Source: a virus
Lineage: Duplodnaviria; Heunggongvirae; Uroviricota; Caudoviricetes
Reading direction: 5' to 3' (one strand)
DNA: 64,000 bases
IMG/VR virus record: IMGVR_UViG_2703718819_000006
Part shown: positions 1 through 64,000 of the stretch, piece after piece
Layout of the letters: the number at the start of each line of letters is the position of its first letter
Position numbering within the stretch: position 1 is the first letter of the stretch
Translations under genes and position numbers: made by a program
The notes under the pieces: generated by a model
Database searches by the model: none
Told to the model about the DNA's origin: nothing
Seen by the model: only the letters and a program-made list of their open reading frames with translations

Positions 1-219
1 AGCACCACGCGTAAGTAGCTCTATATGCTTTGCTATTTCCATTTGAATCTGAAGCCGCTCATATAGAGGCATAGAATCACCTACTCGAACACCGAGGCGG
101 CTCATCAAACTTCCGACACCAGCATCCACGTAAGGGATTCCGTAATGTTTGTCGATATATTTAGCCAGGGTTGTTTTCCCACTGCCCTGAGCACCAGTGA
201 TCCCAATCCGGTAATCCAT
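1..219 (-). CDS. P-loop nucleotide/nucleoside kinase-like protein (partial; C-terminal part lies beyond the window edge)
   Basis: Minus-strand ORF running off the left edge; my translation starts MDYRIGITGAQGSGKTTLAKYI (Walker A). Its ATG overlaps the DHFR stop (TAATG). Confidence 0.5.
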   Translation of the reverse strand, partial: MDYRIGITGAQGSGKTTLAKYIDKHYGIPYVDAGVGSLMSRLGVRVGDSMPLYERLQIQMEIAKHIELLTRGA

Positions 220-695
220 TACGACCTTCTGTATACGATCTGCGAAAAGCCAGGCTCTTCCTCGCTGGCTCGTTGGGTATAAGCTGTTTCAACAGGCACA
301 AAGCCTAAATTACGCATCATGCTTGCCGGGAAGAATGCATCGGCGTTTGGCACATCAACGCCGATGTGGGAGAGCCAAATCTCTTCAACATGCGGCATGA
401 ATAGCGAGTAAATTTGTTCCCCGCCAATCACCCACACAGGCTCTGGTAATCGCAACACATCATCCACACCAGCAGGGTAGAATCCATTTGGTACAAAGCC
501 ATGAGAGCGCGTCAAAACGAGGTTATGACGCTCTGGAAGAGGGCGTTTGAGACTTTCCATCGTTTTACGCCCCATAACGACAGTGGCGTTTTTGGTGAGT
601 CTCTTAAATAGCTTCAGATCGGTAGAACAACGCCAGGGCAGTTCGTTCGCTATGCCGATCTCATAGTTACGGCCAACAGCAGCTATCATCTTCAT
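219..695 (-). CDS. folA: dihydrofolate reductase
   Basis: 158 aa; MKMIAAVGRNYEIGIANELPWR and VIGGEQIY match DHFR motifs as I recall them; adjacent to thymidylate synthase. Confidence 0.8.
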   Translation of the reverse strand: MKMIAAVGRNYEIGIANELPWRCSTDLKLFKRLTKNATVVMGRKTMESLKRPLPERHNLVLTRSHGFVPNGFYPAGVDDVLRLPEPVWVIGGEQIYSLFMPHVEEIWLSHIGVDVPNADAFFPASMMRNLGFVPVETAYTQRASEEEPGFSQIVYRRS

Positions 696-1105
696 TTGCT
701 CACCTCATAGATGACCGGTCTATGATGAGAGTCAGCTAAAGCGGCACGGAGTCGAGGATCGTGCACCAGCGCAGCGATAAGCAGATCGCCTTTATGCTCC
801 GCTAATGTGCGCTTAATATGCTTCTCATAACTAGTGCTATTCGGTACGAGGTGAAGCCAGTCGTAATCAACACCAAAATCTTTCAGCCATCGTTTAGTGG
901 GCGCTTCAAGAGTTTCAGAGCGGCTACTGATAAGCACCACTTCAGCCCCTGAGCGAGCAAAACCACGCAACATACGGCTGGTGGGGAAAATGAGTTCATC
1001 ACCGGCAATGAATTGGCCTGCATCCGAGTCAGATACAGATTTACGATGGCTGGTATTTGCCAGCACACCTTCAATTTCGCATAAGACATACATACCTCTT
1101 GCCAT
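692..1105 (-). CDS. hypothetical protein, possibly divergent HAD-like hydrolase
   Basis: Likely start at the internal Met (MARGMYVLCEIEGVL), 2 nt downstream of the thyA stop. Motif order resembles the HAD fold, but the canonical DxDG is replaced by EIEG. Confidence 0.35.
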   Translation of the reverse strand: MARGMYVLCEIEGVLANTSHRKSVSDSDAGQFIAGDELIFPTSRMLRGFARSGAEVVLISSRSETLEAPTKRWLKDFGVDYDWLHLVPNSTSYEKHIKRTLAEHKGDLLIAALVHDPRLRAALADSHHRPVIYEVSK

Positions 1106-1106
1106 A

Positions 1107-2237
1107 TCACACCGCCACTGGAACCTTGATCCACGGTAGAGGGGCATAGCCAAGAATAAGAATCTCGTCCCATTTGAAATCATCCAGCTCAGACCATTCA
1201 TTAGGGAATATAACGACCGGATCTGAATGCTCTGGAGCCTGTCGTTGCATTAGCTCACACACACCTTCCATGTGGTTGTTGTACAAATGCACGTCAAAGC
1301 CAAAATGCACAAATGCACCGGCCATGTGACCCGTAATCTTCGCGAGAAAATGAGTGAGAATGCCATAGCCAGCAATATTGAATGGCATACCAACAAAAGT
1401 GTCTACGCTACGCTGTACGAGGCAGGAGTTGAGGATGCGTTTGGGGATTCCAAGTTCATCCAGTTCAGTTTCAGTAACACTGCCGTCCATCTCCAGATCG
1501 TATAGCATCTTGGTGTAGATAGACTCATAACCGAGGCGACTGTGTTGAAGACCAATGTCAGTTGCCATCGTTAAACGGGTTTCAAAATCCAGTTCACGAC
1601 TCCACAAAGAGAAGACAAAGTGGCAAGGTGGCAGTTTCATATCCTCAAGCTCGCCTACGTTCCATGCGTTAAGCATGATGCGACGATCGGTAGGGTTCGT
1701 GCGCAGTGTATCGACAATACGCTGTAGCTGATCGATTTCACGGGACAGCACTACGCGATCTTCACTGATACCCAGGTATCCCTCGACTTTGTACCCGCGT
1801 TCACGGAAAGTAGCGATCTTGCTCAGATATTCACTATGGCTCACGATGCGGGTATCTTCCCATCGACGCCACTGCTTACCGTAAACCGGCCCCAAATCGC
1901 CATTCTCATCGGCCCATGCATCCCAAATCTTAACGCCGTTATCCTTGAGAAATTGGATGTTGCCCGTGCCTTTCAGATACCACTCAAGTTCGACAAGCAG
2001 TGGCTTAAGATTTACCGCCTTTCCAGAAATAAGCGGCACAGTCCCACCAGTAAGCATGTAGTAAGAGGGAACGTAGCAGGTGCTTAAAGTACCAGTGCCT
2101 GTGCGATCATCAGCCTGCACGCCGCTTTTAAGCACCGTCTCAATAACTTTTGCATACGATGCGTTTGTTACCTGACCGTTCGTATGCTCACGATTCAAAA
2201 GGAGTGACACAAAAACCTCACAAAGATAAGTAACCAC
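1107..2237 (-). CDS. thyA: thymidylate synthase (with two insertions relative to E. coli ThyA)
   Basis: DDRTGTGT, GPVYGKQWR, RRIMLNAWN, LPPCHFVF (catalytic Cys) and DVHLYNNH motifs. The longest ORF starts with GTG at 2237; a GTG at 2210 with a GAGG Shine-Dalgarno is an alternative start. Confidence 0.9.
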   Translation of the reverse strand: MVTYLCEVFVSLLLNREHTNGQVTNASYAKVIETVLKSGVQADDRTGTGTLSTCYVPSYYMLTGGTVPLISGKAVNLKPLLVELEWYLKGTGNIQFLKDNGVKIWDAWADENGDLGPVYGKQWRRWEDTRIVSHSEYLSKIATFRERGYKVEGYLGISEDRVVLSREIDQLQRIVDTLRTNPTDRRIMLNAWNVGELEDMKLPPCHFVFSLWSRELDFETRLTMATDIGLQHSRLGYESIYTKMLYDLEMDGSVTETELDELGIPKRILNSCLVQRSVDTFVGMPFNIAGYGILTHFLAKITGHMAGAFVHFGFDVHLYNNHMEGVCELMQRQAPEHSDPVVIFPNEWSELDDFKWDEILILGYAPLPWIKVPVAV

Positions 2238-2242
2238 TTATT
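2225..2242. promoter_or_regulatory. copy of recurrent GATAAGTA...TACTTATC palindrome
   Basis: GATAAGTAACCACTTATT at the thyA 5' end; one of about 17 similar intergenic copies. Confidence 0.3.
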
Positions 2243-2285
2243 CATTAAGTGAGTTTACATTTATTGAGGGAACAAGGCCAGATAG

Positions 2286-2312
2286 ATAAAAAAATGGTGG
2301 CCATAGGCCACC
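2286..2312 (-). terminator. rho-independent terminator after gene 2382..3251
   Basis: Perfect 7-bp stem GGTGGCC/GGCCACC with ATA loop, followed on the minus strand by a T-run. Confidence 0.6.
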
Positions 2313-2381
2313 AAAAACGAATAGTTGTTTCAGAAATTTAACGCGCCAGCGCAATATACACAGATAGATAACTACCTACAA

Positions 2382-3251
2382 TTATTTTTTGATCATTCCG
2401 TACATTGCTGAGGCTTTAGCTTGCTCAACAAAGGAGGATAAATCGACATCACTATAGGTTGGAGACTTCAGAATCTTTCCATCGGAAATTCGAAAACCGA
2501 TCATCTTATCGGTGCCATCAGCATGGCGAAATCCCAGGTCAGAAGAGTCGTATTTGCAGTTGGCCACAGCATGGCGACGCTCTTCGGCATCTGCAGGCCA
2601 TAATTTTGTCATGTTGGACCGATGAATTTCGCCAACCAGCTCGACGACATTGATACCGAGAAAATCAGCCAGTCGATAAGTCATCATGCACGCCACATAG
2701 ATTTTGTTCATTACACGGCGCAGTTCCTGAATCAGCTCAGAATCCTTAACAGTCTTCTTCTCAAGTTTATCTGCCAGCTCTTCGAGCATACATGACGCCT
2801 CACGAGCTTCCTGAAATGGCATTGCCATATCATCGAAAACAGTGTTACCAGGCACAAAAATTGTCTGCATAAAGCGATCAATGCTCTGTTCCTGCGTGTA
2901 ATAAGTCATGCCGGTAGAAATACCACCTTTGATGGCGACCATCGTACCAACACCAACGTATAAAAAGTCGGCCATTGCATCCAGCAGTTGCTCAATATCC
3001 CCATTCATTGCGGCTGGAATACCTTCCACTACAGCTTCTTCATGAATCAGGCTTGCACGGAGACGAAGCAGCTCTGGTGTCGGCATAACGCGTCTCGGAT
3101 GCTGGAAGAGTTCATGAAACTGATCGACCATCTTGTAAATACTTTCAGTGGCTACACCATGGCCTTCATGCAATTCATATGGTTCTGGCTTAAATCCAAT
3201 GAGTCGATCGGTGGCAAGTTTCAGGTGGTCAGTCAGTTTGGTAAAGTTCAT
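2382..3251 (-). CDS. putative MazG-like nucleoside triphosphate pyrophosphohydrolase (tandem all-alpha domains)
   Basis: 289 aa; two regions with an E-x-x-E ... E-x-x-D acidic pattern (IHEEAVVEG...IEQLLDAMAD; LEELADKLEKK...). Assignment by motif pattern only. Confidence 0.4.
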   Translation of the reverse strand: MNFTKLTDHLKLATDRLIGFKPEPYELHEGHGVATESIYKMVDQFHELFQHPRRVMPTPELLRLRASLIHEEAVVEGIPAAMNGDIEQLLDAMADFLYVGVGTMVAIKGGISTGMTYYTQEQSIDRFMQTIFVPGNTVFDDMAMPFQEAREASCMLEELADKLEKKTVKDSELIQELRRVMNKIYVACMMTYRLADFLGINVVELVGEIHRSNMTKLWPADAEERRHAVANCKYDSSDLGFRHADGTDKMIGFRISDGKILKSPTYSDVDLSSFVEQAKASAMYGMIKK

Positions 3252-3328
3252 GCTAGTTTTGTTCCTTCTTAATTCTTGTGATCCATTGTGGCCCAGCGTT
3301 GCCAGGCCACATAATGCTTTGTATCGGT

Positions 3329-4471
3329 TTACAGGTCTGCAAACTGGCTTAGAGAAGCCTTATCCACGGTAGAATCGATCTGACCTACCAGATATGTGCT
3401 TTGCTCTGCCTCTTGTGGTGCAATTTGCAGTGTGTCGGTTAACAACCACTTGTTCATCCAGACCAGCGGATCAGTGGTAACTTCTGGAAATAAAGCCTTC
3501 AGGCCAAGACGATTCATAGCCAGATTGGTGCGGTATTTTACATAGGTTTTGAGAATATCCGCGTTTAAACCAATCATCGAACCGTCTTTGAAGAGATAGT
3601 CGGCCCAGTTCATTTCTTGTTCGGCGACTGATTTCATGGTGTCGTAAATGACGTTTTCTTCATCAGCAGCAATCTCTTTCCACAATAAACCTTCGCGACC
3701 GGTACGCATGAAGCGGATCATGCGTTCAGTTCCTTCGCAATGCAGAGCTTCATCACGGGCAATAAAGCGCATAATTTTGGTGTTACCCTCAAGCAACTTC
3801 CGTTCACCAAAGGCAAACGTACATGCAAAACTTACGTAGAAACGGATCGCCTCAAGCGCATTAATGGACACCAACGTGCGGAAAAGCTGACGATGCAAAG
3901 GGTATGGCTCCCAGCCATATTCATTTACGTACAGACGCTCAAATTCCTTCTCACCTAACGACTGGCGCTCGCAGGTCATCCCATAAAGCCTGTCATATTC
4001 AGCAGAGATACTGATCGCTCGGTTGATGATTTCTTCATCCGTAACAATACCGTCAAAAACAATACTCGGATCGTCCACCATGCCACGAATAATGTGGGTG
4101 TAGCTGCGGCTATGGATAGTCTCAGAGAAAGACCACGTTTCAACCCACGTTTCCAGTTCAGGAATAGAGATAAGCGGCAGCAGCGTTGCATTTGGACTAC
4201 GTCCCTGAACTGAATCGAGTAACGTTTGATAACGGAGATTGCTCAGAAAAATGTGACGTTCGTGGTCCCGCAGCTTCGTGTTGAAGTCGATACGATCGCT
4301 CGAAATATCAACTTCTTCCGGCCGCCAGAAGAAAGACAATTGACGTTCAATCAACTTTTCAAAATCACGGTATTTTTGCTGATCGTAACGTGCCACGTTG
4401 ACAGATTGTCCGAGGAACATAGGCTCTTTGGTTGCATCATTAGCACCCAAACGGAACGTTGAATATGACAT
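3329..4471 (-). CDS. nrdB: ribonucleotide reductase class Ia beta subunit
   Basis: 380 aa; N-terminus [55 protein letters not shown] closely parallels E. coli NrdB as recalled. Confidence 0.95.
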
Positions 4472-4496
4472 GTGTTTTTCCTTTTTCTTTTTTGGT

Positions 4497-4517
4497 GCGT
4501 TTAAACAAGTTGTTATC
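4497..4517. promoter_or_regulatory. AACAAnTTGTT palindrome upstream of nrdB
   Basis: Minus-strand GATAACAACTTGTTTAAAC about 30 nt upstream of the nrdB ATG; similar sites at 18315-18332, 44135-44151, 47067-47084. Confidence 0.3.
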
Positions 4518-4577
4518 TTATGTGTTTAAACAAGGCTTACAAATCAAAGAGAAGGTGGGGATATCCCCCACCATATG

Positions 4578-6893
4578 TCAGATTTTGCAGGCTCCGTCGC
4601 ACTCATCTTCTGGCTCGACGGCTACAGCTTGCGTCAGTGGATTCTGCGGTTCGTCGTCATCACGCTTTCCTGCCCCATCTCTGGTGTTGTGGTAGTAAAG
4701 CGTTTTAACTCCCATCTTGTAGGCGAGAAGCAAATCTGACAGTAGCGTCATCATTGGGACTTTATCGCCTTCAAAGCGAGAAGGGTCATAGTTGGTATTG
4801 GCTGAAATAGCCTGGTCAAAGAACTTCTGGATGATCGCCACCTTTGTCAGATAGCCGCGGTTGTCCGGCATATCCCACAGGTATTCATACTGTTCCTTCA
4901 GTTTTTCAAACTCAGGCACGACCATCTTGACGATGCCGTCCTTAGAAGATTTCACTGACACCGGGCCACGAGGCGGTTCGATGCCGTTGGTGGAATTAGT
5001 GATCTGGCTGGAAGTCTCGCATGGCATTTGTGCCGTCAGTGTGGAGTTGCGAAGGCCGTATTTTGCAATACGTTCACGCAGTTCTTCCCACGGCATCTTT
5101 AACTCAAAGTTGGTTTCGCCACTTTCGTCTAATGAAGAACGGTAATGGTCGATCGGCAACTGACCAATTGCGTATTTGGTCTGCTCAAACCAGTCACACT
5201 CACCTTTTGCTTCAGCAAGTCGGCAGCTGGCATCAAGAAGGTAATACTGGATAGCTTCGAACGTTTCATGCACCAGTTTATTGCCAGCGGTATCAGAATA
5301 ACGAACGCCATTCTTTGCCAGGTAATAAGCAAAGTTGGTTACACCAATTCCCAAGCTACGACGAGCTTTGGCAGGCACTTCGGCTGCCTCCATCGGATAG
5401 TCTTGATAATCCAGTAACGAATCCAGTGCAGCAACGGCATAGAACGCCACCTCTTTAAGAGACTCCAGTGAACGGATGGCTCCGAGGTTAAAAGCGGATA
5501 AAGTGCATAGCGCGATCTCACCGTTCGGGTCGTCGGTAAATGCCAGTGGACGGGTGGGTAGGGTGATCTCCATACACAGGTTTGACTGGCGAACAGGTGC
5601 AAGAGCAGGAATGAAAGCGCCATGCTCATTAATATGATCGACGTTCGCAATATAAATTCGGCCCGTGGACGCTCGTTCCTGCATCAGAGATGAGAACAGC
5701 TCAATGGCAGGTACTGACTTCTTGCGAATTGAATCATCGGCTTCGTATTTATGGTACAGCTTTTCAAACAGCTCCTGGTCTGTGAAGAAGGCTTCGTACA
5801 TATCAGGCACATCATGCGGGCTGAACAGAGTGATGTTCTCGCTTCTGACGAGTCGACGGTACATTAGACGGTTACTCATGACGCCGTAATCAAGATGGCG
5901 AACGCGGTTTTCATCAATACCACGGTTATTTTTCACCACCAGCAGACTTTCAACTTCAAGATGCCAGATCGGGTAAAACGCTGTTGCTGCGCCACCACGA
6001 ACACCACCTTGCGAACAAGATTTAACAGCCGTCTGGAAATGCTTCAGGAATGGAATAACTCCAGTATGGGTGGCTTCACCATTGCGGATCTCGCTGCCCA
6101 GCGCACGGATACGGCCAAAACCAATACCAATTCCAGCACGACGTGAAACGTAGTCGATAATTGCGGCTGAAGCTGCACTAATCCCTTTCAGACTATCGCC
6201 AGACTCAATCAGCACACAACTGGAGAACTGACGGGTTGGAGTACGGACGCCGGCCATGATTGGTGTGGGCAGAGACAGTTTGAACGTACTTGTAACGTCA
6301 TAGAAACCTTTGACCATCTCCATACGTGTTTTGCCAGCGCAGTCGTCTTCCCAATTCTGGAACAGACACATGCCTACCAGCATATAGATATGTTGCGGTC
6401 CCTCATGAATCTCACCAGTAACACGGTTTTGAACGAGGTATTTGCTTTGCAACTGCACCGTAGCTGCATAGCCAAAAAGATCGTCACGTTTCGGCTTAAT
6501 GTAATTGCCGAGTTCTTCGATCTCTTCAAACGAATAATGTGTCAGCAAATCCTTGTCATAAACGCCCTTGTTAACGTTCTTGACAATGTGTTGGTAGAAG
6601 TTCGGATAGTCGTAACGACCGAAGGCATCTTTGCGGATTTTAAAAATGTTCAGGCGGGCAGCCACCTGTGAGTAATTTGGTGCTTCTGGTGAGATCAAAT
6701 CAGCGGCAGATTTAACCAAAGCCTCATGCAACTGGCTGGTGGTCATCCCATCAAAAATGCTGGCCGCAGCTCCCATTGCTACAGCGGATGCGCTTACACC
6801 ACGAATGCCTTCTACGCCATACATTACGACGCGGTTGTATTTTTCTTCGGATAACGGCTCTGTTTGGCCGTTACGTTTTACGATGCTTATCAT
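4578..6893 (-). CDS. nrdA: ribonucleotide reductase class Ia alpha subunit
   Basis: 771 aa; contains SLPTPIMAGVRTPTRQFSSCVLIE, KSCSQGGVRGGAATAFYPIWHLEVESLL, NLCMEI and C-terminal CDGACKI motifs of NrdA. Confidence 0.95.
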   Translation of the reverse strand: MISIVKRNGQTEPLSEEKYNRVVMYGVEGIRGVSASAVAMGAAASIFDGMTTSQLHEALVKSAADLISPEAPNYSQVAARLNIFKIRKDAFGRYDYPNFYQHIVKNVNKGVYDKDLLTHYSFEEIEELGNYIKPKRDDLFGYAATVQLQSKYLVQNRVTGEIHEGPQHIYMLVGMCLFQNWEDDCAGKTRMEMVKGFYDVTSTFKLSLPTPIMAGVRTPTRQFSSCVLIESGDSLKGISAASAAIIDYVSRRAGIGIGFGRIRALGSEIRNGEATHTGVIPFLKHFQTAVKSCSQGGVRGGAATAFYPIWHLEVESLLVVKNNRGIDENRVRHLDYGVMSNRLMYRRLVRSENITLFSPHDVPDMYEAFFTDQELFEKLYHKYEADDSIRKKSVPAIELFSSLMQERASTGRIYIANVDHINEHGAFIPALAPVRQSNLCMEITLPTRPLAFTDDPNGEIALCTLSAFNLGAIRSLESLKEVAFYAVAALDSLLDYQDYPMEAAEVPAKARRSLGIGVTNFAYYLAKNGVRYSDTAGNKLVHETFEAIQYYLLDASCRLAEAKGECDWFEQTKYAIGQLPIDHYRSSLDESGETNFELKMPWEELRERIAKYGLRNSTLTAQMPCETSSQITNSTNGIEPPRGPVSVKSSKDGIVKMVVPEFEKLKEQYEYLWDMPDNRGYLTKVAIIQKFFDQAISANTNYDPSRFEGDKVPMMTLLSDLLLAYKMGVKTLYYHNTRDGAGKRDDDEPQNPLTQAVAVEPEDECDGACKI

Positions 6894-6966
6894 GTATCAC
6901 CAAATAAAGAGGGCCACTAAATATAGTGGCTCATGTTAATAGATAAGCACTTACCTATCAATGAAA

Positions 6967-7536
6967 TCAAATGAGAGACTTAAGAACATCGCGCACCTGG
7001 CGGAACTGATCTGTTTGCATACCGGTATGGATGGCAGCCACCGCATCAGCCAAATGTTCGTTTTTGTTCACGAGAACATCCTGTCCAGATTGCTTACGAC
7101 GCAGCCACGGTGCTTTAGGGTGTTTTTTCGTAGCCCACTGGATAATCTCTTCTTTCGATGTAGTAAGTTTATTGCCGACAAAATGCTTGATTTCGTTTGG
7201 AGTAACCTGGATCAATGGCTTATCCACACACGCAAGTACACCGATACAAATACCGTAAGACGTCTGCGAACGAGAGTTTTGGCTCCCAACCGGTAGCTCA
7301 CAAAAAACCATATTTGCCTTATCAATGATTGGCTTCGCAACACGCCATATTTCACTGGCTCGGCGCAGATCGTCACTGTTCACACGAACGGTCTTTTTGT
7401 TACTCCCCGCTTTAGTCTCAACAAGAGTAAGGCCGTGAATCTCAAGTTCGTCCGTCTCAAGGTCTAAAGTGCCCACAGCAAGCCCAAAGTTGCTCATTGA
7501 GGGATCAACACCAACTACGCTGATTTTTTTACTCAT
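6967..7536 (-). CDS. RuvC-like Holliday junction resolvase
   Basis: 189 aa; N-terminus VVGVDPSMSNFGLAVG resembles the RuvC first strand (ILGIDPG...); C-terminal HLADAVAAIHTG. Confidence 0.6.
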   Translation of the reverse strand: MSKKISVVGVDPSMSNFGLAVGTLDLETDELEIHGLTLVETKAGSNKKTVRVNSDDLRRASEIWRVAKPIIDKANMVFCELPVGSQNSRSQTSYGICIGVLACVDKPLIQVTPNEIKHFVGNKLTTSKEEIIQWATKKHPKAPWLRRKQSGQDVLVNKNEHLADAVAAIHTGMQTDQFRQVRDVLKSLI

Positions 7537-7545
7537 ATAGTCTCC

Positions 7546-8289
7546 TTACCATGTTCCCCATATAGGGTTTTCCAATAATCTCGCCTCCAACGAATTGGCT
7601 ACTATTGCCGTTTGCAACGTTGGTTGGGGATAGTTTGCAAAGTCTGAATACTCATTTTCCTGCGTGACACGTTTATCTGCGGCATGTTTAACACCACTTG
7701 CTATGAAATGACGCATGATGCCCAACAGCCTCCGACTGTCTGCACTATCGTTTGCTAAAACATGAGGGAGCTGAAGTTCGATTTCTACCATTTCTCCATA
7801 CTTACCAACAAACTGTAGTTTGTCCGCACTGTACTTTTTATCCCTCCTTTGGATAAGGAAACCAGTAAAAGCATCACCTGGCGATGCCAAACTATCCACC
7901 CGCTTATTGGCAAGTCGAATAAGGTTCGTGAAAGCCATACAGTGATGCGCACCCATTCCCCCAAAGAACCCTTCGCTATTAATGTTAAGATCTTCAGTTT
8001 CATGGGATGCAATAAACCCAGGCCCGACGTTGGGAAGATATCCCCCCTCAACAAAAGGATTAATCAGGATCGGCGCAATACATCCAGGTGGTAGTGATTT
8101 CAAACTTTGCATCAATGGCGTCTCGGATATTAGACCAAGCAACGCGGCGAATTGTACTCCGTCAATATTGTTGCTGCCCCACAGAATACGTGGAGCCGCA
8201 CCATTGGAAGTATGCCCATTGATCAGTTTTATCGACTGCATCACTGCAAATACCTGCAAAAACTGCGAGCGGCTTAATTTAAACGACAT
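7546..8289 (-). CDS. hypothetical protein
   Basis: 247-aa ORF coupled to neighbours in the recombination cluster; no motif I can assign. Confidence 0.5.
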   Translation of the reverse strand: MSFKLSRSQFLQVFAVMQSIKLINGHTSNGAAPRILWGSNNIDGVQFAALLGLISETPLMQSLKSLPPGCIAPILINPFVEGGYLPNVGPGFIASHETEDLNINSEGFFGGMGAHHCMAFTNLIRLANKRVDSLASPGDAFTGFLIQRRDKKYSADKLQFVGKYGEMVEIELQLPHVLANDSADSRRLLGIMRHFIASGVKHAADKRVTQENEYSDFANYPQPTLQTAIVANSLEARLLENPIWGTW

Positions 8290-10195
8290 AGCTGCGCCCC
8301 TCTTTAACTTCCAGCGTAATAGTTTCCCGGAACCATGACTTCATCTCTTTATGGGAGATAATCAGCACAGTACCTCGCTCGCGAGCTTTGGACTCCAAAA
8401 TACCCATGAGGCGTTCAAGACCGGCTGTATCGAGTGCATCGTCAATTTCGTCGCCGATAAACAAATCGATGTTTTTACTCGCCCGGTTACTAACCAGATC
8501 CTGCAATGCCAAAGAACACGCAATGCGAACCTTCCGCTTCTCACCACCAGAGAGGGTCTGGAACGACTTACTTGAACCTTTCTTCTGCACACTAATGTTG
8601 AATTTGTCGCGATACTCACCTTTTTTAGTGACATCCATCGTCGACCACTCAGCAGTAATATTCCCGTCAGACAACGTATTGAGATACTCGGCAGTGCGTG
8701 TATTCAGGAAAGGCGTAACAGACGTCAAAATATGAGAACGCACCCCGGCAGGAGAGTAGACCTGACGAGCTTTTTCCAATAGCAACGTTTGTTCCTGAAT
8801 AGCCTTCAACTCATCTTTTAAGGACTTGAAGGTAGACTTACTGGATACCAGGTTATCTTCGTGTCTGGCGATAAGAGCAATAAACGGATTAATCTCTTTT
8901 GATATACGATCGACCTCAGTACGAGCACGAGTCACAAGAGACTCAATAGCAACAACCTCCTTCTCACGATGACGCAAAGATGAGAGTTGTTTCGTAAGCT
9001 CTTCAATCCGGGCAATGATAGCCGTTACATCAGGTGTCGTTTTAACAAGGGCAGACTCAATGCTTAACGCCTTCTCAAGATTCGTTTTGTGTTTAGCCAT
9101 TGCCTCTGCAAGTGTCTTCGCCTGACCAATTTCCTGACGTGCTTGTTCAATGAAATTCTCCTTCACCGTTGATAGATCTTCTTCGCAGTAGGCTTTGCCA
9201 CAAGTAGGGCATGGTGATCCCACTTTAGTACCAACCTCTTCTGCTTTGGTCTTAAAATTACGCGCGCGGTTCATTGCATCAGCCTGACTATTTTCTGTAG
9301 CGTTGATGCTTGCCCGAATATCAGTTATCGCACCACGAACTTTGAGCAACTTGGCGTCATGTTCTTCTTTTGAGGCTAACTTTTTGCGCTCACTTTCGAT
9401 TGCCTTCTCGGTATCACGGATCTGTTCGGGAAGAGTGCGGATCTCAAGTTCAACTTCCGTTAACTCAACTTCGGCACTGGCCAGCCCAGCCAGGGCATCG
9501 TCATAACGTTTAGAACGCTCTTGCTCCCATGATTCAGAGGAGGCTTTCGCTGACTCAATTTCTGACTGTGTTGCCTCAATGGTCGAGATTGTCGACTCCA
9601 ATTTGGTTTTAACCACATCCATACGTGCGGCAGCTGCATTAGCTCGCTCACGAGCAATAGCGTAGGCGCGTGTCAGTCTGTCAACGCCAGCGGCTTCTTC
9701 TACGATGGTTTTGAGGTTTTTGTCGGACATTCCAGGTAAATCTGGCATAGCTTCTTGGCTCGCATAGATGGAAGCCATGAAAACCTCTTTAGATGCACCG
9801 ATCAGACGCTCGACGAACTCTTGCGTCAGCGCATCTTTGCCTTTCGTCATATCGCCGTCTTCACCACGAACGATAAGCCGATTTTTGAACTCTTTGTGTT
9901 TACGGTGACGAATGATCGCATATCTCTTGCCTTCATCCTCGATGGTTACTGCAACACGACAGTTCTTTTCATGGTCGGTAGACAACACATCGTCACCCTT
10001 CACACCATGAGCTGTTTCGCCATAAAGACACCACATCAGGCTATTCATTAGCGTTGACTTTCCAGAGCCATTACTTGATGCGGAACTATCATCACTATTA
10101 ACACCCTGAATGAGTACTAAACCACGCTGATCTAACTCGACCTCCGCGCTGGCGATAGCCATAAAATTCTCAACCTGGAGCTTTAAAAACTTCAT
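8279..10195 (-). CDS. sbcC: SbcC/Rad50-like recombination ATPase
   Basis: 638 aa; N-terminal Walker A (GVNSDDSSASSNGSGKSTLMNSL), long central coiled-coil, C-terminal signature region (LSGGEKRKVRIACSLAL...FIGDEIDDALD). Confidence 0.85.
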   Translation of the reverse strand: MKFLKLQVENFMAIASAEVELDQRGLVLIQGVNSDDSSASSNGSGKSTLMNSLMWCLYGETAHGVKGDDVLSTDHEKNCRVAVTIEDEGKRYAIIRHRKHKEFKNRLIVRGEDGDMTKGKDALTQEFVERLIGASKEVFMASIYASQEAMPDLPGMSDKNLKTIVEEAAGVDRLTRAYAIARERANAAAARMDVVKTKLESTISTIEATQSEIESAKASSESWEQERSKRYDDALAGLASAEVELTEVELEIRTLPEQIRDTEKAIESERKKLASKEEHDAKLLKVRGAITDIRASINATENSQADAMNRARNFKTKAEEVGTKVGSPCPTCGKAYCEEDLSTVKENFIEQARQEIGQAKTLAEAMAKHKTNLEKALSIESALVKTTPDVTAIIARIEELTKQLSSLRHREKEVVAIESLVTRARTEVDRISKEINPFIALIARHEDNLVSSKSTFKSLKDELKAIQEQTLLLEKARQVYSPAGVRSHILTSVTPFLNTRTAEYLNTLSDGNITAEWSTMDVTKKGEYRDKFNISVQKKGSSKSFQTLSGGEKRKVRIACSLALQDLVSNRASKNIDLFIGDEIDDALDTAGLERLMGILESKARERGTVLIISHKEMKSWFRETITLEVKEGRSYVV

Positions 10196-10383
10196 ATAAC
10201 ACCTTTGATACCGTGTGTTAGCTTTTGACCTTCTTTCAATCTGAACTCCGTATGCGCCGGGAAGGATCTGCGCCTCAATACGCCTTTTCTGGTTAACCTT
10301 CCAAGATAAAACGCTACGGGATTTCCTTGTGGCGGGTAGGGCTTGTGAAACATCACCGTCTGGCCTCGTTCAAGTCTTTTCAT
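10192..10383 (-). CDS. possible small basic protein (63 aa)
   Basis: ATG-initiated ORF in the 229-bp spacer between sbcD and sbcC; its stop overlaps the sbcC start (ATGA). No clear Shine-Dalgarno. Confidence 0.2.
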   Translation of the reverse strand: MKRLERGQTVMFHKPYPPQGNPVAFYLGRLTRKGVLRRRSFPAHTEFRLKEGQKLTHGIKGVI

Positions 10384-10424
10384 CGTGATGGCAAAGTCTC
10401 GAAAGCTCCCATAACGACTTTGCC

Positions 10425-11510
10425 TCACACAGCCTCCGAACTCTCCGCTTCGGTGAGGATTTCCTGACACAAAATATCCAACTTGCTTAGATCAAATCCG
10501 CCGTCAGTATCGTGGACAATCTTGCAATAAGCAGATACCGACTCTCCCAGGCTATCGATTTTGCTGGTTTCCGTTGTGCTTGCTGTCCCTTCCATCATTG
10601 ATGACTTACGGATGAAGTTGCACACGACACCTTTTGCACCCATTGTTTTGAGGATGTTCTGGTACTTAATGCCTTCTTCATCGTTCTCAATTACGGCGCG
10701 GAAACGCACGTAGTTGCCGCGAATTTGGTCATCGGCAACATAATCTTCCAGGTTAATGAATTTAGGCGCACTGGTTTCGTAGTGACTGAAACTGCCGTCC
10801 GGGTTTACGATCATGTAACCAGCCAGAGATCCAACATCTCCCCAATTTTGATGGGTCAGCGCACCGACACTGATAACTCCAGGAATGACCTCTTTGTGGT
10901 TGTGGTAATGCCCACTAAGCACGAGACGAAAGCCGATATCCTTTAACTCCTGCGCATCGATACCGACGTCAGGCATTGTTGGAATGGCTTTGTTAATGGA
11001 TGTATGGATAACAACGTCATGATTATCACCTTCTACGCTCTTACGTAATGCTTTCAGATCGCTGATAAGCTCCGCATGATTGTTACGCCAGCTAATCAGG
11101 TGGACAGTCACATCACCAATTTTTATTGAGTGTGGGCGTTTGCCACATACGATTACCACGCCGATAGAACTCAGCGATGCTGCTGCGTTGGCGCTATATA
11201 CTGAATCGTTGGTTTCAAGATCGTGATTACCGGCCAGCATTACTACTGTCAGATCAAGCTCGTTGATAATCCACTTGTACGTTTCAGTTACGTAATGCAA
11301 AACAGAAGGGGACACAGTTCCTCGGACGTGAAATGTATCACCGGCAATCAGCATGTACTTACAACCGGCCTTCTTCATGGCGATGGCTGCTTCTTTCGTT
11401 GCTTCCAACTGTATTTCAAGTCTGGAGTTAAGCCCCTCAGCGTTCGTCGTGGAGAACGCATCCCATTTGTGGTAGTGGCAGTCAGAAATGACGCCGTATG
11501 GCAAAGTCAT
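10425..11510 (-). CDS. sbcD: SbcD/Mre11-like nuclease
   Basis: 361 aa; calcineurin-like phosphoesterase motifs (VISDCHYH, IAGDTFH, MLAGNHD, SGHYHNH). Confidence 0.85.
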   Translation of the reverse strand: MTLPYGVISDCHYHKWDAFSTTNAEGLNSRLEIQLEATKEAAIAMKKAGCKYMLIAGDTFHVRGTVSPSVLHYVTETYKWIINELDLTVVMLAGNHDLETNDSVYSANAAASLSSIGVVIVCGKRPHSIKIGDVTVHLISWRNNHAELISDLKALRKSVEGDNHDVVIHTSINKAIPTMPDVGIDAQELKDIGFRLVLSGHYHNHKEVIPGVISVGALTHQNWGDVGSLAGYMIVNPDGSFSHYETSAPKFINLEDYVADDQIRGNYVRFRAVIENDEEGIKYQNILKTMGAKGVVCNFIRKSSMMEGTASTTETSKIDSLGESVSAYCKIVHDTDGGFDLSKLDILCQEILTEAESSEAV

Positions 11511-11764
11511 GTGTTTTTCCTTTGTGGTTATTTTGATACAAATTTTAAGAGCAATGAGAAGGTAAACAACTATGCATAACGGTATGTTAGGAATGAAACG
11601 AGCGCATTAATATACAAAATTTATAAGTAAGTATATACCTATTTGTTGTGACGCAACTTTGCTTGTCTGTATGACTAAAAATAAGACAGGATCACTGTAG
11701 AACGCTATGAGAGCTATTTTGAGGGGGCGTAGATTCTATCTACGCCAATATACGATCTGGAGGG

Positions 11765-12409
11765 TTACAGCGCGTCAGTGGGCTTTTTACGCGCTGCGTT
11801 TATGCTTATGACGCCAGCTTTTGGACGTGGGTCAACAAGGTTAAGCTCTTCTTCACTGTGGTATTCGAGGTCGAACTCACGTTTTACATGTCTGATGTAG
11901 ATTGCGGTGAGTAGGCTATCTTTGGTCAAAAAGTGTCCGTAGGATTTGCGGATCACTTCTTCAACCTTCTCGATTTTCTCACCACCCATGCAGAGGTGAT
12001 TAAACCGGCTGTGTTTCCGCAACATCTCGTCAACTGGGCCTGAGTAAACCTTGTCTACTTTCCCAAAACGAATGATTTTTCCTGTATCTGCGGATACAAG
12101 GCAAATCAGTTTGTCTGGTGATAAACGATCTCGCCACGTCACACCTGAACGGAGTGTGTTGAAGTAGGGGGCATCCAATCCGATGATCGGTTTACGAAAT
12201 GCGAGCAATGGAACGTACCTAATACAACTATTCAAATGAAAGTTCACACCAGCCTTATCAAGTTTAATTCTGGTTTCGTAGATCGGGCACTTCGCCGCTA
12301 TACCGCAGATATCACAAAGTAACTTCTGCTTATTCAGGTTGGAATTTGATTCGATAGTGTAGGAGCCGTCCTCAAGACGACGAACCCAGCGCGTGCGTTT
12401 TAGATCCAT
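11765..12409 (-). CDS. hypothetical protein (Cys-containing, possible zinc-binding)
   Basis: 214-aa ORF with CDICGIAAKC; no family recognised. Confidence 0.45.
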   Translation of the reverse strand: MDLKRTRWVRRLEDGSYTIESNSNLNKQKLLCDICGIAAKCPIYETRIKLDKAGVNFHLNSCIRYVPLLAFRKPIIGLDAPYFNTLRSGVTWRDRLSPDKLICLVSADTGKIIRFGKVDKVYSGPVDEMLRKHSRFNHLCMGGEKIEKVEEVIRKSYGHFLTKDSLLTAIYIRHVKREFDLEYHSEEELNLVDPRPKAGVISINAARKKPTDAL

Positions 12410-12496
12410 AATCGTTTTTTCAGTAGTTATTGGCCGATGCTACGATAACTCATTAGGCATACCTTAATCTGCATTTGCCTGTTTACTTATCCCAGT

Positions 12497-12568
12497 TATC
12501 CACTGGATAGATCCAAATAAGAGATCCCAAGTAAGATCAAATAGAAGATCCAAAGAGATCCCCGATCG
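12497..12568. promoter_or_regulatory. DnaA-box-like site plus GATC cluster (origin-proximal module A)
   Basis: TTATCCACT at 12497-12505, then six GATC sites within about 60 bp (12510-12568) embedded in about 11-bp direct repeats. Confidence 0.5.
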
Positions 12569-12610
12569 CCTCTAGCCGTTGCGGTTACTGGTCTGAAAGG
12601 GTGTTGCCAT

Positions 12611-12710
12611 CCACTATGGAGAGCAAAGAAACCTCTGTAGAGAGCTGAATAACCGCTATGAAGAGTAAAACAACCACTCTGGAGAGCTGTATATATCCAC
12701 TGTAGAGAGT
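12611..12710. repeat. iteron array A (5 direct repeats, about 21-bp period)
   Basis: CCACTATGGAGAGC / CCTCTGTAGAGAGC / CCGCTATGAAGAGT / CCACTCTGGAGAGC / CCACTGTAGAGAGT starting at 12611, 12632, 12653, 12674, 12697. Confidence 0.7.
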
Positions 12711-12720
12711 AGAGCACATT

Positions 12721-12880
12721 GTCTTTTATGGATAACTTAATGACTTAATTCTTCATTAACATACTGATATACATAGATATATTTTAAACTCTACTCTTAG
12801 TCATGATTCTTATGTCCTTAAATATCCACAGAAGAGTAGAGTTACCTGTTCTTGAAATCCTCTGATTTTTATCCACAGGC
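12721..12880. promoter_or_regulatory. AT-rich spacer with perfect DnaA box (TTATCCACA at 12869-12877)
   Basis: Visibly AT-rich stretch between the two iteron modules; consensus DnaA box at its right edge and a near-consensus ATATCCACA at 12822-12830. Confidence 0.45.
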
Positions 12881-12991
12881 CCGATCCAGTAATTCAGATC
12901 ACAAAGAGAACCAAAGAGACCCATAAAGACCCAATAAGATCCCCGCCCACCTCAAACCGTTGTGCCATCTGCCTTCAGACATGATCGATAT

Positions 12992-13110
12992 CCACTATAG
13001 AGAGCGAATAATCCACTATAGGGAGCAAAGCAACCACTATAGAGAGGAGAAAAACCACTATAGACGGTAGGATAACCGCTGTGATGAGTGCTACTATCCA
13101 CTGTAATCAG
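12992..13110. repeat. iteron array B (6 direct repeats, 21-bp period) immediately upstream of rep
   Basis: CCACTATAGAGAG-type cores at 12992, 13013, 13034, 13055, 13076 (degenerate) and 13097; preceded by GATC sites at 12883, 12897, 12938, 12983. Confidence 0.75.
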
Positions 13111-13151
13111 CAAAGGCCACCAAAGCCGTCGAATAACAAGAGACATTTGGA

Positions 13152-14207
13152 ATGAGCGAAAACGGCAATAAAAACATAGCGATCGTTGAAGCATTTTCAG
13201 AAACAGATAAAAAGACAGGCGAAGTTGTTACGTTGGTTCCTAACACTAATAACACTGTTCAGCCTGTTGCTTTGATGCGTCTGGGCCTCTTCGTTCCGAC
13301 GCTGAAATCGACATCCAGAGGAAGAAAGGGGCAAATGGTCTCTATGGATGCCTCTGCTGAACTCAAACAGCTGTCTCTGGCAAAAGCCGAAGGGTACGAA
13401 GACATAAGGATCTCTGGCCTTCGGCTTGATATGGATAACGACTTTAAAACGTGGGTGGGAATAATCCACGCGTTTGCCAAACACAAGGTCGTTGGCGATA
13501 CTGTCACGTTGCCGTTCGTTGAGTTTGTAAGGCTGTGTGGCATTCCGACCGCCAGGTCATCAGCGAAGTTACGCAAACGCCTGGACAGTTCGCTAAGCCG
13601 TATTGCCACAAACACCATCTCGTTCCGTAGCAAAGGCTCTGATGAGTTTTACGTAACGCATCTTGTGCAAACGGCAAAATATAGTGTCAAGCACGATACG
13701 GTCGAACTGAAAGCAGATCCCAAGATTTTCGAACTCTACCAGTTCGACAAAAAGGTTCTTCTGCAACTCCGGGCTATAAACGAACTCTCAAGAAAAGAAT
13801 CCGCTCAGGCGCTTTATACTTTTATTGAAAGTTTGCCGCCTGATCCGGCACCAATATCACTAGCCCGTTTACGCGCCAGACTTAATCTGACAAGTCGCAC
13901 TATTACTCAGAATGCGACGGTAAGAAAGGCTATGGAACAGCTGCGAGAGATAGGATATCTCGATTACACGGAAGTTAAGCGCGGAAACTCGGTCTACTTC
14001 GTCATCCACTATAGGCGGCCAAAGTTACGCCAGGCACAAATATCAACAAAAATCGATAATGATGAGACGGAATATAGCCTCCCAGATGAGAATCAAGATG
14101 ACATTATCGACGTTGTGCCTGACGAAAAAGAAGGCAAAATGGTCATGTTGAGTAAAGAAGAACTGGCACTTCTCGAAGAGTTGCGCAAGGCAAAGACTCG
14201 CAAATAG
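13152..14207 (+). CDS. repA: iteron-binding replication initiator (RepA/RepE-like)
   Basis: 351-aa plus-strand ORF flanked on both sides by iteron arrays; the segment [13 protein letters not shown]...[14 protein letters not shown] parallels the RepE region AMRLYESLCQY...IVSLKIDWIIERYQL as I recall it. Confidence 0.65.
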
Positions 14208-14212
14208 CCCAA

Positions 14213-14690
14213 CCACTGTAGTTAGTAGTAAGGCTCACTATCCACTGTAGTGAGCCTTACTTATATCTGTAATTCGCTATCCACTATAGTGAGTATCGTT
14301 ATCTGTTGATAACCACTGTAGGCAGTAGAATGCAAATACTGAATTAAATGTTAGTGATCACTAACACTGATGAAACAAGGGCTGCGAGGTTAGTGGTCAC
14401 TGGGTATCTTGGAAAATTTACTGTCTATAGTGGTTGTTGTCGCCCTCATCTTTGAGCGTATCCACTGTGGCGAGTGGATATCCACTGAAAACAGCAAAGG
14501 CTTACTCACCATAGTGGATACCCGCTGGACATCTCACTCCAATACTCACCATAGTGGTTGTTTGATGCGAATGAAAGGCTGTCTACTCGCTACAGTGGTT
14601 AGCAGATATGTAGGAAGGTTTTGTTACTGACTACAGTGGATAATGAGCTGGATACGAATGCGGTGAGCAGACTACTCACCGCAGTGGTTG
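14213..14690. repeat. iteron array C downstream of rep (at least 10 copies, both orientations)
   Basis: Forward CCACT(G/A)TAG copies at 14213, 14244, 14279, 14311; inverted C(T/C)A(T/C)AGTGG copies at about 14417, 14495, 14535, 14588, 14629, 14682. Confidence 0.7.
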
Positions 14691-14729
14691 GTGCTATTAG
14701 TGTATTTTCTTCAACAGACCCCAAAGTGT

Positions 14730-14909
14730 TCAGGCTTTTGTAGTCAGTTTTCCTGTTTCTGGATCGTACATACGCCATTCACGCCGCTGGTGGACGATAT
14801 ACCCATCTTCACGTTCCAGACGCTCAAGAATGCCAGGCTGCTTGAAACCCTTAGCACGCCAGTAGCCGCTTGTTTTCTCGATTTCCAGACCTGCCAGTGT
14901 TAATGCCAT
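14730..14909 (-). CDS. small hypothetical protein (59 aa)
   Basis: My translation MALTLAGLEIEKTSGYWRAKGFKQPGILERLEREDGYIVHQRREWRMYDPETGKLTTKA; its ATG overlaps the stop of the upstream gene (TAATG). Below the ORF-track size cutoff. Confidence 0.3.
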   Translation of the reverse strand: MALTLAGLEIEKTSGYWRAKGFKQPGILERLEREDGYIVHQRREWRMYDPETGKLTTKA

Positions 14910-15244
14910 TATCCAACCTCCTTGCAGTCATCGAAAAGGTAGCTTTGCTGAGAAGCGTGAACGCCATAGAAGCCCTTGTATTTGTTGTATACGAAGTGGT
15001 CTTCTCCGACGCCGGTTAATTTGCCATTACGGTTTGTGAGATATGGGGATGACAACACTCGATCGTCACGCACAACATAGAACTGGTCGCCGCTGTCTAC
15101 GACCATCGCTCCATATGGTGCTTTTATGACGTCGGTAAGAGCGCCATTCTTAACGTCGGCTACAGACATTTCACACTGATAAACAGTGGTGTCGGCCACA
15201 ACGATCGAAGAAAGGAACAACAGCGCAAATGGGATGGCCTTCAT
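14909..15244 (-). CDS. secreted (signal-peptide) protein of unknown function
   Basis: 111 aa; N-terminus MKAIPFALLFLSSIVVA looks like a cleavable signal peptide; no lipobox Cys. Confidence 0.55.
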   Translation of the reverse strand: MKAIPFALLFLSSIVVADTTVYQCEMSVADVKNGALTDVIKAPYGAMVVDSGDQFYVVRDDRVLSSPYLTNRNGKLTGVGEDHFVYNKYKGFYGVHASQQSYLFDDCKEVG

Positions 15245-15420
15245 GCTGCCACCTCTTTGATTACATCAAATGCTGAATTAAATACGAGCACGATAGCCAA
15301 AGCGTTTATGACTACGTCGTTCACCGGGGAAAAGACTTTACGAATGACACCAGTGAAAATGCAGTCGATGACAAAAGCTATTGACACGATGAGTAACAAG
15401 TATTCAATAAAAATCTTCAT
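15241..15420 (-). CDS. small membrane protein (59 aa)
   Basis: My translation MKIFIEYLLLIVSIAFVIDCIFTGVIRKVFSPVNDVVINALAIVLVFNSAFDVIKEVAA has two hydrophobic segments; stop overlaps the downstream start (ATGA). Confidence 0.35.
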   Translation of the reverse strand: MKIFIEYLLLIVSIAFVIDCIFTGVIRKVFSPVNDVVINALAIVLVFNSAFDVIKEVAA

Positions 15421-15459
15421 GATAGGTAGATACTAACTTATATAAATTTTACTGTAAAC

Positions 15460-15735
15460 TCACTCAAAAGTGCTGATGCTTAAAATACGCTCAAGATGTG
15501 CGGCATCTTCATCACTGATTTGTTGAGTCTCTTCTACGTACCAACAGTTGCCGTTATGCCAACAAACACCATCATCATCAACCATCACTGAATCAGCGTC
15601 ATGACCTGTATATTCAACGAGAATACGCTGGATCAGTGCGTCAGTTTCTTCGTCGTTAAGGCCATCGGCTTTGACCATAAAAAGCGGAAACACGTCATAG
15701 ACAGTGCTGGTAACGATTCGAACTAAAACTCTCAT
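15460..15735 (-). CDS. hypothetical protein
   Basis: 91-aa acidic ORF in a co-oriented gene array. Confidence 0.45.
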   Translation of the reverse strand: MRVLVRIVTSTVYDVFPLFMVKADGLNDEETDALIQRILVEYTGHDADSVMVDDDGVCWHNGNCWYVEETQQISDEDAAHLERILSISTFE

Positions 15736-15790
15736 GTGTTTTTCCTTTTGTGGTTAGTGTTTACTTATTTTGTTAGTTATGAATAGGCGA

Positions 15791-16216
15791 TCAATCATCT
15801 TGTTTAGGGAAAAACTGTTCAATAACTCTGTCAACGGCTGTGTCTATATGGAGTAGATGCCACACAACCATATCTTTGCTCCCCATGCCTTGTGTGAATA
15901 TCACGTCATACTTACGCCATGCGCAGTGGAACCAATATGCTGAGTCATCAATTGGTAAATCCTCTCCCGCCTCTTTGAAGTATTTCAGCAGCATTGCTTG
16001 CTCTGCCGTTGGCGTTGGACCTATTTCCTGAGCGTACATACGGATAAATCGCTGCCAGTCTGTCTCGTCGGTGGTCGGATCTGGTGGATTCATTTCGGCG
16101 ATAGCGTTTCGTAGCTGATGCGCCCAATCAGGTTCAGGAAAGCCTTTTGATACTTCATCATCAATAACATCCAGAGCCGCGTTTGCGGCATCGTAGAGTT
16201 TCTTAATTGCTGCCAT
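15791..16216 (-). CDS. hypothetical protein
   Basis: 141-aa ORF; acidic, Trp-rich; no recognisable motif. Confidence 0.5.
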   Translation of the reverse strand: MAAIKKLYDAANAALDVIDDEVSKGFPEPDWAHQLRNAIAEMNPPDPTTDETDWQRFIRMYAQEIGPTPTAEQAMLLKYFKEAGEDLPIDDSAYWFHCAWRKYDVIFTQGMGSKDMVVWHLLHIDTAVDRVIEQFFPKQDD

Positions 16217-16277
16217 GTTTACTTCTCCTTATAAATAGGAAAATAATCACCTTTGAAAAAATAAAGCAAAGATATAT

Positions 16278-16667
16278 TCACTCCGATACAAGACGTTTAT
16301 ATGCTTCGATGTCTCGACGTGCTTCACCGAGTTTTCTTCTTAGGTCCATATTTTCTGATTCAAGTTTTTCAATGTTTTTTTGGTATCGGCCACGATGTTC
16401 TTCCCAGGCATCCTGATATGCCTTCATATATGTCGTATTAGCCTTTCTTTTTGCCTGACGAACCGCGTGGTGATTTTCTACAAACCAGTCAGGGTCGTTA
16501 AATGCTGCTCTTGCGCATTTATACCAATAATCGGTTGACTCTCTGTTTAACCAATGAATGGTGATAAATGGTAATCGAATAGACAGAATTTTTCGTTTGG
16601 AATCTCGCTCACCAAACATATGCCCTTTTTTTATCTTTAAACCGAACCCAGGTTGAATTAAAAGCAT
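16278..16667 (-). CDS. hypothetical protein with C-terminal coiled-coil
   Basis: 129-aa ORF (true start may be the internal MFGERD); C-terminal heptad-like region. Confidence 0.45.
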   Translation of the reverse strand: MLLIQPGFGLKIKKGHMFGERDSKRKILSIRLPFITIHWLNRESTDYWYKCARAAFNDPDWFVENHHAVRQAKRKANTTYMKAYQDAWEEHRGRYQKNIEKLESENMDLRRKLGEARRDIEAYKRLVSE

Positions 16668-16687
16668 TGTCAGTACCTCAGATGCAT

Positions 16688-17428
16688 TTATGGCAGTAAT
16701 TCTTTACCGCTTTCCATTTTGGTGATAGAGACAGTAGGATCATCGTTAATGCATGATTCTGTGCCTAATGCTGCTAACCCTTTACGCATAACCGTGCCCG
16801 CAACATACGCCTCAATCTCCGCCTTTCCAGATGAGACAATTTCATCCATTTGTTCCTGCATTAATTCGGTAGCAAAGCACAGATTTTCAGGAAGGTTAGC
16901 TACAGCAGATGCTAGTTTTCTATATAGTTCTTCAAGGTCACGTTTTCCAGCTCTTCCTTTTTTCACAAGTTCACCTAGCTCTGAAACTTGCTGATTAAGT
17001 CGATCAATCTCACTATTCGTAGCGGCCTTTATTTGATCGTTGAATTTTTGCCGAATACTTTTTTGCTCGGCAATATCATGAACTCTAATTGAGTCTCCAA
17101 TGGTTTTATATGAAATAGTGCATGGCACACCTTCGCCCACTCCAAAACTGCTAACCATAGCAGCCCATTGTGCCTGGCTAAGTCTAATTTCAACTAAAGG
17201 CCGTCTATTGCAACTTCTTTGTGGGCGGGTTCGTTCATTGTCTAAGGACAGTTCCGCCTCGTAAACGCCTATTTCAATATAGTCTCTATGTTCCAGTTCT
17301 GAATCAAATAGGCGAATGCCAGTTGTGCTAACACGGCTTGTTTTCACAAGACCGAACGCTGGATGTGTTTGAATTTTTTCCCCATGTTTATTAAGGGTCG
17401 TTTTTGGTTCTTCAATTTTTCTTTTCAC
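16688..17428 (-). CDS. hypothetical protein
   Basis: 246-aa ORF; no motif assigned. Confidence 0.5.
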   Translation of the reverse strand: MKRKIEEPKTTLNKHGEKIQTHPAFGLVKTSRVSTTGIRLFDSELEHRDYIEIGVYEAELSLDNERTRPQRSCNRRPLVEIRLSQAQWAAMVSSFGVGEGVPCTISYKTIGDSIRVHDIAEQKSIRQKFNDQIKAATNSEIDRLNQQVSELGELVKKGRAGKRDLEELYRKLASAVANLPENLCFATELMQEQMDEIVSSGKAEIEAYVAGTVMRKGLAALGTESCINDDPTVSITKMESGKELLP

Positions 17429-17474
17429 CTTATTAACCTCTATGCTTCATGCGTAAAGCTAAATGACAATTTTT

Positions 17475-18299
17475 TTAATATCCGGCGTATTCGTATTCTT
17501 CATTTAGACCGTATTCTTGTGGAGTGATACCAGGACAACATAACTCAAAGGCGAACTTGCGCCATTTGATTTTTTCTTCTGACGATTGTTTGTTATTCGC
17601 CGGTGCAATGTAGTCATATTCCCATTTGCCGTTGCGAAGTAAAATGAATCCGCAGTTATTGCCGAAGTCTTCGTCTGCATAACGTATTACAAACTCAAGG
17701 TGCGGGAACTTTCTAGCCATCGCTTGATAAATTGGTTTTGGCATAGACCAGGCTGTTTCAAAGCGAATCACCAACTCACCACCAGTTGCGGCATGTCTTG
17801 CAAGACGTTTTTTATAGATTCGTTTTGCATATGCTCGAACGTGTGTATGGCGGAAATTATGGCCGTACTTAATACGTGTAGGGATACGTTTTACGGGCAT
17901 TTCGATGTTGTAGGCATTCCATTTTGTTCCCCAATTAGCTCGCGACCAGTCAAACCATGAGTAATAGCCATAGCGACGATAATTCTCAAGCCGCATAAGA
18001 GCCTGCTCTTTGATTTTGCGAATTTCCTTGCGTGTCATTCCTGATTCACGCATAGCTAATTCGATCTGTTCTGGAGTCTTTAATTCACCGAACATGTGGT
18101 CGTAAACTGTTTCGCCCGCCATTGCAGAGGCCATGCGCCTGATATGATTGTTTTCTTCCATTTCTATACTTTTCGGACGTCTGCAAATGGTATTAAAGTC
18201 AATTAGACCTTTTTTGTTAGTTATGGCACGTATGAAATCTAAGCGTTGTTTATTTGTACCACCTATGACTCGGATTTCGTTTGTAATGTGGTTGGGCAT
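17475..18299 (-). CDS. hypothetical protein (Trp/Tyr-rich motif YSWFDWSRANWGTKWNAYN)
   Basis: 274-aa ORF; preceded by an AACAATTTGTT palindrome 20-40 bp upstream. Confidence 0.5.
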   Translation of the reverse strand: MPNHITNEIRVIGGTNKQRLDFIRAITNKKGLIDFNTICRRPKSIEMEENNHIRRMASAMAGETVYDHMFGELKTPEQIELAMRESGMTRKEIRKIKEQALMRLENYRRYGYYSWFDWSRANWGTKWNAYNIEMPVKRIPTRIKYGHNFRHTHVRAYAKRIYKKRLARHAATGGELVIRFETAWSMPKPIYQAMARKFPHLEFVIRYADEDFGNNCGFILLRNGKWEYDYIAPANNKQSSEEKIKWRKFAFELCCPGITPQEYGLNEEYEYAGY

Positions 18300-18350
18300 A
18301 ATTAACTTAACCTTTTAACAAATTGTTTTCTTGTGTGTGATAATAACGAG

Positions 18351-18376
18351 AATAAAACGGCGTCCAACTGGACGCC
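18351..18376 (-). terminator. rho-independent terminator after SPFH gene
   Basis: Stem GGCGTCC/GGACGCC with AACT loop, followed on the minus strand by GTTTTATT. Confidence 0.6.
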
Positions 18377-18394
18377 TGATCTTCTTAATGAGAG

Positions 18395-19225
18395 TTATTT
18401 CACTGTAATGAAAGGAGTGTTAGCCCCTTGAGTCATGTACTGCGGTAACTGGCCATTCCATTTATTGATGGCTTCCAGCTCCATAACGTTCGGGTTTTGA
18501 CGCAGAGCTTCACCGCGCAGACGAATGGCGTCGGCTTCTGCTTGCGCACGAGCACGGATAGCATCAGCTTCACCATTAGCCTGTTCACGTAGCATATTCG
18601 CCTCAGCTTTACGCTGTTCAACTTCCTGCTGACGTTGCAGAGTACGCTGGTTAGCCGTTACTTTGGCGTTGATAGATTCAATGACGGTTTTTGGGTAATC
18701 AGGCTTTCCAACCCATGACAGGCTCAGTACCTCAATACCAACCGGAGACATCTCTTTCTGAATATCTTTCAGTGCGTTGTCCAGCAATTGCGCCTTACCA
18801 CCGTCGATAAATGAGTCAGTGGTCATACGGCTGGCCAAACGGTTTAGAGAGTCGGCAATTTTCTGACGCAGATCTGATTCGGTGATATCGTCTACGCCTT
18901 TGCGATAGGTCTGGAACACCGTCGTTACCTTGTCACGATTAACCAGATACGCAACGCCAATTTTGTGACCAATAGCAGTACCGTCACTCATCTGGAATGT
19001 GAACGGCTCGTCGTAGGTCTTCATTTGTTTGAAGGTCGGGAATACGTAAAGTTCGGTGTTAAGACCTGTCCATTGGCGACCAACGCCAACCACTTCACCG
19101 ATCCCTTTGTCTTCACCTAATTTGTTTACTTTGATGCCAACGTATCCAGGCTCCACGCGATCACAGCCAGTAAGACCCATTGTGCAAATAGCCGCCAGAG
19201 CAACTGCAAGTAAACCTTTCTTCAT
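18395..19225 (-). CDS. SPFH/band-7 (HflK/C- or stomatin-like) lipoprotein
   Basis: 276 aa; signal peptide with lipobox (MGLTGC); SPFH-like core followed by an Ala/Glu/Arg/Gln-rich coiled-coil (RKAEANMLREQANGEADAIRARAQAEADAIR). Confidence 0.7.
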   Translation of the reverse strand: MKKGLLAVALAAICTMGLTGCDRVEPGYVGIKVNKLGEDKGIGEVVGVGRQWTGLNTELYVFPTFKQMKTYDEPFTFQMSDGTAIGHKIGVAYLVNRDKVTTVFQTYRKGVDDITESDLRQKIADSLNRLASRMTTDSFIDGGKAQLLDNALKDIQKEMSPVGIEVLSLSWVGKPDYPKTVIESINAKVTANQRTLQRQQEVEQRKAEANMLREQANGEADAIRARAQAEADAIRLRGEALRQNPNVMELEAINKWNGQLPQYMTQGANTPFITVK

Positions 19226-19228
19226 TAC

Positions 19229-19429
19229 TTATTTCCCCTTTGCTTTGATTAATGAGTTGATAAACTTACGACCAGCAATAAGACCGATTACAGGAGCACC
19301 AAAACCAACGATAACTCCAAACATGACGGCTAAATCACTCTTGGTAGAAATCAGCGACGGAACCAGTAATCCGTAGATGAGAGCCACTGAAAGGCCTGTG
19401 GCTACTGCCAATAGATAGATTTTGATCAT
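19229..19429 (-). CDS. small two-TM membrane protein (possible NfeD-like partner of the SPFH protein)
   Basis: 66 aa; two hydrophobic helices; directly upstream of and co-oriented with the SPFH gene. Confidence 0.45.
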   Translation of the reverse strand: MIKIYLLAVATGLSVALIYGLLVPSLISTKSDLAVMFGVIVGFGAPVIGLIAGRKFINSLIKAKGK

Positions 19430-19458
19430 GTGTTTTCCTATGTGGTTGTTATGTGAAA

Positions 19459-19487
19459 ATGATAAGTAAGTACTTATATATTTTCAA
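19459..19487 (-). promoter_or_regulatory. candidate sigma70-type promoter overlapping a GATAAGTA...TACTTATC palindrome
   Basis: On the minus strand: TTGAAA, 17-nt spacer, TATCAT, about 30 nt upstream of the AGGAAAA Shine-Dalgarno and ATG of gene 19229..19429. Confidence 0.35.
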
Positions 19488-19491
19488 GAAA

Positions 19492-19517
19492 TAAAAAAGG
19501 CGTCCTGTGGACGCCTT
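19492..19517 (-). terminator. rho-independent terminator after recA-like gene
   Basis: Stem AGGCGTCC/GGACGCCT with TGTG loop, followed on the minus strand by TTTTTTATTT. Confidence 0.65.
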
Positions 19518-19521
19518 GTGT

Positions 19522-21861
19522 TTACTCTTCTACTGACTCGGTGGGATTGTCTTTTGATCTCCGGTCGTCGATTGCCTGTAAAGCCGCAATGATTTCAGCT
19601 AGTGGCTTCTCCCGATACATCTCGACGATCTGTGATTTGGTGTATTTCTTGTCACCAATTTCTACTCGACCGCTGGCGTTCTTTGGCAGGTATCCTTCTT
19701 CCAGCATGTACTCGACGAGCGACTCGATAACGTCGAGGCCACGAGTAGGATCGAAGTAGAATTTCCAGGTGCATTTGCCATACGGTGGTGCAACTTTGTT
19801 TTTGATGCACTCTGCGCCTACGTCCTGGCCGATCTTCTCTTTCCCATCCTTCATCACCGATGCACCGAGACGGATGCGCACAGAAGCGTAAAACTTCGGT
19901 GAATCGCCGCCTGGAGACGTAGTAGGGTCGCCAAACATTACACCGATTTTTGTGCGAACCTGATTCAAGAAGATGATGCAGGCGTTGTATTTGCGTGCCC
20001 ACAAAGCCAGAGTAGGGAAGTTCGCACTCGTCGCACGAGCCAGCGCCGTATTGTCGTTCATGTTTAGCTGATCTTTGTCTTTGGCAGTGCCTTCAGCCAT
20101 CTTTTCGAACTTCTCGGCTTTGGAGTTCGGAACCATAGACGCAAGTGAGTCAGCCACGATACAGATAGGTGCTGATTCAGGAATAAGCTCTTCATCACGT
20201 ACCAATTTAAGAATTGTGCCGATCAACTCTACAGAGTCTTCGAAGGTATCAGGCTGCTTGTATACCCACTGACCGTCATCCTCATCTGCATTCAAACCAT
20301 TGGCTACAGCCAGGCCAACGTCAAAACTGTTTTCATGATCGAGGAATACCGCCAGACCATCTTGTTTTTGAGCGGAGATCATCGCTGCTGTTGCAAGGAA
20401 TGTGTTGTGGCTGATAATCCCGTTAGACCAGAAAGAGTGTGTTTCCGGCATCGCTACGTCGAACGTTGGTGCTTCACCTTCCTCAATAGCCACGACTTCG
20501 TCGTAGAACAAGTTAGAGCCAATTACCGCTGCCAGTTGTGCAAACAGATGCTCGTTAAAACGATTCTTTCTGCCAATGAAGGAGACATAGATTTCTCGCA
20601 GTTTGTCTATTCCGACACGATCGCCGCGGCCAATAACGTGGTCTACCAGAGCGTAGTCTTCACGGGTGGTCTTGGTGAGCGACTCGTAGAGTGATTTCAC
20701 TAAGCCGCTGATGTGCGGAACATAGCCTGAGTAAGTGCGGTCAAAACCAATGTCCCGTTTGGTTGCCACTGATAAACGTGCCGGAGATTCGAAACCAATC
20801 GTTGACAGAAAAAGGTCGTAATTAGAGCCACTGAATGACAGCCGGTAATATGTATTTTCATAACCCGCGACGTGTTTTTCAGAGATAGTTGACGTAATCC
20901 CCAGATTCAGGAGCATGAGGCGAATTTGCTGTAGCAGCAGCCCACTCGCGCTCACAACCTCAATGCAGCGACCATCATTGACGTGGCATTCCAGCTCAAA
21001 GTAGCCGCGAAGGAATGCAATTTGAGCCTCGCTATTGGCGCGACGCACACTCAACGGAACCTGCTTGCCAGCAGCTTTCTCATACTCCAGACCATATTCT
21101 TTAAAAAGCAGCGAACGCACCTCTTTGCTAAACAGCACATGGTCTTCCGAGCCGTTATGTTTTCTCGTAACTGGCATCTTGTCTGATACCAGCGAAATGA
21201 GGCGGTAGTACTCATCCTTGATGAAAGGATCTGTGTTAGAAAAATTCACTGAATTTTCAGAGGCCACGTATCCGTCAGCAATTAAATAGCCCATCAGTTT
21301 TGCGATATTGGCATCCAGGTGCTGATCGCCGAATTGATGTGTGCCAACCATTGAAGGAATCGTGTCGCCTACACTGATTTTTTCAGCATGTCGCCAGACG
21401 ACATTACCTAAGTCGTCAACCACACGGATTGGGTGACGGAACGTAGCCTCGATATAACCGCCTGATGCCAGCTTAATACGCTTGAATTTGCGACGGTTGT
21501 TCCATGTCAGGTGTGAGGTCTTCTCTATCACGCCATTTTCATTGATGAGTCCAACGTTATGCTCTACATCGCGAGTAGTGCATGTCGCTTTGTACCCTTC
21601 AATCTCAAACAACTCTTTCACTGTTACCATTCCACGCTCCGTCAGCAGCATGGTGTCTGCGGTAACACATTTCCCCGCGCTTGGAGGACCGAATACTTCT
21701 ACGATACGACCACATGGGAAACCGCCATCGTAACGACCGGAAATAGCTTTGTTTAACGGAGGAAAGCCTGTGTCAATCCAATGAGTTACTTTCTGAATTT
21801 CGTCGTTGCTACCGATTTTCTTTTTCAGAGCAAGTGCCAGTGCGGATTTTCCTTTTGCCAT
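19522..21861 (-). CDS. recA: RecA/UvsX-family recombinase interrupted by an intein
   Basis: 779 aa. Exteins (about 357 aa) carry GRIVEVFGPPSAGK|T and IIFLNQVRTKIGVMFGDPTTSPGGDSPKFYASVRIRL, closely paralleling E. coli RecA as recalled. Confidence 0.85.
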   Translation of the reverse strand: MAKGKSALALALKKKIGSNDEIQKVTHWIDTGFPPLNKAISGRYDGGFPCGRIVEVFGPPSAGKCVTADTMLLTERGMVTVKELFEIEGYKATCTTRDVEHNVGLINENGVIEKTSHLTWNNRRKFKRIKLASGGYIEATFRHPIRVVDDLGNVVWRHAEKISVGDTIPSMVGTHQFGDQHLDANIAKLMGYLIADGYVASENSVNFSNTDPFIKDEYYRLISLVSDKMPVTRKHNGSEDHVLFSKEVRSLLFKEYGLEYEKAAGKQVPLSVRRANSEAQIAFLRGYFELECHVNDGRCIEVVSASGLLLQQIRLMLLNLGITSTISEKHVAGYENTYYRLSFSGSNYDLFLSTIGFESPARLSVATKRDIGFDRTYSGYVPHISGLVKSLYESLTKTTREDYALVDHVIGRGDRVGIDKLREIYVSFIGRKNRFNEHLFAQLAAVIGSNLFYDEVVAIEEGEAPTFDVAMPETHSFWSNGIISHNTFLATAAMISAQKQDGLAVFLDHENSFDVGLAVANGLNADEDDGQWVYKQPDTFEDSVELIGTILKLVRDEELIPESAPICIVADSLASMVPNSKAEKFEKMAEGTAKDKDQLNMNDNTALARATSANFPTLALWARKYNACIIFLNQVRTKIGVMFGDPTTSPGGDSPKFYASVRIRLGASVMKDGKEKIGQDVGAECIKNKVAPPYGKCTWKFYFDPTRGLDVIESLVEYMLEEGYLPKNASGRVEIGDKKYTKSQIVEMYREKPLAEIIAALQAIDDRRSKDNPTESVEE
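20404..21669 (-). mobile_element. intein (about 422 aa) with LAGLIDADG homing-endonuclease domain, inserted in the RecA P-loop
   Basis: Starts with Cys right after GPPSAGK (CVTADTMLL...) and ends ...GIISHN followed by Thr (the extein T of GKT); internal LMGYLIADGY and FLRGYFELEC motifs. Confidence 0.75.
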
Positions 21862-21863
21862 GA

Positions 21864-22136
21864 TCAGGCTCCTTTTGTTTCGTTGATTCGTTTTAAAGCG
21901 GCGGATTCGTCGAATACAATCGCATCGTGGTTAAGGTGTTTGGATACACGAGCGAGGATTTTTACGATCTGCTCGCTGACTAATCCAAACTCGCGATCTG
22001 TCGCTTTCATTCCGGCAGTGCCTAGAATTGACGGCAGTGCGATGACAGCGTACTCACCGTGATAAAAGACAATCTCTTTTGCCAGTTGGGTAGGGGTGGT
22101 GGTAGCGCCATTAATAATCGATTTAAGCATTAGCAA
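21864..22136 (-). CDS. hypothetical protein
   Basis: 90-aa ORF between recA-like and flap endonuclease genes, overlapping the latter by 7 nt. Confidence 0.4.
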   Translation of the reverse strand: MLMLKSIINGATTTPTQLAKEIVFYHGEYAVIALPSILGTAGMKATDREFGLVSEQIVKILARVSKHLNHDAIVFDESAALKRINETKGA

Positions 22137-23074
22137 TACCTTTCGAATGGAAGAACAAACACTTCAAGGTCTTCAAGGAACGAACGGAAATTCAGCTCGT
22201 AGCACAGTTGCTCGAATGCTTTCACGTCACGATTGCCTTTGATTGTTTCGATTTCGGTAGGCGGAAACTTCGTCTCAATCAGGTTCATTAGCGTGATGTT
22301 TCTCTTGAACGCTTCGAGCATTCGACAGCCTGTTTTCTCGTTGAAGGCATTCTTCGCTAGTTTGTTGAAGGCGGTCTTATGACGCCCTTTATTAACCACG
22401 ATTGAGCCGTCGTTGATGCCGCGTACCATCGTTGCGACACTTCCCCATTCATGCAGCAGCTCTTTCGCACCGCCAGCACCAATGCCACCAACACCGCTAA
22501 TGTTGTCCGAGTTATCGCCTTGTAATGCTTTTGCTTCCAAAAATGCGCGAGGCGTGGCGAATCCTGTCAGCTCCGCAAATTGCTCAAAATTAACCTGCTT
22601 GTTTTTGGCGTCTTCACGCAGGCTTACCCAGCTTACGTTTTCGCGAACTAACTGAAGCCAGTCGCTATCGCCTGTTAACAGATAGATGTGTTCAACGGTT
22701 GGCTGCGGTGCCATGCGGGATACCAGCAGCCCGGCCAGATCATCCGCTTCTGCATCTTTTGCAATGATTTGGTTAACACCAAGCGCGGTCATCATTTTGA
22801 GGATGTATGGCTTCTGGATAGCAAAGCCTTCCTTCATCTTTTTCATATCAGGATCGTCGTCGCGATTTGCTTTGTAGTCCGGGTAAAAGTCGCGACGCTT
22901 GTCACTAAATCCATCCCAAAGAATCATAGGTCGGGCATGGAGGATGGAGGCATAACGACGGACGTTCTTAACAAAGCCGAAAGCAGCCTGTACTTCCATT
23001 TCGCCGTTGTGCAATTTGTCAGATTGTTGGTGGTAATAACCCAGGCTATTGCCATCTACGAAGAGATAATTCAC
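22130..23074 (-). CDS. 5'-3' exonuclease / flap endonuclease
   Basis: Motifs YLFVDGNSLGYY, AKDAEADD, LTGDSDWLQL, GVGGIGAGGAKELL. The longest ORF reaches 23125, but a terminator hairpin lies at 23090-23118; a GTG at 23074 with an AAGGAA Shine-Dalgarno is the likelier start. Confidence 0.85.
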   Translation of the reverse strand: MNYLFVDGNSLGYYHQQSDKLHNGEMEVQAAFGFVKNVRRYASILHARPMILWDGFSDKRRDFYPDYKANRDDDPDMKKMKEGFAIQKPYILKMMTALGVNQIIAKDAEADDLAGLLVSRMAPQPTVEHIYLLTGDSDWLQLVRENVSWVSLREDAKNKQVNFEQFAELTGFATPRAFLEAKALQGDNSDNISGVGGIGAGGAKELLHEWGSVATMVRGINDGSIVVNKGRHKTAFNKLAKNAFNEKTGCRMLEAFKRNITLMNLIETKFPPTEIETIKGNRDVKAFEQLCYELNFRSFLEDLEVFVLPFERYC

Positions 23075-23089
23075 CGGTACATTCCTTCC

Positions 23090-23118
23090 AAAAAGTAAGG
23101 CGTCCGTAGACGCCTTAC
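23090..23118 (-). terminator. rho-independent terminator after SSB gene
   Basis: 10-bp stem GTAAGGCGTC/GACGCCTTAC with 4-nt loop, followed on the minus strand by TTTTT. Confidence 0.65.
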
Positions 23119-23134
23119 TGGTCACGTAATGGGA

Positions 23135-24163
23135 TTACAGAGAGTCCAGCTCTCTCAGTAGATCATCCAGACCTTCATCTTCCACCGCAGATGCTGCGGC
23201 TACAGGTGTTGCTGCGACTGCTTCAGAGTCTTTGACTGATACAGCAACGGCAGCGGAACTTGCCTCTGGTTTAAATTCAGTTTCAACGGCACGGAGGATT
23301 TCTTCATCAACCAGACTGGTTGGTTCAGAAGCCGGTGTGTGCGCGGTTGCTACAGCCGTCGCTCCTTCTGTATGACCAGTGACAGAGCCAAATCCAGGTA
23401 GTGCCGCAGCCGATGTTTTCGCGGTTGAGGAAATTGCTGGTGCAGATGCTGCGGCAGTTGGTGCAGCGATGCCAATCAGACGACCCATAGTGCGAACTGT
23501 CGACAGAAGACGAGTTTCATCAGCCTGATTTGCGTATGCGATCAGATCATGCTGGGTGTTCCAGAATTTATCTTCGATATCGCCTTTGTAGACTTTACGC
23601 TTAGGCGAGACGTCATATTTGGTATCGCGACCAGAGCCAGTACGTTTAATCAGGAATGCGTAGCCTTCCTCTTTGCTCAGTGGATTGCCGATATCATCAG
23701 CGATGTCTTCGGTGATTGCTTTGCAGATATCATCGAATACAGTAGACGGCAGCTCGATTAACTGGCATTTCTCAGCATCTGCGAAATCCTCACGAGCAGA
23801 AAGAATGCCGTTGACCAGGTAGCGAGGAGTGGCACGCATTTGACCGATGCGTTCTTCCATTGCTTTGTTACCCTTGTGACGAGCGCGACCTTCCATCACC
23901 ATTTCGCATAGCTGACAAGCGCGACCGTGAGTATGTTGCTCACAAATATAAGCGTTGGTTGCTTCTTTACCTTCCTCGTTCTGATACTTAACGTAGTGCA
24001 TACCGAAAGTCTGGAAGAACTTACCGTTTGGGTCGTCTTTATTCGGGAAGATGCGGATATAGTTGACGCCGTCTTTTAAGCGAGTCAGATCAACGTTGTT
24101 ACCACGTTTGGCGGCAATGTCTTCACGAGTTTTGTTAAGCAAATCAAGTAATGTCTTAGACAT
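23135..24163 (-). CDS. single-stranded DNA-binding protein (T4 gp32-like)
   Basis: 342 aa; GVNYIRIFPNKDDPNGKFFQTFGMHYV parallels the gp32 segment as recalled; Cys/His cluster (CEQHTHGRACQLC); Ala/Ser-rich linker and acidic C-terminal tail (EDEGLDDLLRELDSL). Confidence 0.65.
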   Translation of the reverse strand: MSKTLLDLLNKTREDIAAKRGNNVDLTRLKDGVNYIRIFPNKDDPNGKFFQTFGMHYVKYQNEEGKEATNAYICEQHTHGRACQLCEMVMEGRARHKGNKAMEERIGQMRATPRYLVNGILSAREDFADAEKCQLIELPSTVFDDICKAITEDIADDIGNPLSKEEGYAFLIKRTGSGRDTKYDVSPKRKVYKGDIEDKFWNTQHDLIAYANQADETRLLSTVRTMGRLIGIAAPTAAASAPAISSTAKTSAAALPGFGSVTGHTEGATAVATAHTPASEPTSLVDEEILRAVETEFKPEASSAAVAVSVKDSEAVAATPVAAASAVEDEGLDDLLRELDSL

Positions 24164-24280
24164 GTGTTTCTCCTTGTTGTGATTTGGCCGATGGCGCTAT
24201 GCGCGTTGGGCTTTCGTTCATTCGTGGCTCTTTCGAGCTGTTAAATGATAGATCAGTGCTTACTTATTATCTATCAAAAA

Positions 24281-24712
24281 TCAACGGGGAGTAATAAAGC
24301 GTTCAGAGCCTAATCGCTCTAATTCAACGATGGCCATCTTTGACGCCTGAACGATCATGTCTCGGCGATGCGAAAAGGCGGCGACAGCATGTTTGTATAT
24401 GTCTGCGATGTGCCGTGCTTCATCCAACTTCTGCCTTTTAGACAGATACTGTGGGTTTGTTTTAACCTTAGCGTCCAGTACAGATTCGTTGAACTTAATG
24501 CCGTTCATACTCAAGTTCTTACGCTCTGTGTCGTATAGCTTTGCTTCAACAGCTTCAAGGTTAAGTTTTGCCTCTGCGACACTTCTTTCTGCATGAGCGA
24601 GTTTTGAGCCATACTCCATTAAAAGGCGGGGTTGTCTACGCCAGACTTCCTCCAGATTGTCTCGGTCAAACTCGAGATCAGACATTATTTTCTCGTAAAT
24701 ATCGGTGATCAT
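24281..24712 (-). CDS. hypothetical protein (possible recombination mediator; speculative)
   Basis: 143-aa ORF between SSB and polymerase; helical, no motif assigned. Confidence 0.45.
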   Translation of the reverse strand: MITDIYEKIMSDLEFDRDNLEEVWRRQPRLLMEYGSKLAHAERSVAEAKLNLEAVEAKLYDTERKNLSMNGIKFNESVLDAKVKTNPQYLSKRQKLDEARHIADIYKHAVAAFSHRRDMIVQASKMAIVELERLGSERFITPR

Positions 24713-24802
24713 GTGCTTTCCTTTTTACTTATCATCTTATATTGATTATATCATTGTGATGATAAGGCAAGGAGTTCGAGGATAGGGGATATGAGGGGAT
24801 AA

Positions 24803-24830
24803 GAGAAAACATGGCCATAGAGGCCATGTT
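24803..24830 (-). terminator. rho-independent terminator after polymerase gene
   Basis: Perfect 9-bp stem AACATGGCC/GGCCATGTT with 5-nt loop, followed on the minus strand by TTTTCTC. Confidence 0.65.
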
Positions 24831-24837
24831 TATGGGA

Positions 24838-27800
24838 TCACGACTTAATAGTTTCTGCTACGTCGGCTAATATCGCTTCTAGTCGTTCTCCCTCTTCAGG
24901 TCTGAAGTAAAGAATGTTGGGGTTAAACCCGTAAAAGACAGTAACGTCAAGGTCTGGAAGATACTCCTTCCTGCCGACCAAATCGGATGGCTTGTTTTTG
25001 TTGTTAAACAATGAAGTTGCCCGGCTGCCACACGTCAGCACATAGGTCGGACGCACCAGATTGATCTCTTCACGCATAAAGTCGGTGAACTGGCCGATCT
25101 CGTCTTTGGTGTAGTCCTTTTCTTTGTCTTTAACCTTCTTGCAAACGCCTGTGACATAGAGATCGCCCATGCGCAAATCCCCAGCCGTCAACAGCTTGGC
25201 CTTAAAATCGTCGTATCCGTTCTCCATAAAGTAACCGGTTCGAGCATCATTGCCGTTCGCATTGTCCAGAATGATCATGATTTTCGGCTTAATACCAATG
25301 CTGGGGCGGATTAGTTCATCACCTAAGCCCATTTCAGCCGCCATCCGCGTCATGAGTACGTTAATCTCAGCCGAACGTTTGGGGTTCATCTCAAACGGAC
25401 GTGAGGCTTTAACTGCGTCTATGACAAGGTTTCCCATCAATTCAGCCTGGTCGCGTAGGCGCTCTGGATCAGTTGCTGGCAGACTGCCTGGCTCGATGGA
25501 TGCAAACGCCCCTACTTTTTGCAGCGATTCGCGCACTCGACTATTACAGGCACGTTTCTCGACAGCTTCTTCGAATTGCGCAAGTGACTCGAATTTGCCA
25601 CCAACCTTTTCTCGCGCTCTCATGATGGCCTGGCAGCCATTCTCAGAACACCCCTTCACAGCAGAGAAGGGCGCATACAGCACCTGGCTGCCATCTTCAA
25701 GCGTGCGGATCTCAATTCGGTTAGATGACACGTTAACGTCTGGTGGCAATACGCGAATACCATAGGTCAGCGCATCTTTAACCAGCCCCTGGTGTTTATC
25801 TTCGCCAAGAATAGTGAGAGCAGCAGCGAAAAACTCTGCGGGATAATGAGTTTTCAACCACATAGATTGATAGCTGATTAAGGAGTAAGCAACAGAGTGT
25901 GATTTGTTGAACTGGTAGGCACCATTCTTTTCGAATGCGGTCCATATCTCCTTCGCTTTCATCTCTGATAGCCCTGGATGTGACGCTGTAACGCGTACTG
26001 CGTTTATAGGTAGTTTTGCGCCGTACTCAAGTGCCTCTTCGACAGTTTTCAGAGTTCCGTCTTCGCATTTAAAATGTTCCGCACGGTGAATGCGCTGTGT
26101 AGTGCCATCTTCCAGCTCAACGTCTATCCAGCCAGCTTGAGCCTGAACGATGAACTTCTCGCCCATGCTCTTCATTTTTTCCATGTCTTTTTTGCCGATC
26201 GCTTTACGAACGCCGTCAGCTTCAGCCATTGTGAAGCCAGCAAGCAATCGAGTCGCGTTCATCGTCTGTTCCTGATAGAGAATCACGCCATTTGTTTCTG
26301 CGGTAAGTTCATCAAGAACGGGGTGTAATGATTCCGGCGTCATAAAGCCTTTGGCTACAGAAACATAGTCATCCAACATGCCTGACTGAATTGGCCCCGG
26401 CCGGAAGAGCGCAGTCGTAGCAACAACCGTTTTAAAGCTCATTGGCTCAATTCCACCACCTAAATCTTTAAGCAGCTTGCGCATTGGGCCTGATTCAAGC
26501 TGGAAAACACCTTGAGTGTACCCAGCAGCAAAACCATCCAGCACCTTGCGATCTTCAAGAGAAATGGCATCAAGATTGATATCTTCACCTGTGTTCTCTT
26601 TTATGTAGCGTTTTGCACTATCGAGCAAATCGAGAGTTGCCAGACCAAGTACGTCCAGCTTAATTAGGCCCATAGCCTCGCAGTAACGCTTGTCAAATGC
26701 GATACAACGCGCGTCACCACGGCGTTCAACCGGTGTACGTTCTGTCAGAGGAACACCTGCTACGATCATCCCTGCCGCATGTCTACCAAAGCCACGCATA
26801 AGACTTTGTAACTTGCAGGCAGCATTGAATGCATCAGGGTATTTTGTCGCGTATTTGTCGAGACTTGCCAGTTGTTCGCGCAGCTCCTCCAATGGAAGGC
26901 TATCATCCTCGACGTTCTTCAGCTCTTTTGATACCGCCATATCTGCGGACTCCACACCATAAATACGAGCGGTATCACGTAGTGCAGAGGCTGCGCCCAG
27001 GTAGGTGAAGTTCGGAATGCCTGCAACGTAATCTTCGCCGTAGCGTTCATTCAGATACTCGATCACCTCATGGCGACGTGCCTGGCTGAAGTCCAAGTCC
27101 GCATCCGGCAAGTCGAGACGCTCAGGGTTGATGAAACGCTCAAACAGAAGACCGTGACGGATTGGGTCGACGTTGGTTATGCCTATGCACCACGCCACCA
27201 GAGAACCGGCAGAGGAACCACGACCAGGCCCGACAGGAATGCCAGTTTCACGACTGTGATTCATCAGATCGCGTACCATCAGGAAGTAACCACAAAATCC
27301 CAGGCGAGTCAGCGTGTCCATTTCGTACTTTAGCCGCTCAACATAAACCCTGTTCTCAGAAGCAGGTGGTGTGTAGCCAAACTCTTTTGTGGTAAGACGT
27401 TTACGCAGCCCTGCAACAGCCAGTTTCATCAGCGTTGCAGGTTCGTCGTCTGCCATCTTGGGCAGTGCTGGTGGCAATTCATGCCAGCGCCATGTGCAGG
27501 CATCGATAATGGAGTCCTGCGTTGTTGAGGCCATTGCAGCTGTTACCGGCACATCCATGCGAACGGAGAAGGCTTTAAGCGCCTCAAGGAGATGGCGACG
27601 ACCATTGATGGCGTTATCTCGCTGGTGGGGGATACGCAGACGATGCGGCTGGTCGATTTTTATGTTGTTCGTAACCATGTGCGCAATGTCTTTAATGTCT
27701 GCATCGTCGATCGATTCGTAATAAGCGGGATAGAACGCCACTGGCTCTATTTTCAATGCGCTGGCGACTTTCATCGCCCGGACGTTAATCTGGTCGTAGA

Positions 27801-28356
27801 ATGGGGTAGGGTGCGGATAAACCACACTATAGAAGTTGTCTTTTCCACCCGCTGTAATCAGTGAGCTTATGATTTTTGCAAAATCGTTGCGTTGGAACAC
27901 GCTACCGATGTCGGAAGTGAGCAGGATGATGTTGCCTTTGGCATATGTAGAAACCAACTGTTCGAGCGAGAGACGCGGTACAAAGTAGAACTGTTCTCGT
28001 GTGTTGGCCACCGTCATTAGTTCGCAGATGTCGCGATATCCTTGCTCATTTTTAATTAGAGCGGTAAACGAGTAGTTACGTCCTCGCTCTAATGATTCCA
28101 TACATCCCTTAGACTCTTTAGCAATTTTAGCCCGGTACTCGTATGTGGGATCATCAACGATATTTAGTTTCACACCACAAATAACCGCCATGTCGTCACC
28201 AGCGGCACGTTGTAGTGGAATAACGCTCGCAATATTCATGCTATCTGCTGAAATTACAGCGGTGTAGCCAGCTTCTCTGGCAATCTTCACCGCGTTTTCT
28301 GCTTTTAGAGCCGACTCCCCAAGTGAGAAGTCAGTTCGAACCATCAGTGCCTTCAT
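24838..28356 (-). CDS. dnaE: DNA polymerase III alpha-like replicative polymerase (DnaE family)
   Basis: 1172 aa; core motif [27 protein letters not shown] matches DnaE (GPGRGSGAGSLVAY...) as recalled; N-terminal PHP-like region appears to lack the usual His cluster. Confidence 0.9.
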   Translation of the reverse strand: [1172 protein letters not shown]

Positions 28357-28534
28357 GTGTTTTTACCTTTCTGGTTTTTTTGATTTTGTCATTGGGGAAG
28401 CCTACGAACTTCCCATGCATCGAAATCGCAACTTCTTTTGCTGATTGGTGACAATCGGGCTTGTCTGGACACACCAGACAAGCCTTACCAGTTTCAGAAG
28501 CAGCGATAAGAGAGCCGAAACATCCTTTACGCAC
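28331..28534 (-). CDS. possible small Cys-rich (zinc-ribbon-like) protein
   Basis: 67-aa ORF with CLVCPDKPDCH; overlaps the polymerase start by 26 nt. Confidence 0.25.
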   Translation of the reverse strand: MRKGCFGSLIAASETGKACLVCPDKPDCHQSAKEVAISMHGKFVGFPNDKIKKTRKVKTHEGTDGSN

Positions 28535-28536
28535 GA

Positions 28537-29772
28537 TTAACCAAATATTTTTTGAACAACTTCACGAGCCGCTTGTGCAGAAGCTGAAGGGAGTTTGTTA
28601 ATGAAAGAACGCTCAATACCTGTCACAAAGTCGCCTCGCATCATTCCAATCTTGGCCGACAACAAAAGTTCACGAGGGCCAATTGGCTGACTAATAAGGT
28701 GTTCTTCGTATCCATCGCGAACGATACCGGCAAACTTAACCATCTTTTCAGCGTATTCATCCACGATGCCTGCATTTATCAACATGTTGATCTCTGCGTC
28801 TTTGCTCATGTATTTCACATTCGAAACGATGCCAAAACGCGAAAAGTTCGCGGCGTTCTGGATGTTTGTACCCTGGTACAAGCCGGTTTCATCACCAGAT
28901 CCGTTCGTGTTGCCAGTGCCAATGAAAGCAAACCGTTCATGCGGAGTAATGCGACGCCATTCTGGAGTCGCCTCTTTGATGACCAACGCTTCACCTTCCA
29001 GCACTGGCTGATACACGCCAAGAATCTGTGGAAACGCAAAGTCGTATTCATCCGCGAGGTAAACCCAGCCATGCTTCATTGCGAGCGCAAGCAAGCCAGG
29101 CTCGAAATACGTAGAGCCATCACGCGCCAGAATTTGCCCCGTAACATGTGCCTCTTCCATTGATGCTGTATGTTGGGCACGGATCAACGGACGATTGAGC
29201 AAAGCACATAGCTGTGTAGGCAATGACGATTTGCCTGTTCCTGCATGACCCCACAAATAGCCAGGTATGCCAAGTTCAAGCATCATGAAAATGTCTTTGA
29301 TCAGTTCGAAGTCGCCATATACGTATCCCTTCTTCACTTCTGGAACGAACTCTGGAAACGGCGTATTGACGTTGACGCTAACCATGAGCGGCGTCCCACG
29401 TTTTGTTCCGAGTTCTTTCACCGTTACATTTAGCAGTTCGTGAGCTGCGACCAGATCTGTCTTGTACTCAACTGTGCCTGTGTAGCCTGGGCTACTGGTC
29501 ACGCCAGATGATTTGGCCATTTCGCTTTTTTGCTCGGCACGTTTAGCTTGAATTGCATCAAGTGCCTTTTTCGATAGCGTTGGCTCATCTGGAAACTGTG
29601 TTGTGTACATTTTCAGTACGGTGTCAGGATCGGCATCTTTTACTGACTCAGGAATGCCCTCGCAATTACCATTGGCTACATGGGACTTAAAATAGTGAAA
29701 TGATTTTCCGCACCACTTGCAAACAAGGTAATCAGAAGGATTTTTTTCATTTTGCAGTGCAGTAGTAGTCAT
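28537..29772 (-). CDS. AAA+ ATPase (MoxR/CobS-like) with N-terminal zinc ribbon
   Basis: 411 aa; N-terminal CKWCGKS...NGNCEG; Walker A GHAGTGKSS; Walker B VYLADEYDF. Confidence 0.75.
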   Translation of the reverse strand: MTTTALQNEKNPSDYLVCKWCGKSFHYFKSHVANGNCEGIPESVKDADPDTVLKMYTTQFPDEPTLSKKALDAIQAKRAEQKSEMAKSSGVTSSPGYTGTVEYKTDLVAAHELLNVTVKELGTKRGTPLMVSVNVNTPFPEFVPEVKKGYVYGDFELIKDIFMMLELGIPGYLWGHAGTGKSSLPTQLCALLNRPLIRAQHTASMEEAHVTGQILARDGSTYFEPGLLALAMKHGWVYLADEYDFAFPQILGVYQPVLEGEALVIKEATPEWRRITPHERFAFIGTGNTNGSGDETGLYQGTNIQNAANFSRFGIVSNVKYMSKDAEINMLINAGIVDEYAEKMVKFAGIVRDGYEEHLISQPIGPRELLLSAKIGMMRGDFVTGIERSFINKLPSASAQAAREVVQKIFG

Positions 29773-29867
29773 GCGTTTTTCCTTTGTTTTCTAATGAGCG
29801 TTCAACTTCTTATATAAATATATCATTAACTATCGTAAGTGGTTACTTATCATTAAGGCTGTTTTAT

Positions 29868-31976
29868 TCACTTCAAAATGATACGAGATAGTTCAGTAAC
29901 TACAGATGAACCAAGACTATCAACGCTCGTTACCAGGGCATGATTTGAGTAAAATCTCTCCGGTGCGTCAGTCATGATGCCAATTGCCATCAAATCAATG
30001 TCAGTCTGCGTTTCAATTTGCTTCGCAACCGAACGCAAATGAGCGTCAAAACCTCTCCCAACAGCCAACGGCGCGCCATCACTCAGAACAAGCATGATCT
30101 TCCTGTCCTCCATGCGACCGGAAAATAACGATGCAAGGCTGGCTATGCTTTCACCATCCACGTTATTAAGAAGTGGGAATGTGTAGCCTACGCACCCCAT
30201 ACGTGAGCGAACTTCGCGAGAATTTACCTTTTCATTCCAATTTTTGATGATAGGTAGCATTAAAGATTCAAAGCGAGAGAACTCATACTTGACAGCCTTA
30301 AGTTCTCCTGCCGCCATATGACTACCAAATGTAGTGAAGCCGGTGATAATGTTGGGAACATTTATTCGATCAAGGGCATCGGCGATGGTATATGCACTTG
30401 CAAGAGCCAATTGTATCGTTATACCACTCATTGAACCTGATAAATCAATCACTTGTTGAACACAGGCGTTAACGGCTTTAGATTCTTCTTTTTTACGAAA
30501 CACGCGATCATCATTCATTGCTAATCTGTAGATACTAGAACCATGAATGCGCCCCCGACGCTGGCCCGGTATAAACTGAACTCTGTTTCTGCTTGCTATT
30601 GCTCGCTCCAGATCTTTTGCCAGCGTCGACGAAACACCTGACGAAAGATGCTTTTCAATATATTTGTCGAAGAGCTGGTTGCCTTCAGGAACGATGCGAT
30701 AGCGGCTGATTGGATATCCTCCTAAATCAATATCGGAGAATGTTTTAATAAGCCGTTTGATATGGGCTTCTGCCTGATCAATCGAGCCGATGAAGTCGTA
30801 TGAGCGATTGTATGGTCTGTATTCGCTTTTCGAGCTTTCTGTTAACTCGCTTTTAATCGTTTCGGATAGCGCATCTTCTGTCATGCCTCCGACTTCATCT
30901 TCCATGCTATCCAACTCCTCTAAAGCCTCTTCCAGACTCATTTTTGACGGAGTTGGAATGTCTGAAGAGCCGTCTTCTGTCGATTTTCTTTTTTCGTGGT
31001 CAGTGGTAAATGATTCTGACGCCGCGTTATCAGAAGCACCAGAATCTGATACCTCTTTATCATTTTCTGTATCATCGAATATTGTTTCTGATGATTCAGA
31101 ATTATCTGAATCATCACTGTCGTTATTATCATGTTTGTGCTTACTGTGTGATTCTGATTTGATAGATTTGTGATTATCTACCGCTGAGGGTGTCTCATGA
31201 TCTTCGTTGTCTTCATTGTTTTCTCCAGAGGCATCCGTCTGGTCAGCGTCTGAAGGATCGGAAGTTTTTCCCGGAGCTGACTCCTTACCTTTGCTTTCAC
31301 TTTCAGTGTCTTTGAGGATCTTAGCTATGGTCGCAGCCACCTTTACACAATCCTCGGTGCAAGACATGTTACGCACGGCCACATCGATACCATGTTCTTT
31401 TAATAATGAAATTGGTTTCTCAATGACAGGCCAATATTCATCCATGAAATCTACGAACGGTGCTTGGCCATCCCAGGCTCTTACAACCGGACAGAGAAAG
31501 AAGTTTAGAAAAAGCGCGCGCTGATCTTTGCCACAATAAGCAATAGCCTCTGAAGCCTTTGGTTTAAAGACTTTTTCGATTATAAGGCGCTGAGTTGCCA
31601 TCAGATTACGTCTTGTTCCGTTAAAGACCTGACCCATTTTTCGCTCGATGAACACGTCTTCTAAGGCATTCCATAGCGACCAGGAAGGAACGCGTCCCTT
31701 TTCTCTCATTTTGTTGGACACACGAATATCGGTAAACAAAATGTGAGCAACCTCATGATCGAGAAATCCGCGCACAGCATTCATCAATGCCGGTGTTGCG
31801 TTATCCGGGATTGATGGGATGTTTACGAGAATTGGCTCTCCATCATCGTTATAGCGTACATAAGCGTCGTCCCCTCGTTCTGCAACAGGGATGTTTTTAC
31901 CTGAAAGGAGAGCGACTACTCGTTTTACACTGTCACGGAAGTCCTGAACCTCTTTGATGGAACGTTTTTTAGACAT
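29868..31976 (-). CDS. vWA-domain protein (CobT-like) with long acidic Ser/Asp/Glu-rich disordered region
   Basis: 702 aa; MIDAS-type DLSGSMSG and LVLSDGAP motifs in the C-terminal half; central region about 150 aa rich in D/E/S. Confidence 0.7.
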   Translation of the reverse strand: MSKKRSIKEVQDFRDSVKRVVALLSGKNIPVAERGDDAYVRYNDDGEPILVNIPSIPDNATPALMNAVRGFLDHEVAHILFTDIRVSNKMREKGRVPSWSLWNALEDVFIERKMGQVFNGTRRNLMATQRLIIEKVFKPKASEAIAYCGKDQRALFLNFFLCPVVRAWDGQAPFVDFMDEYWPVIEKPISLLKEHGIDVAVRNMSCTEDCVKVAATIAKILKDTESESKGKESAPGKTSDPSDADQTDASGENNEDNEDHETPSAVDNHKSIKSESHSKHKHDNNDSDDSDNSESSETIFDDTENDKEVSDSGASDNAASESFTTDHEKRKSTEDGSSDIPTPSKMSLEEALEELDSMEDEVGGMTEDALSETIKSELTESSKSEYRPYNRSYDFIGSIDQAEAHIKRLIKTFSDIDLGGYPISRYRIVPEGNQLFDKYIEKHLSSGVSSTLAKDLERAIASRNRVQFIPGQRRGRIHGSSIYRLAMNDDRVFRKKEESKAVNACVQQVIDLSGSMSGITIQLALASAYTIADALDRINVPNIITGFTTFGSHMAAGELKAVKYEFSRFESLMLPIIKNWNEKVNSREVRSRMGCVGYTFPLLNNVDGESIASLASLFSGRMEDRKIMLVLSDGAPLAVGRGFDAHLRSVAKQIETQTDIDLMAIGIMTDAPERFYSNHALVTSVDSLGSSVVTELSRIILK

Positions 31977-32074
31977 GGCTAATCCTTTGTTATGAAAACA
32001 AATTATTTACTAGTGTGTTTAATGTAGCACTGCGCGAACAGGGAACTAAGCCATTCGCGCAGGGAGAAGAGGGG

Positions 32075-32287
32075 TTAACAGATTCTGACGGCTAAAGACC
32101 CGGAGCCGATATTGAGAAGCGTGAAGCGTTTGTTGTTAAGTTCGAATATAAAGCCAGTTGTGTCATTCACACCAATCTGAATCTGCTCATTCGGTAGATC
32201 GGTGAGGATGTCAGCTACACACTCATCAGCTAATTTCTGTACGTGTCCGATCTCAAGAGCGATTAGGCTGGAAATAGTGGTGTTCAT
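32075..32287 (-). CDS. hypothetical protein
   Basis: 70-aa ORF, divergent from the XRE-like gene. Confidence 0.35.
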   Translation of the reverse strand: MNTTISSLIALEIGHVQKLADECVADILTDLPNEQIQIGVNDTTGFIFELNNKRFTLLNIGSGSLAVRIC

Positions 32288-32538
32288 TCAATCAATCCAT
32301 TCTAACTTATACTATGGTAAGGAATACTACTAAAATTTATATCAATACTGAATACATTCATATCATATGCAAGTTAATTTTCTTACCTGTTTTGGGCTAA
32401 TTTTTCTCCGTGCAATGGCCTTTAACCGGTCTTTTAAGTGCCTATCGAAAAAAATGATAATAGCTTTACAACCCTAACCTTTGATGTAATATCGGTAAGC
32501 ACTTACCAGAGAGAATTGAACGCGCAAAGGTTGTAACC

Positions 32539-32925
32539 ATGTCTGATAACAAGATTGAATTTATAGAAAGTCGCTATGCTGCTTTTATCGCAGGGCTGAT
32601 TGAATCCTCACCTATGAGTCAGGCCCAAATAGCCAGACTTATTGGTTATAAAAATGCCAACAACCTTTCTTTAATTAAAAGTGGCAAAATTCCTTTGCCT
32701 ATCGATAAGGTTCGTCCGTTGGCGCTGGCGCTGGGTATTGAGCCAAGTCGTCTTATGATGATGGTGCTGGAAGAACGCCAACCTGAACTCGCAGCATTTT
32801 TATACAAAGAAGGCACCGCTCCTCTTAACGAGGACGAAAAACAGGTTCTTGCTGCATATAACGAGCGATTCGGTAAAGAGAAAGGCGCATCACAAAAGGT
32901 TGTTGAGGCTATAAAGTCTCTATGA
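32539..32925 (+). CDS. XRE-family helix-turn-helix transcriptional regulator
   Basis: 128-aa plus-strand ORF; MSQAQIARLIGYKNANNLSLIKSGK resembles an HTH_XRE helix-turn-helix. Confidence 0.6.
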   Translation: MSDNKIEFIESRYAAFIAGLIESSPMSQAQIARLIGYKNANNLSLIKSGKIPLPIDKVRPLALALGIEPSRLMMMVLEERQPELAAFLYKEGTAPLNEDEKQVLAAYNERFGKEKGASQKVVEAIKSL

Positions 32926-34023
32926 AAAATTTACACGAATAAGCTCTGTTGATAGACGATCTCCCTTGAATTTGTGGTCAATTTCGTCTAAATCCGGTTG
33001 CTCTACGATTGATGCGATGTACGTCGAGAAACTTTCTAAGGCGTCTCGCATCTCGTCCATATAATCGTGCCGGTCGTAGACTCGATCTATCCCCTCAAGA
33101 CTGTGGTTCATGATTTTGCGTGATACCTCCTGGCTTATGCCTAATGCTGGGAAGTAACTACGCGCAGTACGGCGCAAGTCTCGGGGTGTAAATGGCTCAA
33201 GCTCCATCAGTTCTGGTCGTTCCAGAATACGACGTAATGCCTGGGCTATTGCCACTTTAGACATAGGAAGGTCTTTCCCGATTTTTTTATTCGAAGGCAC
33301 GAGCCACTGGCTGCCTTTACCGTATTCGAACAACTCTTCAATACATGTGCGCATTAATGTGCTTAAAGGCAGCGAATGCTCACGGGCAGATTTGTTCCTC
33401 TTGCCTTGATTCCAAACCCCATGCTTAAGATTGAACTCACTTTTTTTAGCCCGCAGTACTTCGTCAGGTCGTCTTGCGGATACAAGACACAGCCTGGCCG
33501 CCCATTTTGTACCAGCGCACACATTGAAGTAGTCCCATATATTCCAGAACACCCATACCTCTGCGTCGGTCAGCTTCCGCTCGCGAGGTGTTGGCTTTGC
33601 GCCACCGGCAACTTTGTTAAGTGACATATCGTTTAACGGTGACACGTCTATCATCCCCTGGAAGGCGCACCAGCTAAGGAACTGCTTCATCAGAGAGAAA
33701 ACGCGGCGGCCCATAACAATTTTGCCATCCAGTATTAGTGGGTTGACCAGTTGGTTCACCATGAACCTATTAATGTCACTTACTTTTACATCGGCAATGT
33801 GCGGCAAAACATGTATCAAAATACAATGAACAGCGATCTCTGGCCGACGTCTTGTTATCAGCAAAGATAAGCGAGTGAATAACATGAATGCGTCCGAGAA
33901 TCTCATGTCATTGCTGACCTGGGAGATCATAACGGCCTGCATTTGAGATGCTCTTTCGAGATACTCAATCGCCTCTTTTGAGGTGTTCTCCGCAGCGCGT
34001 GCTCTGTCAAAGCTATTTTTCAT
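32920..34023 (-). CDS. int: tyrosine recombinase (phage integrase family)
   Basis: 367 aa; box I-like LVSARRPDEV, box II-like FTPRDLRRTARS, C-terminal NHSLEGIDRVYDRHDY with candidate catalytic Tyr. Confidence 0.7.
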   Translation of the reverse strand: MKNSFDRARAAENTSKEAIEYLERASQMQAVMISQVSNDMRFSDAFMLFTRLSLLITRRRPEIAVHCILIHVLPHIADVKVSDINRFMVNQLVNPLILDGKIVMGRRVFSLMKQFLSWCAFQGMIDVSPLNDMSLNKVAGGAKPTPRERKLTDAEVWVFWNIWDYFNVCAGTKWAARLCLVSARRPDEVLRAKKSEFNLKHGVWNQGKRNKSAREHSLPLSTLMRTCIEELFEYGKGSQWLVPSNKKIGKDLPMSKVAIAQALRRILERPELMELEPFTPRDLRRTARSYFPALGISQEVSRKIMNHSLEGIDRVYDRHDYMDEMRDALESFSTYIASIVEQPDLDEIDHKFKGDRLSTELIRVNFS

Positions 34024-34182
34024 ATGACAATCACCGAGTTACGCCGATGCACTGTATAAGTAAACAGTATATTAGGCATAGATTCTTATAGGATCAAGAG
34101 TCAAAGTAACTCATTTTTAGTAATGATTCCATACATAGTAGGTATGGAATCATTTTAGGTCTAAAATTTAAATCTGTAATAT

Positions 34183-34368
34183 CTATAGAGAGGAATTGCA
34201 CGAAAACCGATAACCCTTTATAGCGAGGATTATTGGTTTATTTTTGTTATGGCGTCGTTGTTCCGCCGGGATTATCAAGTTCGATTTTGAGATTTTGATC
34301 AGAGCGTTGGCCCTGTGGGACACTGAAGCTATTACTTTTGGATCAGGAGGCGTGAAACTTTTCTGCAA
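34183..34368 (-). CDS. possible small protein
   Basis: 61-aa ORF overlapping the end of 34343..34759; weak. Confidence 0.2.
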   Translation of the reverse strand: MQKSFTPPDPKVIASVSHRANALIKISKSNLIIPAEQRRHNKNKPIILAIKGYRFSCNSSL

Positions 34369-34759
34369 CGTCTGAAAAAAACTTTAGCAACCTAGTATCT
34401 CTAGCAGACATGCGATCGTGAGCTGGAGTGACTAAACCCATCAGCAAATAACGGCCGCTCTCCCACATATGCTCGGTATAGATGAGATAGTGATCTGAGG
34501 TTCGATTGTAGTTTTCTTGCCTTGCAGTCCAAGTTAACTGGTAATGCAAATTTACATGAATATGTTGGACGTTAGCGTCAACGGCAAACGGAGGAAAGTC
34601 GAATGGCGCATCCCTACCGAGAAGGTTGGACGGCTTACCCGTGGATTTGTAGGTAATGAACTCAGTTTTGAGCTGACTTTCCAGATCAGGATAAACGACA
34701 AACGTGGGTTGAAAAAAATCAACCCACGTATCTTGACTGTATTCAGCCGTCAATGCCAT
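34343..34759 (-). CDS. hypothetical protein
   Basis: 138-aa ORF, start overlapped by the upstream gene (10 nt). Confidence 0.5.
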   Translation of the reverse strand: MALTAEYSQDTWVDFFQPTFVVYPDLESQLKTEFITYKSTGKPSNLLGRDAPFDFPPFAVDANVQHIHVNLHYQLTWTARQENYNRTSDHYLIYTEHMWESGRYLLMGLVTPAHDRMSARDTRLLKFFSDVAEKFHAS

Positions 34760-35298
34760 TTAGCCGCAGCCTTGTTGCCAGTCATCAATAGATGGTTCAT
34801 GGCAGAAAGGTTCACGCCAGACTCACGCACACAAGAGGTGCGAGTAATCTGATCAATCAGATTTAGATAATTTTTGGCGGCAATACTGACCATTTTAATA
34901 GCTTTAAAGAAGGCAAACTCTACAGCGTTTTTGTCGTAAGACAAAATGACGTCTTTTTCAGGTAACATCAAAACGAAAGATTCTGCGATACCGGCTACAT
35001 GAATAGTTTGATTCTTAATTTCTTCCGCTACATTGATAGCAGCAAAGAAGTCAGTATCAGCATAACGAGCAAGTTCAGCGCGGCTTGCGCGAAGTTCTGT
35101 CGCTAGCTCATTAAGGGCTGCTGTAAGATCACTGATGTCGGTTTTATTGACTCTAGCGCCCATCTCATAAACCCGCTCTACAATAGTAGGCTGACACGCA
35201 ACCGCTTTTGGTTGCGGCTGGATACTGGCAAGAACCAGTGCCACTGCTGCCTGTAAATGCTGGATTTTAAATTTCACGATAGACTCCATTGTCGTCAT
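34750..35298 (-). CDS. hypothetical protein
   Basis: 182-aa ORF, first gene of a two-gene overlapping pair. Confidence 0.5.
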   Translation of the reverse strand: MTTMESIVKFKIQHLQAAVALVLASIQPQPKAVACQPTIVERVYEMGARVNKTDISDLTAALNELATELRASRAELARYADTDFFAAINVAEEIKNQTIHVAGIAESFVLMLPEKDVILSYDKNAVEFAFFKAIKMVSIAAKNYLNLIDQITRTSCVRESGVNLSAMNHLLMTGNKAAAKWH

Positions 35299-35390
35299 TT
35301 CTCGACGAGGCGTAGCATTCTACTACTGAATCTAACTATAAGCTAAAAAAACTTGGTTGCATATGCGACTTAGACTGCAAAACACGAAAT

Positions 35391-35421
35391 GAAAAATTAA
35401 AGGCCGCTTTCACGGCCCTTT
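35391..35421 (-). terminator. rho-independent terminator after glutaredoxin gene
   Basis: Stem AAAGGCCG/CGGCCCTTT, followed on the minus strand by a T-rich run. Confidence 0.55.
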
Positions 35422-35425
35422 AAAG

Positions 35426-35671
35426 TCAAAGTGTGCTGACATGTGCTGCCAGTTCTGTGTATCCGCCAATCGGTTGACCATCGATCAGCACTTGGGGGAT
35501 AGTCTCTACCGGTTTACCAACAATTTCACTTAGTTTTTTCTTGTCGATACCGGCAGTGGTGATGTCTATGTACTCATAATCACCGTAGCCATGTCCCTTT
35601 AGTTGCTTCGCCAGCTCGACCGCACGTTTGCAGTATGAGCAGTTATCTCGTCCGTAGATAGTGATCGTCAT
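35426..35671 (-). CDS. grxA: glutaredoxin
   Basis: 81 aa; MTITIYGRDNCSYCKRA (CxxC active site) and VETIPQVLIDGQPIGGYTELAAHV parallel E. coli Grx1 as recalled. Confidence 0.85.
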   Translation of the reverse strand: MTITIYGRDNCSYCKRAVELAKQLKGHGYGDYEYIDITTAGIDKKKLSEIVGKPVETIPQVLIDGQPIGGYTELAAHVSTL

Positions 35672-36018
35672 TGCTTTGCCTCATGCCACTTTTGCTTCAG
35701 GAGATAGCCTTCCAGGGGCCAGATTTGATCGATAGCATCTTTTCGAGCGTACTCGCGACCAACATCAAAGTTGAAGATTTCTGGTCTTACGCACGCAGAT
35801 TTTCCCGTTACGGTATATCCATTTTTGAGAACCATAACGCAGAACGTTAAGAGTTTTAACGACTCATGACCTTTGTCGATATCTGTTTTTGAATTGTAAA
35901 CAGAGATGAAGTTATCCCCGTGGCTGGCATCATATGCAGTGAAATAATGTTCACTTTGAATGAGTTGTTCAATGTGTTCAGGGGTGACTTTTAGTGGTGT
36001 GTTCTCTTTGCTGGTCAT
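35668..36018 (-). CDS. hypothetical protein
   Basis: 116-aa ORF overlapping the glutaredoxin start by 4 nt. Confidence 0.5.
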   Translation of the reverse strand: MTSKENTPLKVTPEHIEQLIQSEHYFTAYDASHGDNFISVYNSKTDIDKGHESLKLLTFCVMVLKNGYTVTGKSACVRPEIFNFDVGREYARKDAIDQIWPLEGYLLKQKWHEAKQ

Positions 36019-36060
36019 TATTTCTTCCTACAAAGTTCGTAGACTTGACTCTTTCAGTTG

Positions 36061-36083
36061 CAAAAAAGGGGCCGAAGCCCCTT
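36061..36083 (-). terminator. rho-independent terminator downstream of tRNA cluster
   Basis: Stem AAGGGGC/GCCCCTT with CGAA loop, flanked by A-run and T-run (bidirectional-looking). Confidence 0.6.
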
Positions 36084-36159
36084 TGAATTTTGCGCTGAAA
36101 AAAGTGTTGCTAGGATGTTAGCAAGCTATGGTTAAGAACGTCTGCCGTAATTGTCTATC

Positions 36160-36235
36160 ACAGCGTTGAGCGGTCTGGTTTATGTTAGCGGAGTCTTAAT
36201 CTGGGTGATTAAAAGGCCAAACCGCTCAACGCTGT
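36160..36235. other. long hairpin (about 19-bp near-perfect inverted repeat, about 36-nt loop) 3' of tRNA-Ser
   Basis: CACAGCGTTGAGCGGTCTGG ... CCAAACCGCTCAACGCTGTG. Confidence 0.5.
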
Positions 36236-36238
36236 GTC

Positions 36239-36325
36239 TGGCGGAGAGTAATGGAATCGAACCATCATCGCTTGCGCAATGGGACGGTTTTCAAGACCGC
36301 TTGAGCACCATGCTCCCTACTCTCC
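36239..36325 (-). tRNA. tRNA-Ser (anticodon UGA), type II with long variable arm
   Basis: Hand-folded: acceptor GGAGAGT/ACTCTCC, anticodon loop CTTGAAA, T-arm GATGG-TTCGATT-CCATT, encoded CCA. Confidence 0.75.
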
Positions 36326-45970: not shown

Positions 45971-46008
45971 TGCATTGGCGCAATGTACGCGCCAATGCAT
46001 AATTTTTA
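45971..46008 (+). terminator. rho-independent terminator between convergent GIY-YIG and par genes
   Basis: 11-bp stem TGCATTGGCGC/GCGCCAATGCA with 7-nt loop, followed by TAATTTTT. Confidence 0.6.
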
Positions 46009-46365
46009 ACCTTTCTTCATCAACTCTCGTTTGATTTCATCGGTACGCATCGTGACATCGGCAGCGGTGATCGCCTCATTCAATTTCACGATGTCCTCGA
46101 TTTCCTGCGGTGACTTCTCTGCCAGATGGAAAATGGCTGCTCGAATCACGTCAGAACGAGTGAACTTCTCGAAGCGAGGGATGAACTTCATCATCTCCAG
46201 CAGTTCGAAGTATTCGTCCTCCAGTGACATTGTGCGGCTTTTAATTTTCTCTTTGCCACGAGTCGGGCGTCCCTGTGGTCTGACTGGTTGGCGCAAAGGA
46301 GTTGTGTTCTTAGCCGGTGCATCAGGCTCTTTGCGCTTTGCTAGGTCACCCATTTTCATGGACAT
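46006..46365 (-). CDS. small partition/centromere-binding protein (ParG/ParB-like)
   Basis: 119-aa ORF immediately downstream of and overlapping parA; basic Pro/Arg-rich N-terminus. Confidence 0.4.
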   Translation of the reverse strand: MSMKMGDLAKRKEPDAPAKNTTPLRQPVRPQGRPTRGKEKIKSRTMSLEDEYFELLEMMKFIPRFEKFTRSDVIRAAIFHLAEKSPQEIEDIVKLNEAITAADVTMRTDEIKRELMKKG

Positions 46366-47033
46366 TATTCTTCTTCCTCCAGACTCAACAGATAATCTAC
46401 AAATTCTTCAAACTCGGCTTCCGCCTTTTTGTCGCGCTCGCTACCGGTCATTTCAAAGATAGAACGACCAGACTCTTCCGCATCATCATAGACGTTGCGG
46501 TTATATAGATTGACTGGCGCAGACTCGATTCCAAACGTCTCAACAATCTCTTTAGCCGCCAGAATGCGAGACACTTGTGATGGCAAAGCCGGGCACTGGT
46601 TCATGACCGCGCGGACCTTCACTTTATCGTTTACATTGCGAACATTGTCGATAATAGGATCGATGTCACGTAAAGATTTCAAATCACGACGCTTAGGACG
46701 CAGCGGGATAATGATAACGTCAGCCATCAGCATCGCTTGTCGCTGAATTTCGGAGTCGAAGCCACCAGCATCTACCACTACAAACTCAGCTCTACCCTGA
46801 AGCGATTTTAGGTGCTTAATGATGTCATCCTGAACGTATGCAAAAGGAATCAGCTCAAGGTCTTCGTTCTGTCGACGGTCTTCACACCAGCTCGTTGTCG
46901 TGCGCTGAATATCTATATCGGTAATATAAACCTTCTTCTTCTTTTTGACTTTCAGGCAAACGGCAATTTGCTGGGCAACGGTGGATTTGCCAGGCCCGCC
47001 CTTTGTGCCGCCAACCACAAAGATCTTGGTCAT
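46365..47033 (-). CDS. parA: ParA-family partition ATPase (small type Ib)
   Basis: 222 aa; deviant Walker A KIFVVGGTKGGPGKST; ParA/MinD-like VVVDAGG. Confidence 0.8.
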   Translation of the reverse strand: MTKIFVVGGTKGGPGKSTVAQQIAVCLKVKKKKKVYITDIDIQRTTTSWCEDRRQNEDLELIPFAYVQDDIIKHLKSLQGRAEFVVVDAGGFDSEIQRQAMLMADVIIIPLRPKRRDLKSLRDIDPIIDNVRNVNDKVKVRAVMNQCPALPSQVSRILAAKEIVETFGIESAPVNLYNRNVYDDAEESGRSIFEMTGSERDKKAEAEFEEFVDYLLSLEEEE

Positions 47034-47351
47034 TGGAGAGTTCCCTTTGCGTATATAATTATCGTCTGAAACAACTTGTTTTCTTATATGTGATATAGCC
47101 TAAATGCCTACGGCTGCGGTGTAAAGGTTAAATGGTAGGTTGTGATTAACAATTGGCAAACATAGCTTGTATTTGTCTGTTGAAAAAAGTAACAATGACC
47201 TCTATATTACAAGTACGGTGATATGCCGTACACAATTTGATAATGCACACGTAATGGGCTATAGCCTTTTAAAGTAATTTTTGAGTCGAAAACTCAGTTT
47301 GAACAGAGGAGATTGATGGCCTTCCTACATCACGGCCATCAGGAGGAATAC

Positions 47352-47621
47352 ATGTCAGCACTAAAAAAGCAGCGCATCGATTTGAGATTAACCGATGACG
47401 ATAAAAGCATCATCGAGGAAGCTGCCGCAATGTCTAACCAGAGCATTACTCAGTTTATGGTTAGCAGTGCATCTGAACGTGCCGTGAAAGTTATAGAGCA
47501 ACACCGTAGACTAGTTCTGAATGAAGAATCCTGGAATCTGGTTATGGACGCTATAAGCAATCCTCCGGCACCGAACGACAAGCTGAAACGAGCTGCTGAT
47601 CGTCTGAAAAGCATGGAGTAG
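47352..47621 (+). CDS. antitoxin of GNAT-toxin TA system (DUF1778/TacA-like)
   Basis: Start placed at the ATG 6 nt after an AGGAGG Shine-Dalgarno (MSALKKQRIDLRLTDDDKSIIEEAA...); 8 nt upstream of the GNAT gene. Confidence 0.7.
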   Translation: MSALKKQRIDLRLTDDDKSIIEEAAAMSNQSITQFMVSSASERAVKVIEQHRRLVLNEESWNLVMDAISNPPAPNDKLKRAADRLKSME

Positions 47622-47628
47622 TTTACTC

Positions 47629-48150
47629 GTGGATAATATAAAGATAGAAATTTTCTCTGGAGAGAAAGATTATGATTTGAATGGTTTTGATTGCGGTGAA
47701 GAATCACTAAATGCCTTTTTAACCAACCACTTAAAAAGGCAGCATGAGGGAAAAATTCTTCGTGCTTATGTGCTTTGCACGAAAGAAGGCAGACCAAAAG
47801 TGTTAGGGTATTACACTTTGTCAGGTAGCTGCTTTGAAAAGGAGTCCTTACCTTCAAGAAGCCAGCAAAAGAAGGTACCTTATCGGAATGTTCCAAGTGT
47901 TACTTTGGGTAGGCTGGCTTTGGACAAGTCCCTTCAAGGTCAAGGATTTGGCTCAATGCTTGTAACACATGCAATGCGCGTTGTGTACAATGCATCTCTT
48001 GCTGTAGGCATTCATGGACTTTTCGTTGAGGCGTTAAATGACAAAGCCAAGGCGTTTTATAAAAGTTTAGACTTTATCCAGCTGGTTGGTAACAACGAGC
48101 GTTCTTTGTTCTATCCTACAAAATCTATCGAAAAATTGTTCGAAGAATAA
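47629..48150 (+). CDS. GNAT-family acetyltransferase toxin (TacT/AtaT-like)
   Basis: 173 aa; acetyl-CoA-binding QGQGFG motif; GTG start; paired with the upstream antitoxin. Confidence 0.75.
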   Translation: MDNIKIEIFSGEKDYDLNGFDCGEESLNAFLTNHLKRQHEGKILRAYVLCTKEGRPKVLGYYTLSGSCFEKESLPSRSQQKKVPYRNVPSVTLGRLALDKSLQGQGFGSMLVTHAMRVVYNASLAVGIHGLFVEALNDKAKAFYKSLDFIQLVGNNERSLFYPTKSIEKLFEE

Positions 48151-48181
48151 TGTACTCCCCTCAAGTGAGGGGAACTTCGCA

Positions 48182-48397
48182 TCACCAACCGCAAACTCTC
48201 TCTCCCATCGTATTGTGAAAAAGGATTTGGCGTTCGGTTTCTTCGGTCATCACATCATTATTGCTGATATAGATAGGCCCAGCTCCATCGCAGAACAATA
48301 CGCTGGCGGTTTGTGGTTTAATGACGCACCCACTTATCATACAACTCACGATGAACGGCAGAAGCATCTTTCTGACGTATTTTATTGCTCGTCTCAT
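48182..48397 (-). CDS. o-spanin-like outer-membrane lipoprotein
   Basis: 71-aa ORF with signal peptide and lipobox (IVSCMISGC), several Cys; overlaps the i-spanin-like gene out of frame, as in Rz/Rz1. Confidence 0.45.
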   Translation of the reverse strand: MRRAIKYVRKMLLPFIVSCMISGCVIKPQTASVLFCDGAGPIYISNNDVMTEETERQILFHNTMGERVCGW

Positions 48398-48569
48398 TCA
48401 CCACTTCCACTGTGCTTTGAAGTCGTTTTCTGTCTTCCTGTTTTGCCTTCTCTTCCATTGCTCGTCGCGCCGCATTCCCGCCCATCGTGTAAGCGCCGAC
48501 AAGAACGAAAAGAACGGCAGCCAGCGTAATCAAAGCAACTTTTAGCTTTGTCATCAGGCTGCCTAGCAT
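48318..48569 (-). CDS. i-spanin-like protein
   Basis: 83 aa; N-terminal TM (VALITLAAVLFVLVGAY) then charged helical periplasmic part. Confidence 0.45.
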   Translation of the reverse strand: MLGSLMTKLKVALITLAAVLFVLVGAYTMGGNAARRAMEEKAKQEDRKRLQSTVEVVNETSNKIRQKDASAVHRELYDKWVRH

Positions 48570-48570
48570 A

Positions 48571-49290
48571 TTAGACCATCCCTTTCTGGTGTTTTCTTAC
48601 CTGCGACCAGGCAATGAATCCGGCCACAACAATAGTGGCAATACCGAAGATGATGCGTACTGTATCCCCGCTAGAGATATGGCCTTGTGCCTTATCCATA
48701 GCAGCGGAAACCTGCGGCATAACATCGGCAAGCTGCGCCAGACCAATCCCTGCGGTAACAGTTGCGCCTGCGGTTTCTTTAGTTACAGGAACAGCCTTCA
48801 CGGTTTTCACCGGCTTAACGACGCCAGCTCGACGCAGACCTTCCTCAATAACTTCTGCCGCATACCAGGTGTTCAGCGTTTTTAGTGGACCTCGACCATT
48901 CTCGTGGCGAATGATTGCCTCAACCAAAGGTCGAAGGATGTCGTAATCATGCAGATCGATAATCATGTCTGCGGTTACACCAACGGCTTTAGACACCTCA
49001 TTAATGTAGGCGTCAGTGTTGTTTTCATTCGGCGGTGCCCAACGTTCAATAACTTCACGAATGGTATCGATACTTGAGCCGTCTTTTGCGCGACGTTTGT
49101 CGTGGTAGGTAATTAGAGTCACCGCCAGCGCACGAATCCCCCAAACAGGGTCTTTAAACGTGCAAAAGCGCGGTTCGTCTGGATTCGCAACTAGACCTTG
49201 CCACGGTGATCCTTTGTCAAGATTACCGGGGTTATTATTACGAATGCCTCTCGGAGTCTTCATCCTTGATCTCCTGTTATTGCAGTCCAT
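48571..49290 (-). CDS. lysis-associated protein, possible cell-wall hydrolase with C-terminal membrane anchor
   Basis: 239 aa; N-terminal conserved-looking domain (TPRGIRNNNPGNLDKGSPWQG...); C-terminal TM (IIFGIATIVVAGFIAW). Enzymatic class not established. Confidence 0.35.
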   Translation of the reverse strand: MDCNNRRSRMKTPRGIRNNNPGNLDKGSPWQGLVANPDEPRFCTFKDPVWGIRALAVTLITYHDKRRAKDGSSIDTIREVIERWAPPNENNTDAYINEVSKAVGVTADMIIDLHDYDILRPLVEAIIRHENGRGPLKTLNTWYAAEVIEEGLRRAGVVKPVKTVKAVPVTKETAGATVTAGIGLAQLADVMPQVSAAMDKAQGHISSGDTVRIIFGIATIVVAGFIAWSQVRKHQKGMV

Positions 49291-49621
49291 TTTTTACGCC
49301 ATACGCGGCTAACCCCAAAAGCAGTGCAGTGATAATGAACGACGTTATTTTAGAAACAATGCCGCCAAAGAACCCACTGGAGATGGAATCTAACCGGTTA
49401 AGGAGTTTGTCCAGATTGGAGTGTTGAATACTATGTTGCGCCGGGGTCATATCACCAAAGTAGGTTTTCAGCTGATCATTGACCTCCTGGCCAATTTCTT
49501 CACGTAGCTCTTTACCTAATTTGCCAACAACCTCCCGAGCAACGATCGCGGCGATACGCTCAACTTGCTCTGTTGTAACGCCCGCCATCTCGTTCGACAT
49601 GTTTCCTCCATGAAAAGTCAA
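49277..49621 (-). CDS. C-terminally membrane-anchored protein (possible holin or lysis regulator)
   Basis: 114 aa; single C-terminal TM (ITSFIITALLLGLAAYGV); first gene after the tail fibre. Confidence 0.35.
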   Translation of the reverse strand: MTFHGGNMSNEMAGVTTEQVERIAAIVAREVVGKLGKELREEIGQEVNDQLKTYFGDMTPAQHSIQHSNLDKLLNRLDSISSGFFGGIVSKITSFIITALLLGLAAYGVKNGLQ

Positions 49622-49737
49622 ATCGGGATGGCGGATTTATATCACATTTTACCCCTCAATTGATAGGTATGTACCTGCCTATTTATATTGCAAAACTAAT
49701 GAGGGCTTGGTTCTAAACTAATCCTCGTTGAAGTTAT

Positions 49738-52700
49738 TTATTCTTCACGTGAATTTAACTTCGTTTCAAGCTCCTCAACCCTTTTGGTCAATTGCTGAAT
49801 ATGATGAATGAGTGGTACAACCAAACGCTCATACATCACTCCTTCAGCGACCATACCATTTGAGGAAATATCTTCTGGAGAATCATTATTTGTTGGTTCA
49901 CGCCAATGGACATATTGCGGGGCAATCTCACCAACCTCTTCAGCAATAAGGCCGTAATACCCCCAATCCTTTCGGTCACCTCGACAAATTGAACGATACC
50001 AAACAGGTCTTAATGACAAAAGTTCATCAGCATATCGATCTTGTAATGTTTCAATATCCTTTTTATAGCGCCTTGAAGAGGTTGAACGCCAAACTGTATT
50101 GATACCTGGGTTTGGATCAATGTACATATTGGCACCGCTAGTAGTTGTGCCAATATCCCATATAGCAAACCCTCCACTACCGCCTGATTTGACAACCAGT
50201 GTTTCAGCAATAATATCCAGGTTGCCACTATAGCCTGTCAGTGATGATCTGCTTGCATAGGAACTTAGAAGGTTTGTTACCTCTGTTTTCGTGTAAGCAT
50301 TAAGGTTAGTCGCAGTCAAAGTTATATCGGCAGAGCCATCAAACGCCACACCAGCAATTTTCCTTGCTGTCTGCAATTTTGTGGCGGTTGCGGCATTACC
50401 AGTAGTGTTCTGATTACCAGTTGTATTCACACCAGGGATTGAATCCTTAGCGGTATATACCTGCGCCCACTCTGACCATGCCGCACCTGTGTAATCTCTT
50501 CGGGAGCGAATGAAAACCGGCGCATGTGCACCGCTCGTACCACTCCAGCCAATAAGCAACTCGCCCTCACCAGCAGCACTCGCACCTTTCATGTGCAATA
50601 CGTTGCCATACGTGGTCGGGTAGCTATTGTTGTACGCCTCATACATTTGAATGCCAGCAGTGCCTTGAGTAGAGCCGCTTAACGCCGTAACTCGGCCACG
50701 AGATACCAATGTATTAATGTTGATATCGCCTGAGCCATCAAACCTAACACCATTGATGTTTCTCGCTGTTTGCAACTTCGTAGCTGTTGAAGCATTACCG
50801 TTCAAACTACCATTTACGCCACCAGTCACATTTAGTCCATTACCAATAGACACAACACCGCTGGTATTGTTAATTGTAATCGGTCGCAAGCCGTTCCATG
50901 AACCTAACGTATCTCCTGATGCTGTTAGCATGAAATATGTGCTGCCGCCGTCATTACGGATAAAGAACCCAAAGCTACCGTAAGCAATGCGGAAACCATT
51001 TGCATATTTTGAAACGATCTCACCAGAAGATGTCAAACCTCCAGATAATGTACCACCGGTAAGAGGTAATGCACCAACGTCAGATGCAGTTGGTTTGTTT
51101 TTCGTGTTATATACTCTTCGCCATCCTGGAGAATAATCTGTGCCATTAAATACATAGATAAACTCCGCATTAGTGAGAGCACCAGAGACACTCGTCGTTG
51201 TGGCCGTTGTTATACGGATCGTATAATTGTTTGAGCTACTACCGTTATTAAATACCTCTATAACAGCTCCTGCCAATGGAATAACGCCACAACCAGTTTC
51301 ACTATTTGGTATGGTTGCACTATTGGCATAGGCCCACGCACATCGAGCAATCCATGACTTTGTGTTAAATGCTCCATTATTTTGCAATAACGTCACTAAC
51401 TGTGCTGTTGTTATTGCTCCGCCATTACTTCCTGTAGTTAACCAACCAGTAGGAGATGCCGGGCAACCTATATTTGCTGGCGACAAGGAAATATTTGCCG
51501 AGCCGTCAAACGACACCCCATTAATAGTACGCGCAGTCTGCAACTTCGTAGCAGTAGCCGCGTTGCCCGTTGTATTCTGATTACCAGTCGTATTAACACC
51601 TGGCAAATTAATATTCGCAGTACCATCAAAGCTCACGCCGCCGATAGTTCTTGCCGTCTGAAGTTTTGTAGCAGTTGCAGCATTACCAGTGGTGTTCTGA
51701 TTACCCGTAGTATTTACACCTGGAAGGTTGATATTTGCAGAACCGTCGAAACCAACTCCACCGATAGATCTTGCCGTCTGCAATTTCGTTGCTGTACTTG
51801 CATTACCATTTAATGTTCCGGTGATCCCACCAGTAACAGACAACGGACCTGAAACTGTTCCTCCGGTTGTTGGCAGTGCACCAATATCTAACGGCGTCGG
51901 TTTCTGATGTGTGCTATACATCGTATAAACAACACCATCGGTAGCGCTGGAAGGCTTACTCGCTGAATATGTAGGCGATGTATAAATAGAAACTGACGCA
52001 TTTGCAGTACAATCCCAATGGATGTTTACACTCGTCGCATAATTGCCAATCTCAACGTAAATATCATATGTATCGCCGGATGTGTTGATCCAGGCGAAAT
52101 TCGTTAATCCGACGGCTGTACGCTTCCACAAAGCACCTGTAATCCCTTTGGGGTTTCCATTGCCTGCTCGTAGAACCAGTTCTGAAATGCCTGCCTGATG
52201 TGGGGAGCCGACGTTGTAACCAGCGCCACCAATCAATGCGATGTAAACGATGGAACTCGCTTGTGGCATGGTAACCGTAGCCAGTTTGAACCACCCAGCC
52301 CCGCCAGAGAAAGACATCGTTACTGAATTTAAAGTACCAATATCTTTCGGCGTTAATGTGATATCCGCAGTCAGTGCTTTACCGTTAACTTTTCTGTTAG
52401 ATGGCACCCTGCTATTCGCATTGTCATTGGCTGCTTTAACTGCTTTTGGCGTTGCGGCCAGCGATTCACTGGTGCTGTCGACAGCACTGCTAAGTTTCAC
52501 AACACCTTTGGTGGTAAGGCTTGCGTCTTCCATCGCAACTGCATCGGCAATCTCTTCAGCACGATCAGCGGCAGCTTCCGCACGGGTCGCAGCGGATTCA
52601 GCAGCAGTTTTGCTCTGAGATGCAGCTGTCGCACTGCCTGCCGCCTCTGTTGCCTTTGTTGACGCTATCACAGCACTTCCAGCAGCCTCAGATGCTTGAC

Positions 52701-53580
52701 GTGCAGCCTCATCTTTTGAAGCAGAAGCAGAACTCTCTGATGAAGACGCAGAACTTGCAGATTCAGCAGCTGCGGCCATAGAGGAAGCCGCATTGTCTTC
52801 TGAAGCCTTTGCATTTAATTCAGATGACTTTGCTTCTAATGCATAATTTTTCGCAGTTGTTGCCTGATTTGTGGCCTCTATAGCTTTTTCATTAGCCGCA
52901 GCAGCTGCTGATGATGCGATAGCCTCCGATTGTGCAGCTGCTTCTTTTGCTAATTCTGCGTTCGTTTCAGATACCCTTGAAGCAGACTCACTCGCGCTAG
53001 CGGCACTTTGTGACGAAGCTGCAGCCTGTGCACTTTGAGACGCTTGAGAGGCTTTTTCTCCAGCGGTATTGGCGCTTTCTGCTGCTGCGGCAGCACTGGC
53101 CGCCGCCTCACGAGCTTTGTCGCCAGCAGCATCAATCGCGTCAGTGTTATTTTTATACCACTCAACGTTTTCGTTGTGCTCGTTGACGATCTGCATTAGC
53201 GGCTTAACGGTCACTTCTGTACCGTCTTCACGCTCGATTGTCACCTCATCCAGAGCAGTCAACCAACTGCGCATGGACTTGGAATCAGCTGACATACGCG
53301 ACATTAGCGCAGTAAAGCGCGCGCTAAACTGTGTTAAGTCGCCTTCATAGGTCGTAATGATTCGGCACGGAACTTCAGACTGAGTTTCGCCGGTATAAGG
53401 TTCTGAGAGAACAATATTCGTATCACTGGTTACACGCTTGATCTCATACAGCTTATTGTCGGGACCAATGACGATCATTCCCGGCAACACACCATTAGCT
53501 GTTACGTTCCAGGCTGTCCCAACCCCAACTAGAGTATTACTACCCTGTGTAAATGTGATAGTACCTTCCCTGTACCACAT
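49738..53580 (-). CDS. side tail fibre protein with C-terminal intramolecular-chaperone (peptidase S74-like) domain
   Basis: 1280 aa; Ala/Ser/Glu-rich coiled region; five copies of a GN(Q/A)(N/S)TTGNAATATKLQTAR...FDGSA repeat; C-terminus (NMYIDPN...SRRYKKDIETL...YGLIAEEV...) resembles the self-cleaving chaperone of T5 pb1 and endosialidases. Confidence 0.85.
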   Translation of the reverse strand: MWYREGTITFTQGSNTLVGVGTAWNVTANGVLPGMIVIGPDNKLYEIKRVTSDTNIVLSEPYTGETQSEVPCRIITTYEGDLTQFSARFTALMSRMSADSKSMRSWLTALDEVTIEREDGTEVTVKPLMQIVNEHNENVEWYKNNTDAIDAAGDKAREAAASAAAAAESANTAGEKASQASQSAQAAASSQSAASASESASRVSETNAELAKEAAAQSEAIASSAAAAANEKAIEATNQATTAKNYALEAKSSELNAKASEDNAASSMAAAAESASSASSSESSASASKDEAARQASEAAGSAVIASTKATEAAGSATAASQSKTAAESAATRAEAAADRAEEIADAVAMEDASLTTKGVVKLSSAVDSTSESLAATPKAVKAANDNANSRVPSNRKVNGKALTADITLTPKDIGTLNSVTMSFSGGAGWFKLATVTMPQASSIVYIALIGGAGYNVGSPHQAGISELVLRAGNGNPKGITGALWKRTAVGLTNFAWINTSGDTYDIYVEIGNYATSVNIHWDCTANASVSIYTSPTYSASKPSSATDGVVYTMYSTHQKPTPLDIGALPTTGGTVSGPLSVTGGITGTLNGNASTATKLQTARSIGGVGFDGSANINLPGVNTTGNQNTTGNAATATKLQTARTIGGVSFDGTANINLPGVNTTGNQNTTGNAATATKLQTARTINGVSFDGSANISLSPANIGCPASPTGWLTTGSNGGAITTAQLVTLLQNNGAFNTKSWIARCAWAYANSATIPNSETGCGVIPLAGAVIEVFNNGSSSNNYTIRITTATTTSVSGALTNAEFIYVFNGTDYSPGWRRVYNTKNKPTASDVGALPLTGGTLSGGLTSSGEIVSKYANGFRIAYGSFGFFIRNDGGSTYFMLTASGDTLGSWNGLRPITINNTSGVVSIGNGLNVTGGVNGSLNGNASTATKLQTARNINGVRFDGSGDININTLVSRGRVTALSGSTQGTAGIQMYEAYNNSYPTTYGNVLHMKGASAAGEGELLIGWSGTSGAHAPVFIRSRRDYTGAAWSEWAQVYTAKDSIPGVNTTGNQNTTGNAATATKLQTARKIAGVAFDGSADITLTATNLNAYTKTEVTNLLSSYASRSSLTGYSGNLDIIAETLVVKSGGSGGFAIWDIGTTTSGANMYIDPNPGINTVWRSTSSRRYKKDIETLQDRYADELLSLRPVWYRSICRGDRKDWGYYGLIAEEVGEIAPQYVHWREPTNNDSPEDISSNGMVAEGVMYERLVVPLIHHIQQLTKRVEELETKLNSREE

Positions 53581-53672
53581 GTTGAATATGCTCCTTGATT
53601 TGGTGGGCTATCCTTGCCCACCATAAAGTAAGTACCTACTTATTTTTACCGATGTAAATATTTTTTTCTACA

Positions 53673-56600
53673 TTACAGAAGGCCAATTCTTACTCGTAGG
53701 ACGTTGTTATCGTCATAAACGTCAATCCGCTGACCATTTATGACCAGTCGCCCATTACCTCCGCTATTACCGTTGATCTCAAGCGTTCCATTTTTGCCAA
53801 ACCGCCATCCAGATCTACCGCTAACAAAATTGGTAGATTGCAGATCACCTACCTTTGCATTGGTGATTGTACCATCCTTGATATACGCACCATTCATGTA
53901 AGCGATACTGTTTTCGATAACAAATGGCGTGGTGATCTGCCCGTTTACTGAGTTAACCAAACCAAATCTATCAGCCTGCACCAAAAACTGAGAAAGACCT
54001 GTTGTGTCAATTCCAAGAGCAATGCCTGCAACGTACTTCTGTCCTCCGCTAGTGGAGGTTTCCATTTTCAACGTATACGCAGTTGATACTTTTCTGTTTG
54101 TATCAGCAATAGCTGTCGCCTGCTGTTGAATTGTTGCACTATTTCCATTCACCTCAGCTCTAAGAGTATCAATTCGACCACCCAGAGCATTATCTGCCTG
54201 CGTTCTCGCTGTCGTTTCGGTTGTGACCGCCGCAGAAATGTTGGCTGCTGTTTGAGACTCTAAATTTGTGATTTGAGTCGCCAATGCAGCATCCTGCTCT
54301 GTACGTGTTTGCGTCTCAGTTGCAATCGCAGCTTTTATGTCGTCCTTATATTTGGAGGTTAGTGTGGTAATCCGCGATGATAATGCCGAGTCAGCATCAA
54401 CCCTGGCCTGTGCTTCAGTTGTTATATCTGCTCTAATATCATTCGTCGTCTGAGTTATTAAACTTGATAAATCTCTTGTTAAAGCCTCATCACCATCTGC
54501 TCGAGCAGTTGTCTCTCTGGCAATATACGCCTCGAGATCATTAGCTTTTGCTGTAAGAGATGTAATCTGGCTGGATAATGCGCTATCGGCATCCGTCCTT
54601 GCCTTTGTCTCTACAGCAACAGCTGCGGCAATATCAGTTCCGGTCTGCGCTCGCAGGCTGTTAATTTCTCTGGATAACGCCTCATCAGCACTTGCTCTTG
54701 CTTCCTGCTCTTGAGTAATGGCTGCTGATATATCATCGTCAACCCGTGCCCGGAGTTGGTTTATTTGTTGGGCTAAAGCAGAGTCCCCGTTTGCACGAGC
54801 CTCCTGCTCACTACGTATTGCAGCAGAAATATCATCATCAACTTTTGCCTGAAGTTGAGTGATCTGGCTTGCCAGCGCAGAATCTTCCGTTGCTCGTGCT
54901 TCTTGCTCCTCCCTAATTGCCGCTACGATATCGTCACTTACTTTTGACTCAAGCTGAGTGATCTGTGTTGTCAGAGCCTCATCAGCAGATGCACGAGCCT
55001 CCTGTTCTGTGCTAATCGCCGCGCTGATATCTCCTTCAAACTTAGATTGCAGCTGAGTTACACGGTTTGACAACGCTTCATCACCATCTACGCGCGCGGT
55101 AGATTCTTCCAGAATGCTACTCCTGATGTCTTCTTCAAGTTCAACACGAATCTCTTCAACCTTCGTAGCCATTGCAGACATATCATCAGCAAAGGTTTTC
55201 TGTGTTGTTGAGATCTTCGCGTTATTGACCATCTGCTTGTGCTGGTCTTCATCTTGACGAAGAGCCAGGTCAATATTTGTTTTGGCCAACGCCTCAATGT
55301 TCGTAGTAAGTTCTGCGCTGGCACGATCGACCTCTGCAACCGTCTTTTTCATTTCTTCAACGGCAGCGGAGCTTTCCTCTACCGTTGACTGCAACACTTC
55401 CAGTTGTTTAGCGTTTGCAGCATCACCTTCTACACGAGCCTCGCGCTCCTCAGCAATAAGAGCCGCAGCTTCGTTTCTTGCCGCACTTATCGCCTCGGCT
55501 GCGTTAGCAAGTGCAGTATCGTGTTCAGATACGGTGTTTTCGATTTCAACAATTGCAGCATTAGTAGCATCAATTTTTTCAAACGCTTCATTGACCTTAT
55601 CGATCGTTGCAGAAACCTCACCTCTAAGCTCGTTTTGCGCACTCTCCAAAGCATCGCTGCGCTCATTGAAGGTTATTTCAAAGTCCGCGATGTTGTCGCT
55701 GAACTGCTTTTCTAAGTCAGCTATATCTTCCTTAACGTTGTTTACCGTCCCCTCCAAAGATTCGACGCTCTGGTTGATATGATCATTTAACTCGTCAACT
55801 GCTTCTTGAGAGGCTTTGCTGTTGATGTCCTCAAGCAGAGCCTGACCAAGCTCAGACGATGTAATCTTACCTTCCAGGAACGACAATACATCGCGAGTTG
55901 TCGCCTCTGTACCCAAGTTTGAGTTCGGAGGACTTAACATGCCGCGCTTGTTCGATGCTCGAATCCAGTAATACCACGTTTCGCTATCCCCAAGACCAGC
56001 ATGTGTAAAGGTGGTGCTTGCAGACTCTGCGATCAGTGTCGCCATATCCAGATTGTTGGTCTGGGATGCGTAAACATTAATGTGATCAAGGTCTACCGAA
56101 TCTGGATTAATCCAATTCAGTATCACATTACGATAGTCTCCAACGGCCGTTAATGACGTTGGTGCATCAGGCGGTGTCATTGTGCCCAGCACCTGATAAA
56201 CGGTACTGATAATCTCTGTTTTTTTACCGTTGAATGAAACCGCATACAGTTGGAAGTCGTAGCGTCCATTCTCCGCGACATTAACGATTTCGTATTGCTC
56301 TTCGGTTACACGTGCCGATTGCCAGTTCGATACATTGTTTTCATCAGAACGTCGCCAACTGATCCAATACTCTGGAGATTTCCCTTCCCATGTTGCAGTC
56401 AGTTTTACTGACAGGTTGCCTGGGCTTGAGAGATAAGTCCCTTCGGTGATTTGCAAATTAGACGGCTTGGAGTAAGTCGGGTCCAATACCGTCGTATTCT
56501 GCGGGATAAGCGTTGCACCATTGTCAATCGCCTCATATTTAGACGGATTGTTCTCAACAGCGGTGATGTCAAAGCTACCCGGCGTTTCCCCCTGCGCGAT

Positions 56601-58406
56601 GTTAACGATGCGAACGCGCATAGGTTCGAGATCTGGTTCTGTAATTGTCCAGACACCGTTCAAAACAGGCGTTTCCGCTGACGACAGAGCTTTTGAAAAC
56701 GTAACCTTTGTTATGTTTTCGCCAGTTTCAAGAACATCGCGTTCAACGATTTTGCCTTCCTGATTCAATATCCGAATAAAGCTGCCGCTTTTAGCTAACG
56801 ACACAGGCGCATCGAGAGTGATGCTGTTTTTGGTAAACTCCACAATTCGACCGGAGTTACGTTTACCTGCACGATATTTGTTCTGAATCAGAACGGTTTC
56901 ACCGGGCATCAGAAATGAGGCGTCTAAACCGGCAGTAAATGTAATTACATCCGACTCCATTCTGGCGGTATACAAAAGCCACAAACCAACTCGGTGAGCC
57001 TGGCCTCGGCTTGTACATCCAAATGCTACGACTTCTGTTTTACGCTCACCATAACGGCGCATTGCGTCCTGATCTTCAACGTACTCGATGTTTTGCTTAT
57101 AACCGTCCTCCTTGTTGTTGTAGGTTACGAGCGCAACGGATGGGCGATCTTTACGCGCAGAACCTTTATAGGTAAACAGTCCATCTTTGACGTTGGAGTT
57201 GGTAAACATCATTACCGGATCTGATGGACTATCCTGCATGATGTTAACCATGCCACCAGCCCAAAACACCATACCGCGGAATGCACCGGCAATATCCTGA
57301 ATTAATCGGTATGCGTCCTGTCGACTGGTGATCTGCGTATTGATTGCAAAGCGTTTCTCTTTACCACCAAAGCCATCATCAACCTCTTCGTCACAATATC
57401 GACCGATCTGGTATAGCTGGCCGAGGTCAATCATAGATTCCGACACATACTGACCAAGGCCATATCGAGCATTGGTAAGCAAATCAAAGAGAATCCACGC
57501 AGGGTTTGAAGAAGACAACAGCTTAAAAGTGCCATCCCATACACCATCATAAGTGTTGCTTGCCTCGTTGTAGTTTGACGGCACGCGAATTTTTAATCCA
57601 CGCACCAAATACGAACGAGATGGCATGGTGCTACCAAATTGCTCAGAATTAACCTTCAGACCCACCAGCACAGAGTTTGGGTAGTTCATCGGTGTATCTA
57701 CAATCTCACCTATTGAGTCCACCCATGTATCGTTATAGAGATACTGGCTGCTGTTATCATCGGTAATACGGACTACACGAACCTTGTACGCGCGTCCAGG
57801 CTTAGGCAGCTTCAGCTCATAGCTACGGTAATAAACACCTGTCTTCTTTGCAGTTAGCTTAATGCCAACGCTTTTTTCACCTTCTGCGACCACATCTACA
57901 AATGTTGAGTCGCCATTTGCTATCTGGAACTTGTACTCAACGGTTGTACCGTTCGTGTCACCAGTTTTTTTATCTATGCTTCGCAAAGAAGGAAACTTCA
58001 TGATGACACGAACCCGATCAGCTTCATCGTTATCGATTGAAACCGTTACATAATGTGTTTTTTTTAACTGGATATTGACGGATTTAGGCGTTTCAACGAA
58101 ATCAAAGCCAGACATTGGAGTCTGGTCTTGCGAACCGTCGCGAAAATCCCATGTGATTCCGCTGAAGTTGGAGGAACCGTCTTCATTTACAATCGGCAGA
58201 TCGTCGATAAAAATAGATCTTGCGCCATTTACCAAGCCGCCAATTACCCCTTCCCCAAGAAGATCGAGGATAGCGGCCATTGCACGAGAATTTACGGTAT
58301 CGTCGGCTTCAACCGGTGTACGGCTAGAGCTTTTGCTGCTTTTTTTACCACCCGCACCTGCAATAAACAGCGGTAACTTTTTCTTCTTGAACTGTTCCAT
58401 GTTCAA
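53673..58406 (-). CDS. central tail fibre / host-specificity protein (lambda gpJ-like)
   Basis: 1577 aa; segments VNSEQFGS, RVPSNYN, GVWDGTFK, AFGCTSRGQAHRVGLWLL parallel lambda J as recalled; includes about 33-aa tandem coiled-coil repeats (EQEARAxADxAL). Confidence 0.85.
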   Translation of the reverse strand: MNMEQFKKKKLPLFIAGAGGKKSSKSSSRTPVEADDTVNSRAMAAILDLLGEGVIGGLVNGARSIFIDDLPIVNEDGSSNFSGITWDFRDGSQDQTPMSGFDFVETPKSVNIQLKKTHYVTVSIDNDEADRVRVIMKFPSLRSIDKKTGDTNGTTVEYKFQIANGDSTFVDVVAEGEKSVGIKLTAKKTGVYYRSYELKLPKPGRAYKVRVVRITDDNSSQYLYNDTWVDSIGEIVDTPMNYPNSVLVGLKVNSEQFGSTMPSRSYLVRGLKIRVPSNYNEASNTYDGVWDGTFKLLSSSNPAWILFDLLTNARYGLGQYVSESMIDLGQLYQIGRYCDEEVDDGFGGKEKRFAINTQITSRQDAYRLIQDIAGAFRGMVFWAGGMVNIMQDSPSDPVMMFTNSNVKDGLFTYKGSARKDRPSVALVTYNNKEDGYKQNIEYVEDQDAMRRYGERKTEVVAFGCTSRGQAHRVGLWLLYTARMESDVITFTAGLDASFLMPGETVLIQNKYRAGKRNSGRIVEFTKNSITLDAPVSLAKSGSFIRILNQEGKIVERDVLETGENITKVTFSKALSSAETPVLNGVWTITEPDLEPMRVRIVNIAQGETPGSFDITAVENNPSKYEAIDNGATLIPQNTTVLDPTYSKPSNLQITEGTYLSSPGNLSVKLTATWEGKSPEYWISWRRSDENNVSNWQSARVTEEQYEIVNVAENGRYDFQLYAVSFNGKKTEIISTVYQVLGTMTPPDAPTSLTAVGDYRNVILNWINPDSVDLDHINVYASQTNNLDMATLIAESASTTFTHAGLGDSETWYYWIRASNKRGMLSPPNSNLGTEATTRDVLSFLEGKITSSELGQALLEDINSKASQEAVDELNDHINQSVESLEGTVNNVKEDIADLEKQFSDNIADFEITFNERSDALESAQNELRGEVSATIDKVNEAFEKIDATNAAIVEIENTVSEHDTALANAAEAISAARNEAAALIAEEREARVEGDAANAKQLEVLQSTVEESSAAVEEMKKTVAEVDRASAELTTNIEALAKTNIDLALRQDEDQHKQMVNNAKISTTQKTFADDMSAMATKVEEIRVELEEDIRSSILEESTARVDGDEALSNRVTQLQSKFEGDISAAISTEQEARASADEALTTQITQLESKVSDDIVAAIREEQEARATEDSALASQITQLQAKVDDDISAAIRSEQEARANGDSALAQQINQLRARVDDDISAAITQEQEARASADEALSREINSLRAQTGTDIAAAVAVETKARTDADSALSSQITSLTAKANDLEAYIARETTARADGDEALTRDLSSLITQTTNDIRADITTEAQARVDADSALSSRITTLTSKYKDDIKAAIATETQTRTEQDAALATQITNLESQTAANISAAVTTETTARTQADNALGGRIDTLRAEVNGNSATIQQQATAIADTNRKVSTAYTLKMETSTSGGQKYVAGIALGIDTTGLSQFLVQADRFGLVNSVNGQITTPFVIENSIAYMNGAYIKDGTITNAKVGDLQSTNFVSGRSGWRFGKNGTLEINGNSGGNGRLVINGQRIDVYDDNNVLRVRIGLL

Positions 58407-58418
58407 AAAAATCCTTGT

Positions 58419-59012
58419 TTACATTAGCTGGTCAATCGTGATTGAAGAACTCACAACCTGTGAGCCAACCAGAATTTCCTCGCCATAGATAAGTTGTACT
58501 GGATTGCCCTGGTTTTCTGTATTTTGAGGGCCGTCGAAATAATATGAGTTCGAATTATCCGCTTGCCTCACACTTTCGTTAGTGGCTTGTGGCGATATGA
58601 TTTGTGATATACCGCCCATCATCAGTGACAAACCGAGAGGTGCTAAAGCAGGCATCATTACCGCCGATACAACCAACAAAGCGGCCCCTACTACCGTCTG
58701 AAACCACCCAAAAGCAGATCCGCCGCTCCCTCGCGGAACAGGGGTAATGCGTATTTTGGCAATGTTGTCAGACTGCCCCATCATCTGATATTCACTCTCG
58801 TCCACAGACCACTTGTGGCCCTGTTTATTGGTGATCTGGATGTGGTATCTGTCATAGGTTTTGATATTGCGCTTCATCCATGCTTTAAACCCAGGCTTGT
58901 TGGCCTCAATTAAATCCAGAGCCTGTTTTGTATTACGCACCTTTAGATGCCAGTGGCGGCCAAAATGTTTGGCCATAGGGCCGCCAAGCTGCACATGAAC
59001 TAACTCAGACAC
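58419..59012 (-). CDS. tail assembly protein (lambda gpI-like)
   Basis: 197 aa; Gly/Ala-rich hydrophobic middle and position between the K-like and J-like genes. Confidence 0.65.
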   Translation of the reverse strand: MSELVHVQLGGPMAKHFGRHWHLKVRNTKQALDLIEANKPGFKAWMKRNIKTYDRYHIQITNKQGHKWSVDESEYQMMGQSDNIAKIRITPVPRGSGGSAFGWFQTVVGAALLVVSAVMMPALAPLGLSLMMGGISQIISPQATNESVRQADNSNSYYFDGPQNTENQGNPVQLIYGEEILVGSQVVSSSITIDQLM

Positions 59013-59824
59013 GTCTCATCTCCCTTGAGCAAGTCTCTGTGACGCAAGTGATGCGTCGTATGTTTCTGATACATCCCGCCGTAATAAGCACGACAACTAA
59101 GGCGGTCGATCTGGTGATGAAGAATCATTCCATCGCCGATATAAACCGCACAGTGGTCAGGCATTTTTCCGTATTGGATAAAGAAGACGTCCCCACGTTG
59201 AGGTTCTGTTCCGGGCGCAAGCCGTACCAATCCTTCGTTTCGGTAGTTCTGATCGAGAATGTCGTTATCGCCGGTGTACCACGATGGAATATGCAGGTGT
59301 GCGTTCGGGTTTAGTTCGACGTTAAACTCACGCTTCAAATAGTCCCGACACAACATCCAGCAATCGAATACGCCAAATACATACGGTCTGCCCAGGTATG
59401 GCATTTCGAAACCATCAGGTGTGATCACATTCATCTCGCTAAAATGGAAAGGGGCGTCTCCCTCAACATTCTTGCGAATAGCCAGAATCATCCACGGAAC
59501 TTCCGTCGCTTCGCAGCCTGCACGATCGGCATCAGATGCTTCTGCTGATTCATCAGTATGTGAATGCCAGATTGCGATAACATCACCAGCATCCTCTGCC
59601 GCCATAATGTCGTCAACATGCATTACAAAAGTGCTCTGCGGGTTCTCCGAAACATTTCGCGCTTCCATAAAGCGATATTTGTCGCCATTAGTTCTCACCA
59701 GAAAGCCACACGCTTCATTAGGGTAGCGATTTATGGCGCAGAGATAGATTTGCTGCATAACATCAGAGCCAAGCTCAGGGATTGCTTTATTACCCATATC
59801 GCGTAGCTCCAATAAACCCGCCAA
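59000..59824 (-). CDS. tail assembly protein (lambda gpK-like; JAB/MPN plus NlpC/P60)
   Basis: 274 aa; JAMM-type motif IWHSHTDESAEASDAD in the N-terminal half; C-terminal Cys/His region. Confidence 0.8.
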   Translation of the reverse strand: MAGLLELRDMGNKAIPELGSDVMQQIYLCAINRYPNEACGFLVRTNGDKYRFMEARNVSENPQSTFVMHVDDIMAAEDAGDVIAIWHSHTDESAEASDADRAGCEATEVPWMILAIRKNVEGDAPFHFSEMNVITPDGFEMPYLGRPYVFGVFDCWMLCRDYLKREFNVELNPNAHLHIPSWYTGDNDILDQNYRNEGLVRLAPGTEPQRGDVFFIQYGKMPDHCAVYIGDGMILHHQIDRLSCRAYYGGMYQKHTTHHLRHRDLLKGDETCLS

Positions 59825-60521
59825 AATGGATCACTCCGTTGGCAAAATAATTCCGACGCGCATTACAGGCGTCATAACGTTTTGTGCAGTAATCAGCACC
59901 AGACATAGACGTCTGCTGGTTATTTTTGTCGAAATATGGACCGGTATAGCCGCATTCTGGCCCTCGGTATTTCCACGGGCAGGTGTTTTTAATGATCTGA
60001 CGATACGGCAGTTGCACCCCCATCAAATCGAACACACTGGACAATTCAAACTCGACAACCTGATGAGTTTCGAGAGTTTTCTGTTCGATAAACCACATTT
60101 CATCCGGGAAATGTTGGTTTGGATCTGCTGTTGGGTTGCCGTCTTTAAAATTAACGGCATCGAGGAAGCGAGCCAGCGTCATCTTGCGAATAATGCGGCA
60201 GCCAACCAGATCGTCGTTCGCCTGAACTTCCGCAGAGACGGTTCCGGCAAAGTTCGATACCTGAATTTTTGGACGTGGCAACGTTCCCTGGCCAGTTTTG
60301 TCAAAGCCTGATGCTTTGATTGGCCACGGCTCGTATGTCACTCCTTGCCAGACGACCGGTTGCATCAGTTCGTTTGTTCCGGCGTGGAAAAACAGCTCCC
60401 CCCCTGAAGTTGTGTTCGACATATCCAGTACGAACAACTCAATGAGTGCAGAGGGAGATAAGCTCTGAATATCAGCTTTAATTCCCATTGTTTCATCCTT
60501 GAAATAAGTAGGCGCTGACAT
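59790..60521 (-). CDS. minor tail protein (lambda gpL-like)
   Basis: 243 aa; VVWQGVTYEPWPI, RFLDAVNFKDGNPTADP and C-terminal Cys cluster (CPWKYRGPECGY...C) parallel lambda L as recalled. Confidence 0.75.
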   Translation of the reverse strand: MSAPTYFKDETMGIKADIQSLSPSALIELFVLDMSNTTSGGELFFHAGTNELMQPVVWQGVTYEPWPIKASGFDKTGQGTLPRPKIQVSNFAGTVSAEVQANDDLVGCRIIRKMTLARFLDAVNFKDGNPTADPNQHFPDEMWFIEQKTLETHQVVEFELSSVFDLMGVQLPYRQIIKNTCPWKYRGPECGYTGPYFDKNNQQTSMSGADYCTKRYDACNARRNYFANGVIHFGGFIGATRYG

Positions 60522-60570
60522 CCTGTCAGCGCCACAATGATAGTAAATTAGTACCTACTTATCCAGATAC

Positions 60571-60906
60571 TTAAGCCTCAAATACTTGTCTGAATGTAGC
60601 AGTTAAGACACAGTACCCCTGATATCGCTTGACCGTATGACTGTCGCATACAACTACAATCCGTTTTCCTCTTGGATTAACCCAATAGAACGACTCAACG
60701 CCTGCTCGCTCAGTCAGGAAGTCATCGATTGCATTAATTTCGTTGTATGATCTGGTAAAGGTTAACGACCATTCTTCTTTAATACGATTAAGACCTTGAG
60801 CCTGTCGCTGCTCGTAGTCATCACCAAAATTAAGTACCGTTACATTCGGTTTTACGCTTTTTTCAGATTCGTAATCTGGATACCAATTAAACGTTTGTCT
60901 TTCCAT
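60571..60906 (-). CDS. minor tail protein (lambda gpM-like)
   Basis: 111 aa; size, position between the tape measure and gpL, and loose similarity to lambda M. Confidence 0.6.
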   Translation of the reverse strand: MERQTFNWYPDYESEKSVKPNVTVLNFGDDYEQRQAQGLNRIKEEWSLTFTRSYNEINAIDDFLTERAGVESFYWVNPRGKRIVVVCDSHTVKRYQGYCVLTATFRQVFEA

Positions 60907-60948
60907 CTCACATCCTTGTGAGACTGCCCCGGTCGGGGCAGTCGATAG

Positions 60949-63900
60949 TTAGTTACGTTGAGTGTTTGGGTTGAGTGATCCGCCAGGGCGTTTCTCTTGA
61001 GCGATAGTCTCAAGCGCGATTGCTTTCATCCGTTGAGCGGCATTGTTCCATATGCTTTCTGTATCGCCGGATTCTGTCGTGCTACCGTCACTATGGACGT
61101 TGATCTCAATTGATACAGGAGAAAGAACATTTCCGCCTCCACTCATACCATCGGTACTGAGCGTTACAGGGATTGTTCGGCCATCAGGCAATGGAACATA
61201 CGCCTCATTCATAGAACCTTCCCCAAACAACGCTAATTGAGGCGAGTTAGCAATACCGCCTTTCTGGTATGCCCGAAGCGGGATCACGCCGTCTTTTCCG
61301 AATATTCCTCCATTTGCAAACTTCGGGATTGCAGGAATGCCTTTAGTTCCGTCAGCCACACTGCTGGTTGCGGTTTTAGCAGAGCTTGATGTCACGCTGT
61401 CGAAACCACCACCTGCCCATACTGAAACCAACCCAGATGCAACTGTCGCGCCGAAATTCAACCACTTATTACCAGAGCCGGAAGCATTAGCTCCAAGCAT
61501 TGCAAACGCGGCAGACAGAGCACCGGTAACAGAGCTGAGGTTCTGCATCGAGAAGATGGAATCCTTCACTGCTTTTGTCTCAGCATCTTTGGCTTCGGTG
61601 CTATCAAATAGCCCCGATACCCAGCTACCAATCGCATTTGTTGCTGTGCCAATTGCGCTGGTGGTCTGCTGTGTTGTTTGCCCCAATCCAGTTACCGAAC
61701 TGGACGTCTCCTTCGTGGCTTCTCCTACAGACTTGTCGCCGTTAACAGTGTTGCCCATTCGTACCCCTTGATTGGCAACGGCGGAAGCAACCCCGGTCAG
61801 CAAATTACCACTCTGTGAACTACCAGCAGCGGTGGTTCCCATCCCCAACATGTTCATTAGAGGCAGCGTGATCTGCGACTTCACGACCATATTGGTGATA
61901 TCTTTCAAAATGGACTGAGATAGGCTGGAGAAGCTCATCTTCCCGTTAATAACGAAATCAGTCAGGACATCAGTTAAGCCACTAAACAAATCAGTCCAGG
62001 TGCTTTCGATCTGCTCTGCCAGGTTTTCGTATTCCAGTGCCAACTTCTGCGTCGCAGTCCCCGTCTCTTTAATAAGCGCGGTATTGCCAGCAGCAATCAG
62101 TTGATTGATTTTCTTTGTATAAAGCGCCACAACTTTAGGATCAGACGCCTTATCACGAAGTTCTATCAACGCTTTGAGATTGCGGTTGTAGGTGTCTTCG
62201 AAATCAGCAACTTTATCTTCGCGAGACGGCGTATAGCCAGCACTAATAATGGAATCCGACTCCGGTGCCCAGGTGGAGATCATCTGCTCAACATTGCGGC
62301 GATTAAACATCTCGCGATATTCAGGTGTCGCATTTTTGAGGTCTTCAAGACGTTTTTTCGCCTTGTCGATCATCTCTTGAGTGATGAACTCGTTAGGAAC
62401 CGCATTAGCCAAATCTGTCAGCGATTTCGTTGTATCGCGAAGAGACTGATCAAACGATACCGTAGCCTTAGAGCTTTCACCCATTTGCCCCATAAGCTGA
62501 TCGGCTTTGTCCAGAGCCTTCTGGTATCCGGCTGCCAGTTTCTGTTGCGCTGCCTGTTCCTTCTTGGCCGCACGCTGCGAGGCGTTAGCTGATCGTTGGG
62601 CTGCTTTCTCGGCAGCTGCTGCATCCTGTTCACGAGCTTTAGTCAGTGCAGCAATGGCTGCGGCACGCTCTTCATCGCTCATTTTCTCCAGAGAGCTGGC
62701 GCTGGATGCTTTCTGCAAATTAAGCTGCGTCTTGAGTTGTTTAGGCCCAATAATCGGCTTACCTTCGAAGTCCATCATCGGAGTGCCGTCAGGCAAAGTA
62801 CGTTGATAAGTCGCAGAATCCATCTGGTTTCGCATATATTGCGCCAGCGCCTTCTGAGCAGCTTTATCAGTTGTACCTAACCCAAGAACAGTCCCCTGGT
62901 TTGACATTACGCCCTTACCAGTTTTGGCCGCGTTATCTCTCTCGAACTCTGCCTGAGTCAGCTCCTGAGCAACGGCTTCCAAATGCTCCTGATAACCACG
63001 AATACTGCCTTGCAGTTTCTGGATCTGCTCGGTATTTCCATCCTTTTTGGCTTTTTCAAGCTGATCATTAAGAGTCGCAATTTGCTTCTCGGTCGCATTC
63101 TTACGAGAAGAAAGTGAATCAACCAGTTTTTGCGCAGGCTCCAGATAGCTTTTGTTTACCGTTTCACGTAACGGTGCCAATAGCTTGTTCTTTTCGTCAT
63201 CTGAAAGTGAACCGTCATCATTGATTTTCTGGATCTTATCCAGAGCCTCTTGCCGGGCTTTCACGAATGTTGCCGCGAAAATCTGGTTTTCCGCTCGAAT
63301 TTTCTCAATCTGAGATTCGGCAGCCTCTTTAGCCAAACGCTTTGCTACAGCGCCGTCACCAAGAGCTATCGTGCCGGTTATCTTTTGATACTCCTCCTGA
63401 TTTTTTTTCAGGCGTGCTTCGATGTCAGCCTTCGACTCTTTGTGAGTAATAACACCGGCAGAGTTAGATACGTAATTAACACCCTCACCAGTTTTTAATG
63501 CTCGTTGATCAGCAAGAATCTGCTTTTCGAGCTTTTCTGCGCGGTCGGCCATTTGTGCACGTTTGGCCGCTGTCATCGCTTCTGGTATTTTCCTAATCTC
63601 GTCAACGACCTTTGAAGTTTCGCTGCGGAGCATGGTCATGTACGTGATTAGGCCAGCAACAGCTACAGTGGCAACTGTAAATGCTGCCCCTATAGGGTTT
63701 GCTGCAATGAACGCCGTTAATCCAGCAAAAGCGCCTTTAAGCCCCGTAATCGCCCCACGGATGGCGAAAATAAGAGAGGGGATCGGAGCCAGCCCCATAC
63801 GTGCCGCACGATTGAATCGAGTTACTGCTGTAGCGCCGAGGTTAAATGGAGTCTGTATGGCGGTCGCCATCGTGGCAAAGGTGCTAACCATCTGGCTCCC

Positions 63901-63960
63901 AGCGCCAACTACCCCCATGATCCCTGCTCGCATCAGTTTGAACGCAACCATCGCGGCCAC
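60949..63960 (-). CDS. tail tape measure protein
   Basis: 1003 aa; hydrophobic N-terminal segments, long helical Ala/Lys/Glu-rich central region, Gly/Ser-rich C-terminus; upstream of the M/L/K/I/J order. GTG start at 63960, in-frame stop upstream at 63982. Confidence 0.8.
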   Translation of the reverse strand: MAAMVAFKLMRAGIMGVVGAGSQMVSTFATMATAIQTPFNLGATAVTRFNRAARMGLAPIPSLIFAIRGAITGLKGAFAGLTAFIAANPIGAAFTVATVAVAGLITYMTMLRSETSKVVDEIRKIPEAMTAAKRAQMADRAEKLEKQILADQRALKTGEGVNYVSNSAGVITHKESKADIEARLKKNQEEYQKITGTIALGDGAVAKRLAKEAAESQIEKIRAENQIFAATFVKARQEALDKIQKINDDGSLSDDEKNKLLAPLRETVNKSYLEPAQKLVDSLSSRKNATEKQIATLNDQLEKAKKDGNTEQIQKLQGSIRGYQEHLEAVAQELTQAEFERDNAAKTGKGVMSNQGTVLGLGTTDKAAQKALAQYMRNQMDSATYQRTLPDGTPMMDFEGKPIIGPKQLKTQLNLQKASSASSLEKMSDEERAAAIAALTKAREQDAAAAEKAAQRSANASQRAAKKEQAAQQKLAAGYQKALDKADQLMGQMGESSKATVSFDQSLRDTTKSLTDLANAVPNEFITQEMIDKAKKRLEDLKNATPEYREMFNRRNVEQMISTWAPESDSIISAGYTPSREDKVADFEDTYNRNLKALIELRDKASDPKVVALYTKKINQLIAAGNTALIKETGTATQKLALEYENLAEQIESTWTDLFSGLTDVLTDFVINGKMSFSSLSQSILKDITNMVVKSQITLPLMNMLGMGTTAAGSSQSGNLLTGVASAVANQGVRMGNTVNGDKSVGEATKETSSSVTGLGQTTQQTTSAIGTATNAIGSWVSGLFDSTEAKDAETKAVKDSIFSMQNLSSVTGALSAAFAMLGANASGSGNKWLNFGATVASGLVSVWAGGGFDSVTSSSAKTATSSVADGTKGIPAIPKFANGGIFGKDGVIPLRAYQKGGIANSPQLALFGEGSMNEAYVPLPDGRTIPVTLSTDGMSGGGNVLSPVSIEINVHSDGSTTESGDTESIWNNAAQRMKAIALETIAQEKRPGGSLNPNTQRN

Positions 63961-64000
63961 GACCTTACCGAGAGTTCTTTGCTAACCATTGAGCAAGCTG

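Follow-up and report, generated by a model that had tools for sequence, protein, structure and literature searches.

The 64-kb stretch of DNA analysed here (the window, 64,000 nucleotides) is an SSU5-like phage-plasmid, and upstream of several of its genes it carries the motif AGAAAACAAnTTGTTTA, a 17-bp quasi-palindrome in which two 7-bp arms flank one free base. The motif recurs at orthologous positions in related elements and is probably a dispersed operator, recognised as double-stranded DNA by a repressor. This is a genuine, conserved feature, and most likely an ordinary repressor operator on an unusually broad and invariant regulon of a widespread phage-plasmid family. In the searchable literature the motif is not printed, and we found there neither an operator described for the SSU5-like group nor a description of lysogeny control in these phage-plasmids.

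The window is 97-99% identical to CMS-2020a and to Escherichia phage Cyrano (OV696614), which is phage-plasmid pLF82 from E. coli LF82; with Salmonella phage SSU5 and Klebsiella phage-plasmids it shares about 77% identity. Nearly all of its genes are on the minus strand, and the motif is therefore written in the sense of the genes. Four strong copies and one weak copy are present, all of them in gene sense on the minus strand, and the genes 3' of them are nrdB, a 274-aa ORF whose product has a DUF1281_C/Api92-like domain, a DnaB-like helicase gene, a type Ib parA (222 aa) and a CobT/vWA gene. The initial annotation had already placed four strong copies and a weaker one before these same genes, and both the positions and the genes hold. 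The palindrome that it drew is real as well, but it was drawn too short: the conserved unit is longer and asymmetric and consists of AGAAAACAAnTTGTTTA together with its promoter-side flanks.

At nrdB the motif reads GATAACAACTTGTTTAAA (4500-4517, minus strand), with the operator AGATAACAACTTGTTTA at 4501-4517 centred on 4509 and overlapping the 3' end of the predicted -10 box; this copy is conserved in Cyrano and SSU5 and has three mismatches in the Klebsiella element pJN2-26. The copy of the 274-aa ORF is GAAAACAATTTGTTAAAA (18313-18330, minus strand; operator AGAAAACAATTTGTTAA at 18314-18330, centre 18322). At the helicase we find GAAAACAATTTGTTTAAA (44134-44151, minus strand) with the operator AGAAAACAATTTGTTTA at 44135-44151 and its centre at 44143, the top match in the window with 30 bits, and at parA GAAAACAAGTTGTTTCAG (47066-47083, minus strand; operator AGAAAACAAGTTGTTTC at 47067-47083, centre 47075). 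The weak copy before the CobT/vWA gene covers 31994-32011 on the minus strand (operator AGTAAATAATTTGTTTT at 31994-32010, centre 32002); its orthologue is a perfect palindrome in Yersinia pestis pFra and differs by one mismatch each in SSU5 and pJN2-26. The start codons follow the palindrome centre by 22-41 nt and the end of the motif by 13-32 nt.

That such matches arise by chance in AT-rich leader sequence, which the initial annotation had named as the outcome that would overturn it, has next to no likelihood. An AT-rich motif in AT-rich intergenic DNA does invite the suspicion, and unrelated AT-rich viral contigs contain single exact matches which look like chance. However, the core AACAANTTGTT occurs four times in the window where 0.13 occurrences are expected, a number reached in none of 100 shuffled sequences, and a position-weight matrix built from 26 oriented sites gives six strand-hits at a cut-off of at least 17 bits, compared to 0.08 in shuffles. 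These counts, together with the conservation of orthologous positions across genera, already refute chance. The matrix scan of the whole window revealed no sites beyond the known copies. Isolated half-sites near the palindromes are also more frequent than expected (13 versus 3.7), which in AT-rich DNA is too weak to serve as evidence.

A motif scan beyond the window, which had been called for at the outset, was done by counting sites with at most two mismatches to AAAACAAnTTGTTTT. In total 19 sites were found in Cyrano, 21 in SSU5, 15 in Klebsiella pJN2-26 and seven in Y. pestis pFra/pMT1, while divergent metagenomic relatives of about 110 kb contain many more copies. All multi-copy loci in the scan of viral contigs are SSU5-like or belong to these 110-kb relatives. 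The regulon proposed in the initial annotation thus exists and is larger than was seen there, the window holding about a quarter of its approximately 20 sites. The sites lie at terS (two copies), parA, the helicase, cobT, nrdB and a cluster of small early genes, and orthologous sites are kept while the flanking sequence diverges. In alignments of orthologous upstream regions (helicase, parA, nrdB), which take in elements with protein identity down to about 50%, the motif is the sole invariant block apart from the ribosome-binding site. The operator is the only such block in a five-genome footprint of the helicase upstream region, as is ACATAAGAAAACAnnTTGTTT upstream of parA in five elements.

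Y. pestis pFra (NZ_CP151628), which is close to SSU5, has no par module; its sites lie at 36714, 50848, 62960/63011, 63503 and 72394/72419, all SSU5-derived promoters retain an intact operator, and it also retains the FljA-like, the CYRAN_117-like and the CYRAN_45-like genes. The Moellerella plasmid NZ_CP093251, a distant SSU5-like phage-plasmid from the Morganellaceae whose cargo includes umuDC and a fimbrial operon, is free of the dispersed motif; before parA just half a site is present. The build of the promoter is kept there, with TGGCATAAT followed by the A-rich leader AAGAAAAACAA, but the right arm, and hence the palindrome, is missing.

The sites stand in a fixed register with predicted sigma-70 promoters, and all positions given relative to +1 are predictions from promoter elements. 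For nrdB, the 274-aa ORF and the CobT/vWA gene these elements were read from the sequence, as were the terminator-like hairpins mentioned here; the CobT/vWA box was also scored. The nrdB promoter (minus strand) would consist of the -35 element TTGTAA (4537-4542), a 16-nt spacer and the -10 element TAAGAT (4515-4520). The arrangement TTGnnn-16-TAAGAT is invariant in four genomes and its -10 overlaps the left flank of the site; just before this promoter-operator module a G+C hairpin of terminator type (4554-4572, minus strand) ends the nrdA transcript. For the 274-aa ORF a predicted -10 TATTAT (18340-18345, minus strand) ends 18 nt upstream of the centre, which puts the centre at about +12, and a terminator-like hairpin (18359-18376, minus strand) precedes the promoter. 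The predicted extended -10 of the CobT/vWA gene, TGCTACATT (32021-32029, minus strand), places the centre at about +13, with a terminator-like hairpin at 32030-32062 on the same strand. The predicted helicase promoter (44153-44180, minus strand) has TTGATC at 44175-44180, a 16-nt spacer and AATACT at 44153-44158, and the operator begins 2 nt after this -10. Its pattern TTGAtC/TTGAGC-16-AATACT/TAGTAT/TACGAT/CATAAT is conserved in five diverged elements. If transcription starts about 7 nt after these -10 boxes, the palindrome centre would be at -1 for nrdB and at about +4 for the helicase. A possible -10 of parA, TATAAG (47083-47088, minus strand), abuts the operator copy. Every copy in the window comes after a terminator-like hairpin, so that each forms a separate promoter-operator module.

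The early promoters have near-consensus extended -10 boxes (TGnGATAAT; TGCGATAAT, TGAGATAAT, TGGTATTAT). At 20 of 55 sites a strong -10, mostly TGnGATAAT, ends exactly 20-21 nt upstream of the palindrome centre, compared to about 0.5 per genome at random positions, and this spacing puts the centre near +14. It could in part reflect common descent of duplicated promoter cassettes and not constraint. A second arrangement is the asymmetric 17-mer in inverted orientation 26 nt upstream of a -10 box, with its centre at about -38; in some cases a leader copy accompanies it at a distance of 51 bp. We surveyed 97 sites in ten genomes or loci and found the +14 arrangement at 25 of them and the -38 arrangement at 35, of which 29 lack a leader copy. 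The suggestion of an operator overlapping the transcription start, made in the initial annotation, gains support from this fixed register with conserved -35 and -10 elements, from the inverted copies near -38 and from the silence of lysogens described below.

The leader of terS and the late operon (Cyrano record 41-135; SSU5 40-134), which is outside the window, has two operator copies 25 bp apart. It further contains a terminator-like hairpin (AGAGCGCATGGACGCGCTCT plus a T run) 3' of the operators and directly before the ribosome-binding site, which suggests that late-gene expression also needs antitermination.

RNA-seq of LF82 lysogens (PMC9928086, S1 table) gives a median of 9.8 for the Cyrano genes, and the first genes 3' of motif sites read 5.7-13 in the same table, among them terS (7.1), cobT (7.8), CYRAN_58 (5.7), nrdB (12.9) and the early genes (5.7-12.8). 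Above background are parA with 50 (its operon partners with 89 and 55), the helicase with 21 and CYRAN_111 with 25 (PMC9928086, S1 table). Most genes downstream of the motif are at background, which as a link between motif and expression is a correlation only. Since near-consensus extended -10 promoters are silent in the lysogen, we infer repression rather than a missing activator.

The silence would also fit promoters that need an absent activator. The motif could then bind a phage activator, or serve as a dedicated promoter element, for switching on the lytic genes, an arrangement we consider unlikely. Besides the silent genes themselves, the many sites at about -38, near the position of class II activators, and the weak -35 or -10 elements at the terS, helicase and parA promoters agree with it. 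However, centres at -1 to +14 are not activator positions, the many near-consensus extended -10 boxes (TGCGATAAT, TGGTATTAT) normally fire unaided, and there is no RNA polymerase or sigma factor among the annotated genes of the element. Nor do the sites match the layout of the Lpa-dependent late promoters of P1, in which a palindrome centred near -22 is followed by the -10. The -10 boxes lie here upstream of the site or 26 nt downstream of it, and because the start codons of the 274-aa ORF and the helicase follow the centre by 22-25 nt (25 nt at the helicase), there is no room for a -10, a start and a ribosome-binding site.

Whether the palindrome is read as a DNA duplex or as an RNA hairpin, the alternative offered in the initial annotation, can be judged from several observations. 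As RNA the palindrome folds with -0.7 kcal/mol, and none of the five window leaders folds better than its shuffles (z -1.45 to +1.7). Compensatory changes of the arms do not occur among the copies, the natural variants AAAACAAATTATTTA, AAAACAACATGTTTA and AAAACAAGTTGGTTA breaking pairs, and a search of the window against Rfam finds three tRNAs only and no family at the motif. Moreover, 29 of the 97 sites are inverted and lie only upstream of the promoter, and these can therefore not act through the downstream mRNA. Negligible folding, uncompensated arms, the missing Rfam family and the upstream-only copies favour recognition as duplex DNA, and a hairpin for translational control finds no support.

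A version in which a protein binds the leader RNA has to be weighed separately, because the element encodes a member of the FljA family. This protein, CYRAN_114, is full-length (PF03614, E 1e-80) and of the tandem-Hfq-fold/tandem-Sm type, and its gene, located outside the window, is core to the group (12 of 12 SSU5-group phage records and 835 plasmids). Yamamoto and Kutsukake reportedly found in 2006 that FljA binds fliC mRNA and that translation is blocked. This block is echoed in PMC2652032. By analogy, the FljA-family protein might bind the leader motif (AAGAAAACAAnUUGUUUAAGG), obstruct the ribosome-binding site beside it and make the mRNA less stable, in the way that Salmonella FljA acts on fliC mRNA. 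The likeness to FljA-fliC, and to T4 RegA, consists of an encoded family member, leader copies directly 5' of the ribosome-binding site and one protein for many mRNAs. All leader copies are co-oriented and abut the Shine-Dalgarno sequence, the A-rich arm coming first and the U-rich arm beside the ribosome-binding site, an orientation which binding as RNA would predict as well. In growing lysogens the FljA-like gene is expressed (log2 7-8 versus 3-4 for silent genes; PMC9928086, S1 table), and it is missing from Moellerella, the only SSU5-like relative without the motif.

Against this stand the 29 of 97 sites, about a third, that are inverted, upstream-only and outside the downstream transcript, and the predicted starts of nrdB and the helicase, which fall within or after the left arm. 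A single-strand binder also leaves unexplained the exact reverse-complement symmetry including the C/G positions, a palindromic symmetry that points to duplex DNA. The fliC leaders give no match, scoring -1.06 (Salmonella) and -8.8 (E. coli) compared to at least 13.7 bits for real sites, and 938 of 5000 shuffles (19%) score equally well. By eye the Salmonella fliC leader (AGCCCAATAACATCAAGTTGTAATTGATAAGGAAAAGATC, a primer in PMC3410353) resembles the site at 81284, but the matrix test finds no significant match. The phyletic co-absence is that of a single lineage. All homologues of the FljA-like protein and of the ParA partner lie in SSU5-like synteny, and only Moellerella and pFra are discordant. 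We regard it as doubtful that the conserved cluster of uvsW, a small protein and the fljA-like gene reads the motif through its FljA-family protein, whether in leader RNA or in promoter DNA that has melted; if it did, SSU5-like phage-plasmids might be the native home of FljA-type regulators, with Salmonella FljA as a domesticated offshoot and an FljA-type regulon of about 20 operons.

The copy at parA raises the question of partition proteins. ParA is a small type Ib ATPase without a DNA-binding domain, and autoregulation by its partner protein is therefore to be expected, as type Ib systems autoregulate through the partner. The partner (46006-46365, 119 aa) has a ParG-like layout by eye, with a conserved N-terminal tail, a basic linker and a strand-helix-helix pattern, its fold matches being insignificant. 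The motif could thus represent dispersed type Ib centromere/operator sites bound by this protein, coupling segregation with the silencing of phage promoters, and we give this little credence. In its favour nothing but the motif is conserved upstream of parA, only par among the motif operons shows steady expression in lysogens (50-89), and N15 carries four separate IR centromere sites (PMC7205306). Omega of pSM19035, ParG of TP228 and KorB of RK2 are global plasmid repressors that double as partition proteins. With them and with the N15 centromeres the system shares short repeated or palindromic sites distributed over several promoters within a replicon, including a site upstream of a type Ib parA, and the inverted 7-bp arms resemble the omega heptads. 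Unlike those of omega, ParG and KorB, the regulon here consists mostly of lytic phage genes and not of replication and maintenance genes.

The phyletic pattern also argues against the ParA partner as binder and sets the motif apart from the operators of partition-protein repressors. Moellerella has kept ParA and the partner, with the putative reading strand IKSRTxS unchanged, and nevertheless lacks the dispersed motif; pFra lacks the par module and has the motif at all surviving promoters, a test of low power because pFra is close to SSU5. Furthermore, a repeat array of the kind usual for type Ib centromeres is missing, and there is no clear route for the release of lytic promoters on induction.

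Returning to a repressor operator on duplex DNA, we ranked the candidate binders by expression, conservation and phyletic pattern. CYRAN_117 comes out on top, followed by the FljA-like protein and, further down, by the ParA partner and CYRAN_45. Most consistent with the data is the 92-aa protein of the CYRAN_117 type, which is encoded outside the window next to uvsW, in a cluster of uvsW, the small protein and the fljA-like gene, and is expressed at 114 in lysogens (PMC9928086, S1 table). It shows a strand-helix-helix pattern with a putative DNA-reading strand CQVxL[S/T], which all elements with the motif retain and which is changed in Moellerella, where the motif is missing. An hhalign comparison with classical ribbon-helix-helix repressors gives the expected register at a non-significant E of 0.26. 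No copy of the motif was found upstream of the candidate regulator genes, where it could be autoregulatory.

Other proteins were considered and judged unlikely. The homologue of CYRAN_45 (32539-32925, plus strand), annotated as 'putative repressor', forms with the homologue of CYRAN_46 (about 32075-32287, minus strand) a divergent CI/Cro-like pair adjoining the integrase. Comparing Cyrano with pJN2-26, the two proteins have just 56% and 46% identity, in contrast to the invariant motif; their own switch region lacks the motif and has another palindrome, GGTAAGTnCTTACC (GGTAAGnnCTTACC), and CYRAN_45 is also present, with a similar recognition helix, in the motif-less Moellerella. In the intergenic region of the switch (32288-32538) we find a perfect 14-bp palindrome, GGTAAGCACTTACC, at 32494-32507 together with GGTAAG/CTTACC half-sites. 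Within the window this palindrome occurs only here, and Klebsiella pJN2-26 has it too (40503-40516), whereas in SSU5 the entire CI/Cro-like switch block is absent. The pair is probably a local lysogeny switch distinct from the dispersed motif. CYRAN_43, whose expression in LF82 lysogens is the highest of all Cyrano genes (7084, about 720 times background; PMC9928086, S1 table), is absent from the element of the window and therefore accessory, and CYRAN_98 is UmuD-like and not a DNA binder.

In the mechanism which we propose, a small oligomeric repressor encoded by the phage-plasmid probably binds the 17-bp site, and this one protein would control about 20 dispersed promoters of the host sigma-70 type, namely those of the early small genes, the helicase, nrdB, cobT/vWA, the 274-aa ORF, terS with the late operon, and parA. 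It would block them by covering the -10 and the start site (nrdB, helicase, parA), by sitting at about +14 just below extended -10 promoters (TGnGATAAT), or from the inverted site at about -38, the last two modes sometimes acting together 51 bp apart. The lytic-cycle operons would in this way be held off while the element replicates as a plasmid.

Such a scheme has a known counterpart in P1, a plasmid-prophage of about 100 kb, where the C1 repressor acts at many dispersed operators, one of them preceding a DnaB-like helicase gene. The C1 operators are asymmetric, occur in both orientations and are sometimes paired, and the genes they control are silent in the lysogen. The present motif shares all of this: one site sequence at many lytic promoters including that of a DnaB-like helicase, lysogen silence, and an asymmetric site found in both orientations and sometimes in pairs. 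On the other hand, its sequence is unrelated to the P1 consensus, the site is near-palindromic, parA and the terS promoter belong to the regulon, and no C1-type repressor is among the annotated proteins of Cyrano, SSU5 and pJN2-26. Because both sequence and protein differ, the motif does not belong to the P1 C1 family and the likeness is one of scheme only. With lac O1 and the 17-bp operators of lambdoid phages, classical sites at which repression is steric over the -35, the -10 or +1 to +20, it has in common a symmetric 17-bp sequence that either covers the -10 and the start or is placed at about +11 to +14. Auxiliary sites at a distance of 51 bp, about five turns of the helix, are a further likeness and would make cooperative binding or looping possible. 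It differs from them in that the arms are one base apart and that the local CI-like repressor appears to use GGTAAGnnCTTACC.

SSU5-like phage-plasmids are common in Enterobacteriaceae. About 800 PLSDB plasmids have the module, including those of the S. Typhi pHCM2 type, the backbone is shared with Y. pestis pMT1/pFra, and members of the SSU5 group have been reported to carry antibiotic-resistance genes. The motif represents the cis side of a regulon comprising early, replication, nucleotide-metabolism, packaging and partition promoters, and it is therefore a direct handle for finding the repressor. It also allows silenced cargo genes to be predicted and induction to be engineered. There seem to be two tiers of control, a local CI/Cro-like switch with its own unique palindrome and a second, invariant operator common to several genera. 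An operator that is invariant across genera contrasts with the fast-diverging immunity specificities of lambdoid phages.

Some further features of these elements were noted. The spacer of an early promoter contains a perfect DnaA-box consensus TTATCCACA (gccTTATCCACActgcGATAAT) in SSU5 (about 93680-93700) and in pFra (about 62975-62990), and the corresponding spacer in Cyrano (about 97925) has one mismatch (TTATCTACA). This box may be a coincidence or a tie to the replication status of the host. Three segments of the window (16224-18306, 34154-35447 and 45084-46008) have no megablast match in Cyrano and are thus mosaic replacements. The first includes the 274-aa ORF and its operator copy, the second stands in place of CYRAN_43 and the third comes after the par operon. 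At 19522-21861 (minus strand) the window encodes a RecA/UvsX-like recombinase of 779 aa which contains an intein splicing domain and a LAGLIDADG homing endonuclease, the SSU5 orthologue having 358 aa and no insert. Three tRNA genes lie in tandem at 36975-37218 (minus strand), annotated in Cyrano as Asn, Thr and Ser.

Follow-up and report, generated by a model that had tools for sequence, protein, structure and literature searches.

A fast-evolving orphan protein encoded between SbcC and a RuvC-like resolvase in an SSU5-like phage-plasmid carries a candidate docking tail

Results

Organization of the SbcD-to-RuvC unit

The window, which is the whole 64,000-nucleotide stretch of DNA that was analyzed, is an SSU5-like phage-plasmid with 99.3–99.5% identity to Escherichia phage Cyrano/CMS-2020a. 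Its minus strand carries a compact unit in the order SbcD, a 63-amino acid ORF, SbcC, an orphan protein designated p247, a RuvC-like resolvase, and a terminator-like hairpin.

10425–11510, minus strand: SbcD/Mre11-like metallophosphoesterase, 361 amino acids, first gene of the unit (Pfam Metallophos, 6.6e-10; phrog_100, 9.6e-93)
10192–10383, minus strand: 63-amino acid ORF between SbcD and SbcC (75% identity to the annotated SSU5_074)
8279–10195, minus strand: SbcC/Rad50-like ATPase, 638 amino acids, with a CPTC zinc hook (AAA_23, 6.7e-17; SMC_N; SbcC_Walker_B; phrog_77, 5e-165; Rad50/SbcC NCBIfam)
7546–8289, minus strand: p247, orphan protein, 247 amino acids (phrog_2117); a predicted α/β core of about 200 residues is followed by a linker predicted to be disordered and by a conserved C-terminal tail
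6967–7536, minus strand: RuvC-like Holliday-junction resolvase, 189 amino acids, last gene of the unit (phrog_159, 3e-57; weak NCBIfam RuvC match)
6913–6930, minus strand: terminator-like hairpin and T-run (consensus match only)

The initial annotation had listed a RuvC-like resolvase, SbcC, SbcD, a RecA/UvsX-like recombinase, a gp32-like SSB, and a flap endonuclease. All were recovered, and the ORFs of the unit lie on the minus strand where it had placed them. The equivalent of SbcD in Cyrano is annotated as an "SbcD-like endonuclease subunit", and the CxxC hook of SbcC is seen in its translation. With a Rad50-type ABC ATPase that has a coiled coil and this hook, and with a calcineurin-like phosphoesterase partner, the SbcC and SbcD neighbors of p247 are predicted from their sequences to be of the SbcCD/Mre11-Rad50 type. 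The RuvC-like protein, for which 347 homologs were found at E ≤ 1e-5, retains D11, E80, H161, and D164 in all 21 diverse homologs compared; these residues fit the D-E-(H/D)-D catalytic set of a predicted RNase H-like fold. The hairpin, 37 nt past the RuvC stop codon, probably marks the end of the SbcD-to-RuvC transcription unit; terminator-like sites in the region do not exceed shuffles in number, and only the position of this hairpin is suggestive. No promoter-like site was found on the minus strand from SbcD to the RuvC stop codon.

The conserved 63-amino acid ORF (10192–10383) had been overlooked in the initial annotation. Its stop codon overlaps the SbcC start codon (ATGA), and it is called by gene callers in relatives L006–L010, missing in L002, and unannotated in Cyrano. 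A Pfam search with this ORF returned no match.

The remaining recombination genes are located elsewhere in the element: the RecA/UvsX-like protein at 19522–21861 (779 amino acids, split by a LAGLIDADG intein), the 5′-3′ exonuclease/FEN at 22130–23125, the gp32-like SSB at 23135–24163 (PF08804, 1.7e-66), and a UvsW homolog. The earlier description of these genes as a T4-like toolkit holds for the gp32, UvsX, and UvsW homologs. It does not hold for the element as a whole, which is an SSU5-type phage-plasmid that encodes RepA, a DnaB-like helicase, a DnaG-like primase, and a DnaE-type polymerase; moreover, the order SbcD-SbcC-resolvase is also found in phage T5.

p247 belongs to a conserved family and occupies a slot that is filled in all relatives examined

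The p247 start codon sits 11 nt inside the end of SbcC, and its stop codon is followed by the ATG of the RuvC-like gene after only 9 nt, within which lies the Shine-Dalgarno sequence AAGGAG. The tight coupling reported previously is thus borne out. Over its full length, p247 aligns with phrog_2117 (E = 2e-127; residues 1–247 on profile positions 1–248 of 248), a family annotated as "unknown function" that includes CYRAN_67 of Cyrano (99% identity) and SSU5_076. The family comprises more than 1000 member sequences, and its 48 homologous clusters all reside on contigs that fit phage-plasmids of about 100–110 kb. Conservation in more than 1000 sequences, a dN/dS well below 1, and annotation as CYRAN_67/SSU5_076 establish p247 as a real gene. 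Database alleles are sometimes truncated or frameshifted (for example, P0038 and P0006).

No recognizable motif had been reported in p247, and broader searches agree. Single-sequence and profile searches of Pfam, NCBIfam, PADLOC, and the PDB returned only chance-level matches to 14-3-3 and TRAP1 (E = 0.17 or worse), and a profile search of 1.84 billion protein representatives yielded 25 matches, all of them to the p247 family itself. Hence p247 matched no known family of unrelated function. The lack of a match in PADLOC-DB is a weak test, since PADLOC covers defense systems rather than anti-defense proteins. FHA and BRCT domains were absent from p247 in Pfam (E ≤ 0.1) and fold searches. Within the library covered, literature searches on the p247 family, its motif strings, the recombination genes of SSU5/pHCM2, and accessory proteins of phage Mre11-Rad50 found nothing relevant.

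A phrog_2117 gene whose start overlaps the end of SbcC is found in the window, Cyrano, SSU5, and loci L002, L003, and L006–L010. Beyond this family, phages of alpha-, beta-, and gammaproteobacteria keep the arrangement of SbcC, an intervening gene, and the RuvC-like gene. In every locus examined with SbcC no more than 5 kb upstream of the RuvC-like gene, the slot holds one or more ORFs of 143–306 amino acids; these loci include enterobacterial ones and others from Xenorhabdus/Morganella, Photobacterium, Pseudomonas (nickie), Rhizobium (RHEph10), Faunimonas, Roseospira, Janthinobacterium, and several MAGs. Slot occupants of related elements often share no detectable similarity. In hhalign comparisons with slot proteins, p247 gave a 29-column N-terminal match to that of Klebsiella L012 and none to those of Xenorhabdus L011 or Photobacterium L013. 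Because homology between them could not be shown, we do not claim the slot proteins, or the tailed proteins described below, as one family.

p247 evolves rapidly and lacks catalytic signatures

Whereas the neighbors of p247 share 82–89% identity with their SSU5 counterparts and 65–77% with those of a distant relative, p247 shares 48% and 27%, respectively. Its dN/dS is about 0.3 (0.27–0.31), compared with 0.02–0.05 for the neighbors. p247 is therefore under purifying selection that is 6–10 times more relaxed than that on the neighboring enzymes. Between L006 and L008, dS is 0.135 in p247, 0.011 in the flanking SbcC, and 0.041 in RuvC.

Family-wide, the invariant residues of p247 are M1, S2, L5, Q12, Q46, L50, P58, M60, P73, Y84, F195, E240, W244, and W247. 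The alignment contains no conserved Asp/Glu/His/Lys/Cys catalytic set; of such residues, only E240, which lies in the tail, is invariant. Structure prediction, proposed in the initial annotation, gave a usable AF2 model (pLDDT 74.8, pTM 0.76) with a confident core at residues 1–203 and pLDDT below 50 at residues 202–232 and 240–247. Two C-terminal features follow the core.

7594–7680, minus strand: variable linker, residues 204–232, predicted to be disordered (low pLDDT; column identity 0.39–0.61, the least conserved stretch)
7549–7569, minus strand: tail N-P-I-W-G-T-W-COOH (E240, W244, and W247 invariant across the family)

A fold search with the model found no match in the PDB or BFVD, including no nuclease, helicase, or DNA-binding fold. 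Neither profile nor fold searches matched p247 to the recombination mediator and annealing families UvsY, ERF, Red-beta/RecT, and Rad52-like.

p247 had been suggested to be an additional DNA-processing factor, which holds only in part. Its link to a nuclease/resolvase unit is stronger than the initial annotation could show, with the gene order kept across phages of three proteobacterial classes. It could accordingly be imagined as an enzyme or DNA-binding factor, such as a nuclease cofactor, a UvsY-like mediator, or an annealing protein, whose fold has diverged too far to be recognized; the operon context with SbcCD and RuvC fits this idea, and the unmatched α/β model might leave room for a new catalytic fold. 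We consider it unlikely. The few very weak BFVD matches to ERF-type proteins that might be cited in its favor have TM scores of 0.11–0.17 and E ≥ 0.08, which is noise. Apart from the tail, the invariant residues are hydrophobic, Pro, Gly, or Gln. The family proteins are acidic to neutral (pI 4.4–6.7). Together with the single invariant E240, the absence of a matching fold, and a substitution rate 6–10 times that of the enzymes, these properties leave an enzymatic role unsupported. The evidence is better matched by a protein without catalytic activity that serves as an adaptor, regulator, or effector and docks by its tail.

A C-terminal tail is shared by p247, p258, and other phage orphans

The C terminus of p247 reads E-N-P-I-W-G-T-W. 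A second protein of the window ends similarly.

40662–41438, minus strand: p258, orphan (phrog_4248) with the tail ...M-I-S-W-G-S-W, between the DnaG-like primase and an ATP-dependent ligase

The equivalents of p247 and p258 are the only two real tailed genes in the 108-kb Cyrano genome. p258 also evolves rapidly: nine clusters were found, and it shares 24% identity with its positional equivalent, compared with 68–77% for the primase, DnaB, and ligase. Its model (pLDDT 59) was too poor for a fold search. Homology was not detected between p247 and p258, or between either of them and a tailed WGR protein of RHEph10.

In all, the tabulation lists 43 proteins, representing 15 or more phage lineages, that share the motif [W/F/Y]-G/A-x-[W/F](G/A)-COOH, usually preceded by [N/H]-P-x. 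Of these 43 tails, 41 have the Gly, 22 have Pro at position −5, and 24 have Asn or His at −6; the consensus has no Gln at −4, Gly at −2, and a variable position −1. As background, about 7e-4 of C termini carry the pattern. In an unbiased IMG/VR scan for NPxWGxW-stop, matching ORFs longer than 90 amino acids all lay in the SbcC-RuvC or primase-ligase slot, with two exceptions, and chance matches were ORFs shorter than 40 amino acids. A 306-amino acid tailed ORF in L130 adjoins a virion-protein gene and may be unrelated or a chance match. We propose a tail class, Ar-G-x-Ar-COOH, of SSU5-supergroup phages; p247 has both the tail and the flexible linker that define it.

The codons for Gly and Ser and the stop codons vary among the tails. 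Conservation of the tail as a ribosome-binding site for RuvC was ruled out, as the motif recurs with other codons, stops, and downstream contexts. These observations also bear on whether p247 is a nearly dispensable filler that is kept by translational coupling, its tail a historical relic. Its high substitution rate and the occasional truncated or frameshifted alleles would be expected of such a gene. However, a dN/dS of 0.2–0.3 reveals selection on the protein, every SbcC-positive relative has the slot filled, and the tail is kept at the amino acid level in proteins that cannot otherwise be aligned, making filler very unlikely.

Tails vary by genome. nickie encodes seven tailed proteins, all with an extra A or G; RHEph10 also encodes seven, six of which end in [F/Y]-G-R-F. 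The three tails of L030 read W-G-x-F, the two of L027 read Y-G-S-W, and two Klebsiella elements differ from each other (W-A-T-W and W-G-M-F). Agreement within a genome is expected if the tails of that genome fit one co-evolving pocket. The same variation weighs on another possibility, that the tail is a C-terminal signal for degradation, timing, or localization, read by a host protease or the membrane, that gives accessory proteins of the phage a common lifetime or location. Host proteases recognize C-terminal hydrophobic or aromatic tags, and the motif is aromatic, at the extreme C terminus, and present on functionally unrelated small proteins. Genome-specific variants nevertheless argue for a co-evolving reader that the phage itself probably encodes, and against conserved proteases of the host. 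The near-invariant Gly and the frequent N-P two residues upstream point to a specific bound conformation. Such a signal is therefore improbable in our view.

Among the other tailed proteins, gp034 of RHEph10, in the primase slot, has a WGR domain (9e-16), and another protein carries an ExoX-like C-terminal motif (ExoX-like_C). WGR is a DNA-break-binding module, and these two proteins provide a link between the tail and DNA metabolism. The remaining tailed proteins have no Pfam or PHROG match. Many tailed proteins of nickie and RHEph10 are among small early-type ORFs far from SbcCD.

A genome scan found the tail in 10 of 10 SbcC-positive lineages (counting the M-G-S-F variant of L020, which falls outside the search regex) and in 0 of 10 RuvC-only loci, a difference (Fisher's p about 1e-5) that is confounded by phylogeny. 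Indeed, co-occurrence of the tail and SbcCD is inseparable from shared ancestry because Cyrano, nickie, and RHEph10, the genomes examined in full, share the SSU5-type gene order. Comparing gene presence and absence did not single out a candidate hub for the tail, since all three encode the complete set of replication and recombination genes. The D12-D13-D14 region of T5 resembles the p247 unit in that SbcD and SbcC precede a Holliday-junction resolvase, with a FEN nearby. The T5 resolvase, however, is of the RusA type and directly follows D13 with no gene between, and no tailed ORFs occur in the 50 kb examined. That T5 has SbcCD and a resolvase with neither slot gene nor tails counts against the adaptor model proposed below.

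Discussion

Three findings on p247 are new here: its divergence relative to its neighbors, the slot that is filled in all relatives examined, and the tail shared with p258 and other proteins. Tentatively, we favor a model in which p247 is a non-catalytic adaptor or regulator that is docked by its tail to a hub of phage DNA metabolism, although we hold this with less than even confidence. Translational coupling would let p247 be made alongside the nuclease and the resolvase, probably during lytic growth or after induction; CYRAN_65–68 are absent from the table of lysogeny-expressed genes in PMC9928086. A flexible linker some 30 residues long would join the compact α/β body of p247 to the extreme C-terminal peptide [N/H]-P-x-W-G-x-W-COOH, which would plug into a pocket of a replication/recombination hub protein; the docking, the hub, and its identity are all inferred. 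p258, in the primase-ligase module, would bind the same hub, as would the tailed proteins of relatives, which number as many as seven in one genome. Candidates for the hub are SbcCD, the gp32-like SSB, the RecA-like recombinase, the DnaE replicase with the host clamp, and a CobS/CobT-like MoxR-VWA pair. At the hub, the variable body might confer a lineage-specific activity, such as regulating or targeting end resection and junction resolution, or protecting both reactions from host factors. The fast evolution of the body speaks against this adaptor model in one respect, as stoichiometric subunits of conserved machines do not usually change so quickly.

C-terminal docking tails are familiar from other replication and recombination hubs. 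They include the D-D-D-I-P-F tail of E. coli SSB, the clamp-binding QL[SD]LF motif, the tails that bind gp45 of T4, and the acidic, Phe-terminated tails of T7 gp2.5 and gp4. By analogy with these short motifs, which lie at the extreme C terminus after a flexible linker, end in an aromatic residue with a free carboxylate, and recur on several DNA-metabolism proteins per genome, the tail described here suggests a previously undescribed docking peptide of the phage DNA replication/recombination machinery. The phage motif differs in its N-P-x-Ar-G-x-Ar form, in which Gly is nearly invariant and both Gln and an acidic run are missing, and it matches neither the D-D-D-I-P-F nor the Q-L-[SD]-L-F/Q-L-x-L-x-L consensus. 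Its carriers are fast-evolving orphans rather than known enzymes.

A further analogy is with Nbs1/Xrs2, the third subunit of eukaryotic Mre11-Rad50, which is non-catalytic, changes far more quickly than its two partners, and binds Mre11 through N-F-K-x-F, a motif in the C-terminal region with two aromatics three apart. p247 is likewise fast-evolving, putatively non-catalytic, encoded with Mre11-Rad50-like genes, and equipped with a C-terminal two-aromatic motif. On the other hand, p247 has neither FHA nor BRCT domains and no similarity to Nbs1 in sequence or fold, and the phage motif lies at the very C terminus and is also found on proteins unrelated to SbcCD. It is tempting to speculate that SSU5-supergroup phages use a peptide code in which two to at least seven orphans per genome are recruited by lineage-matched N-P-x-Ar-G-x-Ar tails to one phage-encoded hub, perhaps the viral Mre11-Rad50 or the CobS/CobT-like MoxR-VWA pair. 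p247 would then be an Nbs1-like third subunit of SbcCD that couples resection to resolution, its changing body adapting to hosts. We regard this fuller scheme as rather doubtful. That many tailed proteins lie far from SbcCD argues less for a subunit specific to SbcCD than for host targeting or a hub of general use.

Host targeting raises the possibility that p247 and the other tailed orphans are take-over or counter-defense effectors. Their bodies would track host targets (for example, RecBCD, SbcCD, or defense systems that detect intermediates of phage recombination), the tail would deliver them to a common site, and p247 would play the role of Gam or Abc. It is common for the recombination modules of phages to include an inhibitor of host nucleases; lambda Gam and P22 Abc1/Abc2, which lie within such modules, are small and non-enzymatic. 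A very fast p247 body beside slow enzymes is consistent with this role, and so are the L006/L008 contrast in dS, which makes the p247 segment look like an exchanged cassette, the lack of Pfam or PHROG function among tailed orphans, and the location of several nickie and RHEph10 tailed proteins in clusters of small early-type ORFs. Yet p247 shares no sequence or structural similarity with Gam, Abc1, or Abc2, which have no comparable shared tail, and it is unlike gp5.9-type proteins or any PADLOC or anti-defense family. Its only mildly acidic pI argues against DNA mimicry, its gene-wide dN/dS of 0.3 is not above 1, and the slot is kept in hosts as unlike as Rhizobium and E. coli. Effectors of this kind seem to us possible, if on the unlikely side.

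SSU5-like phage-plasmids, including pHCM2, pECOH89, Cyrano, and their relatives, occur widely in clinical Enterobacteriaceae, and only a minority of their genes has a known function. If the tail is a docking peptide, a simple sequence rule would bring many orphans of a single phage supergroup together as one functional class and point to a hub that organizes phage replication and recombination. Should that hub be the phage SbcCD, p247 would be, to our knowledge, the first accessory subunit for a bacterial-type or viral Mre11-Rad50; should it be the CobS/CobT-like pair, the tailed proteins would be the first candidate clients for a common, unexplained phage module. The combination of a constant tail and a rapidly changing body may also offer a practical handle on host-interaction genes.

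Gene content and transcription unit

Over 4.7 kb, the region under study is 99.3–99.5% identical to Escherichia phage CMS-2020a and phage Cyrano, the pLF82 phage-plasmid of E. coli LF82. Salmonella phage SSU5 matches at 76.5% identity, restricted to the SbcC-SbcD part. By these matches, the window is a phage-plasmid of the SSU5 type. The local gene order, read on the minus strand except for RepA on the plus strand, is RepA, ASCH-like, SbcD, SbcC, a hypothetical protein (p247, 247 amino acids), RuvC, NrdA, NrdB, MazG, ThyX, and onward. Translation and family matches confirmed the SbcD-like, SbcC-like, RuvC-like, and p247 open reading frames (ORFs) named in the initial annotation, and the RecA/UvsX-like recombinase, flap endonuclease (FEN), and gp32-like SSB are likewise present. 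The window also encodes a DnaE-type polymerase, DnaB-like helicase, DnaG-like primase, ATP-dependent ligase, and a CobS/CobT-like pair.

Recombination and replication genes in the window
6967–7536, minus strand: RuvC-like (phrog_159, 3e-57; D11, E80, H161, and D164 invariant in 21 diverse homologues)
7546–8289, minus strand: p247 (phrog_2117; CYRAN_67, SSU5_076)
8279–10195, minus strand: SbcC-like (AAA_23, SMC_N, SbcC_Walker_B, phrog_77, Rad50/SbcC NCBIfam models, CPTC hook)
10192–10383, minus strand: 63-aa ORF (counterpart of SSU5_074)
10425–11510, minus strand: SbcD-like (Metallophos, phrog_100)
19522–21861, minus strand: RecA/UvsX-like, 779 aa, split by a LAGLIDADG intein (Intein_splicing, residues 73–486; LAGLIDADG_3 homing endonuclease, 279–356; RecA domain, 484–703)
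22130–23125: FEN
23135–24163: gp32-like SSB

The tight coupling proposed for p247 is borne out: its gene starts 11 nt within SbcC, and its stop codon lies 9 nt from the RuvC ATG, with AAGGAG inside the spacer. Most of the space between SbcD and SbcC is taken up by the 63-aa ORF, whose stop overlaps the SbcC ATG, and a terminator-like hairpin lies downstream of RuvC. The overlaps, the 63-aa ORF, and the hairpin therefore delimit a unit of SbcD, the 63-aa ORF, SbcC, p247, and RuvC. Phage T5, which also has SbcCD and a resolvase, arranges D12-D13-D14(RusA)-D15(FEN) by the same logic. The gene members of the toolkit that had been called T4-like are present, but by this comparison the module is no more T4-like than T5-like. 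T5 differs in having a distinct replication apparatus and no gene between D13 and D14, where p247 would lie. CYRAN_65-68 are missing from the list of Cyrano genes expressed in lysogeny (PMC9928086), an absence that is indirectly consistent with a lytic-phase function.

Two neighboring ORFs deserve mention. The 63-aa ORF shares 75% identity with SSU5_074, and gene calling recovers it in several relatives; it is missing from the divergent relative L002, is not annotated in Cyrano, and has no Pfam match. Directly upstream of SbcD lies a 214-aa protein (11765–12409, minus strand; phrog_2105) that carries an ASCH-domain label in Cyrano, the window copy having no Pfam match. It precedes SbcD in most SSU5-type elements examined; RHEph10 gp056 has two extra genes before SbcD.

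The p247 family

As initially noted, p247 contains no recognized motif. Its sole match is to phrog_2117, over the full length (2e-127) and labelled "unknown function"; single-sequence and profile searches of Pfam, NCBIfam, PADLOC, and PDB sequences returned nothing. Among 5.8 billion proteins, word-indexed searching recovered 48 clusters of homologues, all from Enterobacterales and on contigs that fit elements of 100–110 kb; exhaustive profile searching of 1.84 billion representatives gave 25 matches. The most distant relatives (P0059, P0065, and P0066) are 24–27% identical. Residues M1, S2, L5, Q12, Q46, L50, P58, M60, P73, Y84, F195, E240, W244, and W247 are invariant across the family, whose pI ranges from 4.4 to 6.7. 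The best-kept internal stretch is Pro/Gly-rich (residues 72–92, A-P-I-L-I-N-P-F-x-E-G-G-Y-L-P-x-x-G-P-G-F); residues 131–190 and the linker are kept least.

A shared C-terminal tail in the SbcC-RuvC slot

The RuvC-like protein is far commoner than p247 (347 matches at E<=1e-5), and it served as the query for gathering loci from IMG/VR, genomes, and annotated phages; a locus was scored as SbcC-positive when SbcC lay no more than 5 kb upstream of the RuvC-like gene. At every SbcC-positive locus, at least one ORF of 143–306 aa fills the slot between these genes. Filled slots occur in Klebsiella, Xenorhabdus, Morganella, Photobacterium, Pseudomonas phage nickie, Rhizobium phage RHEph10, Faunimonas, Roseospira, Janthinobacterium, and several MAGs. 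For most slot proteins, no similarity to p247 is detectable. With hhalign, the L012 protein matches only across 29 N-terminal columns, partly constrained by the SbcC overlap, and those of L011 and L013 give no match.

What these proteins share is their extreme C terminus, which in p247 is LEARLLENPIWGTW. In a table of 43 tailed proteins the consensus is [E/A]-[N/H]-P-x-[W/F/Y]-G-[S/T/R/M]-[W/F](G/A)-COOH, with Gly in 41. The Gly, Ser, and stop codons vary; selection is therefore on the peptide rather than the DNA.

C-terminal tails of slot proteins (L-numbers denote related loci)
p247 family: W-G-T-W or W-A-T-W
L012: W-G-M-F
Xenorhabdus: F-G-S-F
Related Morganella element L020: M-G-S-F
Photobacterium, L025: F-G-S-W
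L024: F-G-T-W
L027: Y-G-S-W
L034, L148, L152: W-G-S-W
L030, three tandem genes: W-G-[MLI]-F
RHEph10: F-G-R-F
nickie: [F/I]-G-G-W-A
L039: W-G-M-F-G

Inside proteins of these phages the pattern arises at ~7e-4 per position. In a genome scan of non-redundant loci, a tailed protein was present in 10/10 SbcC-positive lineages (including the Morganella M-G-S-F variant, which the search regex missed) and at 0/10 RuvC-only loci (Fisher p ~1e-5, for two groups that also differ phylogenetically). A context-blind scan of IMG/VR with a DNA pattern for N-P-x-W-G-x-W-stop returned 82 stretches, of which 80 were read back and analyzed. Matches ending ORFs >90 aa fell in the SbcC-RuvC slot, in a second slot between primase and ligase, or outside both slots, in L130 and in a 114-aa ORF of L152; chance matches end ORFs <40 aa. 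In T5, the 50 kb surrounding the replication genes contain no tailed ORF.

Where the tailed slot gene meets the RuvC-like gene, the junction is an insertion hot spot. Some of the IMG/VR E. coli elements L104–L108 carry an extra 258-aa ORF there (~4228–5004), of which a 65-aa remnant is all that L106 and L108 retain; the SbcC-matching ORF of the L104 group is longer, ~720 aa counted from the first possible start codon. In nickie (L121) a NUMOD4/HNH_3 homing endonuclease occupies the junction (5468–5998). In Photobacterium ganghwense (L013 and L021) an SbcD-SbcC-slot-RuvC-RNR block lies inside contigs of 1.0–2.0 Mb; it may belong to a relative that is integrated or chromid-borne instead of existing as a 100-kb plasmid.

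Further tailed genes

In the window, 414 ORFs reach 40 aa or more, and 3 of them end in the tail pattern: p247, a spurious 42-aa ORF, and a second orphan, p258.

40662–41438, minus strand: p258, 258 aa (phrog_4248; CYRAN_34), ending M-I-S-W-G-S-W

This gene is flanked on one side by the DnaG-like primase and on the other by a 160-aa ORF, after which comes the ATP-dependent ligase. The complete Cyrano genome (108 kb) has no tailed genes besides CYRAN_67 and CYRAN_34. Like p247, p258 evolves fast: just 9 clusters were found, and against its positional equivalent in one relative it has 24% identity, compared with 68–77% for the primase, helicase, and ligase. Its AF2 model, at pLDDT 59, is too poor for use.

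Seven annotated coding sequences of nickie are tailed (~0.1 expected by chance), all with one extra small residue (...G-x-[W/F]-[A/G]), and six of the seven tailed proteins of RHEph10 end in [F/Y]-G-R-F. Tails are thus alike within a genome and unlike between genomes, as would be expected if one co-evolving pocket fits them all. A degron or localization signal is a less likely reading of the tail, one against which the genome-specific variants speak. Only two tailed proteins have a recognizable domain, the others being orphans: there is a WGR domain (Pfam, 9e-16) in RHEph10 gp034 (L211, 29985–30629), which lies in the primase slot, and an ExoX-like C-terminal motif (ExoX-like_C) in a 124-aa MAG protein.

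Rapid evolution and probable exchange of p247

Between the window and SSU5, p247 shows 48% protein identity; its neighbors show 87% (SbcD), 82% (SbcC), 87% (RuvC), 87% (NrdA), and 89% (NrdB). Against L002 the values are 27% for p247 and 65–77% for the neighbors. In closer pairs (window versus L006 or L008; Nei-Gojobori), dN/dS is 0.27–0.31 for p247, which is therefore under selection, and 0.02–0.05 for each neighbor. By these rates p247 is either ~6–10 times less constrained than its neighbors or partly under diversifying selection; that it is nearly functionless filler is less likely again than a degron.

L006 and L008 are near-identical in SbcC (dS 0.011) and RuvC (dS 0.041), and p247 has dS 0.135 and dN 0.037, which suggests recombinational exchange centered on its gene. 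Comparisons point to exchange of the SbcC-p247-RuvC segment by recombination among E. coli phage-plasmids. Window 3329–14207 is mosaic relative to L006, with dS of 0.01–0.05 for RepA and NrdA/B and ~0.8 for SbcC and RuvC. Inside the SbcD-to-RuvC unit, L006 and L008 differ in p247 alone; their NrdA and NrdB diverge too.

A model for tail function

These results fit a modular p247 that is co-expressed with SbcCD and the resolvase and in which a flexible linker joins a variable body to a constant peptide at the extreme C terminus. SSB-Ct, clamp-binding motifs, and the T7 gp2.5 and gp4 tails are docking tails; by analogy, the simplest mechanism is that the tail peptide would dock p247 onto a hub of the phage DNA-metabolism machinery, where it may serve end processing and junction resolution as a non-catalytic adaptor or regulator. 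Of the initial suggestion of an additional DNA-processing factor, the link to DNA metabolism stands. The processing enzyme does not: across the family we found no enzyme-type set of conserved acidic, His, Lys, or Cys residues, and a cryptic enzyme ranks with filler in likelihood. In the main rival reading, tailed orphans are host-directed or counter-defense effectors; this is compatible with a docking tail and accounts better for the fast evolution and for the many carriers that are small and lie in early regions.

A presence/absence comparison of Cyrano, nickie, and RHEph10 singled out no hub because the three share the whole gene set: SbcCD, gp32-like SSB, and RecA-like, UvsW-like, DnaB/DnaG-like, and DnaE/DnaQ-like proteins, ligase, FEN, and CobS/CobT-like proteins. 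The CobS-like (AAA_5/MoxR) and CobT-like (VWA) pair, kept in all three, adjoins the DnaE-type polymerase in the window (28537–31976, minus strand); it is one conjectural candidate for a reader of the tails.

The p247 family is already known, but only as "hypothetical", and docking peptides are a known device. No description of the tail motif was found in the open-access papers and preprints searched; the motif, its carriers, and the presumed hub are new. There is a sizeable chance that the tail marks a new hub-and-client organization.

Follow-up and report, generated by a model that had tools for sequence, protein, structure and literature searches.

Are the small open reading frames (ORFs) that sit between the longer genes of this virus genuine genes, and if so, where does each begin and end? 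The stretch of 64,000 nucleotides analyzed here (the window) is identified as an SSU5-like phage-plasmid by its DNA identity to Escherichia phage Cyrano (pLF82; 99%) and to Salmonella phage SSU5 (about 78-79%). An earlier note had drawn attention to five small ORFs, at 10192-10383, 14730-14909, 15241-15420, 38282-38434, and 38630-38809, and all of them are present, on the minus strand. Comparison with relatives identifies the five as real, conserved small genes of the SSU5-like phage-plasmid that have been annotated before in related genomes; the observation was correct but ordinary, and the boundaries of two of the five ORFs have to be corrected. In the model that we consider highly probable, five genuine small protein-coding genes would lie in tight minus-strand operons, mostly with overlapping stop and start codons and with Shine-Dalgarno motifs. 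The ORFs are numbered as follows.

ORF1, 10192-10428, minus strand: best model, 78 aa, very basic (pI 11.6), between SbcD-like and SbcC-like nuclease genes
ORF2, 14730-14909, minus strand: 59-aa truncated allele of a conserved 70-aa P1 Cra homologue, with an AAGGAGG Shine-Dalgarno motif
ORF3, 15241-15420, minus strand: 59 aa, hydrophobic, two predicted membrane-spanning stretches
ORF4, 38282-38434, minus strand: 50 aa, N-terminal membrane segment and basic tail GKRVYRVVHET
ORF5, 38630-38809, minus strand: 58 to 59 aa, N-terminal membrane segment and basic tail RRGRIYRIV

Annotated counterparts of all five exist in SSU5 (SSU5_074, 068, 066, 047, and 045 for ORF1 to ORF5, respectively), while the Cyrano annotation contains ORF2 (CYRAN_62), ORF3 (CYRAN_60), and ORF4 (CYRAN_38) and leaves out ORF1 and ORF5. 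Each ORF matches a PHROG profile at full length (PHROGs 37951, 804, 2535, 6302, and 4381, in the same order), all of these being families of unknown function, and searches of Pfam, NCBIfam, PADLOC, and PDB sequences returned no significant match for any of the five. The claim that the ORFs are shorter than 60 aa fails for 10192-10383, which has 63 codons, and applies to ORF2 (59 aa) through a private stop codon.

ORF2 is short only because of this stop codon, which lies at the end of a three-gene unit (ORF3, the 111-aa gene, and the cra-like gene).

111-aa gene, 14909-15244, minus strand: N-terminal hydrophobic, signal-peptide-like segment (by hydropathy); PHROG 2077
Premature stop and lost end of ORF2, 14697-14732, minus strand: TGA at 14732-14730, then ten further codons (TLWGLLKKIH) up to the ancestral stop at 14699-14697

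In relatives, codon 60 is GGA or CAA and the frame reads through to 70 aa, as in the full-length counterparts of 213 nt (CYRAN_62, annotated “P1 Cra protein,” and SSU5_068), whereas in the window it is TGA, a single-base change (GGA to TGA) relative to Cyrano. The 59-aa product aligns to positions 3 to 61 of the 72 in PHROG 804 (E = 1.1e-26). The 70-aa form is 42% identical to P1 Cra over 62 residues (E = 4e-4), and with tblastn it retrieves the cra genes of P1, P7, and phiW39 at 42 to 44% identity (E = 1e-4 to 4e-4). An AlphaFold2 model of the Cra-like protein (pLDDT, 67.5) has an all-beta fold and a C-terminal helix; Foldseek searches of the PDB and BFVD with this model gave nothing with an E value below 0.09. 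Judged by the model, the private nonsense mutation removes the conserved C-terminal helix (residues 62 to 69), and the ten codons beyond the TGA, whose motif TLWGLLKKIH is nearly invariant in the family, are predicted to be untranslated now. It is also conceivable that the TGA is a sequencing or assembly error and that the full 70-aa Cra-like protein is really encoded: the 69-nt window sequence with the TGA has no match above 98.6% identity in the 183 closest plasmid records, so the allele is absent from all of them, and it differs from Cyrano by one base. Finished assemblies, however, rarely carry single-base substitution errors, and we think an error rather unlikely. The end of the cra-like gene and the RepA iteron array are 5 nt apart. 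A hairpin after ORF2 was considered as a terminator and rejected; it lacks a T-run and belongs to an inverted RepA iteron. In Klebsiella relatives, a gene annotated “recombinase” lies about 1 kb upstream of the cra-like gene.

The second boundary to be corrected is the start of ORF1. Its surroundings are as follows.

SbcD-like metallophosphoesterase gene (sbcD), 10425-11510, minus strand: upstream partner of ORF1
SbcC-like AAA ATPase gene (sbcC), 8279-10195, minus strand: downstream partner of ORF1, with an ATGA overlap
GGAGG Shine-Dalgarno motif, 10433-10437, minus strand: inside the sbcD 3' end, 4 nt upstream of GTG 10428

The frame proposed earlier, 10192-10383, comprises the last 63 codons of a 78-aa frame, and its ATG lies 41 nt past the sbcD stop. 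The start is most likely GTG 10428, 45 nt upstream of that ATG, judging from four kinds of evidence. (i) This GTG overlaps the sbcD stop (GTGTGA), and at this junction two divergent lineages begin ORF1 with an ATG that forms an ATGA overlap with the sbcD stop. (ii) Pairing to the anti-Shine-Dalgarno sequence is strong at 10428 (-9.5 kcal/mol, about the top 1% of background) compared with -3.0 at 10383 and -3.3 at 10470. (iii) GGAGG is kept in 9 of 10 genomes, the exception being SSU5 (L002; GGAGT), and in all but three of 47 IMG/VR versions (L027, GGAGT; L019 and L043, GGAGA), a count that leaves aside the L090-95 lineage, whose junction differs. (iv) The PHROG 37951 profile (E = 1.4e-35), to which the 63 aa align at positions 15 to 75 of 77, has 14 further N-terminal residues, as does the 78-aa model. 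Because constraint on the N-terminal 15 codons is weak (dN/dS, 0.57; variable sites by codon position, 10/10/13), we infer rather than prove this start. The spacing of 4 nt between GGAGG and GTG 10428 is short. Public gene calls for ORF1 are inconsistent in their start (92, 88, 78, 77, 63, 59, and 53 aa), and sometimes the gene is uncalled.

We regard as unlikely the reading in which ORF1 is the 63-aa protein from ATG 10383, as for SSU5_074, and the 41 nt after the sbcD stop are untranslated spacer. The original SSU5 annotation takes this ATG, a Met occupies the codon in four lineages (Escherichia, Salmonella, Enterobacter, and Yersinia) as well as in the L019 homologue, a distant one, and the weak constraint on the 15 codons upstream fits a spacer. 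However, the codon is ATT in Klebsiella, with a Met one codon earlier, and the L090-95 lineage has no Met there; the ATG lacks a Shine-Dalgarno motif, its pairing energy being at background level; the 45 nt upstream contain no stop or indel in any lineage and preserve an F-R/W-D-F motif via synonymous changes; and the two divergent lineages start from a canonical ATG on the sbcD stop. Much less probable still is the 92-aa form annotated by PGAP in Enterobacter and Salmonella (279-nt coding sequences), which starts at GTG 10470 with a 46-nt overlap with sbcD. Although the frame is open to 10470 in the main lineages, no Shine-Dalgarno motif precedes this GTG, in L095 of the L090-95 lineage a stop interrupts the frame six codons before the ATG of that genome, and the gene is called or read from the sbcD stop in Klebsiella, L019, and L093.

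ORF1 is a conserved gene. It lies between sbcD and sbcC, on their strand, both in the window and in all relatives inspected, among them L019, whose homologue is 41% identical, and the L090-95 lineage. A homologue is detectable at 79 of 81 IMG/VR and Logan loci, and 765 of 769 matching plasmid records can be aligned to 80% or more of the sbcD-sbcC spacer. Ten representative ORF1 sequences align without gaps, and none of the 47 distinct DNA versions is frameshifted, with the pMT1-like L073 and L048 ending 4 and 8 codons early. The sbcD-sbcC ORF had been called the weakest of the five, which it is not; its dN/dS is 0.16 overall and 0.12 in the core, and in the 78-aa model it has overlaps at both ends.

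Conservation of the reading frames in relatives, which the earlier note had proposed as a check, was found for five of five ORFs. Frames, lengths, and stops are kept in 7 to 10 relatives (from Escherichia, Salmonella, Enterobacter, Kluyvera, Yersinia, and Klebsiella) that reach down to about 67% DNA identity, with lengths and stops preserved at about 50 to 80% protein identity. No frameshift occurs in the five ORFs, and the sole in-frame stop among the sampled relatives is a TGA in Y. pestis pMT1, which lies four codons short of the ORF1 end. Median dN/dS values in the claimed frames are 0.16, 0.057, 0.27, 0.14, and 0.17 for ORF1 to ORF5, versus about 0.8 to 2.5 in the other forward frames and 0.05 to 0.12 in annotated neighbor genes, and variable sites fall mostly at the third codon position (for ORF2, 21/9/54). 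The overlap motif alone is not beyond chance: ORFs of at least 45 aa in the six frames form 51 overlap-type junctions, many of them within long genes. It is comparative conservation, not the overlaps, that sets the five ORFs apart from chance. That they are chance frames in noncoding spacers, or spacers conserved for RNA or regulation instead of protein, is extremely improbable, for although spurious ORFs often show overlap motifs, an ORF fills an inter-gene gap in 1.6 to 4.9% of shuffles per gap, and several automated annotations miss some of the five, the codon-position pattern and the dN/dS values well below 1 are found solely in the claimed frames, lengths and stop positions hold across the relatives, each of the five matches its PHROG profile at full length, and an Rfam search found no family match within the five ORF intervals.

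ORF3, ORF4, and ORF5 each contain 19-residue windows with a Kyte-Doolittle score of at least 1.6, in agreement with the earlier view that three of the five encode small membrane peptides. ORF3 (PHROG 2535; E = 1.4e-31, full length) is kept in seven relatives, among them Klebsiella, whose annotation omits it. No Shine-Dalgarno motif precedes ORF3 (-0.7 kcal/mol), and its upstream region is AU-rich and conserved, with the following element.

Sigma-70-like promoter element TTTACA-17 nt-TAGTAT, 15430-15458, minus strand: conserved; found by pattern scan

At 9 of 12 matching positions, such an element is not significant alone (3 found versus 2.6 expected). In relatives, its -35 hexamer is invariant and its -10 hexamer is TAGTAT except in L005 (TAGCAT), and it is kept in Klebsiella, too, despite an unrelated upstream gene. 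ORF3 would be a two-span membrane protein that opens the three-gene unit behind a conserved promoter-like element; the 111-aa gene in the middle has a dN/dS of 0.116. The -10-like hexamer ends 10 nt upstream of the ORF3 ATG, which would place the transcript start about 3 nt upstream, and ORF3 may be translated from a leaderless or very-short-leader mRNA.

ORF4 and ORF5 belong to a second cluster, together with the genes below.

DNA ligase gene, 38806-40128, minus strand: upstream of ORF5
71-aa gene, 38431-38646, minus strand: between ORF5 and ORF4; PHROG 4054; annotated “putative transcriptional regulator” in Cyrano
96-aa gene, 37995-38285, minus strand: membrane segment (by hydropathy), downstream of ORF4; PHROG 4507

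Both ORFs are predicted to encode single-span membrane proteins with basic tails, and the two are possibly paralogous (hhalign probability, 80%; E = 1.4e-5). ORF4 (PHROG 6302; E = 1.4e-36) is intact in nine relatives. For ORF5 (PHROG 4381; E = 1.1e-39), most relatives have CTG or GTG as their first codon, whereas the position of the second ATG is conserved; the start is probably this second ATG, at 38806, and the SSU5 homologue, SSU5_045, is 177 nt long. The 71-aa gene shows a weak match to the C-terminal part of a Csa3 profile (positions 148 to 194 of 194).

Overlaps of 1 or 4 nt on the same strand join sbcD to ORF1 (GTGA), ORF1 to sbcC (ATGA at 10195-10192), ORF3 to the 111-aa gene (ATGA at 15244-15241), and the 111-aa gene to ORF2 (TAATG at 14909). 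In the second cluster they join the ligase gene to ORF5 (ATGATG at 38809-38804), the 71-aa gene to ORF4 (ATGA at 38434-38431), and ORF4 to the 96-aa gene (ATGA at 38285-38282). The exceptions are the start of ORF3, which follows a 39-nt gap, and the stop of ORF5, which lies 17 nt inside the 71-aa gene. Overlaps of 1 to 4 nt had been claimed for each ORF; the junctions described are present, but the ATG proposed for ORF1 touches nothing, and ORF3 appears to be coupled at its stop only, not at its start. The overlap junctions are all conserved in 7 to 10 relatives, and the upstream Shine-Dalgarno motifs likewise; at the sbcD/ORF1 junction, the lineages have four different nucleotide solutions (GTGTGA, TAGTG, GTGATG, and ATGA). 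Pairing energies to the anti-Shine-Dalgarno sequence are -9.5 kcal/mol for the ORF1 GTG, -12.1 for ORF2, -7.2 for ORF4, and -6.6 for ORF5, against a background mean of -2.4. Most junctions combine a stop codon that overlaps the next start (ATGA, TAATG/TGATG, or GTGA) with a Shine-Dalgarno motif in the final codons of the gene before it. The likely mechanism is termination-reinitiation, in which a ribosome that ends the upstream gene would restart on the next one. Both the translation of the five ORFs and their coupling are what we infer here.

A window-wide scan for other overlap-coupled small ORFs gave 45475-45636, 42977-43123, 36265-36653, and 883-1110, all without a PHROG match. An ORF “fragment” at 42777-42980 was rejected; it is the C terminus of an intact 446-aa DnaB-like helicase.

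In the 78-aa model, ORF1 appears to be coupled at both ends, to sbcD upstream and to sbcC downstream, and would be co-produced with the SbcCD-like nuclease. A 72- to 78-aa gene with overlaps is present at the sbcD-sbcC site in every sampled SSU5-like lineage, even at about 35 to 40% identity. A basic 78-aa protein that is always encoded between, and apparently coupled to, both SbcCD-like subunits is therefore a candidate accessory factor. We venture, as a speculation with the odds against it, that ORF1 might be a dedicated third component of the SbcCD-type (Mre11/Rad50-like) nuclease of the phage-plasmid, namely, a basic adaptor or regulator, possibly DNA binding, whose output would be in fixed proportion to the nuclease because of the coupling to sbcD and sbcC. 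An exhaustive HMM search of 1.8 billion representative proteins retrieved only nine clusters, of which P0001, P0014, and P0022 to P0025 are plain homologues and the three weakest, P0026 to P0028, are local or doubtful matches; it found no wider family from which to borrow a function. The AlphaFold2 model from a 16-sequence alignment (mean pLDDT, 45) was too poor for a fold search. A profile search gave a single match at E = 0.94, to the HxlR-type regulator 1yyv, which is a weak winged-helix hint and not evidence. A relationship to the nearby 71-aa putative regulator was rejected (hhalign probability, 0.3%).

The main value of these findings concerns annotation quality. A 60-aa ORF cutoff conceals at least five real genes in the window, public pipelines are inconsistent on the five small genes (the sbcD-sbcC gene is an example), and one gene, ORF2, looks small solely through a private nonsense mutation. 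The sbcD-sbcC gene is the single biologically suggestive point among the five. SSU5-like phage-plasmids are widespread in clinical Enterobacterales and include Y. pestis pMT1 and S. Typhi pHCM2 (PMC7969092). Accurate models of the small genes in these elements are of some practical use.

Four known systems invite comparison. P1 Cra is the “Cre-associated” short ORF between loxP and cre (PMC2409434). The ORF2 family resembles it in size and in its phage-plasmid setting; whereas P1 Cra adjoins cre, the ORF2 family has no cre-type recombinase as its neighbor in the relatives from E. coli, Salmonella, and Yersinia, and the annotations of Cyrano, SSU5, and pMT1 show no recombinase within about 1.5 kb of the cra-like gene. 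A leaderless phage mRNA is exemplified by lambda cI transcribed from PRM, and ORF3 is similar in lacking a Shine-Dalgarno motif and in having a -10-like hexamer 10 nt before its ATG; for ORF3, a short leader or another role of the element is equally possible. Bacterial and phage operons, such as the E. coli trp operon, provide the classical cases of coupled translation at overlapping stop and start codons. The genes described here share with it the same-strand arrangement, the 1- or 4-nt overlaps, and the Shine-Dalgarno motif within the last part of the preceding gene, and they differ from it in that coupling is read from the nucleotides alone, the ORF3 start is uncoupled, and ORF5 and the 71-aa gene overlap by 17 nt. 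In SSU5 itself, 068 has a counterpart of only 59 aa in the window owing to the stop codon, and 074 is annotated from an internal ATG (63 aa), while the evidence in the window favors the 78-aa form; otherwise, SSU5 genes 074, 068, 066, 047, and 045 are orthologues of ORF1 to ORF5, alike in position, order, and overlaps, with 69 to 93% protein identity.

All five small minus-strand frames proposed in the earlier note, ORF1 to ORF5, are borne out by the sequence, with the junctions and substitution patterns listed here.

Junctions, median pairwise dN/dS and variable sites at codon positions 1/2/3 of the five small frames
10383-10192, minus strand: ORF1 as drawn, between the SbcD-like and SbcC-like nuclease genes; no overlap at the start (ATG 41 nt beyond the sbcD stop), ATGA with the sbcC start at the stop; dN/dS 0.16; sites 39/30/70
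14909-14730, minus strand: ORF2; start sharing TAATG with the stop of a 111-aa gene (14909-15244, minus strand), no overlap at the stop; dN/dS 0.057; sites 21/9/54
15420-15241, minus strand: ORF3; start free of overlap (39-nt gap), stop sharing ATGA with the start of the 111-aa gene; dN/dS 0.27; sites 32/22/49
38434-38282, minus strand: ORF4; ATGA at start and stop; dN/dS 0.14; sites 15/10/29
38809-38630, minus strand: ORF5; ATGATG on the ligase stop at the start, stop 17 nt within the next gene; dN/dS 0.17; sites 19/11/35
Annotated neighbour genes: dN/dS 0.05-0.12
Other two forward frames of the same DNA: dN/dS 0.8-2.5

The overlap claimed for each frame was read directly at most junctions, but not at the drawn start of ORF1 or at the start of ORF3. 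ORF1 as drawn has 63 codons and is thus not below 60 aa, while the three small membrane peptides are ORF3, ORF4 and ORF5, which contain 19-residue Kyte-Doolittle windows of at least 1.6. The overlap motif alone does not discriminate: a six-frame scan limited to ORFs of 45 aa or more finds 51 overlap junctions, and many of these fall within long genes. A gap-filling ORF arises, per inter-gene gap, in 1.6-4.9% of shuffles.

Conservation is more telling. Over window segments 8000-16000 and 37500-40500, identity to Escherichia phage Cyrano (phage-plasmid pLF82, from E. coli LF82) is 99.1% and 98.8%, respectively, and identity to Salmonella phage SSU5 is ~78-79%. Cyrano has been termed an SSU5-like phage-plasmid (PMC9928086), and SSU5 is a type member of one phage-plasmid group (PMC7969092). 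The plasmid collection contains ~770 related records (Escherichia, Klebsiella, Enterobacter, Salmonella, Yersinia [pMT1], Citrobacter, and others). Orthologous segments were taken from syntenic regions of 17 phage and plasmid records covering Escherichia, Salmonella, Enterobacter, Kluyvera, Yersinia, and Klebsiella, with DNA identity down to ~67%. Across the relatives sampled, frames, lengths, and stop positions are kept for all five ORFs, the one exception being the ORF1 copy of Y. pestis pMT1, with a TGA four codons ahead of the usual end. All five have full-length PHROG family matches (E 1e-26 to 1e-40) and annotated counterparts in SSU5 (in order, SSU5_074, 068, 066, 047, and 045). Since the frames are intact in relatives and dN/dS is low, the conservation check suggested in the earlier note is passed and does not refute the five ORFs. 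This conservation supports them as small genes, whose translation and coupling we infer from the sequence. An Rfam search of the window returned three tRNAs only, with no match within the five ORF intervals; the three adjoining tRNA genes lie at 36975-37218 (minus strand), roughly as in the homologous stretch of Cyrano (L003; Ser, Thr, Asn).

The sbcD-sbcC spacer ORF had been ranked as the weakest of the five; this ranking does not hold. The alignment of the 229-nt spacer over ten representative genomes is free of gaps. Of the 769 plasmid records that match a 401-nt query, 765 cover at least 80% of it. A homologue is detectable in 79 of 81 additional loci (IMG/VR, 80; Logan, one); the 47 distinct DNA versions contain no frameshift, with pMT1-like L073 ending 4 codons early and L048 ending 8 codons early. 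What needs revision is the start, for which GTG 10428 is favoured over ATG 10383. Klebsiella has ATT at the codon corresponding to 10383, and a more divergent lineage (L090-95) has no Met there. In every lineage compared, a start codon overlaps the sbcD stop: GTGTGA in Escherichia, Salmonella, Enterobacter, and Yersinia, GTGATG in the Cronobacter type, TAGTG in Klebsiella, and canonical ATGA in two divergent lineages (L019/L043 and L090-95) whose proteins share ~35-41% identity with that of the window. GTG 10428 is preceded, at a distance of 4 nt, by GGAGG, with a pairing energy to the anti-Shine-Dalgarno sequence (dG) of -9.5 kcal/mol (within about the top 1% of background), compared with -3.0 at 10383 and -3.3 at 10470, a start that PGAP sometimes takes. 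The 15 added N-terminal codons show no stop or indel in any lineage, and their F-(R/W)-D-F motif is kept via synonymous changes; otherwise, they are weakly constrained (dN/dS 0.57). Taken together, these features make a 78-aa protein (10428-10192; pI 11.6; 17 K+R versus 4 D+E) the best model, and it would be coupled to sbcD by its start and to sbcC by its stop.

ORF1 belongs to a narrow family, which collapses to 21 clusters at 90% identity and to 9 representatives at 50%, and most representatives clearly come from the SSU5-like phage-plasmid group. Domain-library searches with ORF1 gave no match, and its structure prediction yielded no usable model (pLDDT 45). Because of its obligate co-location and putative double coupling with both nuclease subunits, the most attractive, if speculative, hypothesis is that ORF1 might be an accessory or regulatory factor of the SbcCD-like nuclease; such a dedicated partner is the only reading here with some upside. 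Orthologues of all five genes are present on the plague plasmid pMT1 (L006, NC_005815.1, ~8105-8371; L012, 2083-2909), where the early TGA of the sbcD-sbcC gene abolishes the ATGA overlap with sbcC.

ORF3 is predicted to be the first gene of an operon. The 39-nt gap separating it from the upstream gene holds a promoter-like TTTACA-17 nt-TAGTAT (15458-15430, minus strand), a match not significant by itself. Its -35 hexamer does not vary, and all relatives but L005 (TAGCAT) have TAGTAT as the -10 hexamer, while spacer and flanks vary; the element is kept in Escherichia, Salmonella, and Yersinia relatives and also in Klebsiella, whose upstream gene is unrelated. With transcription starting ~7 nt past the -10 hexamer, the leader would be ~3 nt, and no Shine-Dalgarno motif precedes ATG 15420 (dG -0.7), so that ORF3 may reasonably be read from a leaderless or short-leader mRNA. 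In every relative, its stop overlaps the 111-aa start by ATGA, and the 111-aa stop overlaps the start of the next, Cra-like gene (ORF2) by TAATG or TGATG. The 111-aa protein has a hydrophobic, signal-peptide-like N-terminal segment (MKAIPFALLFLSSIVVA/DT) and is probably exported, in which case the unit would combine three kinds of product: membrane-bound (ORF3), exported (111-aa protein), and soluble (the Cra-like protein).

The chain of ligase, ORF5, a 71-aa gene, ORF4, and a 96-aa gene is overlapped throughout in all relatives. In these, the first ORF5 codon is CTG or GTG and the second is ATG, which argues for a conserved start at 38806 (TGATG overlap with the ligase stop). ORF4 and ORF5 share a layout in which a membrane segment at the N terminus precedes a basic tail, and the tails have a common G(K/R)R(V/I)YR(V/I)V motif. 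Compared profile to profile, the two match with 80% probability (E 1.4e-5); paralogy is thus plausible, if not secure. The 71-aa gene (38431-38646, minus strand), named a putative transcriptional regulator in Cyrano, weakly resembles the C-terminal part of PADLOC Csa3 (profile positions 148-194/194, E 0.0015).

ORF2 is, from the alignment, a truncated allele of a 70-aa Cra homologue. Cyrano and SSU5 carry at its site a 213-nt gene ("P1 Cra protein" or "putative Cre-associated protein"). Codon 60 (14732-14730), GGA in Cyrano, is TGA in the window; in all eight relatives, the frame continues to a common stop at the position of 14699-14697, with a nearly invariant C-terminal TLWGLLK(K/Q)IH. A query of 69 nt with the mutation at its centre found 183 plasmid records, none above 98.6% identity (at least one mismatch each), so the premature stop would be either private to the window genome or an error. 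The 70-aa model (moderate confidence, pLDDT 67.5) has an all-beta fold and ends in a helix (residues 62-69), which the truncation would remove; a structural neighbour search with it gave nothing informative. Nearby, repA (13152-14207, plus strand) is flanked by RepA iteron arrays (12600-13110 and 14210-14692; core roughly A[A/T]CCACT[A/G]TAG). Only 5 nt separate the ancestral stop codon of the Cra-like gene from the last inverted iteron (14673-14692). A GC-rich hairpin at 14682-14660 was rejected as a terminator, being part of this iteron.

The five ORFs have annotated orthologues in SSU5, belong to existing PHROGs, and are thus already known, and none is a new kind of feature; overlapping genes are common in phage operons generally, and these are arranged likewise. 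Our contribution lies in gene-model corrections (starts of ORF1 and ORF5, truncation of ORF2, promoter of ORF3) and in a record of uneven public annotation. In RefSeq plasmids (L005, L007-L011, L013-L016) and Cyrano (L001, L003), ORF1 is called at 92 aa (Enterobacter/Salmonella), 88 aa (pMT1), or 77 aa (Klebsiella), compared with 63 aa in SSU5, and is missing from several E. coli records as well as from Cyrano. The Cyrano annotation includes ORF2, ORF3, and ORF4 and also leaves out ORF5; Klebsiella records carry the ORF3 homologue without annotating it, and several records do the same with ORF4. The 70-aa form of ORF2 matches cra of P1, P7, and phiW39 at ~42% identity (E ~1e-4). P1 cra is a short ORF with loxP on one side and cre on the other (PMC2409434), whereas the Cra-like gene of this element, judged by the Cyrano, SSU5, and pMT1 annotations, stands without an adjoining recombinase.

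Follow-up and report, generated by a model that had tools for sequence, protein, structure and literature searches.

A P1 RepA/RepFIB-family plasmid replicon with two putative origin cassettes in an SSU5-type phage-plasmid

The question raised by this locus is whether an initiator-like gene and its repeats, oriented against the phage genes on either side, represent the plasmid replicon of a phage-plasmid and, if so, which of the repeat modules serves as the origin. An earlier note had proposed that a Rep-like plus-strand gene lies between two upstream modules of 21-bp-periodic iterons (5 and 6 copies) and at least 10 further copies downstream in both orientations, in the manner of P1 oriR-repA-incA or F RepE replicons, and that the element can replicate as a low-copy plasmid. 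Having analysed the window (the whole 64-kb stretch of DNA), we assign the region 12496-14689, with a probability of roughly 0.93, as the plasmid-prophage replicon of an SSU5-type phage-plasmid belonging to the P1 RepA / RepFIB iteron-replicon family. The replicon is already known and annotated: public records call the gene RepA, and it has a named PlasmidFinder type.

By alignment, the host element is a near-identical relative of Escherichia phage Cyrano/pLF82, which is 99.8% identical to the whole 2.35 kb replicon region and encodes a RepA protein that is 100% identical to the repA product here, with matching neighbours and orientation. The same 99.8% identity is found to more than 50 circular, non-mobilizable IncFIB plasmids, and in hundreds of closed circular plasmid records this is the sole typed replicon; Cyrano-type replicons are also present on related E. 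coli / E. albertii phage-plasmids. SSU5 itself is 83% identical to the region, with gene neighbours in common. IncFIB typing (PLSDB, MOB-suite) is assigned both to the identical plasmids and to pMT1, and IncFIB is the type of most members of the SSU5 supercommunity (PMC7969092); the SSU5 (IncFIB) rep gene is already held in plasmid-typing databases, with the PlasmidFinder type IncFIB(pLF82-PhagePlasmid). The low-copy plasmid replication suggested in the earlier note has been established experimentally for Cyrano (that is, pLF82): 5.5 plasmid copies per cell were determined by qPCR with repA primers, and SSU5-like virions are formed (PMC9928086). With RepA annotated, the type named and the plasmid lifestyle measured, the replicon carries little weight as a discovery.

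The genes flanking the replicon (8279-12409 and 14730-18299) lie on the minus strand and repA on the plus strand, in agreement with the opposite orientation described before, and the replicon sits inside a phage DNA-metabolism block (SbcCD, RuvC, RecA-like, exonuclease, SSB). The Cyrano annotation matching the window includes tail, lysis, ParA, helicase, primase and Pol III alpha genes, with the identity of the window's ParA verified against Pfam; no second rep gene is annotated in the window-equivalent part of Cyrano. Elsewhere, the element has a gene annotated as a tyrosine recombinase ('integrase').

The gene at the centre of the locus is an intact open reading frame:

13152-14207, plus strand: repA, Rep_3-family initiator, putative iteron-binding; ATG start, 351 aa

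The 351-aa protein matches two initiator profiles above their cut-offs: Pfam Rep3_N (PF01051, WH1) at residues 115-225 with 42.2 bits (cut-off 22.4, E 1.3e-10) and Rep3_C (PF21205, WH2) at residues 236-281 with a marginal 22.6 bits, 1.5 bits over the cut-off of 21.1. A lack of any match to plasmid-initiator profiles, named in the earlier note as part of what would refute it, is thus not what the protein shows. PF01051 is present in all 120 homologues among the matches listed, and the records of Cyrano, SSU5 and pMT1 name this gene RepA. Identity to the RepA of P1/P7 is 47.5% (E 1e-71), with a multiple alignment giving 46% for P1, 62% for classical FIB and 92% for SSU5 and pMT1. This identity, together with the alignment of the DnaA-box/GATC-repeat half of the origin with the annotated P1 oriR, indicates that the comparison with P1 reflects true homology beyond analogy, although RepFIB is the closer relative (62% vs 46%). 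Searches of the PDB by sequence or profile, using RepA alone, a 6-member alignment or a 58-member alignment, returned no matches, and hence a comparison of folds was needed. A single-sequence AlphaFold model was unusable (mean pLDDT 38.8) and the model from a 58-sequence alignment was used instead (core pLDDT 70-90): the top 11 Foldseek matches in the PDB were iteron initiators (RctB domains 2-3, RepE as dimer and as monomer on DNA, pi on iteron DNA; E 2.4e-7 to 1.5e-4, probability 1.00), with modest target-normalised TM-scores of 0.42-0.52. The predicted RepA structure thus matches the two-winged-helix initiator fold of RctB, RepE and pi, and the likeness to F RepE drawn in the note stands at the level of the fold only.

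A position-weight scan for the iterons (consensus A[A/T]CCACT[A/G]T[A/G]Gnn AG[T/C]) recovered 24 copies at 15 bits or more, all inside 12609-14689: 5 + 6 upstream of repA, 1 within it and 12 downstream. The best score elsewhere in the 64 kb was 14.4 bits with the 19-mer matrix and 13.7 with the 16-mer. Allowing up to one mismatch, the 9-mer core CCACTRTAG has 42 matches, 20 of them inside the region, vs 15.5 +/- 4.1 in shuffles, and none of 100 shuffles reached 42: the clustering of iterons is well beyond chance. Tandem Repeats Finder independently reported periods of 21 bp and 42 bp. Both upstream modules of 5 and 6 iterons are present where they had been described, but they are more than the iteron blocks for which they were taken. 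By sequence, the distal module (M1) and the proximal module (M2) are two complete homologous cassettes of the P1-oriR type, and the origin plan of the replicon family (DnaA box, cluster of GATC short repeats, G+C-rich spacer and at least five phased iterons upstream of rep) is found twice:

12496-12504, plus strand: M1 DnaA box TTATCCACT, 1 mismatch to TTATCCACA
12505-12567, unstranded: M1 A-rich short repeats, candidate unwinding region; A+T 61%, six GATC (Dam) sites
12568-12608, unstranded: M1 G+C-rich spacer (59% G+C), well conserved in SSU5 and pMT1 and placed as the P1 oriR spacer
12609-12710, plus strand: five M1 iterons starting at 12609, 12630, 12651, 12672 and 12695 (spacing 21, 21, 21, 23)
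12711-12868, unstranded: A+T-rich (71%) inter-cassette spacer with DnaA-box-like sites at 12727 (minus, TTATCCATA) and 12822 (plus, ATATCCACA)
12869-12877, plus strand: M2 DnaA box TTATCCACA, perfect consensus, one of 2 perfect boxes in the window
12878-12989, unstranded: M2 degenerate GATC-repeat region and spacer, GATC at 12883, 12897, 12938 and 12983
12990-13111, plus strand: six M2 iterons, candidate repA operator, starting at 12990, 13011, 13032, 13053, 13074 and 13096

In M1, the DnaA box matches the second one of P1 oriR exactly, with TTATCCACTGGATAGATCCAA common to P1, and reads TTATTCACA in SSU5 and pMT1, the sole change falling at the degenerate N of TTATNCACA. The six GATC sites (12510, 12523, 12535, 12547, 12557 and 12564), whose spacing is unchanged in SSU5 and pMT1, form the densest such cluster in the window (6 per 80 bp, the runner-up having 3) and correspond by homology to the five Dam sites annotated in P1 oriR. 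All five M1 iterons (18.5-24.9 bits) are kept in SSU5, pMT1, L010 and pPag1. Conservation within the control region is lowest in the inter-cassette spacer that follows, save for CATTGTCTT...TGGATAACT directly past the last M1 iteron. M2 is paralogous to M1. Its DnaA box, the only perfect one within the replicon region, reads TTATACACA in SSU5 and pMT1; three of its repeat units are degenerate (GAACC, GACCC, GACCC), and these units together with an 8-bp insertion are kept as such in SSU5, pMT1 and L010. The M2 iterons score 18.5-24.1 bits at a spacing of 21, 21, 21, 21 and 22 and are equivalent in position to P1 incC.

The cassettes align with the annotated P1 oriR and with the classical FIB and pKpn origins at z = 6-19 vs shuffles. 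A 13-cassette alignment reveals that M1 keeps 5-6 GATC units in every lineage compared, whereas in M2 three have been lost from the SSU5 lineage and one, through other changes, from Pantoea. The left half of M2 is nevertheless the better conserved between the window and SSU5 (91% vs 80% for M1), which speaks against M2 as a copy in decay. SSU5, pMT1, pHCM2 and the non-phage Pantoea megaplasmid pPag1 all retain the tandem pair, whereas P1, classical FIB and the Klebsiella pKpn-type replicons have one cassette only. A mosaic origin, with M1 'P1-like' and M2 'FIB-like', was considered and rejected: by pairwise scores and by the 13-cassette alignment, M1 and M2 have lineage-specific sequence in common within SSU5 and pMT1, making an old tandem duplication the better reading. 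Only the extreme 5' end of the window's M1, where TTATCCACTGGATAGATCC is closer to P1 and pKpn than to the TTATTCACAGGCCCGATCC of SSU5/pMT1, looks to have been exchanged with P1/pKpn-type sequence.

M2 also carries a candidate promoter of repA:

13089-13097, plus strand: candidate extended -10 of the repA promoter, TGCTACTAT, between the last two M2 iterons

The candidate is conserved in SSU5, reads TGCTAATAT in pMT1 and occupies the same relative position as the annotated P1 PrepA -10, between the last two incC iterons, from which we infer that it may serve as the repA -10. It was not reported by a consensus promoter scan because it lacks a good -35. A sigma-70-like site at 12756-12783 (10/12 matches) was set aside as repA promoter, not being conserved in SSU5 and pMT1.

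Beyond the cassettes, iterons are found within repA and in a split array behind it:

14004-14019, plus strand: intragenic iteron ATCCACTATAGGCGGC, 18.3 bits, encoding IHYRR in repA
14211-14326, plus strand: forward block of four control iterons starting at 14211, 14240, 14279 and 14311 (spacing 29-39 bp)
14350-14410, unstranded: conserved non-iteron core with two GTTAGTGRTYAC 12-mers, at 14350 and 14389
14420-14689, both strands: distal block of eight control iterons at 14420-, 14460+, 14480+, 14504-, 14544-, 14585-, 14626- and 14674-

The intragenic iteron is identical in SSU5 and pMT1 and missing from pPag1 repA; classical FIB encodes the IHYRR peptide too, but through four different synonymous codons. 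Downstream of repA, the claim of at least 10 copies in both orientations is borne out by 12 (6 forward, 6 reverse), one of which (14480+) is weak at 17 bits. Spacing across 14211-14689 is 20-48 bp (40-48 bp between the reverse-strand copies of the distal block) except for one gap of ~109 bp at the non-iteron core, and the number of copies departs from that in SSU5 and pMT1 through indels of whole units. Within the core, AGTGGTCACT pairs two copies of the iteron core CCACT in inverted orientation, GATGAA.CAAGGGCTGCGAGGTTAGTGGTCACTGGGT is invariant across the window, SSU5 and pMT1, and the 12-mer is enriched (5 matches vs 0.65 expected). Hairpin calculations for the gap 14330-14420 gave z = -2.9 and -2.2 in the window; a conserved RNA hairpin or small RNA was rejected, however, since SSU5 and pMT1 carry direct repeats at the first 12-mer, whose inverted symmetry is specific to this window. 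An Rfam scan of 12300-14900 at E up to 1 gave zero matches, and hence no known antisense-RNA control element is present.

Comparison with known systems places the replicon closest to SSU5, pHCM2 and pMT1, whose layout matches unit for unit (5 + 6 iterons in two cassettes, intragenic iteron, split downstream array, non-iteron core) at about 80% DNA identity and 92% RepA identity, with 14-15 downstream iterons vs 12 here and a diverged inter-cassette spacer. RepFIB (P307 / F / pO157) has the same origin order (DnaA box, GATC repeats, GATCCCC, spacer, iterons), repeats of roughly 21 bp on both sides of repA (origin upstream, control iterons downstream) and the closest RepA of the compared families, ahead of P1. 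It differs in having a single cassette, carried on conjugative F-type plasmids, and ATAAACTGTA-type iterons wholly unlike the ATCCACTATAGAGAG-type here, so that specificity and incompatibility should differ. In FIB, rep starts with CTG rather than the ATG of repA, the upstream iterons are part of the origin, and the downstream block is enough by itself to displace the plasmid, in keeping with handcuffing (PMC11983097).

P1, likewise a phage-plasmid, shares a homologous oriR anatomy that includes a 21-nt stretch in common, a rep promoter among the origin iterons (a candidate one here), and an incA array of a forward block followed by an inverted block (3 forward, 6 reverse, 30-41 bp spacing) that the downstream array mirrors. 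In contrast, P1 has 19-bp iterons of the GATGTGTGCTGGAGGG-type, one cassette, whose right end bears additional DnaA boxes, and parAB directly after incA, whilst ParA lies ~32 kb away here; compared with P1 RepA, the protein here is longer by 39 residues at the N terminus and by about 58 at the C terminus, and the phage backbones are unrelated (SSU5-type siphovirus here, myovirus in P1). The iteron sequence of neither P1 (IncY) nor classical FIB is matched, and by this comparison the replicon is of the same family but a distinct specificity subgroup. F RepE / ori2-incC (RepFIA), R6K pi and V. cholerae RctB have the predicted dual winged-helix fold and the general iteron logic (initiation, autorepression, handcuffing) in common with this replicon, but no detectable sequence similarity; their origin anatomy differs, and F RepE autorepression works through dimers on an inverted-repeat operator.

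From the homology with P1 oriR and RepFIB, a mechanism can be proposed. RepA monomers would bind the 21-bp-phased iterons of one origin cassette and, together with host DnaA on the adjacent DnaA box, would open the A-rich, Dam-methylated GATC-repeat segment, onto which the host replisome would be loaded for theta replication. Opening of the P1 origin reportedly depends on Dam methylation, a property that we carry over to this replicon. RepA on the repA-proximal iterons would cover the repA promoter and repress its own synthesis, whilst the 12 downstream iterons, comparable to P1 incA and FIB repeats E-K, would titrate RepA and handcuff the origin iterons, titration and handcuffing leading to low copy number and incompatibility. 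For lytic growth the phage presumably relies on a helicase, a primase and a Pol III alpha of its own, whose genes lie elsewhere in the window.

As to which cassette would serve as the origin, we read M1 as the principal origin, since it retains all six of its GATC sites and carries DnaA-box-like sites at either end, and M2 as mainly promoter and operator, since its GATC sites are partly lost and the candidate repA promoter is present; the odds of this reading against its alternatives would be roughly even. GC skew is uninformative on origin use, as it follows gene orientation with no switch at the replicon, and experiments on the cis elements of this replicon (RepA-iteron binding, minimal-replicon cloning, origin mapping) were not found in the literature. 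That the SSU5/pMT1/pHCM2/pPag1 subgroup as a whole has anciently duplicated cassettes with divided labour, the distal, Dam-site-rich one for initiation and the proximal one mainly as repA promoter/operator and possibly as a second, conditional origin, is a tentative and somewhat doubtful proposal.

A substantial though minority chance is given to M2 alone being the working origin and operator, as in P1 oriR/incC, with M1 an extra negative-control/handcuffing array or a tolerated old duplicate: M2 lies directly before repA, like P1 oriR/incC and the FIB upstream repeats, it holds the region's only perfect DnaA box, and its left half is the better conserved. A single DnaA box is also said to be enough for P1 oriR. 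Nevertheless, it is M2 that has lost GATC units and M1 that keeps them everywhere, and M1 retains a DnaA box, spacer and phasing that would be needless for a pure titration array, elements that the P1 incA and FIB downstream arrays lack.

It is rather unlikely that initiation takes place at both cassettes, as alternative or cooperating origins, for example according to Dam/SeqA or DnaA state or to the host. The retention in both of DnaA box, GATC repeats, spacer and at least five phased iterons, out to Pantoea pPag1, would suit such an arrangement, as would the absence of natural single-cassette variants among the matches listed (at least 335 records with the region; a spread sample of 744 records), but the GATC loss in M2 suggests that the cassettes are non-equivalent.

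Distinctly improbable is that the RepA-iteron unit is, or also is, the lytic phage replication origin, despite its place inside the phage DNA-metabolism block and the failure to identify another, lytic origin in the window: non-phage plasmids (pPag1, for example) and, in Y. pestis, pMT1 rely on this replicon type for their maintenance, and a large negative-control iteron array limits copies and is ill-suited to runaway lytic replication. P1, moreover, uses oriR as its plasmid origin and has a separate oriL/repL for lytic growth. Finally, an inactive relic in an element that persists by another replicon or by integration, for which the annotated integrase could be cited, is highly improbable given an intact repA whose product is identical to that of Cyrano, the conservation of all cis elements, the closed circular plasmid records in which this is the only typed replicon, the copy number measured with repA primers (PMC9928086) and the lack of a second annotated rep gene in the window-equivalent part of Cyrano.

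The residual scientific value of the locus lies in its tandem cassettes, conserved from a Pantoea megaplasmid to phage-plasmids, which offer a simple genetic system on the physical separability of origin firing and initiator autoregulation; should M1 and M2 indeed divide the labour, they would be a naturally occurring case of an iteron replicon in which initiation and autoregulation are kept apart. No description of such a bipartite origin was found in the searchable literature, a search that leaves aside the early pMT1, P1 origin-core and RepFIB-repeat papers. One replicon module is here common to non-phage plasmids and phages. In practical terms, clinical E. coli, Shigella, Salmonella Typhi and Y. 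pestis (there as pMT1) frequently carry SSU5-type phage-plasmids, and the downstream iteron block, if FIB curing cassettes are a guide, would be an obvious tool for curing or incompatibility typing. Relative to Cyrano, the differences amount to one indel and a few SNPs, among them a nonsense change at 14732 in the neighbouring cra-like ORF.

The two iteron modules that the earlier note had placed upstream of the repA gene are, judged by their sequence, more than blocks of iterons: they are two paralogous tandem copies of a complete P1-oriR-type cassette, a distal one (M1, 12496-12710) and a proximal one (M2, 12869-13111). The copies can be aligned end to end and exhibit the same order of elements, namely a DnaA box, A-rich short repeats based on GATCC, a G+C-rich spacer and iterons. 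The features of the replicon, with iterons identified using a position-weight matrix, are as follows:

12496: DnaA box of M1, TTATCCACT
12609, 12630, 12651, 12672, 12695: starts of the five M1 iterons
12869: DnaA box of M2, TTATCCACA, a perfect box, with just one other in the window
12990, 13011, 13032, 13053, 13074, 13096: starts of the six M2 iterons
13089-13097: candidate extended -10 of the repA promoter, TGCTACTAT (TGCTAATAT in pMT1), between the last two M2 iterons
13152-14207, plus strand: repA, 351-aa iteron-type initiator (Pfam Rep3_N and Rep3_C)
14004-14019: iteron-grade site within repA (18.3 bits), encoding IHYRR
14211, 14240, 14279, 14311, 14460, 14480 (weak), plus strand: downstream iterons, forward
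14420, 14504, 14544, 14585, 14626, 14674, minus strand: downstream iterons, reverse

The matrix was seeded on the upstream copies and used with a threshold of at least 15 bits: all 24 sites reaching this value in the 64 kb fall in 12609-14689, with a top score of 14.4 bits outside this interval, and the consensus is A(A/T)CCACT(A/G)T(A/G)GnnAG(T/C). Tandem Repeats Finder returned periods of 21 and 42 bp independently of the matrix scan, and the 9-mer iteron core has 42 matches in the window versus 15.5 +/- 4.1 in shuffled sequences (0 of 100 shuffles reach 42). The earlier census of five and six upstream copies with 21-bp periodicity thus holds (spacing 21-23 bp in both modules), as does that of at least 10 downstream copies in both orientations, with 12 found. 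The site within repA has the same sequence in SSU5 and pMT1 and is absent from the repA of pPag1; in classical RepFIB (FIB; P307/F/pO157 type), the RepA gene uses four other synonymous codons for this peptide, hence the match is not forced by the protein sequence, and the site may be functional for RepA or simply coincidental.

In an alignment of 13 cassettes (M1 and M2 of five lineages plus one origin each from P1, the Klebsiella pKpn-type replicon and classical FIB), all proved homologous, with pairwise z values of 6-19. While P1, pKpn and classical FIB each exhibit a single cassette, the tandem pair is present in Salmonella phage SSU5, Y. pestis pMT1 and a group of E. coli sequences at 78% identity (representative L010); at full coverage in 335 plasmid records including S. 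Typhi pHCM2, Citrobacter, Enterobacter and Buttiauxella; and, with the same iteron consensus, in the 168-kb megaplasmid pPag1 of Pantoea vagans, which is not a phage. The retention of the pair from SSU5, pMT1 and the E. coli group to pPag1 indicates that the duplication is old and is being maintained. A search of the accessible literature found neither iterons nor a duplicated origin described for pMT1, pHCM2 or SSU5; the pMT1 sequence papers of 1998 and the older literature on P1 and RepFIB were outside its scope, and an earlier description may exist.

Comparison of the cassettes across lineages indicates that M1 and M2 are not equivalent. M1 retains 5-6 GATC sites in every lineage; in the window, its six sites form the densest GATC cluster, and SSU5 and pMT1 have them spaced identically; the losses of GATC in M2 differ by lineage (GAACC/GACCC/GACCC plus an 8-bp insertion in the SSU5 type, GTTCC in Pantoea). 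A conserved segment 3' of M1, CATTGTCTT...TGGATAACT, contains a reverse DnaA-box-like site. The candidate -10 in M2 is conserved and occupies the same relative position as the -10 of P1 PrepA, with no conserved counterpart in M1. Between the cassettes lies a 158-bp spacer (71% A+T), the least conserved stretch of the control region. This spacer also contains the best sigma-70-like site of the region (TTAACA-16-TATATT, 10/12 matches, 12756-12783, plus strand), aimed through M2 at repA and not conserved in SSU5 or pMT1.

P1 oriR is Dam-dependent, and Dam sites are annotated in the P1 record. The sequence features, the homologies and, for the near-identical Cyrano, the plasmid state are demonstrated; as to mechanism, by homology with P1 and FIB, we infer that phased iterons carrying RepA monomers would, together with host DnaA, lead to opening of the adjacent A-rich Dam-methylated repeats, that RepA bound to the M2 iterons would repress repA transcription, and that the downstream iterons would titrate RepA and handcuff the origin, resulting in low copy number and incompatibility. 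As to which cassette fires, we lean slightly towards M1, since it has kept its GATC sites and has a DnaA-like site at either end. Initiation from M2 instead would agree with its canonical origin position and with its higher conservation between the window and SSU5 (91% versus 80% for M1), and the sequence by itself does not settle the choice. A conserved tandem origin with subfunctionalised cassettes is a tentative reading, to which we assign a probability of about 0.3.

The plus-strand Rep-like gene of the earlier note was borne out as an intact ORF, repA, flanked on both sides by minus-strand genes as had been claimed. Its 351-aa product scores above the Pfam cut-offs for both initiator domains (Rep3_N 42.2 versus 22.4 bits; Rep3_C 22.6 versus 21.1 bits), and residues 40-293 match P1/P7 RepA with 47.5% identity (E 1e-71). 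In a multiple alignment, identity is 92% to SSU5 and pMT1, 62% to classical FIB, 47% to Klebsiella pKpn-type and 46% to P1. A database search returned 571 homologues on plasmids across Enterobacterales, with PF01051 present in all 120 of those listed. Searches of the PDB with the RepA sequence and profiles gave no matches. An AlphaFold model built on a 58-sequence alignment (core pLDDT 70-90) gave as its best 11 PDB matches RctB domains 2-3, F RepE and R6K pi (E 2.4e-7 to 1.5e-4, TM 0.42-0.52); the matched structures show F RepE as a dimer on operator DNA and as a monomer on iteron DNA, and pi on iteron DNA. The C-terminal extension of RepA (residues about 294-351, window 14028-14204) is common to FIB and pKpn-type proteins, without counterpart in P1 RepA; in it, an acidic linker modelled at low confidence leads into a conserved helix at the terminus (predicted, residues 335-350). 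A weak sub-threshold match to T4_y05I_C is the sole lead to the function of the extension. PHROG phrog_775 and derived RefSeq phage annotations (NC_005856, NC_018843) label such proteins, including P1 RepA, as "replication helicase". This is a misnomer propagated between annotations: the RepA family comprises winged-helix origin-binding initiators.

In the P1 annotation, a DnaA site and short repeats with five Dam sites come first; next are a G+C-rich spacer, five incC iterons with the repA promoter within them, repA itself and nine incA iterons, of which three forward copies precede six inverted copies. The window is arranged likewise, and in the origin half the homology extends to the DNA: P1 oriR and M1 both contain an identical TTATCCACTGGATAGATCCAA, and the GATC series of both end in AGATCCC(T/C)GATCG. 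Of the proposed P1 or F RepE layout, the P1 likeness therefore stands (RepA, origin DNA and plan), whilst F RepE, like pi and RctB, is related to the window RepA only at the level of the fold. P1 nevertheless differs in its single origin cassette, in parAB abutting incA (the window has no adjacent par operon), in a RepA without the N- and C-terminal extensions and in an unrelated phage backbone. By architecture and RepA homology, the window replicon belongs to the P1 RepA/RepFIB family, with its own iteron specificity.

In FIB replicons, a plasmid is displaced by the downstream block alone and not by the upstream block (PMC11983097). The number of downstream iterons varies between close relatives (12 in the window, 14 in pMT1, 15 in SSU5 and 16 in L010) through indels of whole iterons, and could tune copy number. 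The array is broken up by a non-iteron core near 14370-14410 that is invariant in the window, SSU5 and pMT1; AGTGGTCACT within it pairs two inverted copies of the iteron core CCACT, recalling the inverted half-iterons to which dimers bind in the RepE and pPS10 operators. Two GTTAGTGRTYAC 12-mers lie in 14350-14410, the first of which forms a perfect 16-bp palindrome with central GATC in this window only.

The oriR-rep-inc observation as a whole is confirmed and its interpretation as a plasmid replicon supported, although replicon, typing and plasmid lifestyle were already known: the earlier note was correct but not new. Across its 2.35 kb, the region shares 99.8% identity with Escherichia phage Cyrano (OV696614), by sequence the same replicon, and 83% with SSU5. 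It matches 382 plasmid records, 57 of them with at least 99% identity and 360 predicted to be non-mobilizable; those inspected are typed IncFIB in PLSDB, and the rep gene already has entries in typing databases, IncFIB(pLF82-PhagePlasmid) among them. Cyrano and the E. coli LF82 plasmid pLF82 are the same element, for which SSU5-like virions and, with repA primers, 5.5 plasmid copies per cell have been reported (PMC9928086), supporting the suggestion of a low-copy plasmid. Over the window, Cyrano is annotated with tail, lysis, toxin-antitoxin, ParA, helicase, primase, ligase, Pol III alpha, recombination and SbcCD genes, of which the ParA gene was confirmed here:

46365-47033, minus strand: ParA-type ATPase (Pfam MipZ, AAA_31, CbiA), about 32 kb from repA

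The window is accordingly a phage-plasmid that encodes lytic replication genes of its own and, separately from these, a plasmid replicon. Directly downstream of ParA, a 119-aa gene (46006-46365, minus strand), annotated as a RelE/ParE toxin in Cyrano and without a match in Pfam, occupies the position at which one would expect a centromere-binding partner of the ParB/ParG type. Next to the replicon, a C-to-A SNP at 14732 relative to Cyrano and plasmid pDFL.5 introduces a TGA stop into the ORF 14730-14909 (minus strand), so that a "P1 Cra-like" small protein of 70 aa is cut to 59 aa; the window thus represents a close relative of Cyrano and not Cyrano itself.

Follow-up and report, generated by a model that had tools for sequence, protein, structure and literature searches.

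The Locus and Its Genes

The region described here lies in a 64,000-nucleotide stretch of viral DNA, which is referred to below as the window. A 742-bp intergenic region, containing the whole interval of GATC sites and DnaA boxes, separates a divergent gene for a 214-aa protein from repA, and a field of repeats follows repA:

11765-12409, leftward, divergent: 214-aa gene, conserved, accompanying the origin in all relatives
12487-12735: module A, with an intact core and five iterons
12736-12859: spacer between the modules, AT-rich and poorly conserved
12869-13114: module B, with a perfect DnaA box and six iterons, and with GATC in only three of six heptamer-like units
13152-14207, plus strand: repA, encoding a 351-aa Rep3-family initiator (Pfam Rep3_N and Rep3_C)
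14211-14697, both strands: downstream iteron field (incA-like), with eleven cores

The repA product matches Pfam Rep3_N (E = 1.3e-10) together with Rep3_C, shares 47.5% identity with P1 RepA (E = 1e-71, tblastn) and 44% with the "RepFIB" RepA of P1-like phages, and is called RepA in the annotations of phage Cyrano and of plasmids. Downstream of the gene, iteron cores occur on the plus strand at 14211, 14240, 14279, 14311, and 14460 and on the minus strand at 14425, 14509, 14549, 14590, 14631, and 14679, a field in the place that the nine incA iterons occupy in P1; one further core, at 14004, falls within the 3' end of repA.

Over the 2.1 kb around the origin, the sequence is 99.9% identical to Escherichia phage Cyrano (pLF82 of E. 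coli LF82) and equally near to approximately 60 plasmids of 100-125 kb from E. coli, E. albertii, and Shigella. The origin region is 83% identical to that of Salmonella phage SSU5, and the intergenic region finds matches of about 80% in Y. pestis pMT1, S. Typhi pHCM2, and Enterobacter plasmids. NZ_CP029421, which is 99.9% identical over the same 2.1 kb, is typed as IncFIB (MOB-suite/PLSDB typing), as are pMT1, pHCM2, and the Enterobacter relatives, without exception. The copy number of Cyrano has been measured at ~5.5 per cell (PMC9928086). Among the public records inspected, none carries an annotation anywhere in the intergenic region, origin included, and the searchable literature yielded neither an experiment on this replicon nor an account of its origin, in a search that did not extend to the original pMT1 and pHCM2 papers (1998-2002). 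A comparison of 12300-14800 with Rfam gave no structured-RNA match at E ≤ 1. The phage itself encodes a methyltransferase of the Dam family (PF05869). Two minus-strand open reading frames (12496-12717 and 12952-13194) overlap the repeat arrays, are annotated in no record, and were taken as spurious.

Two Tandem Modules

Repeat analysis showed the interval to be duplicated in tandem at a period of about 373-381 bp (families D1, D8, D9, and D15). The interval thus consists of two tandem paralogous origin modules, not of one origin with an AT-rich center. The distal module, module A, is composed of the following elements:

12487-12504, plus strand: tandem DnaA-box position, aligning with the P1 DnaA protein_bind annotation (L002, 828-845)
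12509-12567: array of six Dam sites in AGATCC-type GATC heptamers, spaced 7-13 bp apart
12568-12607: G+C-rich spacer between heptamers and iterons
12609-12713, plus strand: iterons A1-A5, cores at 12609, 12630, 12651, 12672, and 12695, pitch 21-23 bp
12727-12735, minus strand: inverted DnaA-box-like site TATGGATAA, right boundary of the module

At the left edge, a degenerate DnaA box with three mismatches (TTATCCCAG, 12487-12495) is followed by TTATCCACT (12496-12504), which is identical to the second DnaA box of P1 oriR; the relatives carry TTATTCACA at the tandem-box position, which fits the relaxed consensus TTWTNCACA. By analogy with P1, the heptamer array is probably both the target of SeqA and the region that opens, and the iterons are presumed to be RepA binding sites. 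The G+C-rich segment between them is the most stable DNA locally and is homologous to the GCCGCGCC stretch of P1, SJ46, and F. An inverted box equivalent to that at the right boundary (GTGGATAA or GTGCATAA) immediately follows the distal iterons in relatives from Rahnella, Pantoea, Scandinavium, and Tolumonas, and such a box recurs in most lineages. The core of module A lies ~640 bp from repA.

The proximal module, module B, repeats this plan in altered form:

12869-12877, plus strand: perfect DnaA box TTATCCACA, paralogous to 12496-12504
12882-12944: decayed heptamer array, paralogous to 12509-12567, with a 10-bp period (TRF)
12945-12988: G+C-rich spacer, ending in the GATC at 12983
12990-13114, plus strand: iterons B1-B6, cores at 12990, 13011, 13032, 13053, 13074, and 13096

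Relatives carry TTATACACA at the DnaA box of this module. Within the array, GATC is kept at 12883, 12897, and 12938, and the other units read GAACC (12908), GACCC (12918), and GACCC (12928). The iterons of module B are presumed to form the repA operator/promoter region; their position corresponds to that of P1 incC, which holds PrepA. Module A has 112 bp between its DnaA box and first iteron, compared with 108 bp in P1 and 120 bp in module B.

GATC Clusters and DnaA Boxes

The first-pass annotation of this DNA, made from the letters alone, had reported six GATC sites packed into about 60 bp and four more at 12883-12986, and all of these coordinates are right. The first group spans 58 bp (12510-12567), with sites starting at 12510, 12523, 12535, 12547, 12557, and 12564, that is, at spacings of 13, 12, 12, 10, and 7 bp, and TRF describes it by a 12-bp unit, AGATCCAAAGA. 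The second group starts at 12883, 12897, 12938, and 12983. Clusters of this kind had been compared to Dam/SeqA-controlled origins such as oriC and P1 oriR. The 64-kb window holds 276 GATC (4.3 per kb) against 246 expected from its base composition, and GATC is therefore not generally enriched; the first cluster, however, stands far above this background. It is the sole maximum of the window, with fewer than four sites in every other 60-bp stretch, and has a Poisson probability of 2.7e-7 per window of that size, or ~3e-4 when corrected for ~1100 such windows. By themselves, the four sites of the second group, spread over 104 bp, lack significance, as ~0.7 such windows would be expected by chance. 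The meaning of this group comes from its paralogy with the first group and its conservation in relatives, by which it is assigned to the decayed second copy of the module.

The perfect DnaA box at 12869-12877 (plus strand) was likewise found where it had been placed. The near-consensus boxes accompanying it, previously given as two, number three, each with one mismatch:

12496, plus strand: TTATCCACT
12727, minus strand: TATGGATAA
12822, plus strand: ATATCCACA

A perfect box on its own says little, since 0.49 are expected per window and two are seen; four boxes with at most one mismatch within 382 bp have a probability of 1.3e-5 at the window's own rate. Moreover, the positions of the DnaA boxes are conserved across the P1 RepA/RepFIB family.

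Iterons and the AT-Rich Spacer

The upstream iterons have a 21-bp period and fall into a group of five (12609-12713) and a group of six (12990-13114), with the general core AWCCRCTRTAG. An earlier suggestion that their core, ATCCACT, resembles that of a DnaA box holds for five of the eleven; the others read AACCACT, AACCGCT, or AACCTCT. Because P1, SJ46, F, and the Klebsiella plasmids have iterons of unrelated sequence, the likeness is not a trait of the family, and iterons acting as DnaA boxes were not adopted as part of the mechanism. None of the eleven upstream cores contains GATC.

An AT-rich block had also been described between the GATC groups, at 12721-12880. Such a block exists, but it is narrower: the AT content is 72-78% only over 12720-12820 and drops to 62-65% from there to 12880. 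It falls within the top 1% of least stable 40-mers of the window and is the least stable DNA of the region. Across 12717-12859, however, the sequence is 72% AT here and 56-60% in relatives, and only 52% of alignment columns are invariant, the lowest value of any segment. A conserved unwinding element was accordingly rejected as a family feature, the block being AT-rich in this lineage only and the least conserved segment; from its sequence, it is probably a weakly constrained spacer. Drift can account for its composition, given that the overall G+C content of pLF82 (46.2%) is lower than that of pHCM2 (50.6%) and pMT1 (50.2%). Opening may nevertheless occur here in this lineage, as this is by far the easiest DNA to melt. 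The spacer also contains an orphan iteron/DnaA-like site:

12822-12841: ATATCCACAGAAGAGTAGAG

The IHF consensus WATCAANNNNTTR has no match in the spacer, where two minus-strand hits with one mismatch are the only approximations. The idea that the spacer is a remnant of a second repA was discarded: when 12717-12868 was aligned locally with the leader and the 5' end of repA and with the downstream region, the scores did not rise above chance level.

Comparison with Known Origins

The first-pass annotation had likened the GATC cluster to P1 oriR, and this resemblance is supported by base-for-base homology of the core next to a RepA that is itself homologous to P1 RepA at the identity given above. 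Positions 12487-12570 align position for position with the DnaA site and Dam methylation sites 1-5 of P1 oriR, the common order being tandem DnaA boxes, five Dam-site heptamers, GATCG, and a G+C-rich stretch; P1 cttatccacaTTATCCACTGGATAGATCCAataat...gatcc...ctgatcg, then gccgcgcc, aligns with window positions 12486-12580, and the 20-mer TTATCCACTGGATAGATCCA is identical in the two cores. The P1 record (AF234172) runs from the DnaA site and Dam methylation sites 1-5 through five incC iterons (PrepA) and repA to nine incA iterons. The same cassette precedes different iterons in SJ46, F RepFIB, an SSU5-like plasmid of K. michiganensis, and E. coli pSLy3, and it occurs in Rahnella, Pantoea, and Xenorhabdus replicons as well. 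Such recurrence identifies the DnaA box, GATC heptamers, and G+C clamp as the conserved core of the P1 RepA/RepFIB family, while the iterons co-vary with each RepA.

The locus thus shares with P1 oriR a homologous Rep3 initiator and the succession of DnaA boxes, five GATC heptamers plus GATCG, G+C spacer, five iterons at 21-bp pitch, repA, and downstream iterons. Unlike in P1, the cassette is duplicated, its intact core lies ~640 bp from repA instead of ~250 bp, and the repA-proximal copy has lost three of six GATC sites. The iterons are unrelated (AWCCRCTRTAGAGAG here, GATGTGTGCTGGAGGGAAA in P1), and those downstream of repA occur in both orientations. P1 has three DnaA boxes between its iterons and repA, whereas the right-hand box here is single and inverted. 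P1 is maintained at roughly one copy per chromosome, and the copy number reported here is ~5.5; because the Cyrano value exceeds that of P1, copy control may differ between the two.

Several literature reports on P1 and its relatives bear on how the core might work. The P1 and ColV-K30 replicons are reported to require origin methylation (PMC2865523), and this need does not act through initiator binding, since the iterons contain no GATC (PMC2865523). DnaA is by itself able to begin opening the P1 origin, a step much assisted by RepA (PMC5043065); the second set of P1 DnaA boxes can provide a secondary route of activation (PMC4980987). The 7-13 bp spacing of the GATC sites and the GATC-free iterons described above fit a P1-like picture of Dam and SeqA control. 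SeqA binding reportedly needs two or more separate hemimethylated GATC sequences, as the title of a 1999 paper by Brendler and Austin states it.

RepFIB of F and P307 and REPI of pColV-K30 are similarly comparable: close relatives and the exact-match plasmid are typed IncFIB, and F RepFIB has the same core, in which TTATCCACA is followed by five GATC heptamers and then iterons. F RepFIB differs in being a single module with iterons unrelated to those here. Features characteristic of P1 oriR/RepFIB replicons are indeed found together at this locus, namely a Rep3 initiator gene, about five 21-bp iterons, downstream iterons, DnaA boxes at the edges, and heptamers with a G+C segment, the last being complete in module A and partial in module B, where three of six units are GATC. 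These replicons otherwise have a single origin abutting repA, with the repA promoter in the iterons; the presence of two cassettes here is a difference of layout, not a failure of mechanism.

The likeness to E. coli oriC is more general, comprising DnaA boxes and clustered GATC sites, which in oriC are sequestered by SeqA when hemimethylated (PMC5043065; PMC2865523). In contrast to oriC, each module has one or two DnaA boxes and neither a DnaA-oligomerization region nor a 13-mer unwinding element, and there are a plasmid-encoded Rep and iterons. Methylation is not essential for initiation at oriC, although it is reported as essential for P1 (PMC2865523). An oriC-type chromosomal origin was ruled out by the small number of DnaA boxes, the Rep gene, and the iterons. 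The chromosome II origin of V. cholerae, ori2, has a DnaA box, an excess of GATC, SeqA sequestration, and an absolute requirement for Dam (PMC6090056), and as an iteron-type origin with a DnaA box and over-represented GATC it resembles this locus. However, its initiator, RctB, belongs to a different family, and the GATC sites of ori2 lie inside the initiator-binding sites, where methylation is needed for RctB binding, whereas here they form a separate heptamer array. The absence of GATC from the iterons ruled out an ori2-type origin.

The neighborhood of the cluster also raises the question of whether it is a replication element at all. It lies ~100 bp upstream of the divergent 214-aa gene, and a Dam-dependent transcriptional switch acting on that gene or on repA, with the DnaA boxes incidental, would be in keeping with this position, with the constant company of that gene and the origin in all relatives, and with the overlap between the GATC at 12983 and a weak promoter-like -35. 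A promoter scan yielded four consensus matches against 2.2 expected, a number within reach of chance, all of them weak or lineage-specific: the best (12756-12783) is not conserved in SSU5 or pMT1 and was set aside, those in the proximal iterons are weak, and no promoter-like site was found inside the GATC array. Such a switch is very improbable when the array has no promoter-like site, when the cassette has different neighboring genes in F, SJ46, and the Pantoea replicons, and when the homology extends base for base to an experimentally defined P1 oriR core. The locus is best explained as the region from which an SSU5-like (pLF82/Cyrano-type, IncFIB-typed) phage-plasmid replicates as a plasmid-prophage, an origin made up of two tandem paralogous modules of the P1 oriR/RepFIB family.

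Conservation of the Two Cores

An alignment of six sequences (the window, SSU5, pMT1, pHCM2, an E. ludwigii plasmid, and E. coli p1919D62-2; 77-81% identical overall) was used to compare the modules. In the array of module A, all 24 GATC bases are invariant, as opposed to 25 of 41 other bases (Fisher p = 2e-4), a contrast that is indicative rather than strong because five of the six sequences represent only two or three lineages. The module B sites at 12883, 12897, and 12938 are invariant too, and the GATC at 12983 is lost in E. coli p1919D62-2. The three remaining units of module B are non-GATC in every aligned relative, so the decay predates this clade. Invariant columns make up 75% of array A, 80% of array B, 80% of the module A iterons, and 82% of the module B iterons. 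Module B is thus not simply decaying: its array is as conserved as that of module A, its DnaA box is perfect or nearly so, and heptamers 1 and 5 are always GATC. It may thus still initiate replication, or bind SeqA and DnaA.

A wider survey was performed by a degenerate-pattern scan of one genome per species combined with RepA alignment, leading to 80 loci with RepA 62-91% identical. The hosts include Kluyvera, Buttiauxella, Yersinia, Rahnella, Pantoea, Erwinia, Xenorhabdus, Photorhabdus, and a Tolumonas MAG, and every host genus found belongs to the Enterobacterales or Aeromonadales, orders that carry Dam and SeqA. Cores were sought with an nhmmer profile in the 1.3 kb upstream of repA, for which 79 loci had enough DNA, the window counted. 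Two cores are present in 39 of these, the distal one at about -560 to -665 and the proximal one at about -250 to -290; 15 have a distal core only, and 25 have a single proximal core of P1-like arrangement. Most distal-only loci that were inspected (L023, L032, L046, and L055) have kept the proximal iterons, with neither a DnaA box nor a heptamer core before them; two from Photorhabdus look more like single modules with a long leader. The distal array is kept in all 54 loci with a distal core (three to seven GATC, at least four in 53 of them), and where two cores coexist the distal array is richer in GATC in 37 of 39 (mean 5.4 versus 3.6), although these loci are not phylogenetically independent. 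Heptamers 1 and 5 are GATC in every copy examined, and heptamers 2-4 of proximal copies decay to GAACC, GACCC, GTTCC, or GCTCC. From the 39/15/25 layouts and the GATC comparison, it follows that the distal core is the one preserved wherever there are two sets of iterons. Single-module relatives all have their origin at the position of module B, directly before repA, an observation that counts against placing the origin in module A.

Proposed Division of Labor between the Modules

Considering the homology, architecture, and conservation pattern observed at the locus, the most likely arrangement is one in which module A would act as a Dam/SeqA- and DnaA-dependent origin of the P1 type and module B has been kept as the repA operator. 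We infer the dependence on Dam, SeqA, and DnaA by homology, extrapolating from P1 and pColV-K30, and the site of opening and the allocation of roles to A and B in the same conditional sense. Initiation would begin with host DnaA binding the left-edge box or boxes of module A, and probably the inverted right-edge box as well. RepA would then bind the five iterons at 21-bp pitch, and the two proteins together would open the adjacent array of GATC heptamers, for which full Dam methylation of the six sites would be needed or at least favorable. After passage of the fork, the hemimethylated array, with its sites 7-13 bp apart, would be bound by SeqA and become temporarily refractory to re-initiation. 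Module B most likely functions mainly as a RepA-autoregulated operator/promoter of repA, its iterons adding to copy control along with the eleven downstream ones. Such an arrangement would most simply have arisen by tandem duplication of an ancestral P1-like origin, after which the distal copy would have stayed under selection as a Dam-methylatable, DnaA-flanked core and the proximal copy would have been kept for its iterons while its core decayed or disappeared.

The position of module B speaks for the opposite allocation, with the origin in B and with A as an accessory that provides extra iterons for handcuffing or incompatibility and a SeqA-binding sink that tethers or times the plasmid. 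Indeed, B stands where P1, SJ46, F RepFIB, Klebsiella plasmids, and 25 Pantoea replicons have their single origin, and it holds the sole perfect DnaA box of the two modules. Yet it is A that has an intact canonical GATC core, that of B being decayed; wherever a relative has lost one core, it is the proximal one; and A combines a P1-like geometry with DnaA boxes at both flanks. Methylation of the P1 heptamers is also reported as essential (PMC2865523). On balance, it is quite unlikely that B is the origin and A its accessory.

Alternatively, both modules may work, module A as a fully Dam/SeqA-sequestered origin and module B, with half the GATC, as a largely escaping back-up or higher-frequency site. 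No class of element is missing from module B, which has a perfect DnaA box, heptamer-like repeats of 10-bp period, six iterons, and a G+C spacer before them; 80% of its array is invariant among relatives, and H1 and H5 are still GATC in all proximal copies examined. Cyrano is present at ~5.5 copies per cell, and the second DnaA-box set of P1 offers a precedent for a secondary activation route (PMC4980987). Nonetheless, the proximal core has been lost in 15 of 54 distal-core relatives with the proximal iterons kept, which indicates that this core is dispensable, and the box-to-iteron distance of module B is 8 bp over the 108-112 bp of P1 and module A. Two working origins are thus possible but unlikely, and module A as origin, with module B as repA operator, remains the preferred and reasonably likely reading.

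Implications

Mechanistically, the locus represents the known P1 type, but its layout is new: the origin is duplicated and its proximal core is decaying, an organization that a large subfamily shares. Since the mechanism is textbook P1 biology, the surprise is modest. It offers a testable case of origin duplication followed by division of labor between origin and operator. Should both modules fire, they would form a natural origin pair under different epigenetic control, the distal one fully open to sequestration by Dam and SeqA and the proximal one largely escaping after the loss of half its GATC, an idea that we put forward as doubtful. If true, a cell-cycle-coupled origin and a less restrained one would lie side by side, for example, to sustain a copy number of ~5 or to serve a lytic switch, and the 39/15/25 layouts would record a repA operator evolving from a duplicated origin in a large IncFIB-like subfamily.

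Phage-plasmids of the pLF82/SSU5/pHCM2/pMT1 type are common in E. coli, Salmonella Typhi, Yersinia pestis, Enterobacter, and Klebsiella, and according to the literature searched, phage-plasmids as a class often carry resistance genes. A P1-type Dam/DnaA core predicts that these elements are restricted to Dam+/SeqA+ hosts, and the origin core at 12487-12735 is a target for mini-replicons, vectors, and incompatibility typing.

Decay of the proximal core and the gene beside the origin

The proximal core, in which three of the six heptamer units are still GATC in the window, retains more of these sites in some of the RepA relatives surveyed. In several Pantoea and Erwinia loci of that survey (L033-L039, L042-L045, L052-L054 and L057), four to five GATC sites are still present; in these cores, the decay that the window displays is at an earlier stage.

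On its distal side, the origin is directly adjoined by a gene:

11765-12409, minus strand: gene encoding a 214-aa protein

The Cyrano annotation describes this product as an ASCH-domain protein, and a search of the window's protein against Pfam gave no match. The gene likewise adjoins the origin in the pLF82, SSU5, pMT1 and pHCM2 relatives inspected, as well as in a Klebsiella SSU5-like plasmid. E. coli pSLy3 has an IS91 transposase inserted between the gene and the origin core.

Promoter-like and DnaA-box matches

The best sigma-70-like match of the origin region, TTAACA-16-TATATT (10/12; 12756-12783, plus strand), lies within the AT-rich spacer and is oriented towards repA. When aligned with SSU5 and pMT1, neither of its hexamers is conserved. 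The sole further perfect DnaA box in the window, TTATCCACA (7220-7228, plus strand), is located inside or beside coding sequence, approximately 5 kb from the origin. Because the chance expectation is about 0.5 perfect boxes per window, this box is probably fortuitous.

The 3' end of repA

Directly 3' of the repA stop codon (14207), a strong hairpin spans 14217-14271, with a perfect 15-bp stem and a folding energy of -26.3 kcal/mol (z = -5.0 against shuffles); it was also detected as an inverted repeat in the repeat analysis of the window. The iteron core at 14240 falls within the loop and one arm of this structure, and the iteron at 14211 is overlapped by its flanking stem. The hairpin may represent the repA terminator, or else a palindromic iteron pair. 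A perfect iteron core, ATCCACTATAGGCGG, also occurs inside repA itself, towards the 3' end of its coding sequence (14004-14022), as a putative RepA site.

Relation to phage Cyrano

The window carries tRNA genes:

36239-37218, minus strand: four tRNA genes (Ser-tga, Thr-tgt, Tyr-gta and Asn-gtt)

Only three tRNA genes (Asn, Thr and Ser) are annotated in the Cyrano record; therefore, outside the replicon, the window is closely related to Cyrano but not identical to it. Beyond the part corresponding to the window, Cyrano (OV696614, 77467-78060) encodes its own 197-aa adenine methyltransferase, assigned by Pfam to the Dam family (PF05869, E = 2.5e-38). If GATC is the target of this predicted enzyme, it could methylate the origin heptamers without host Dam.
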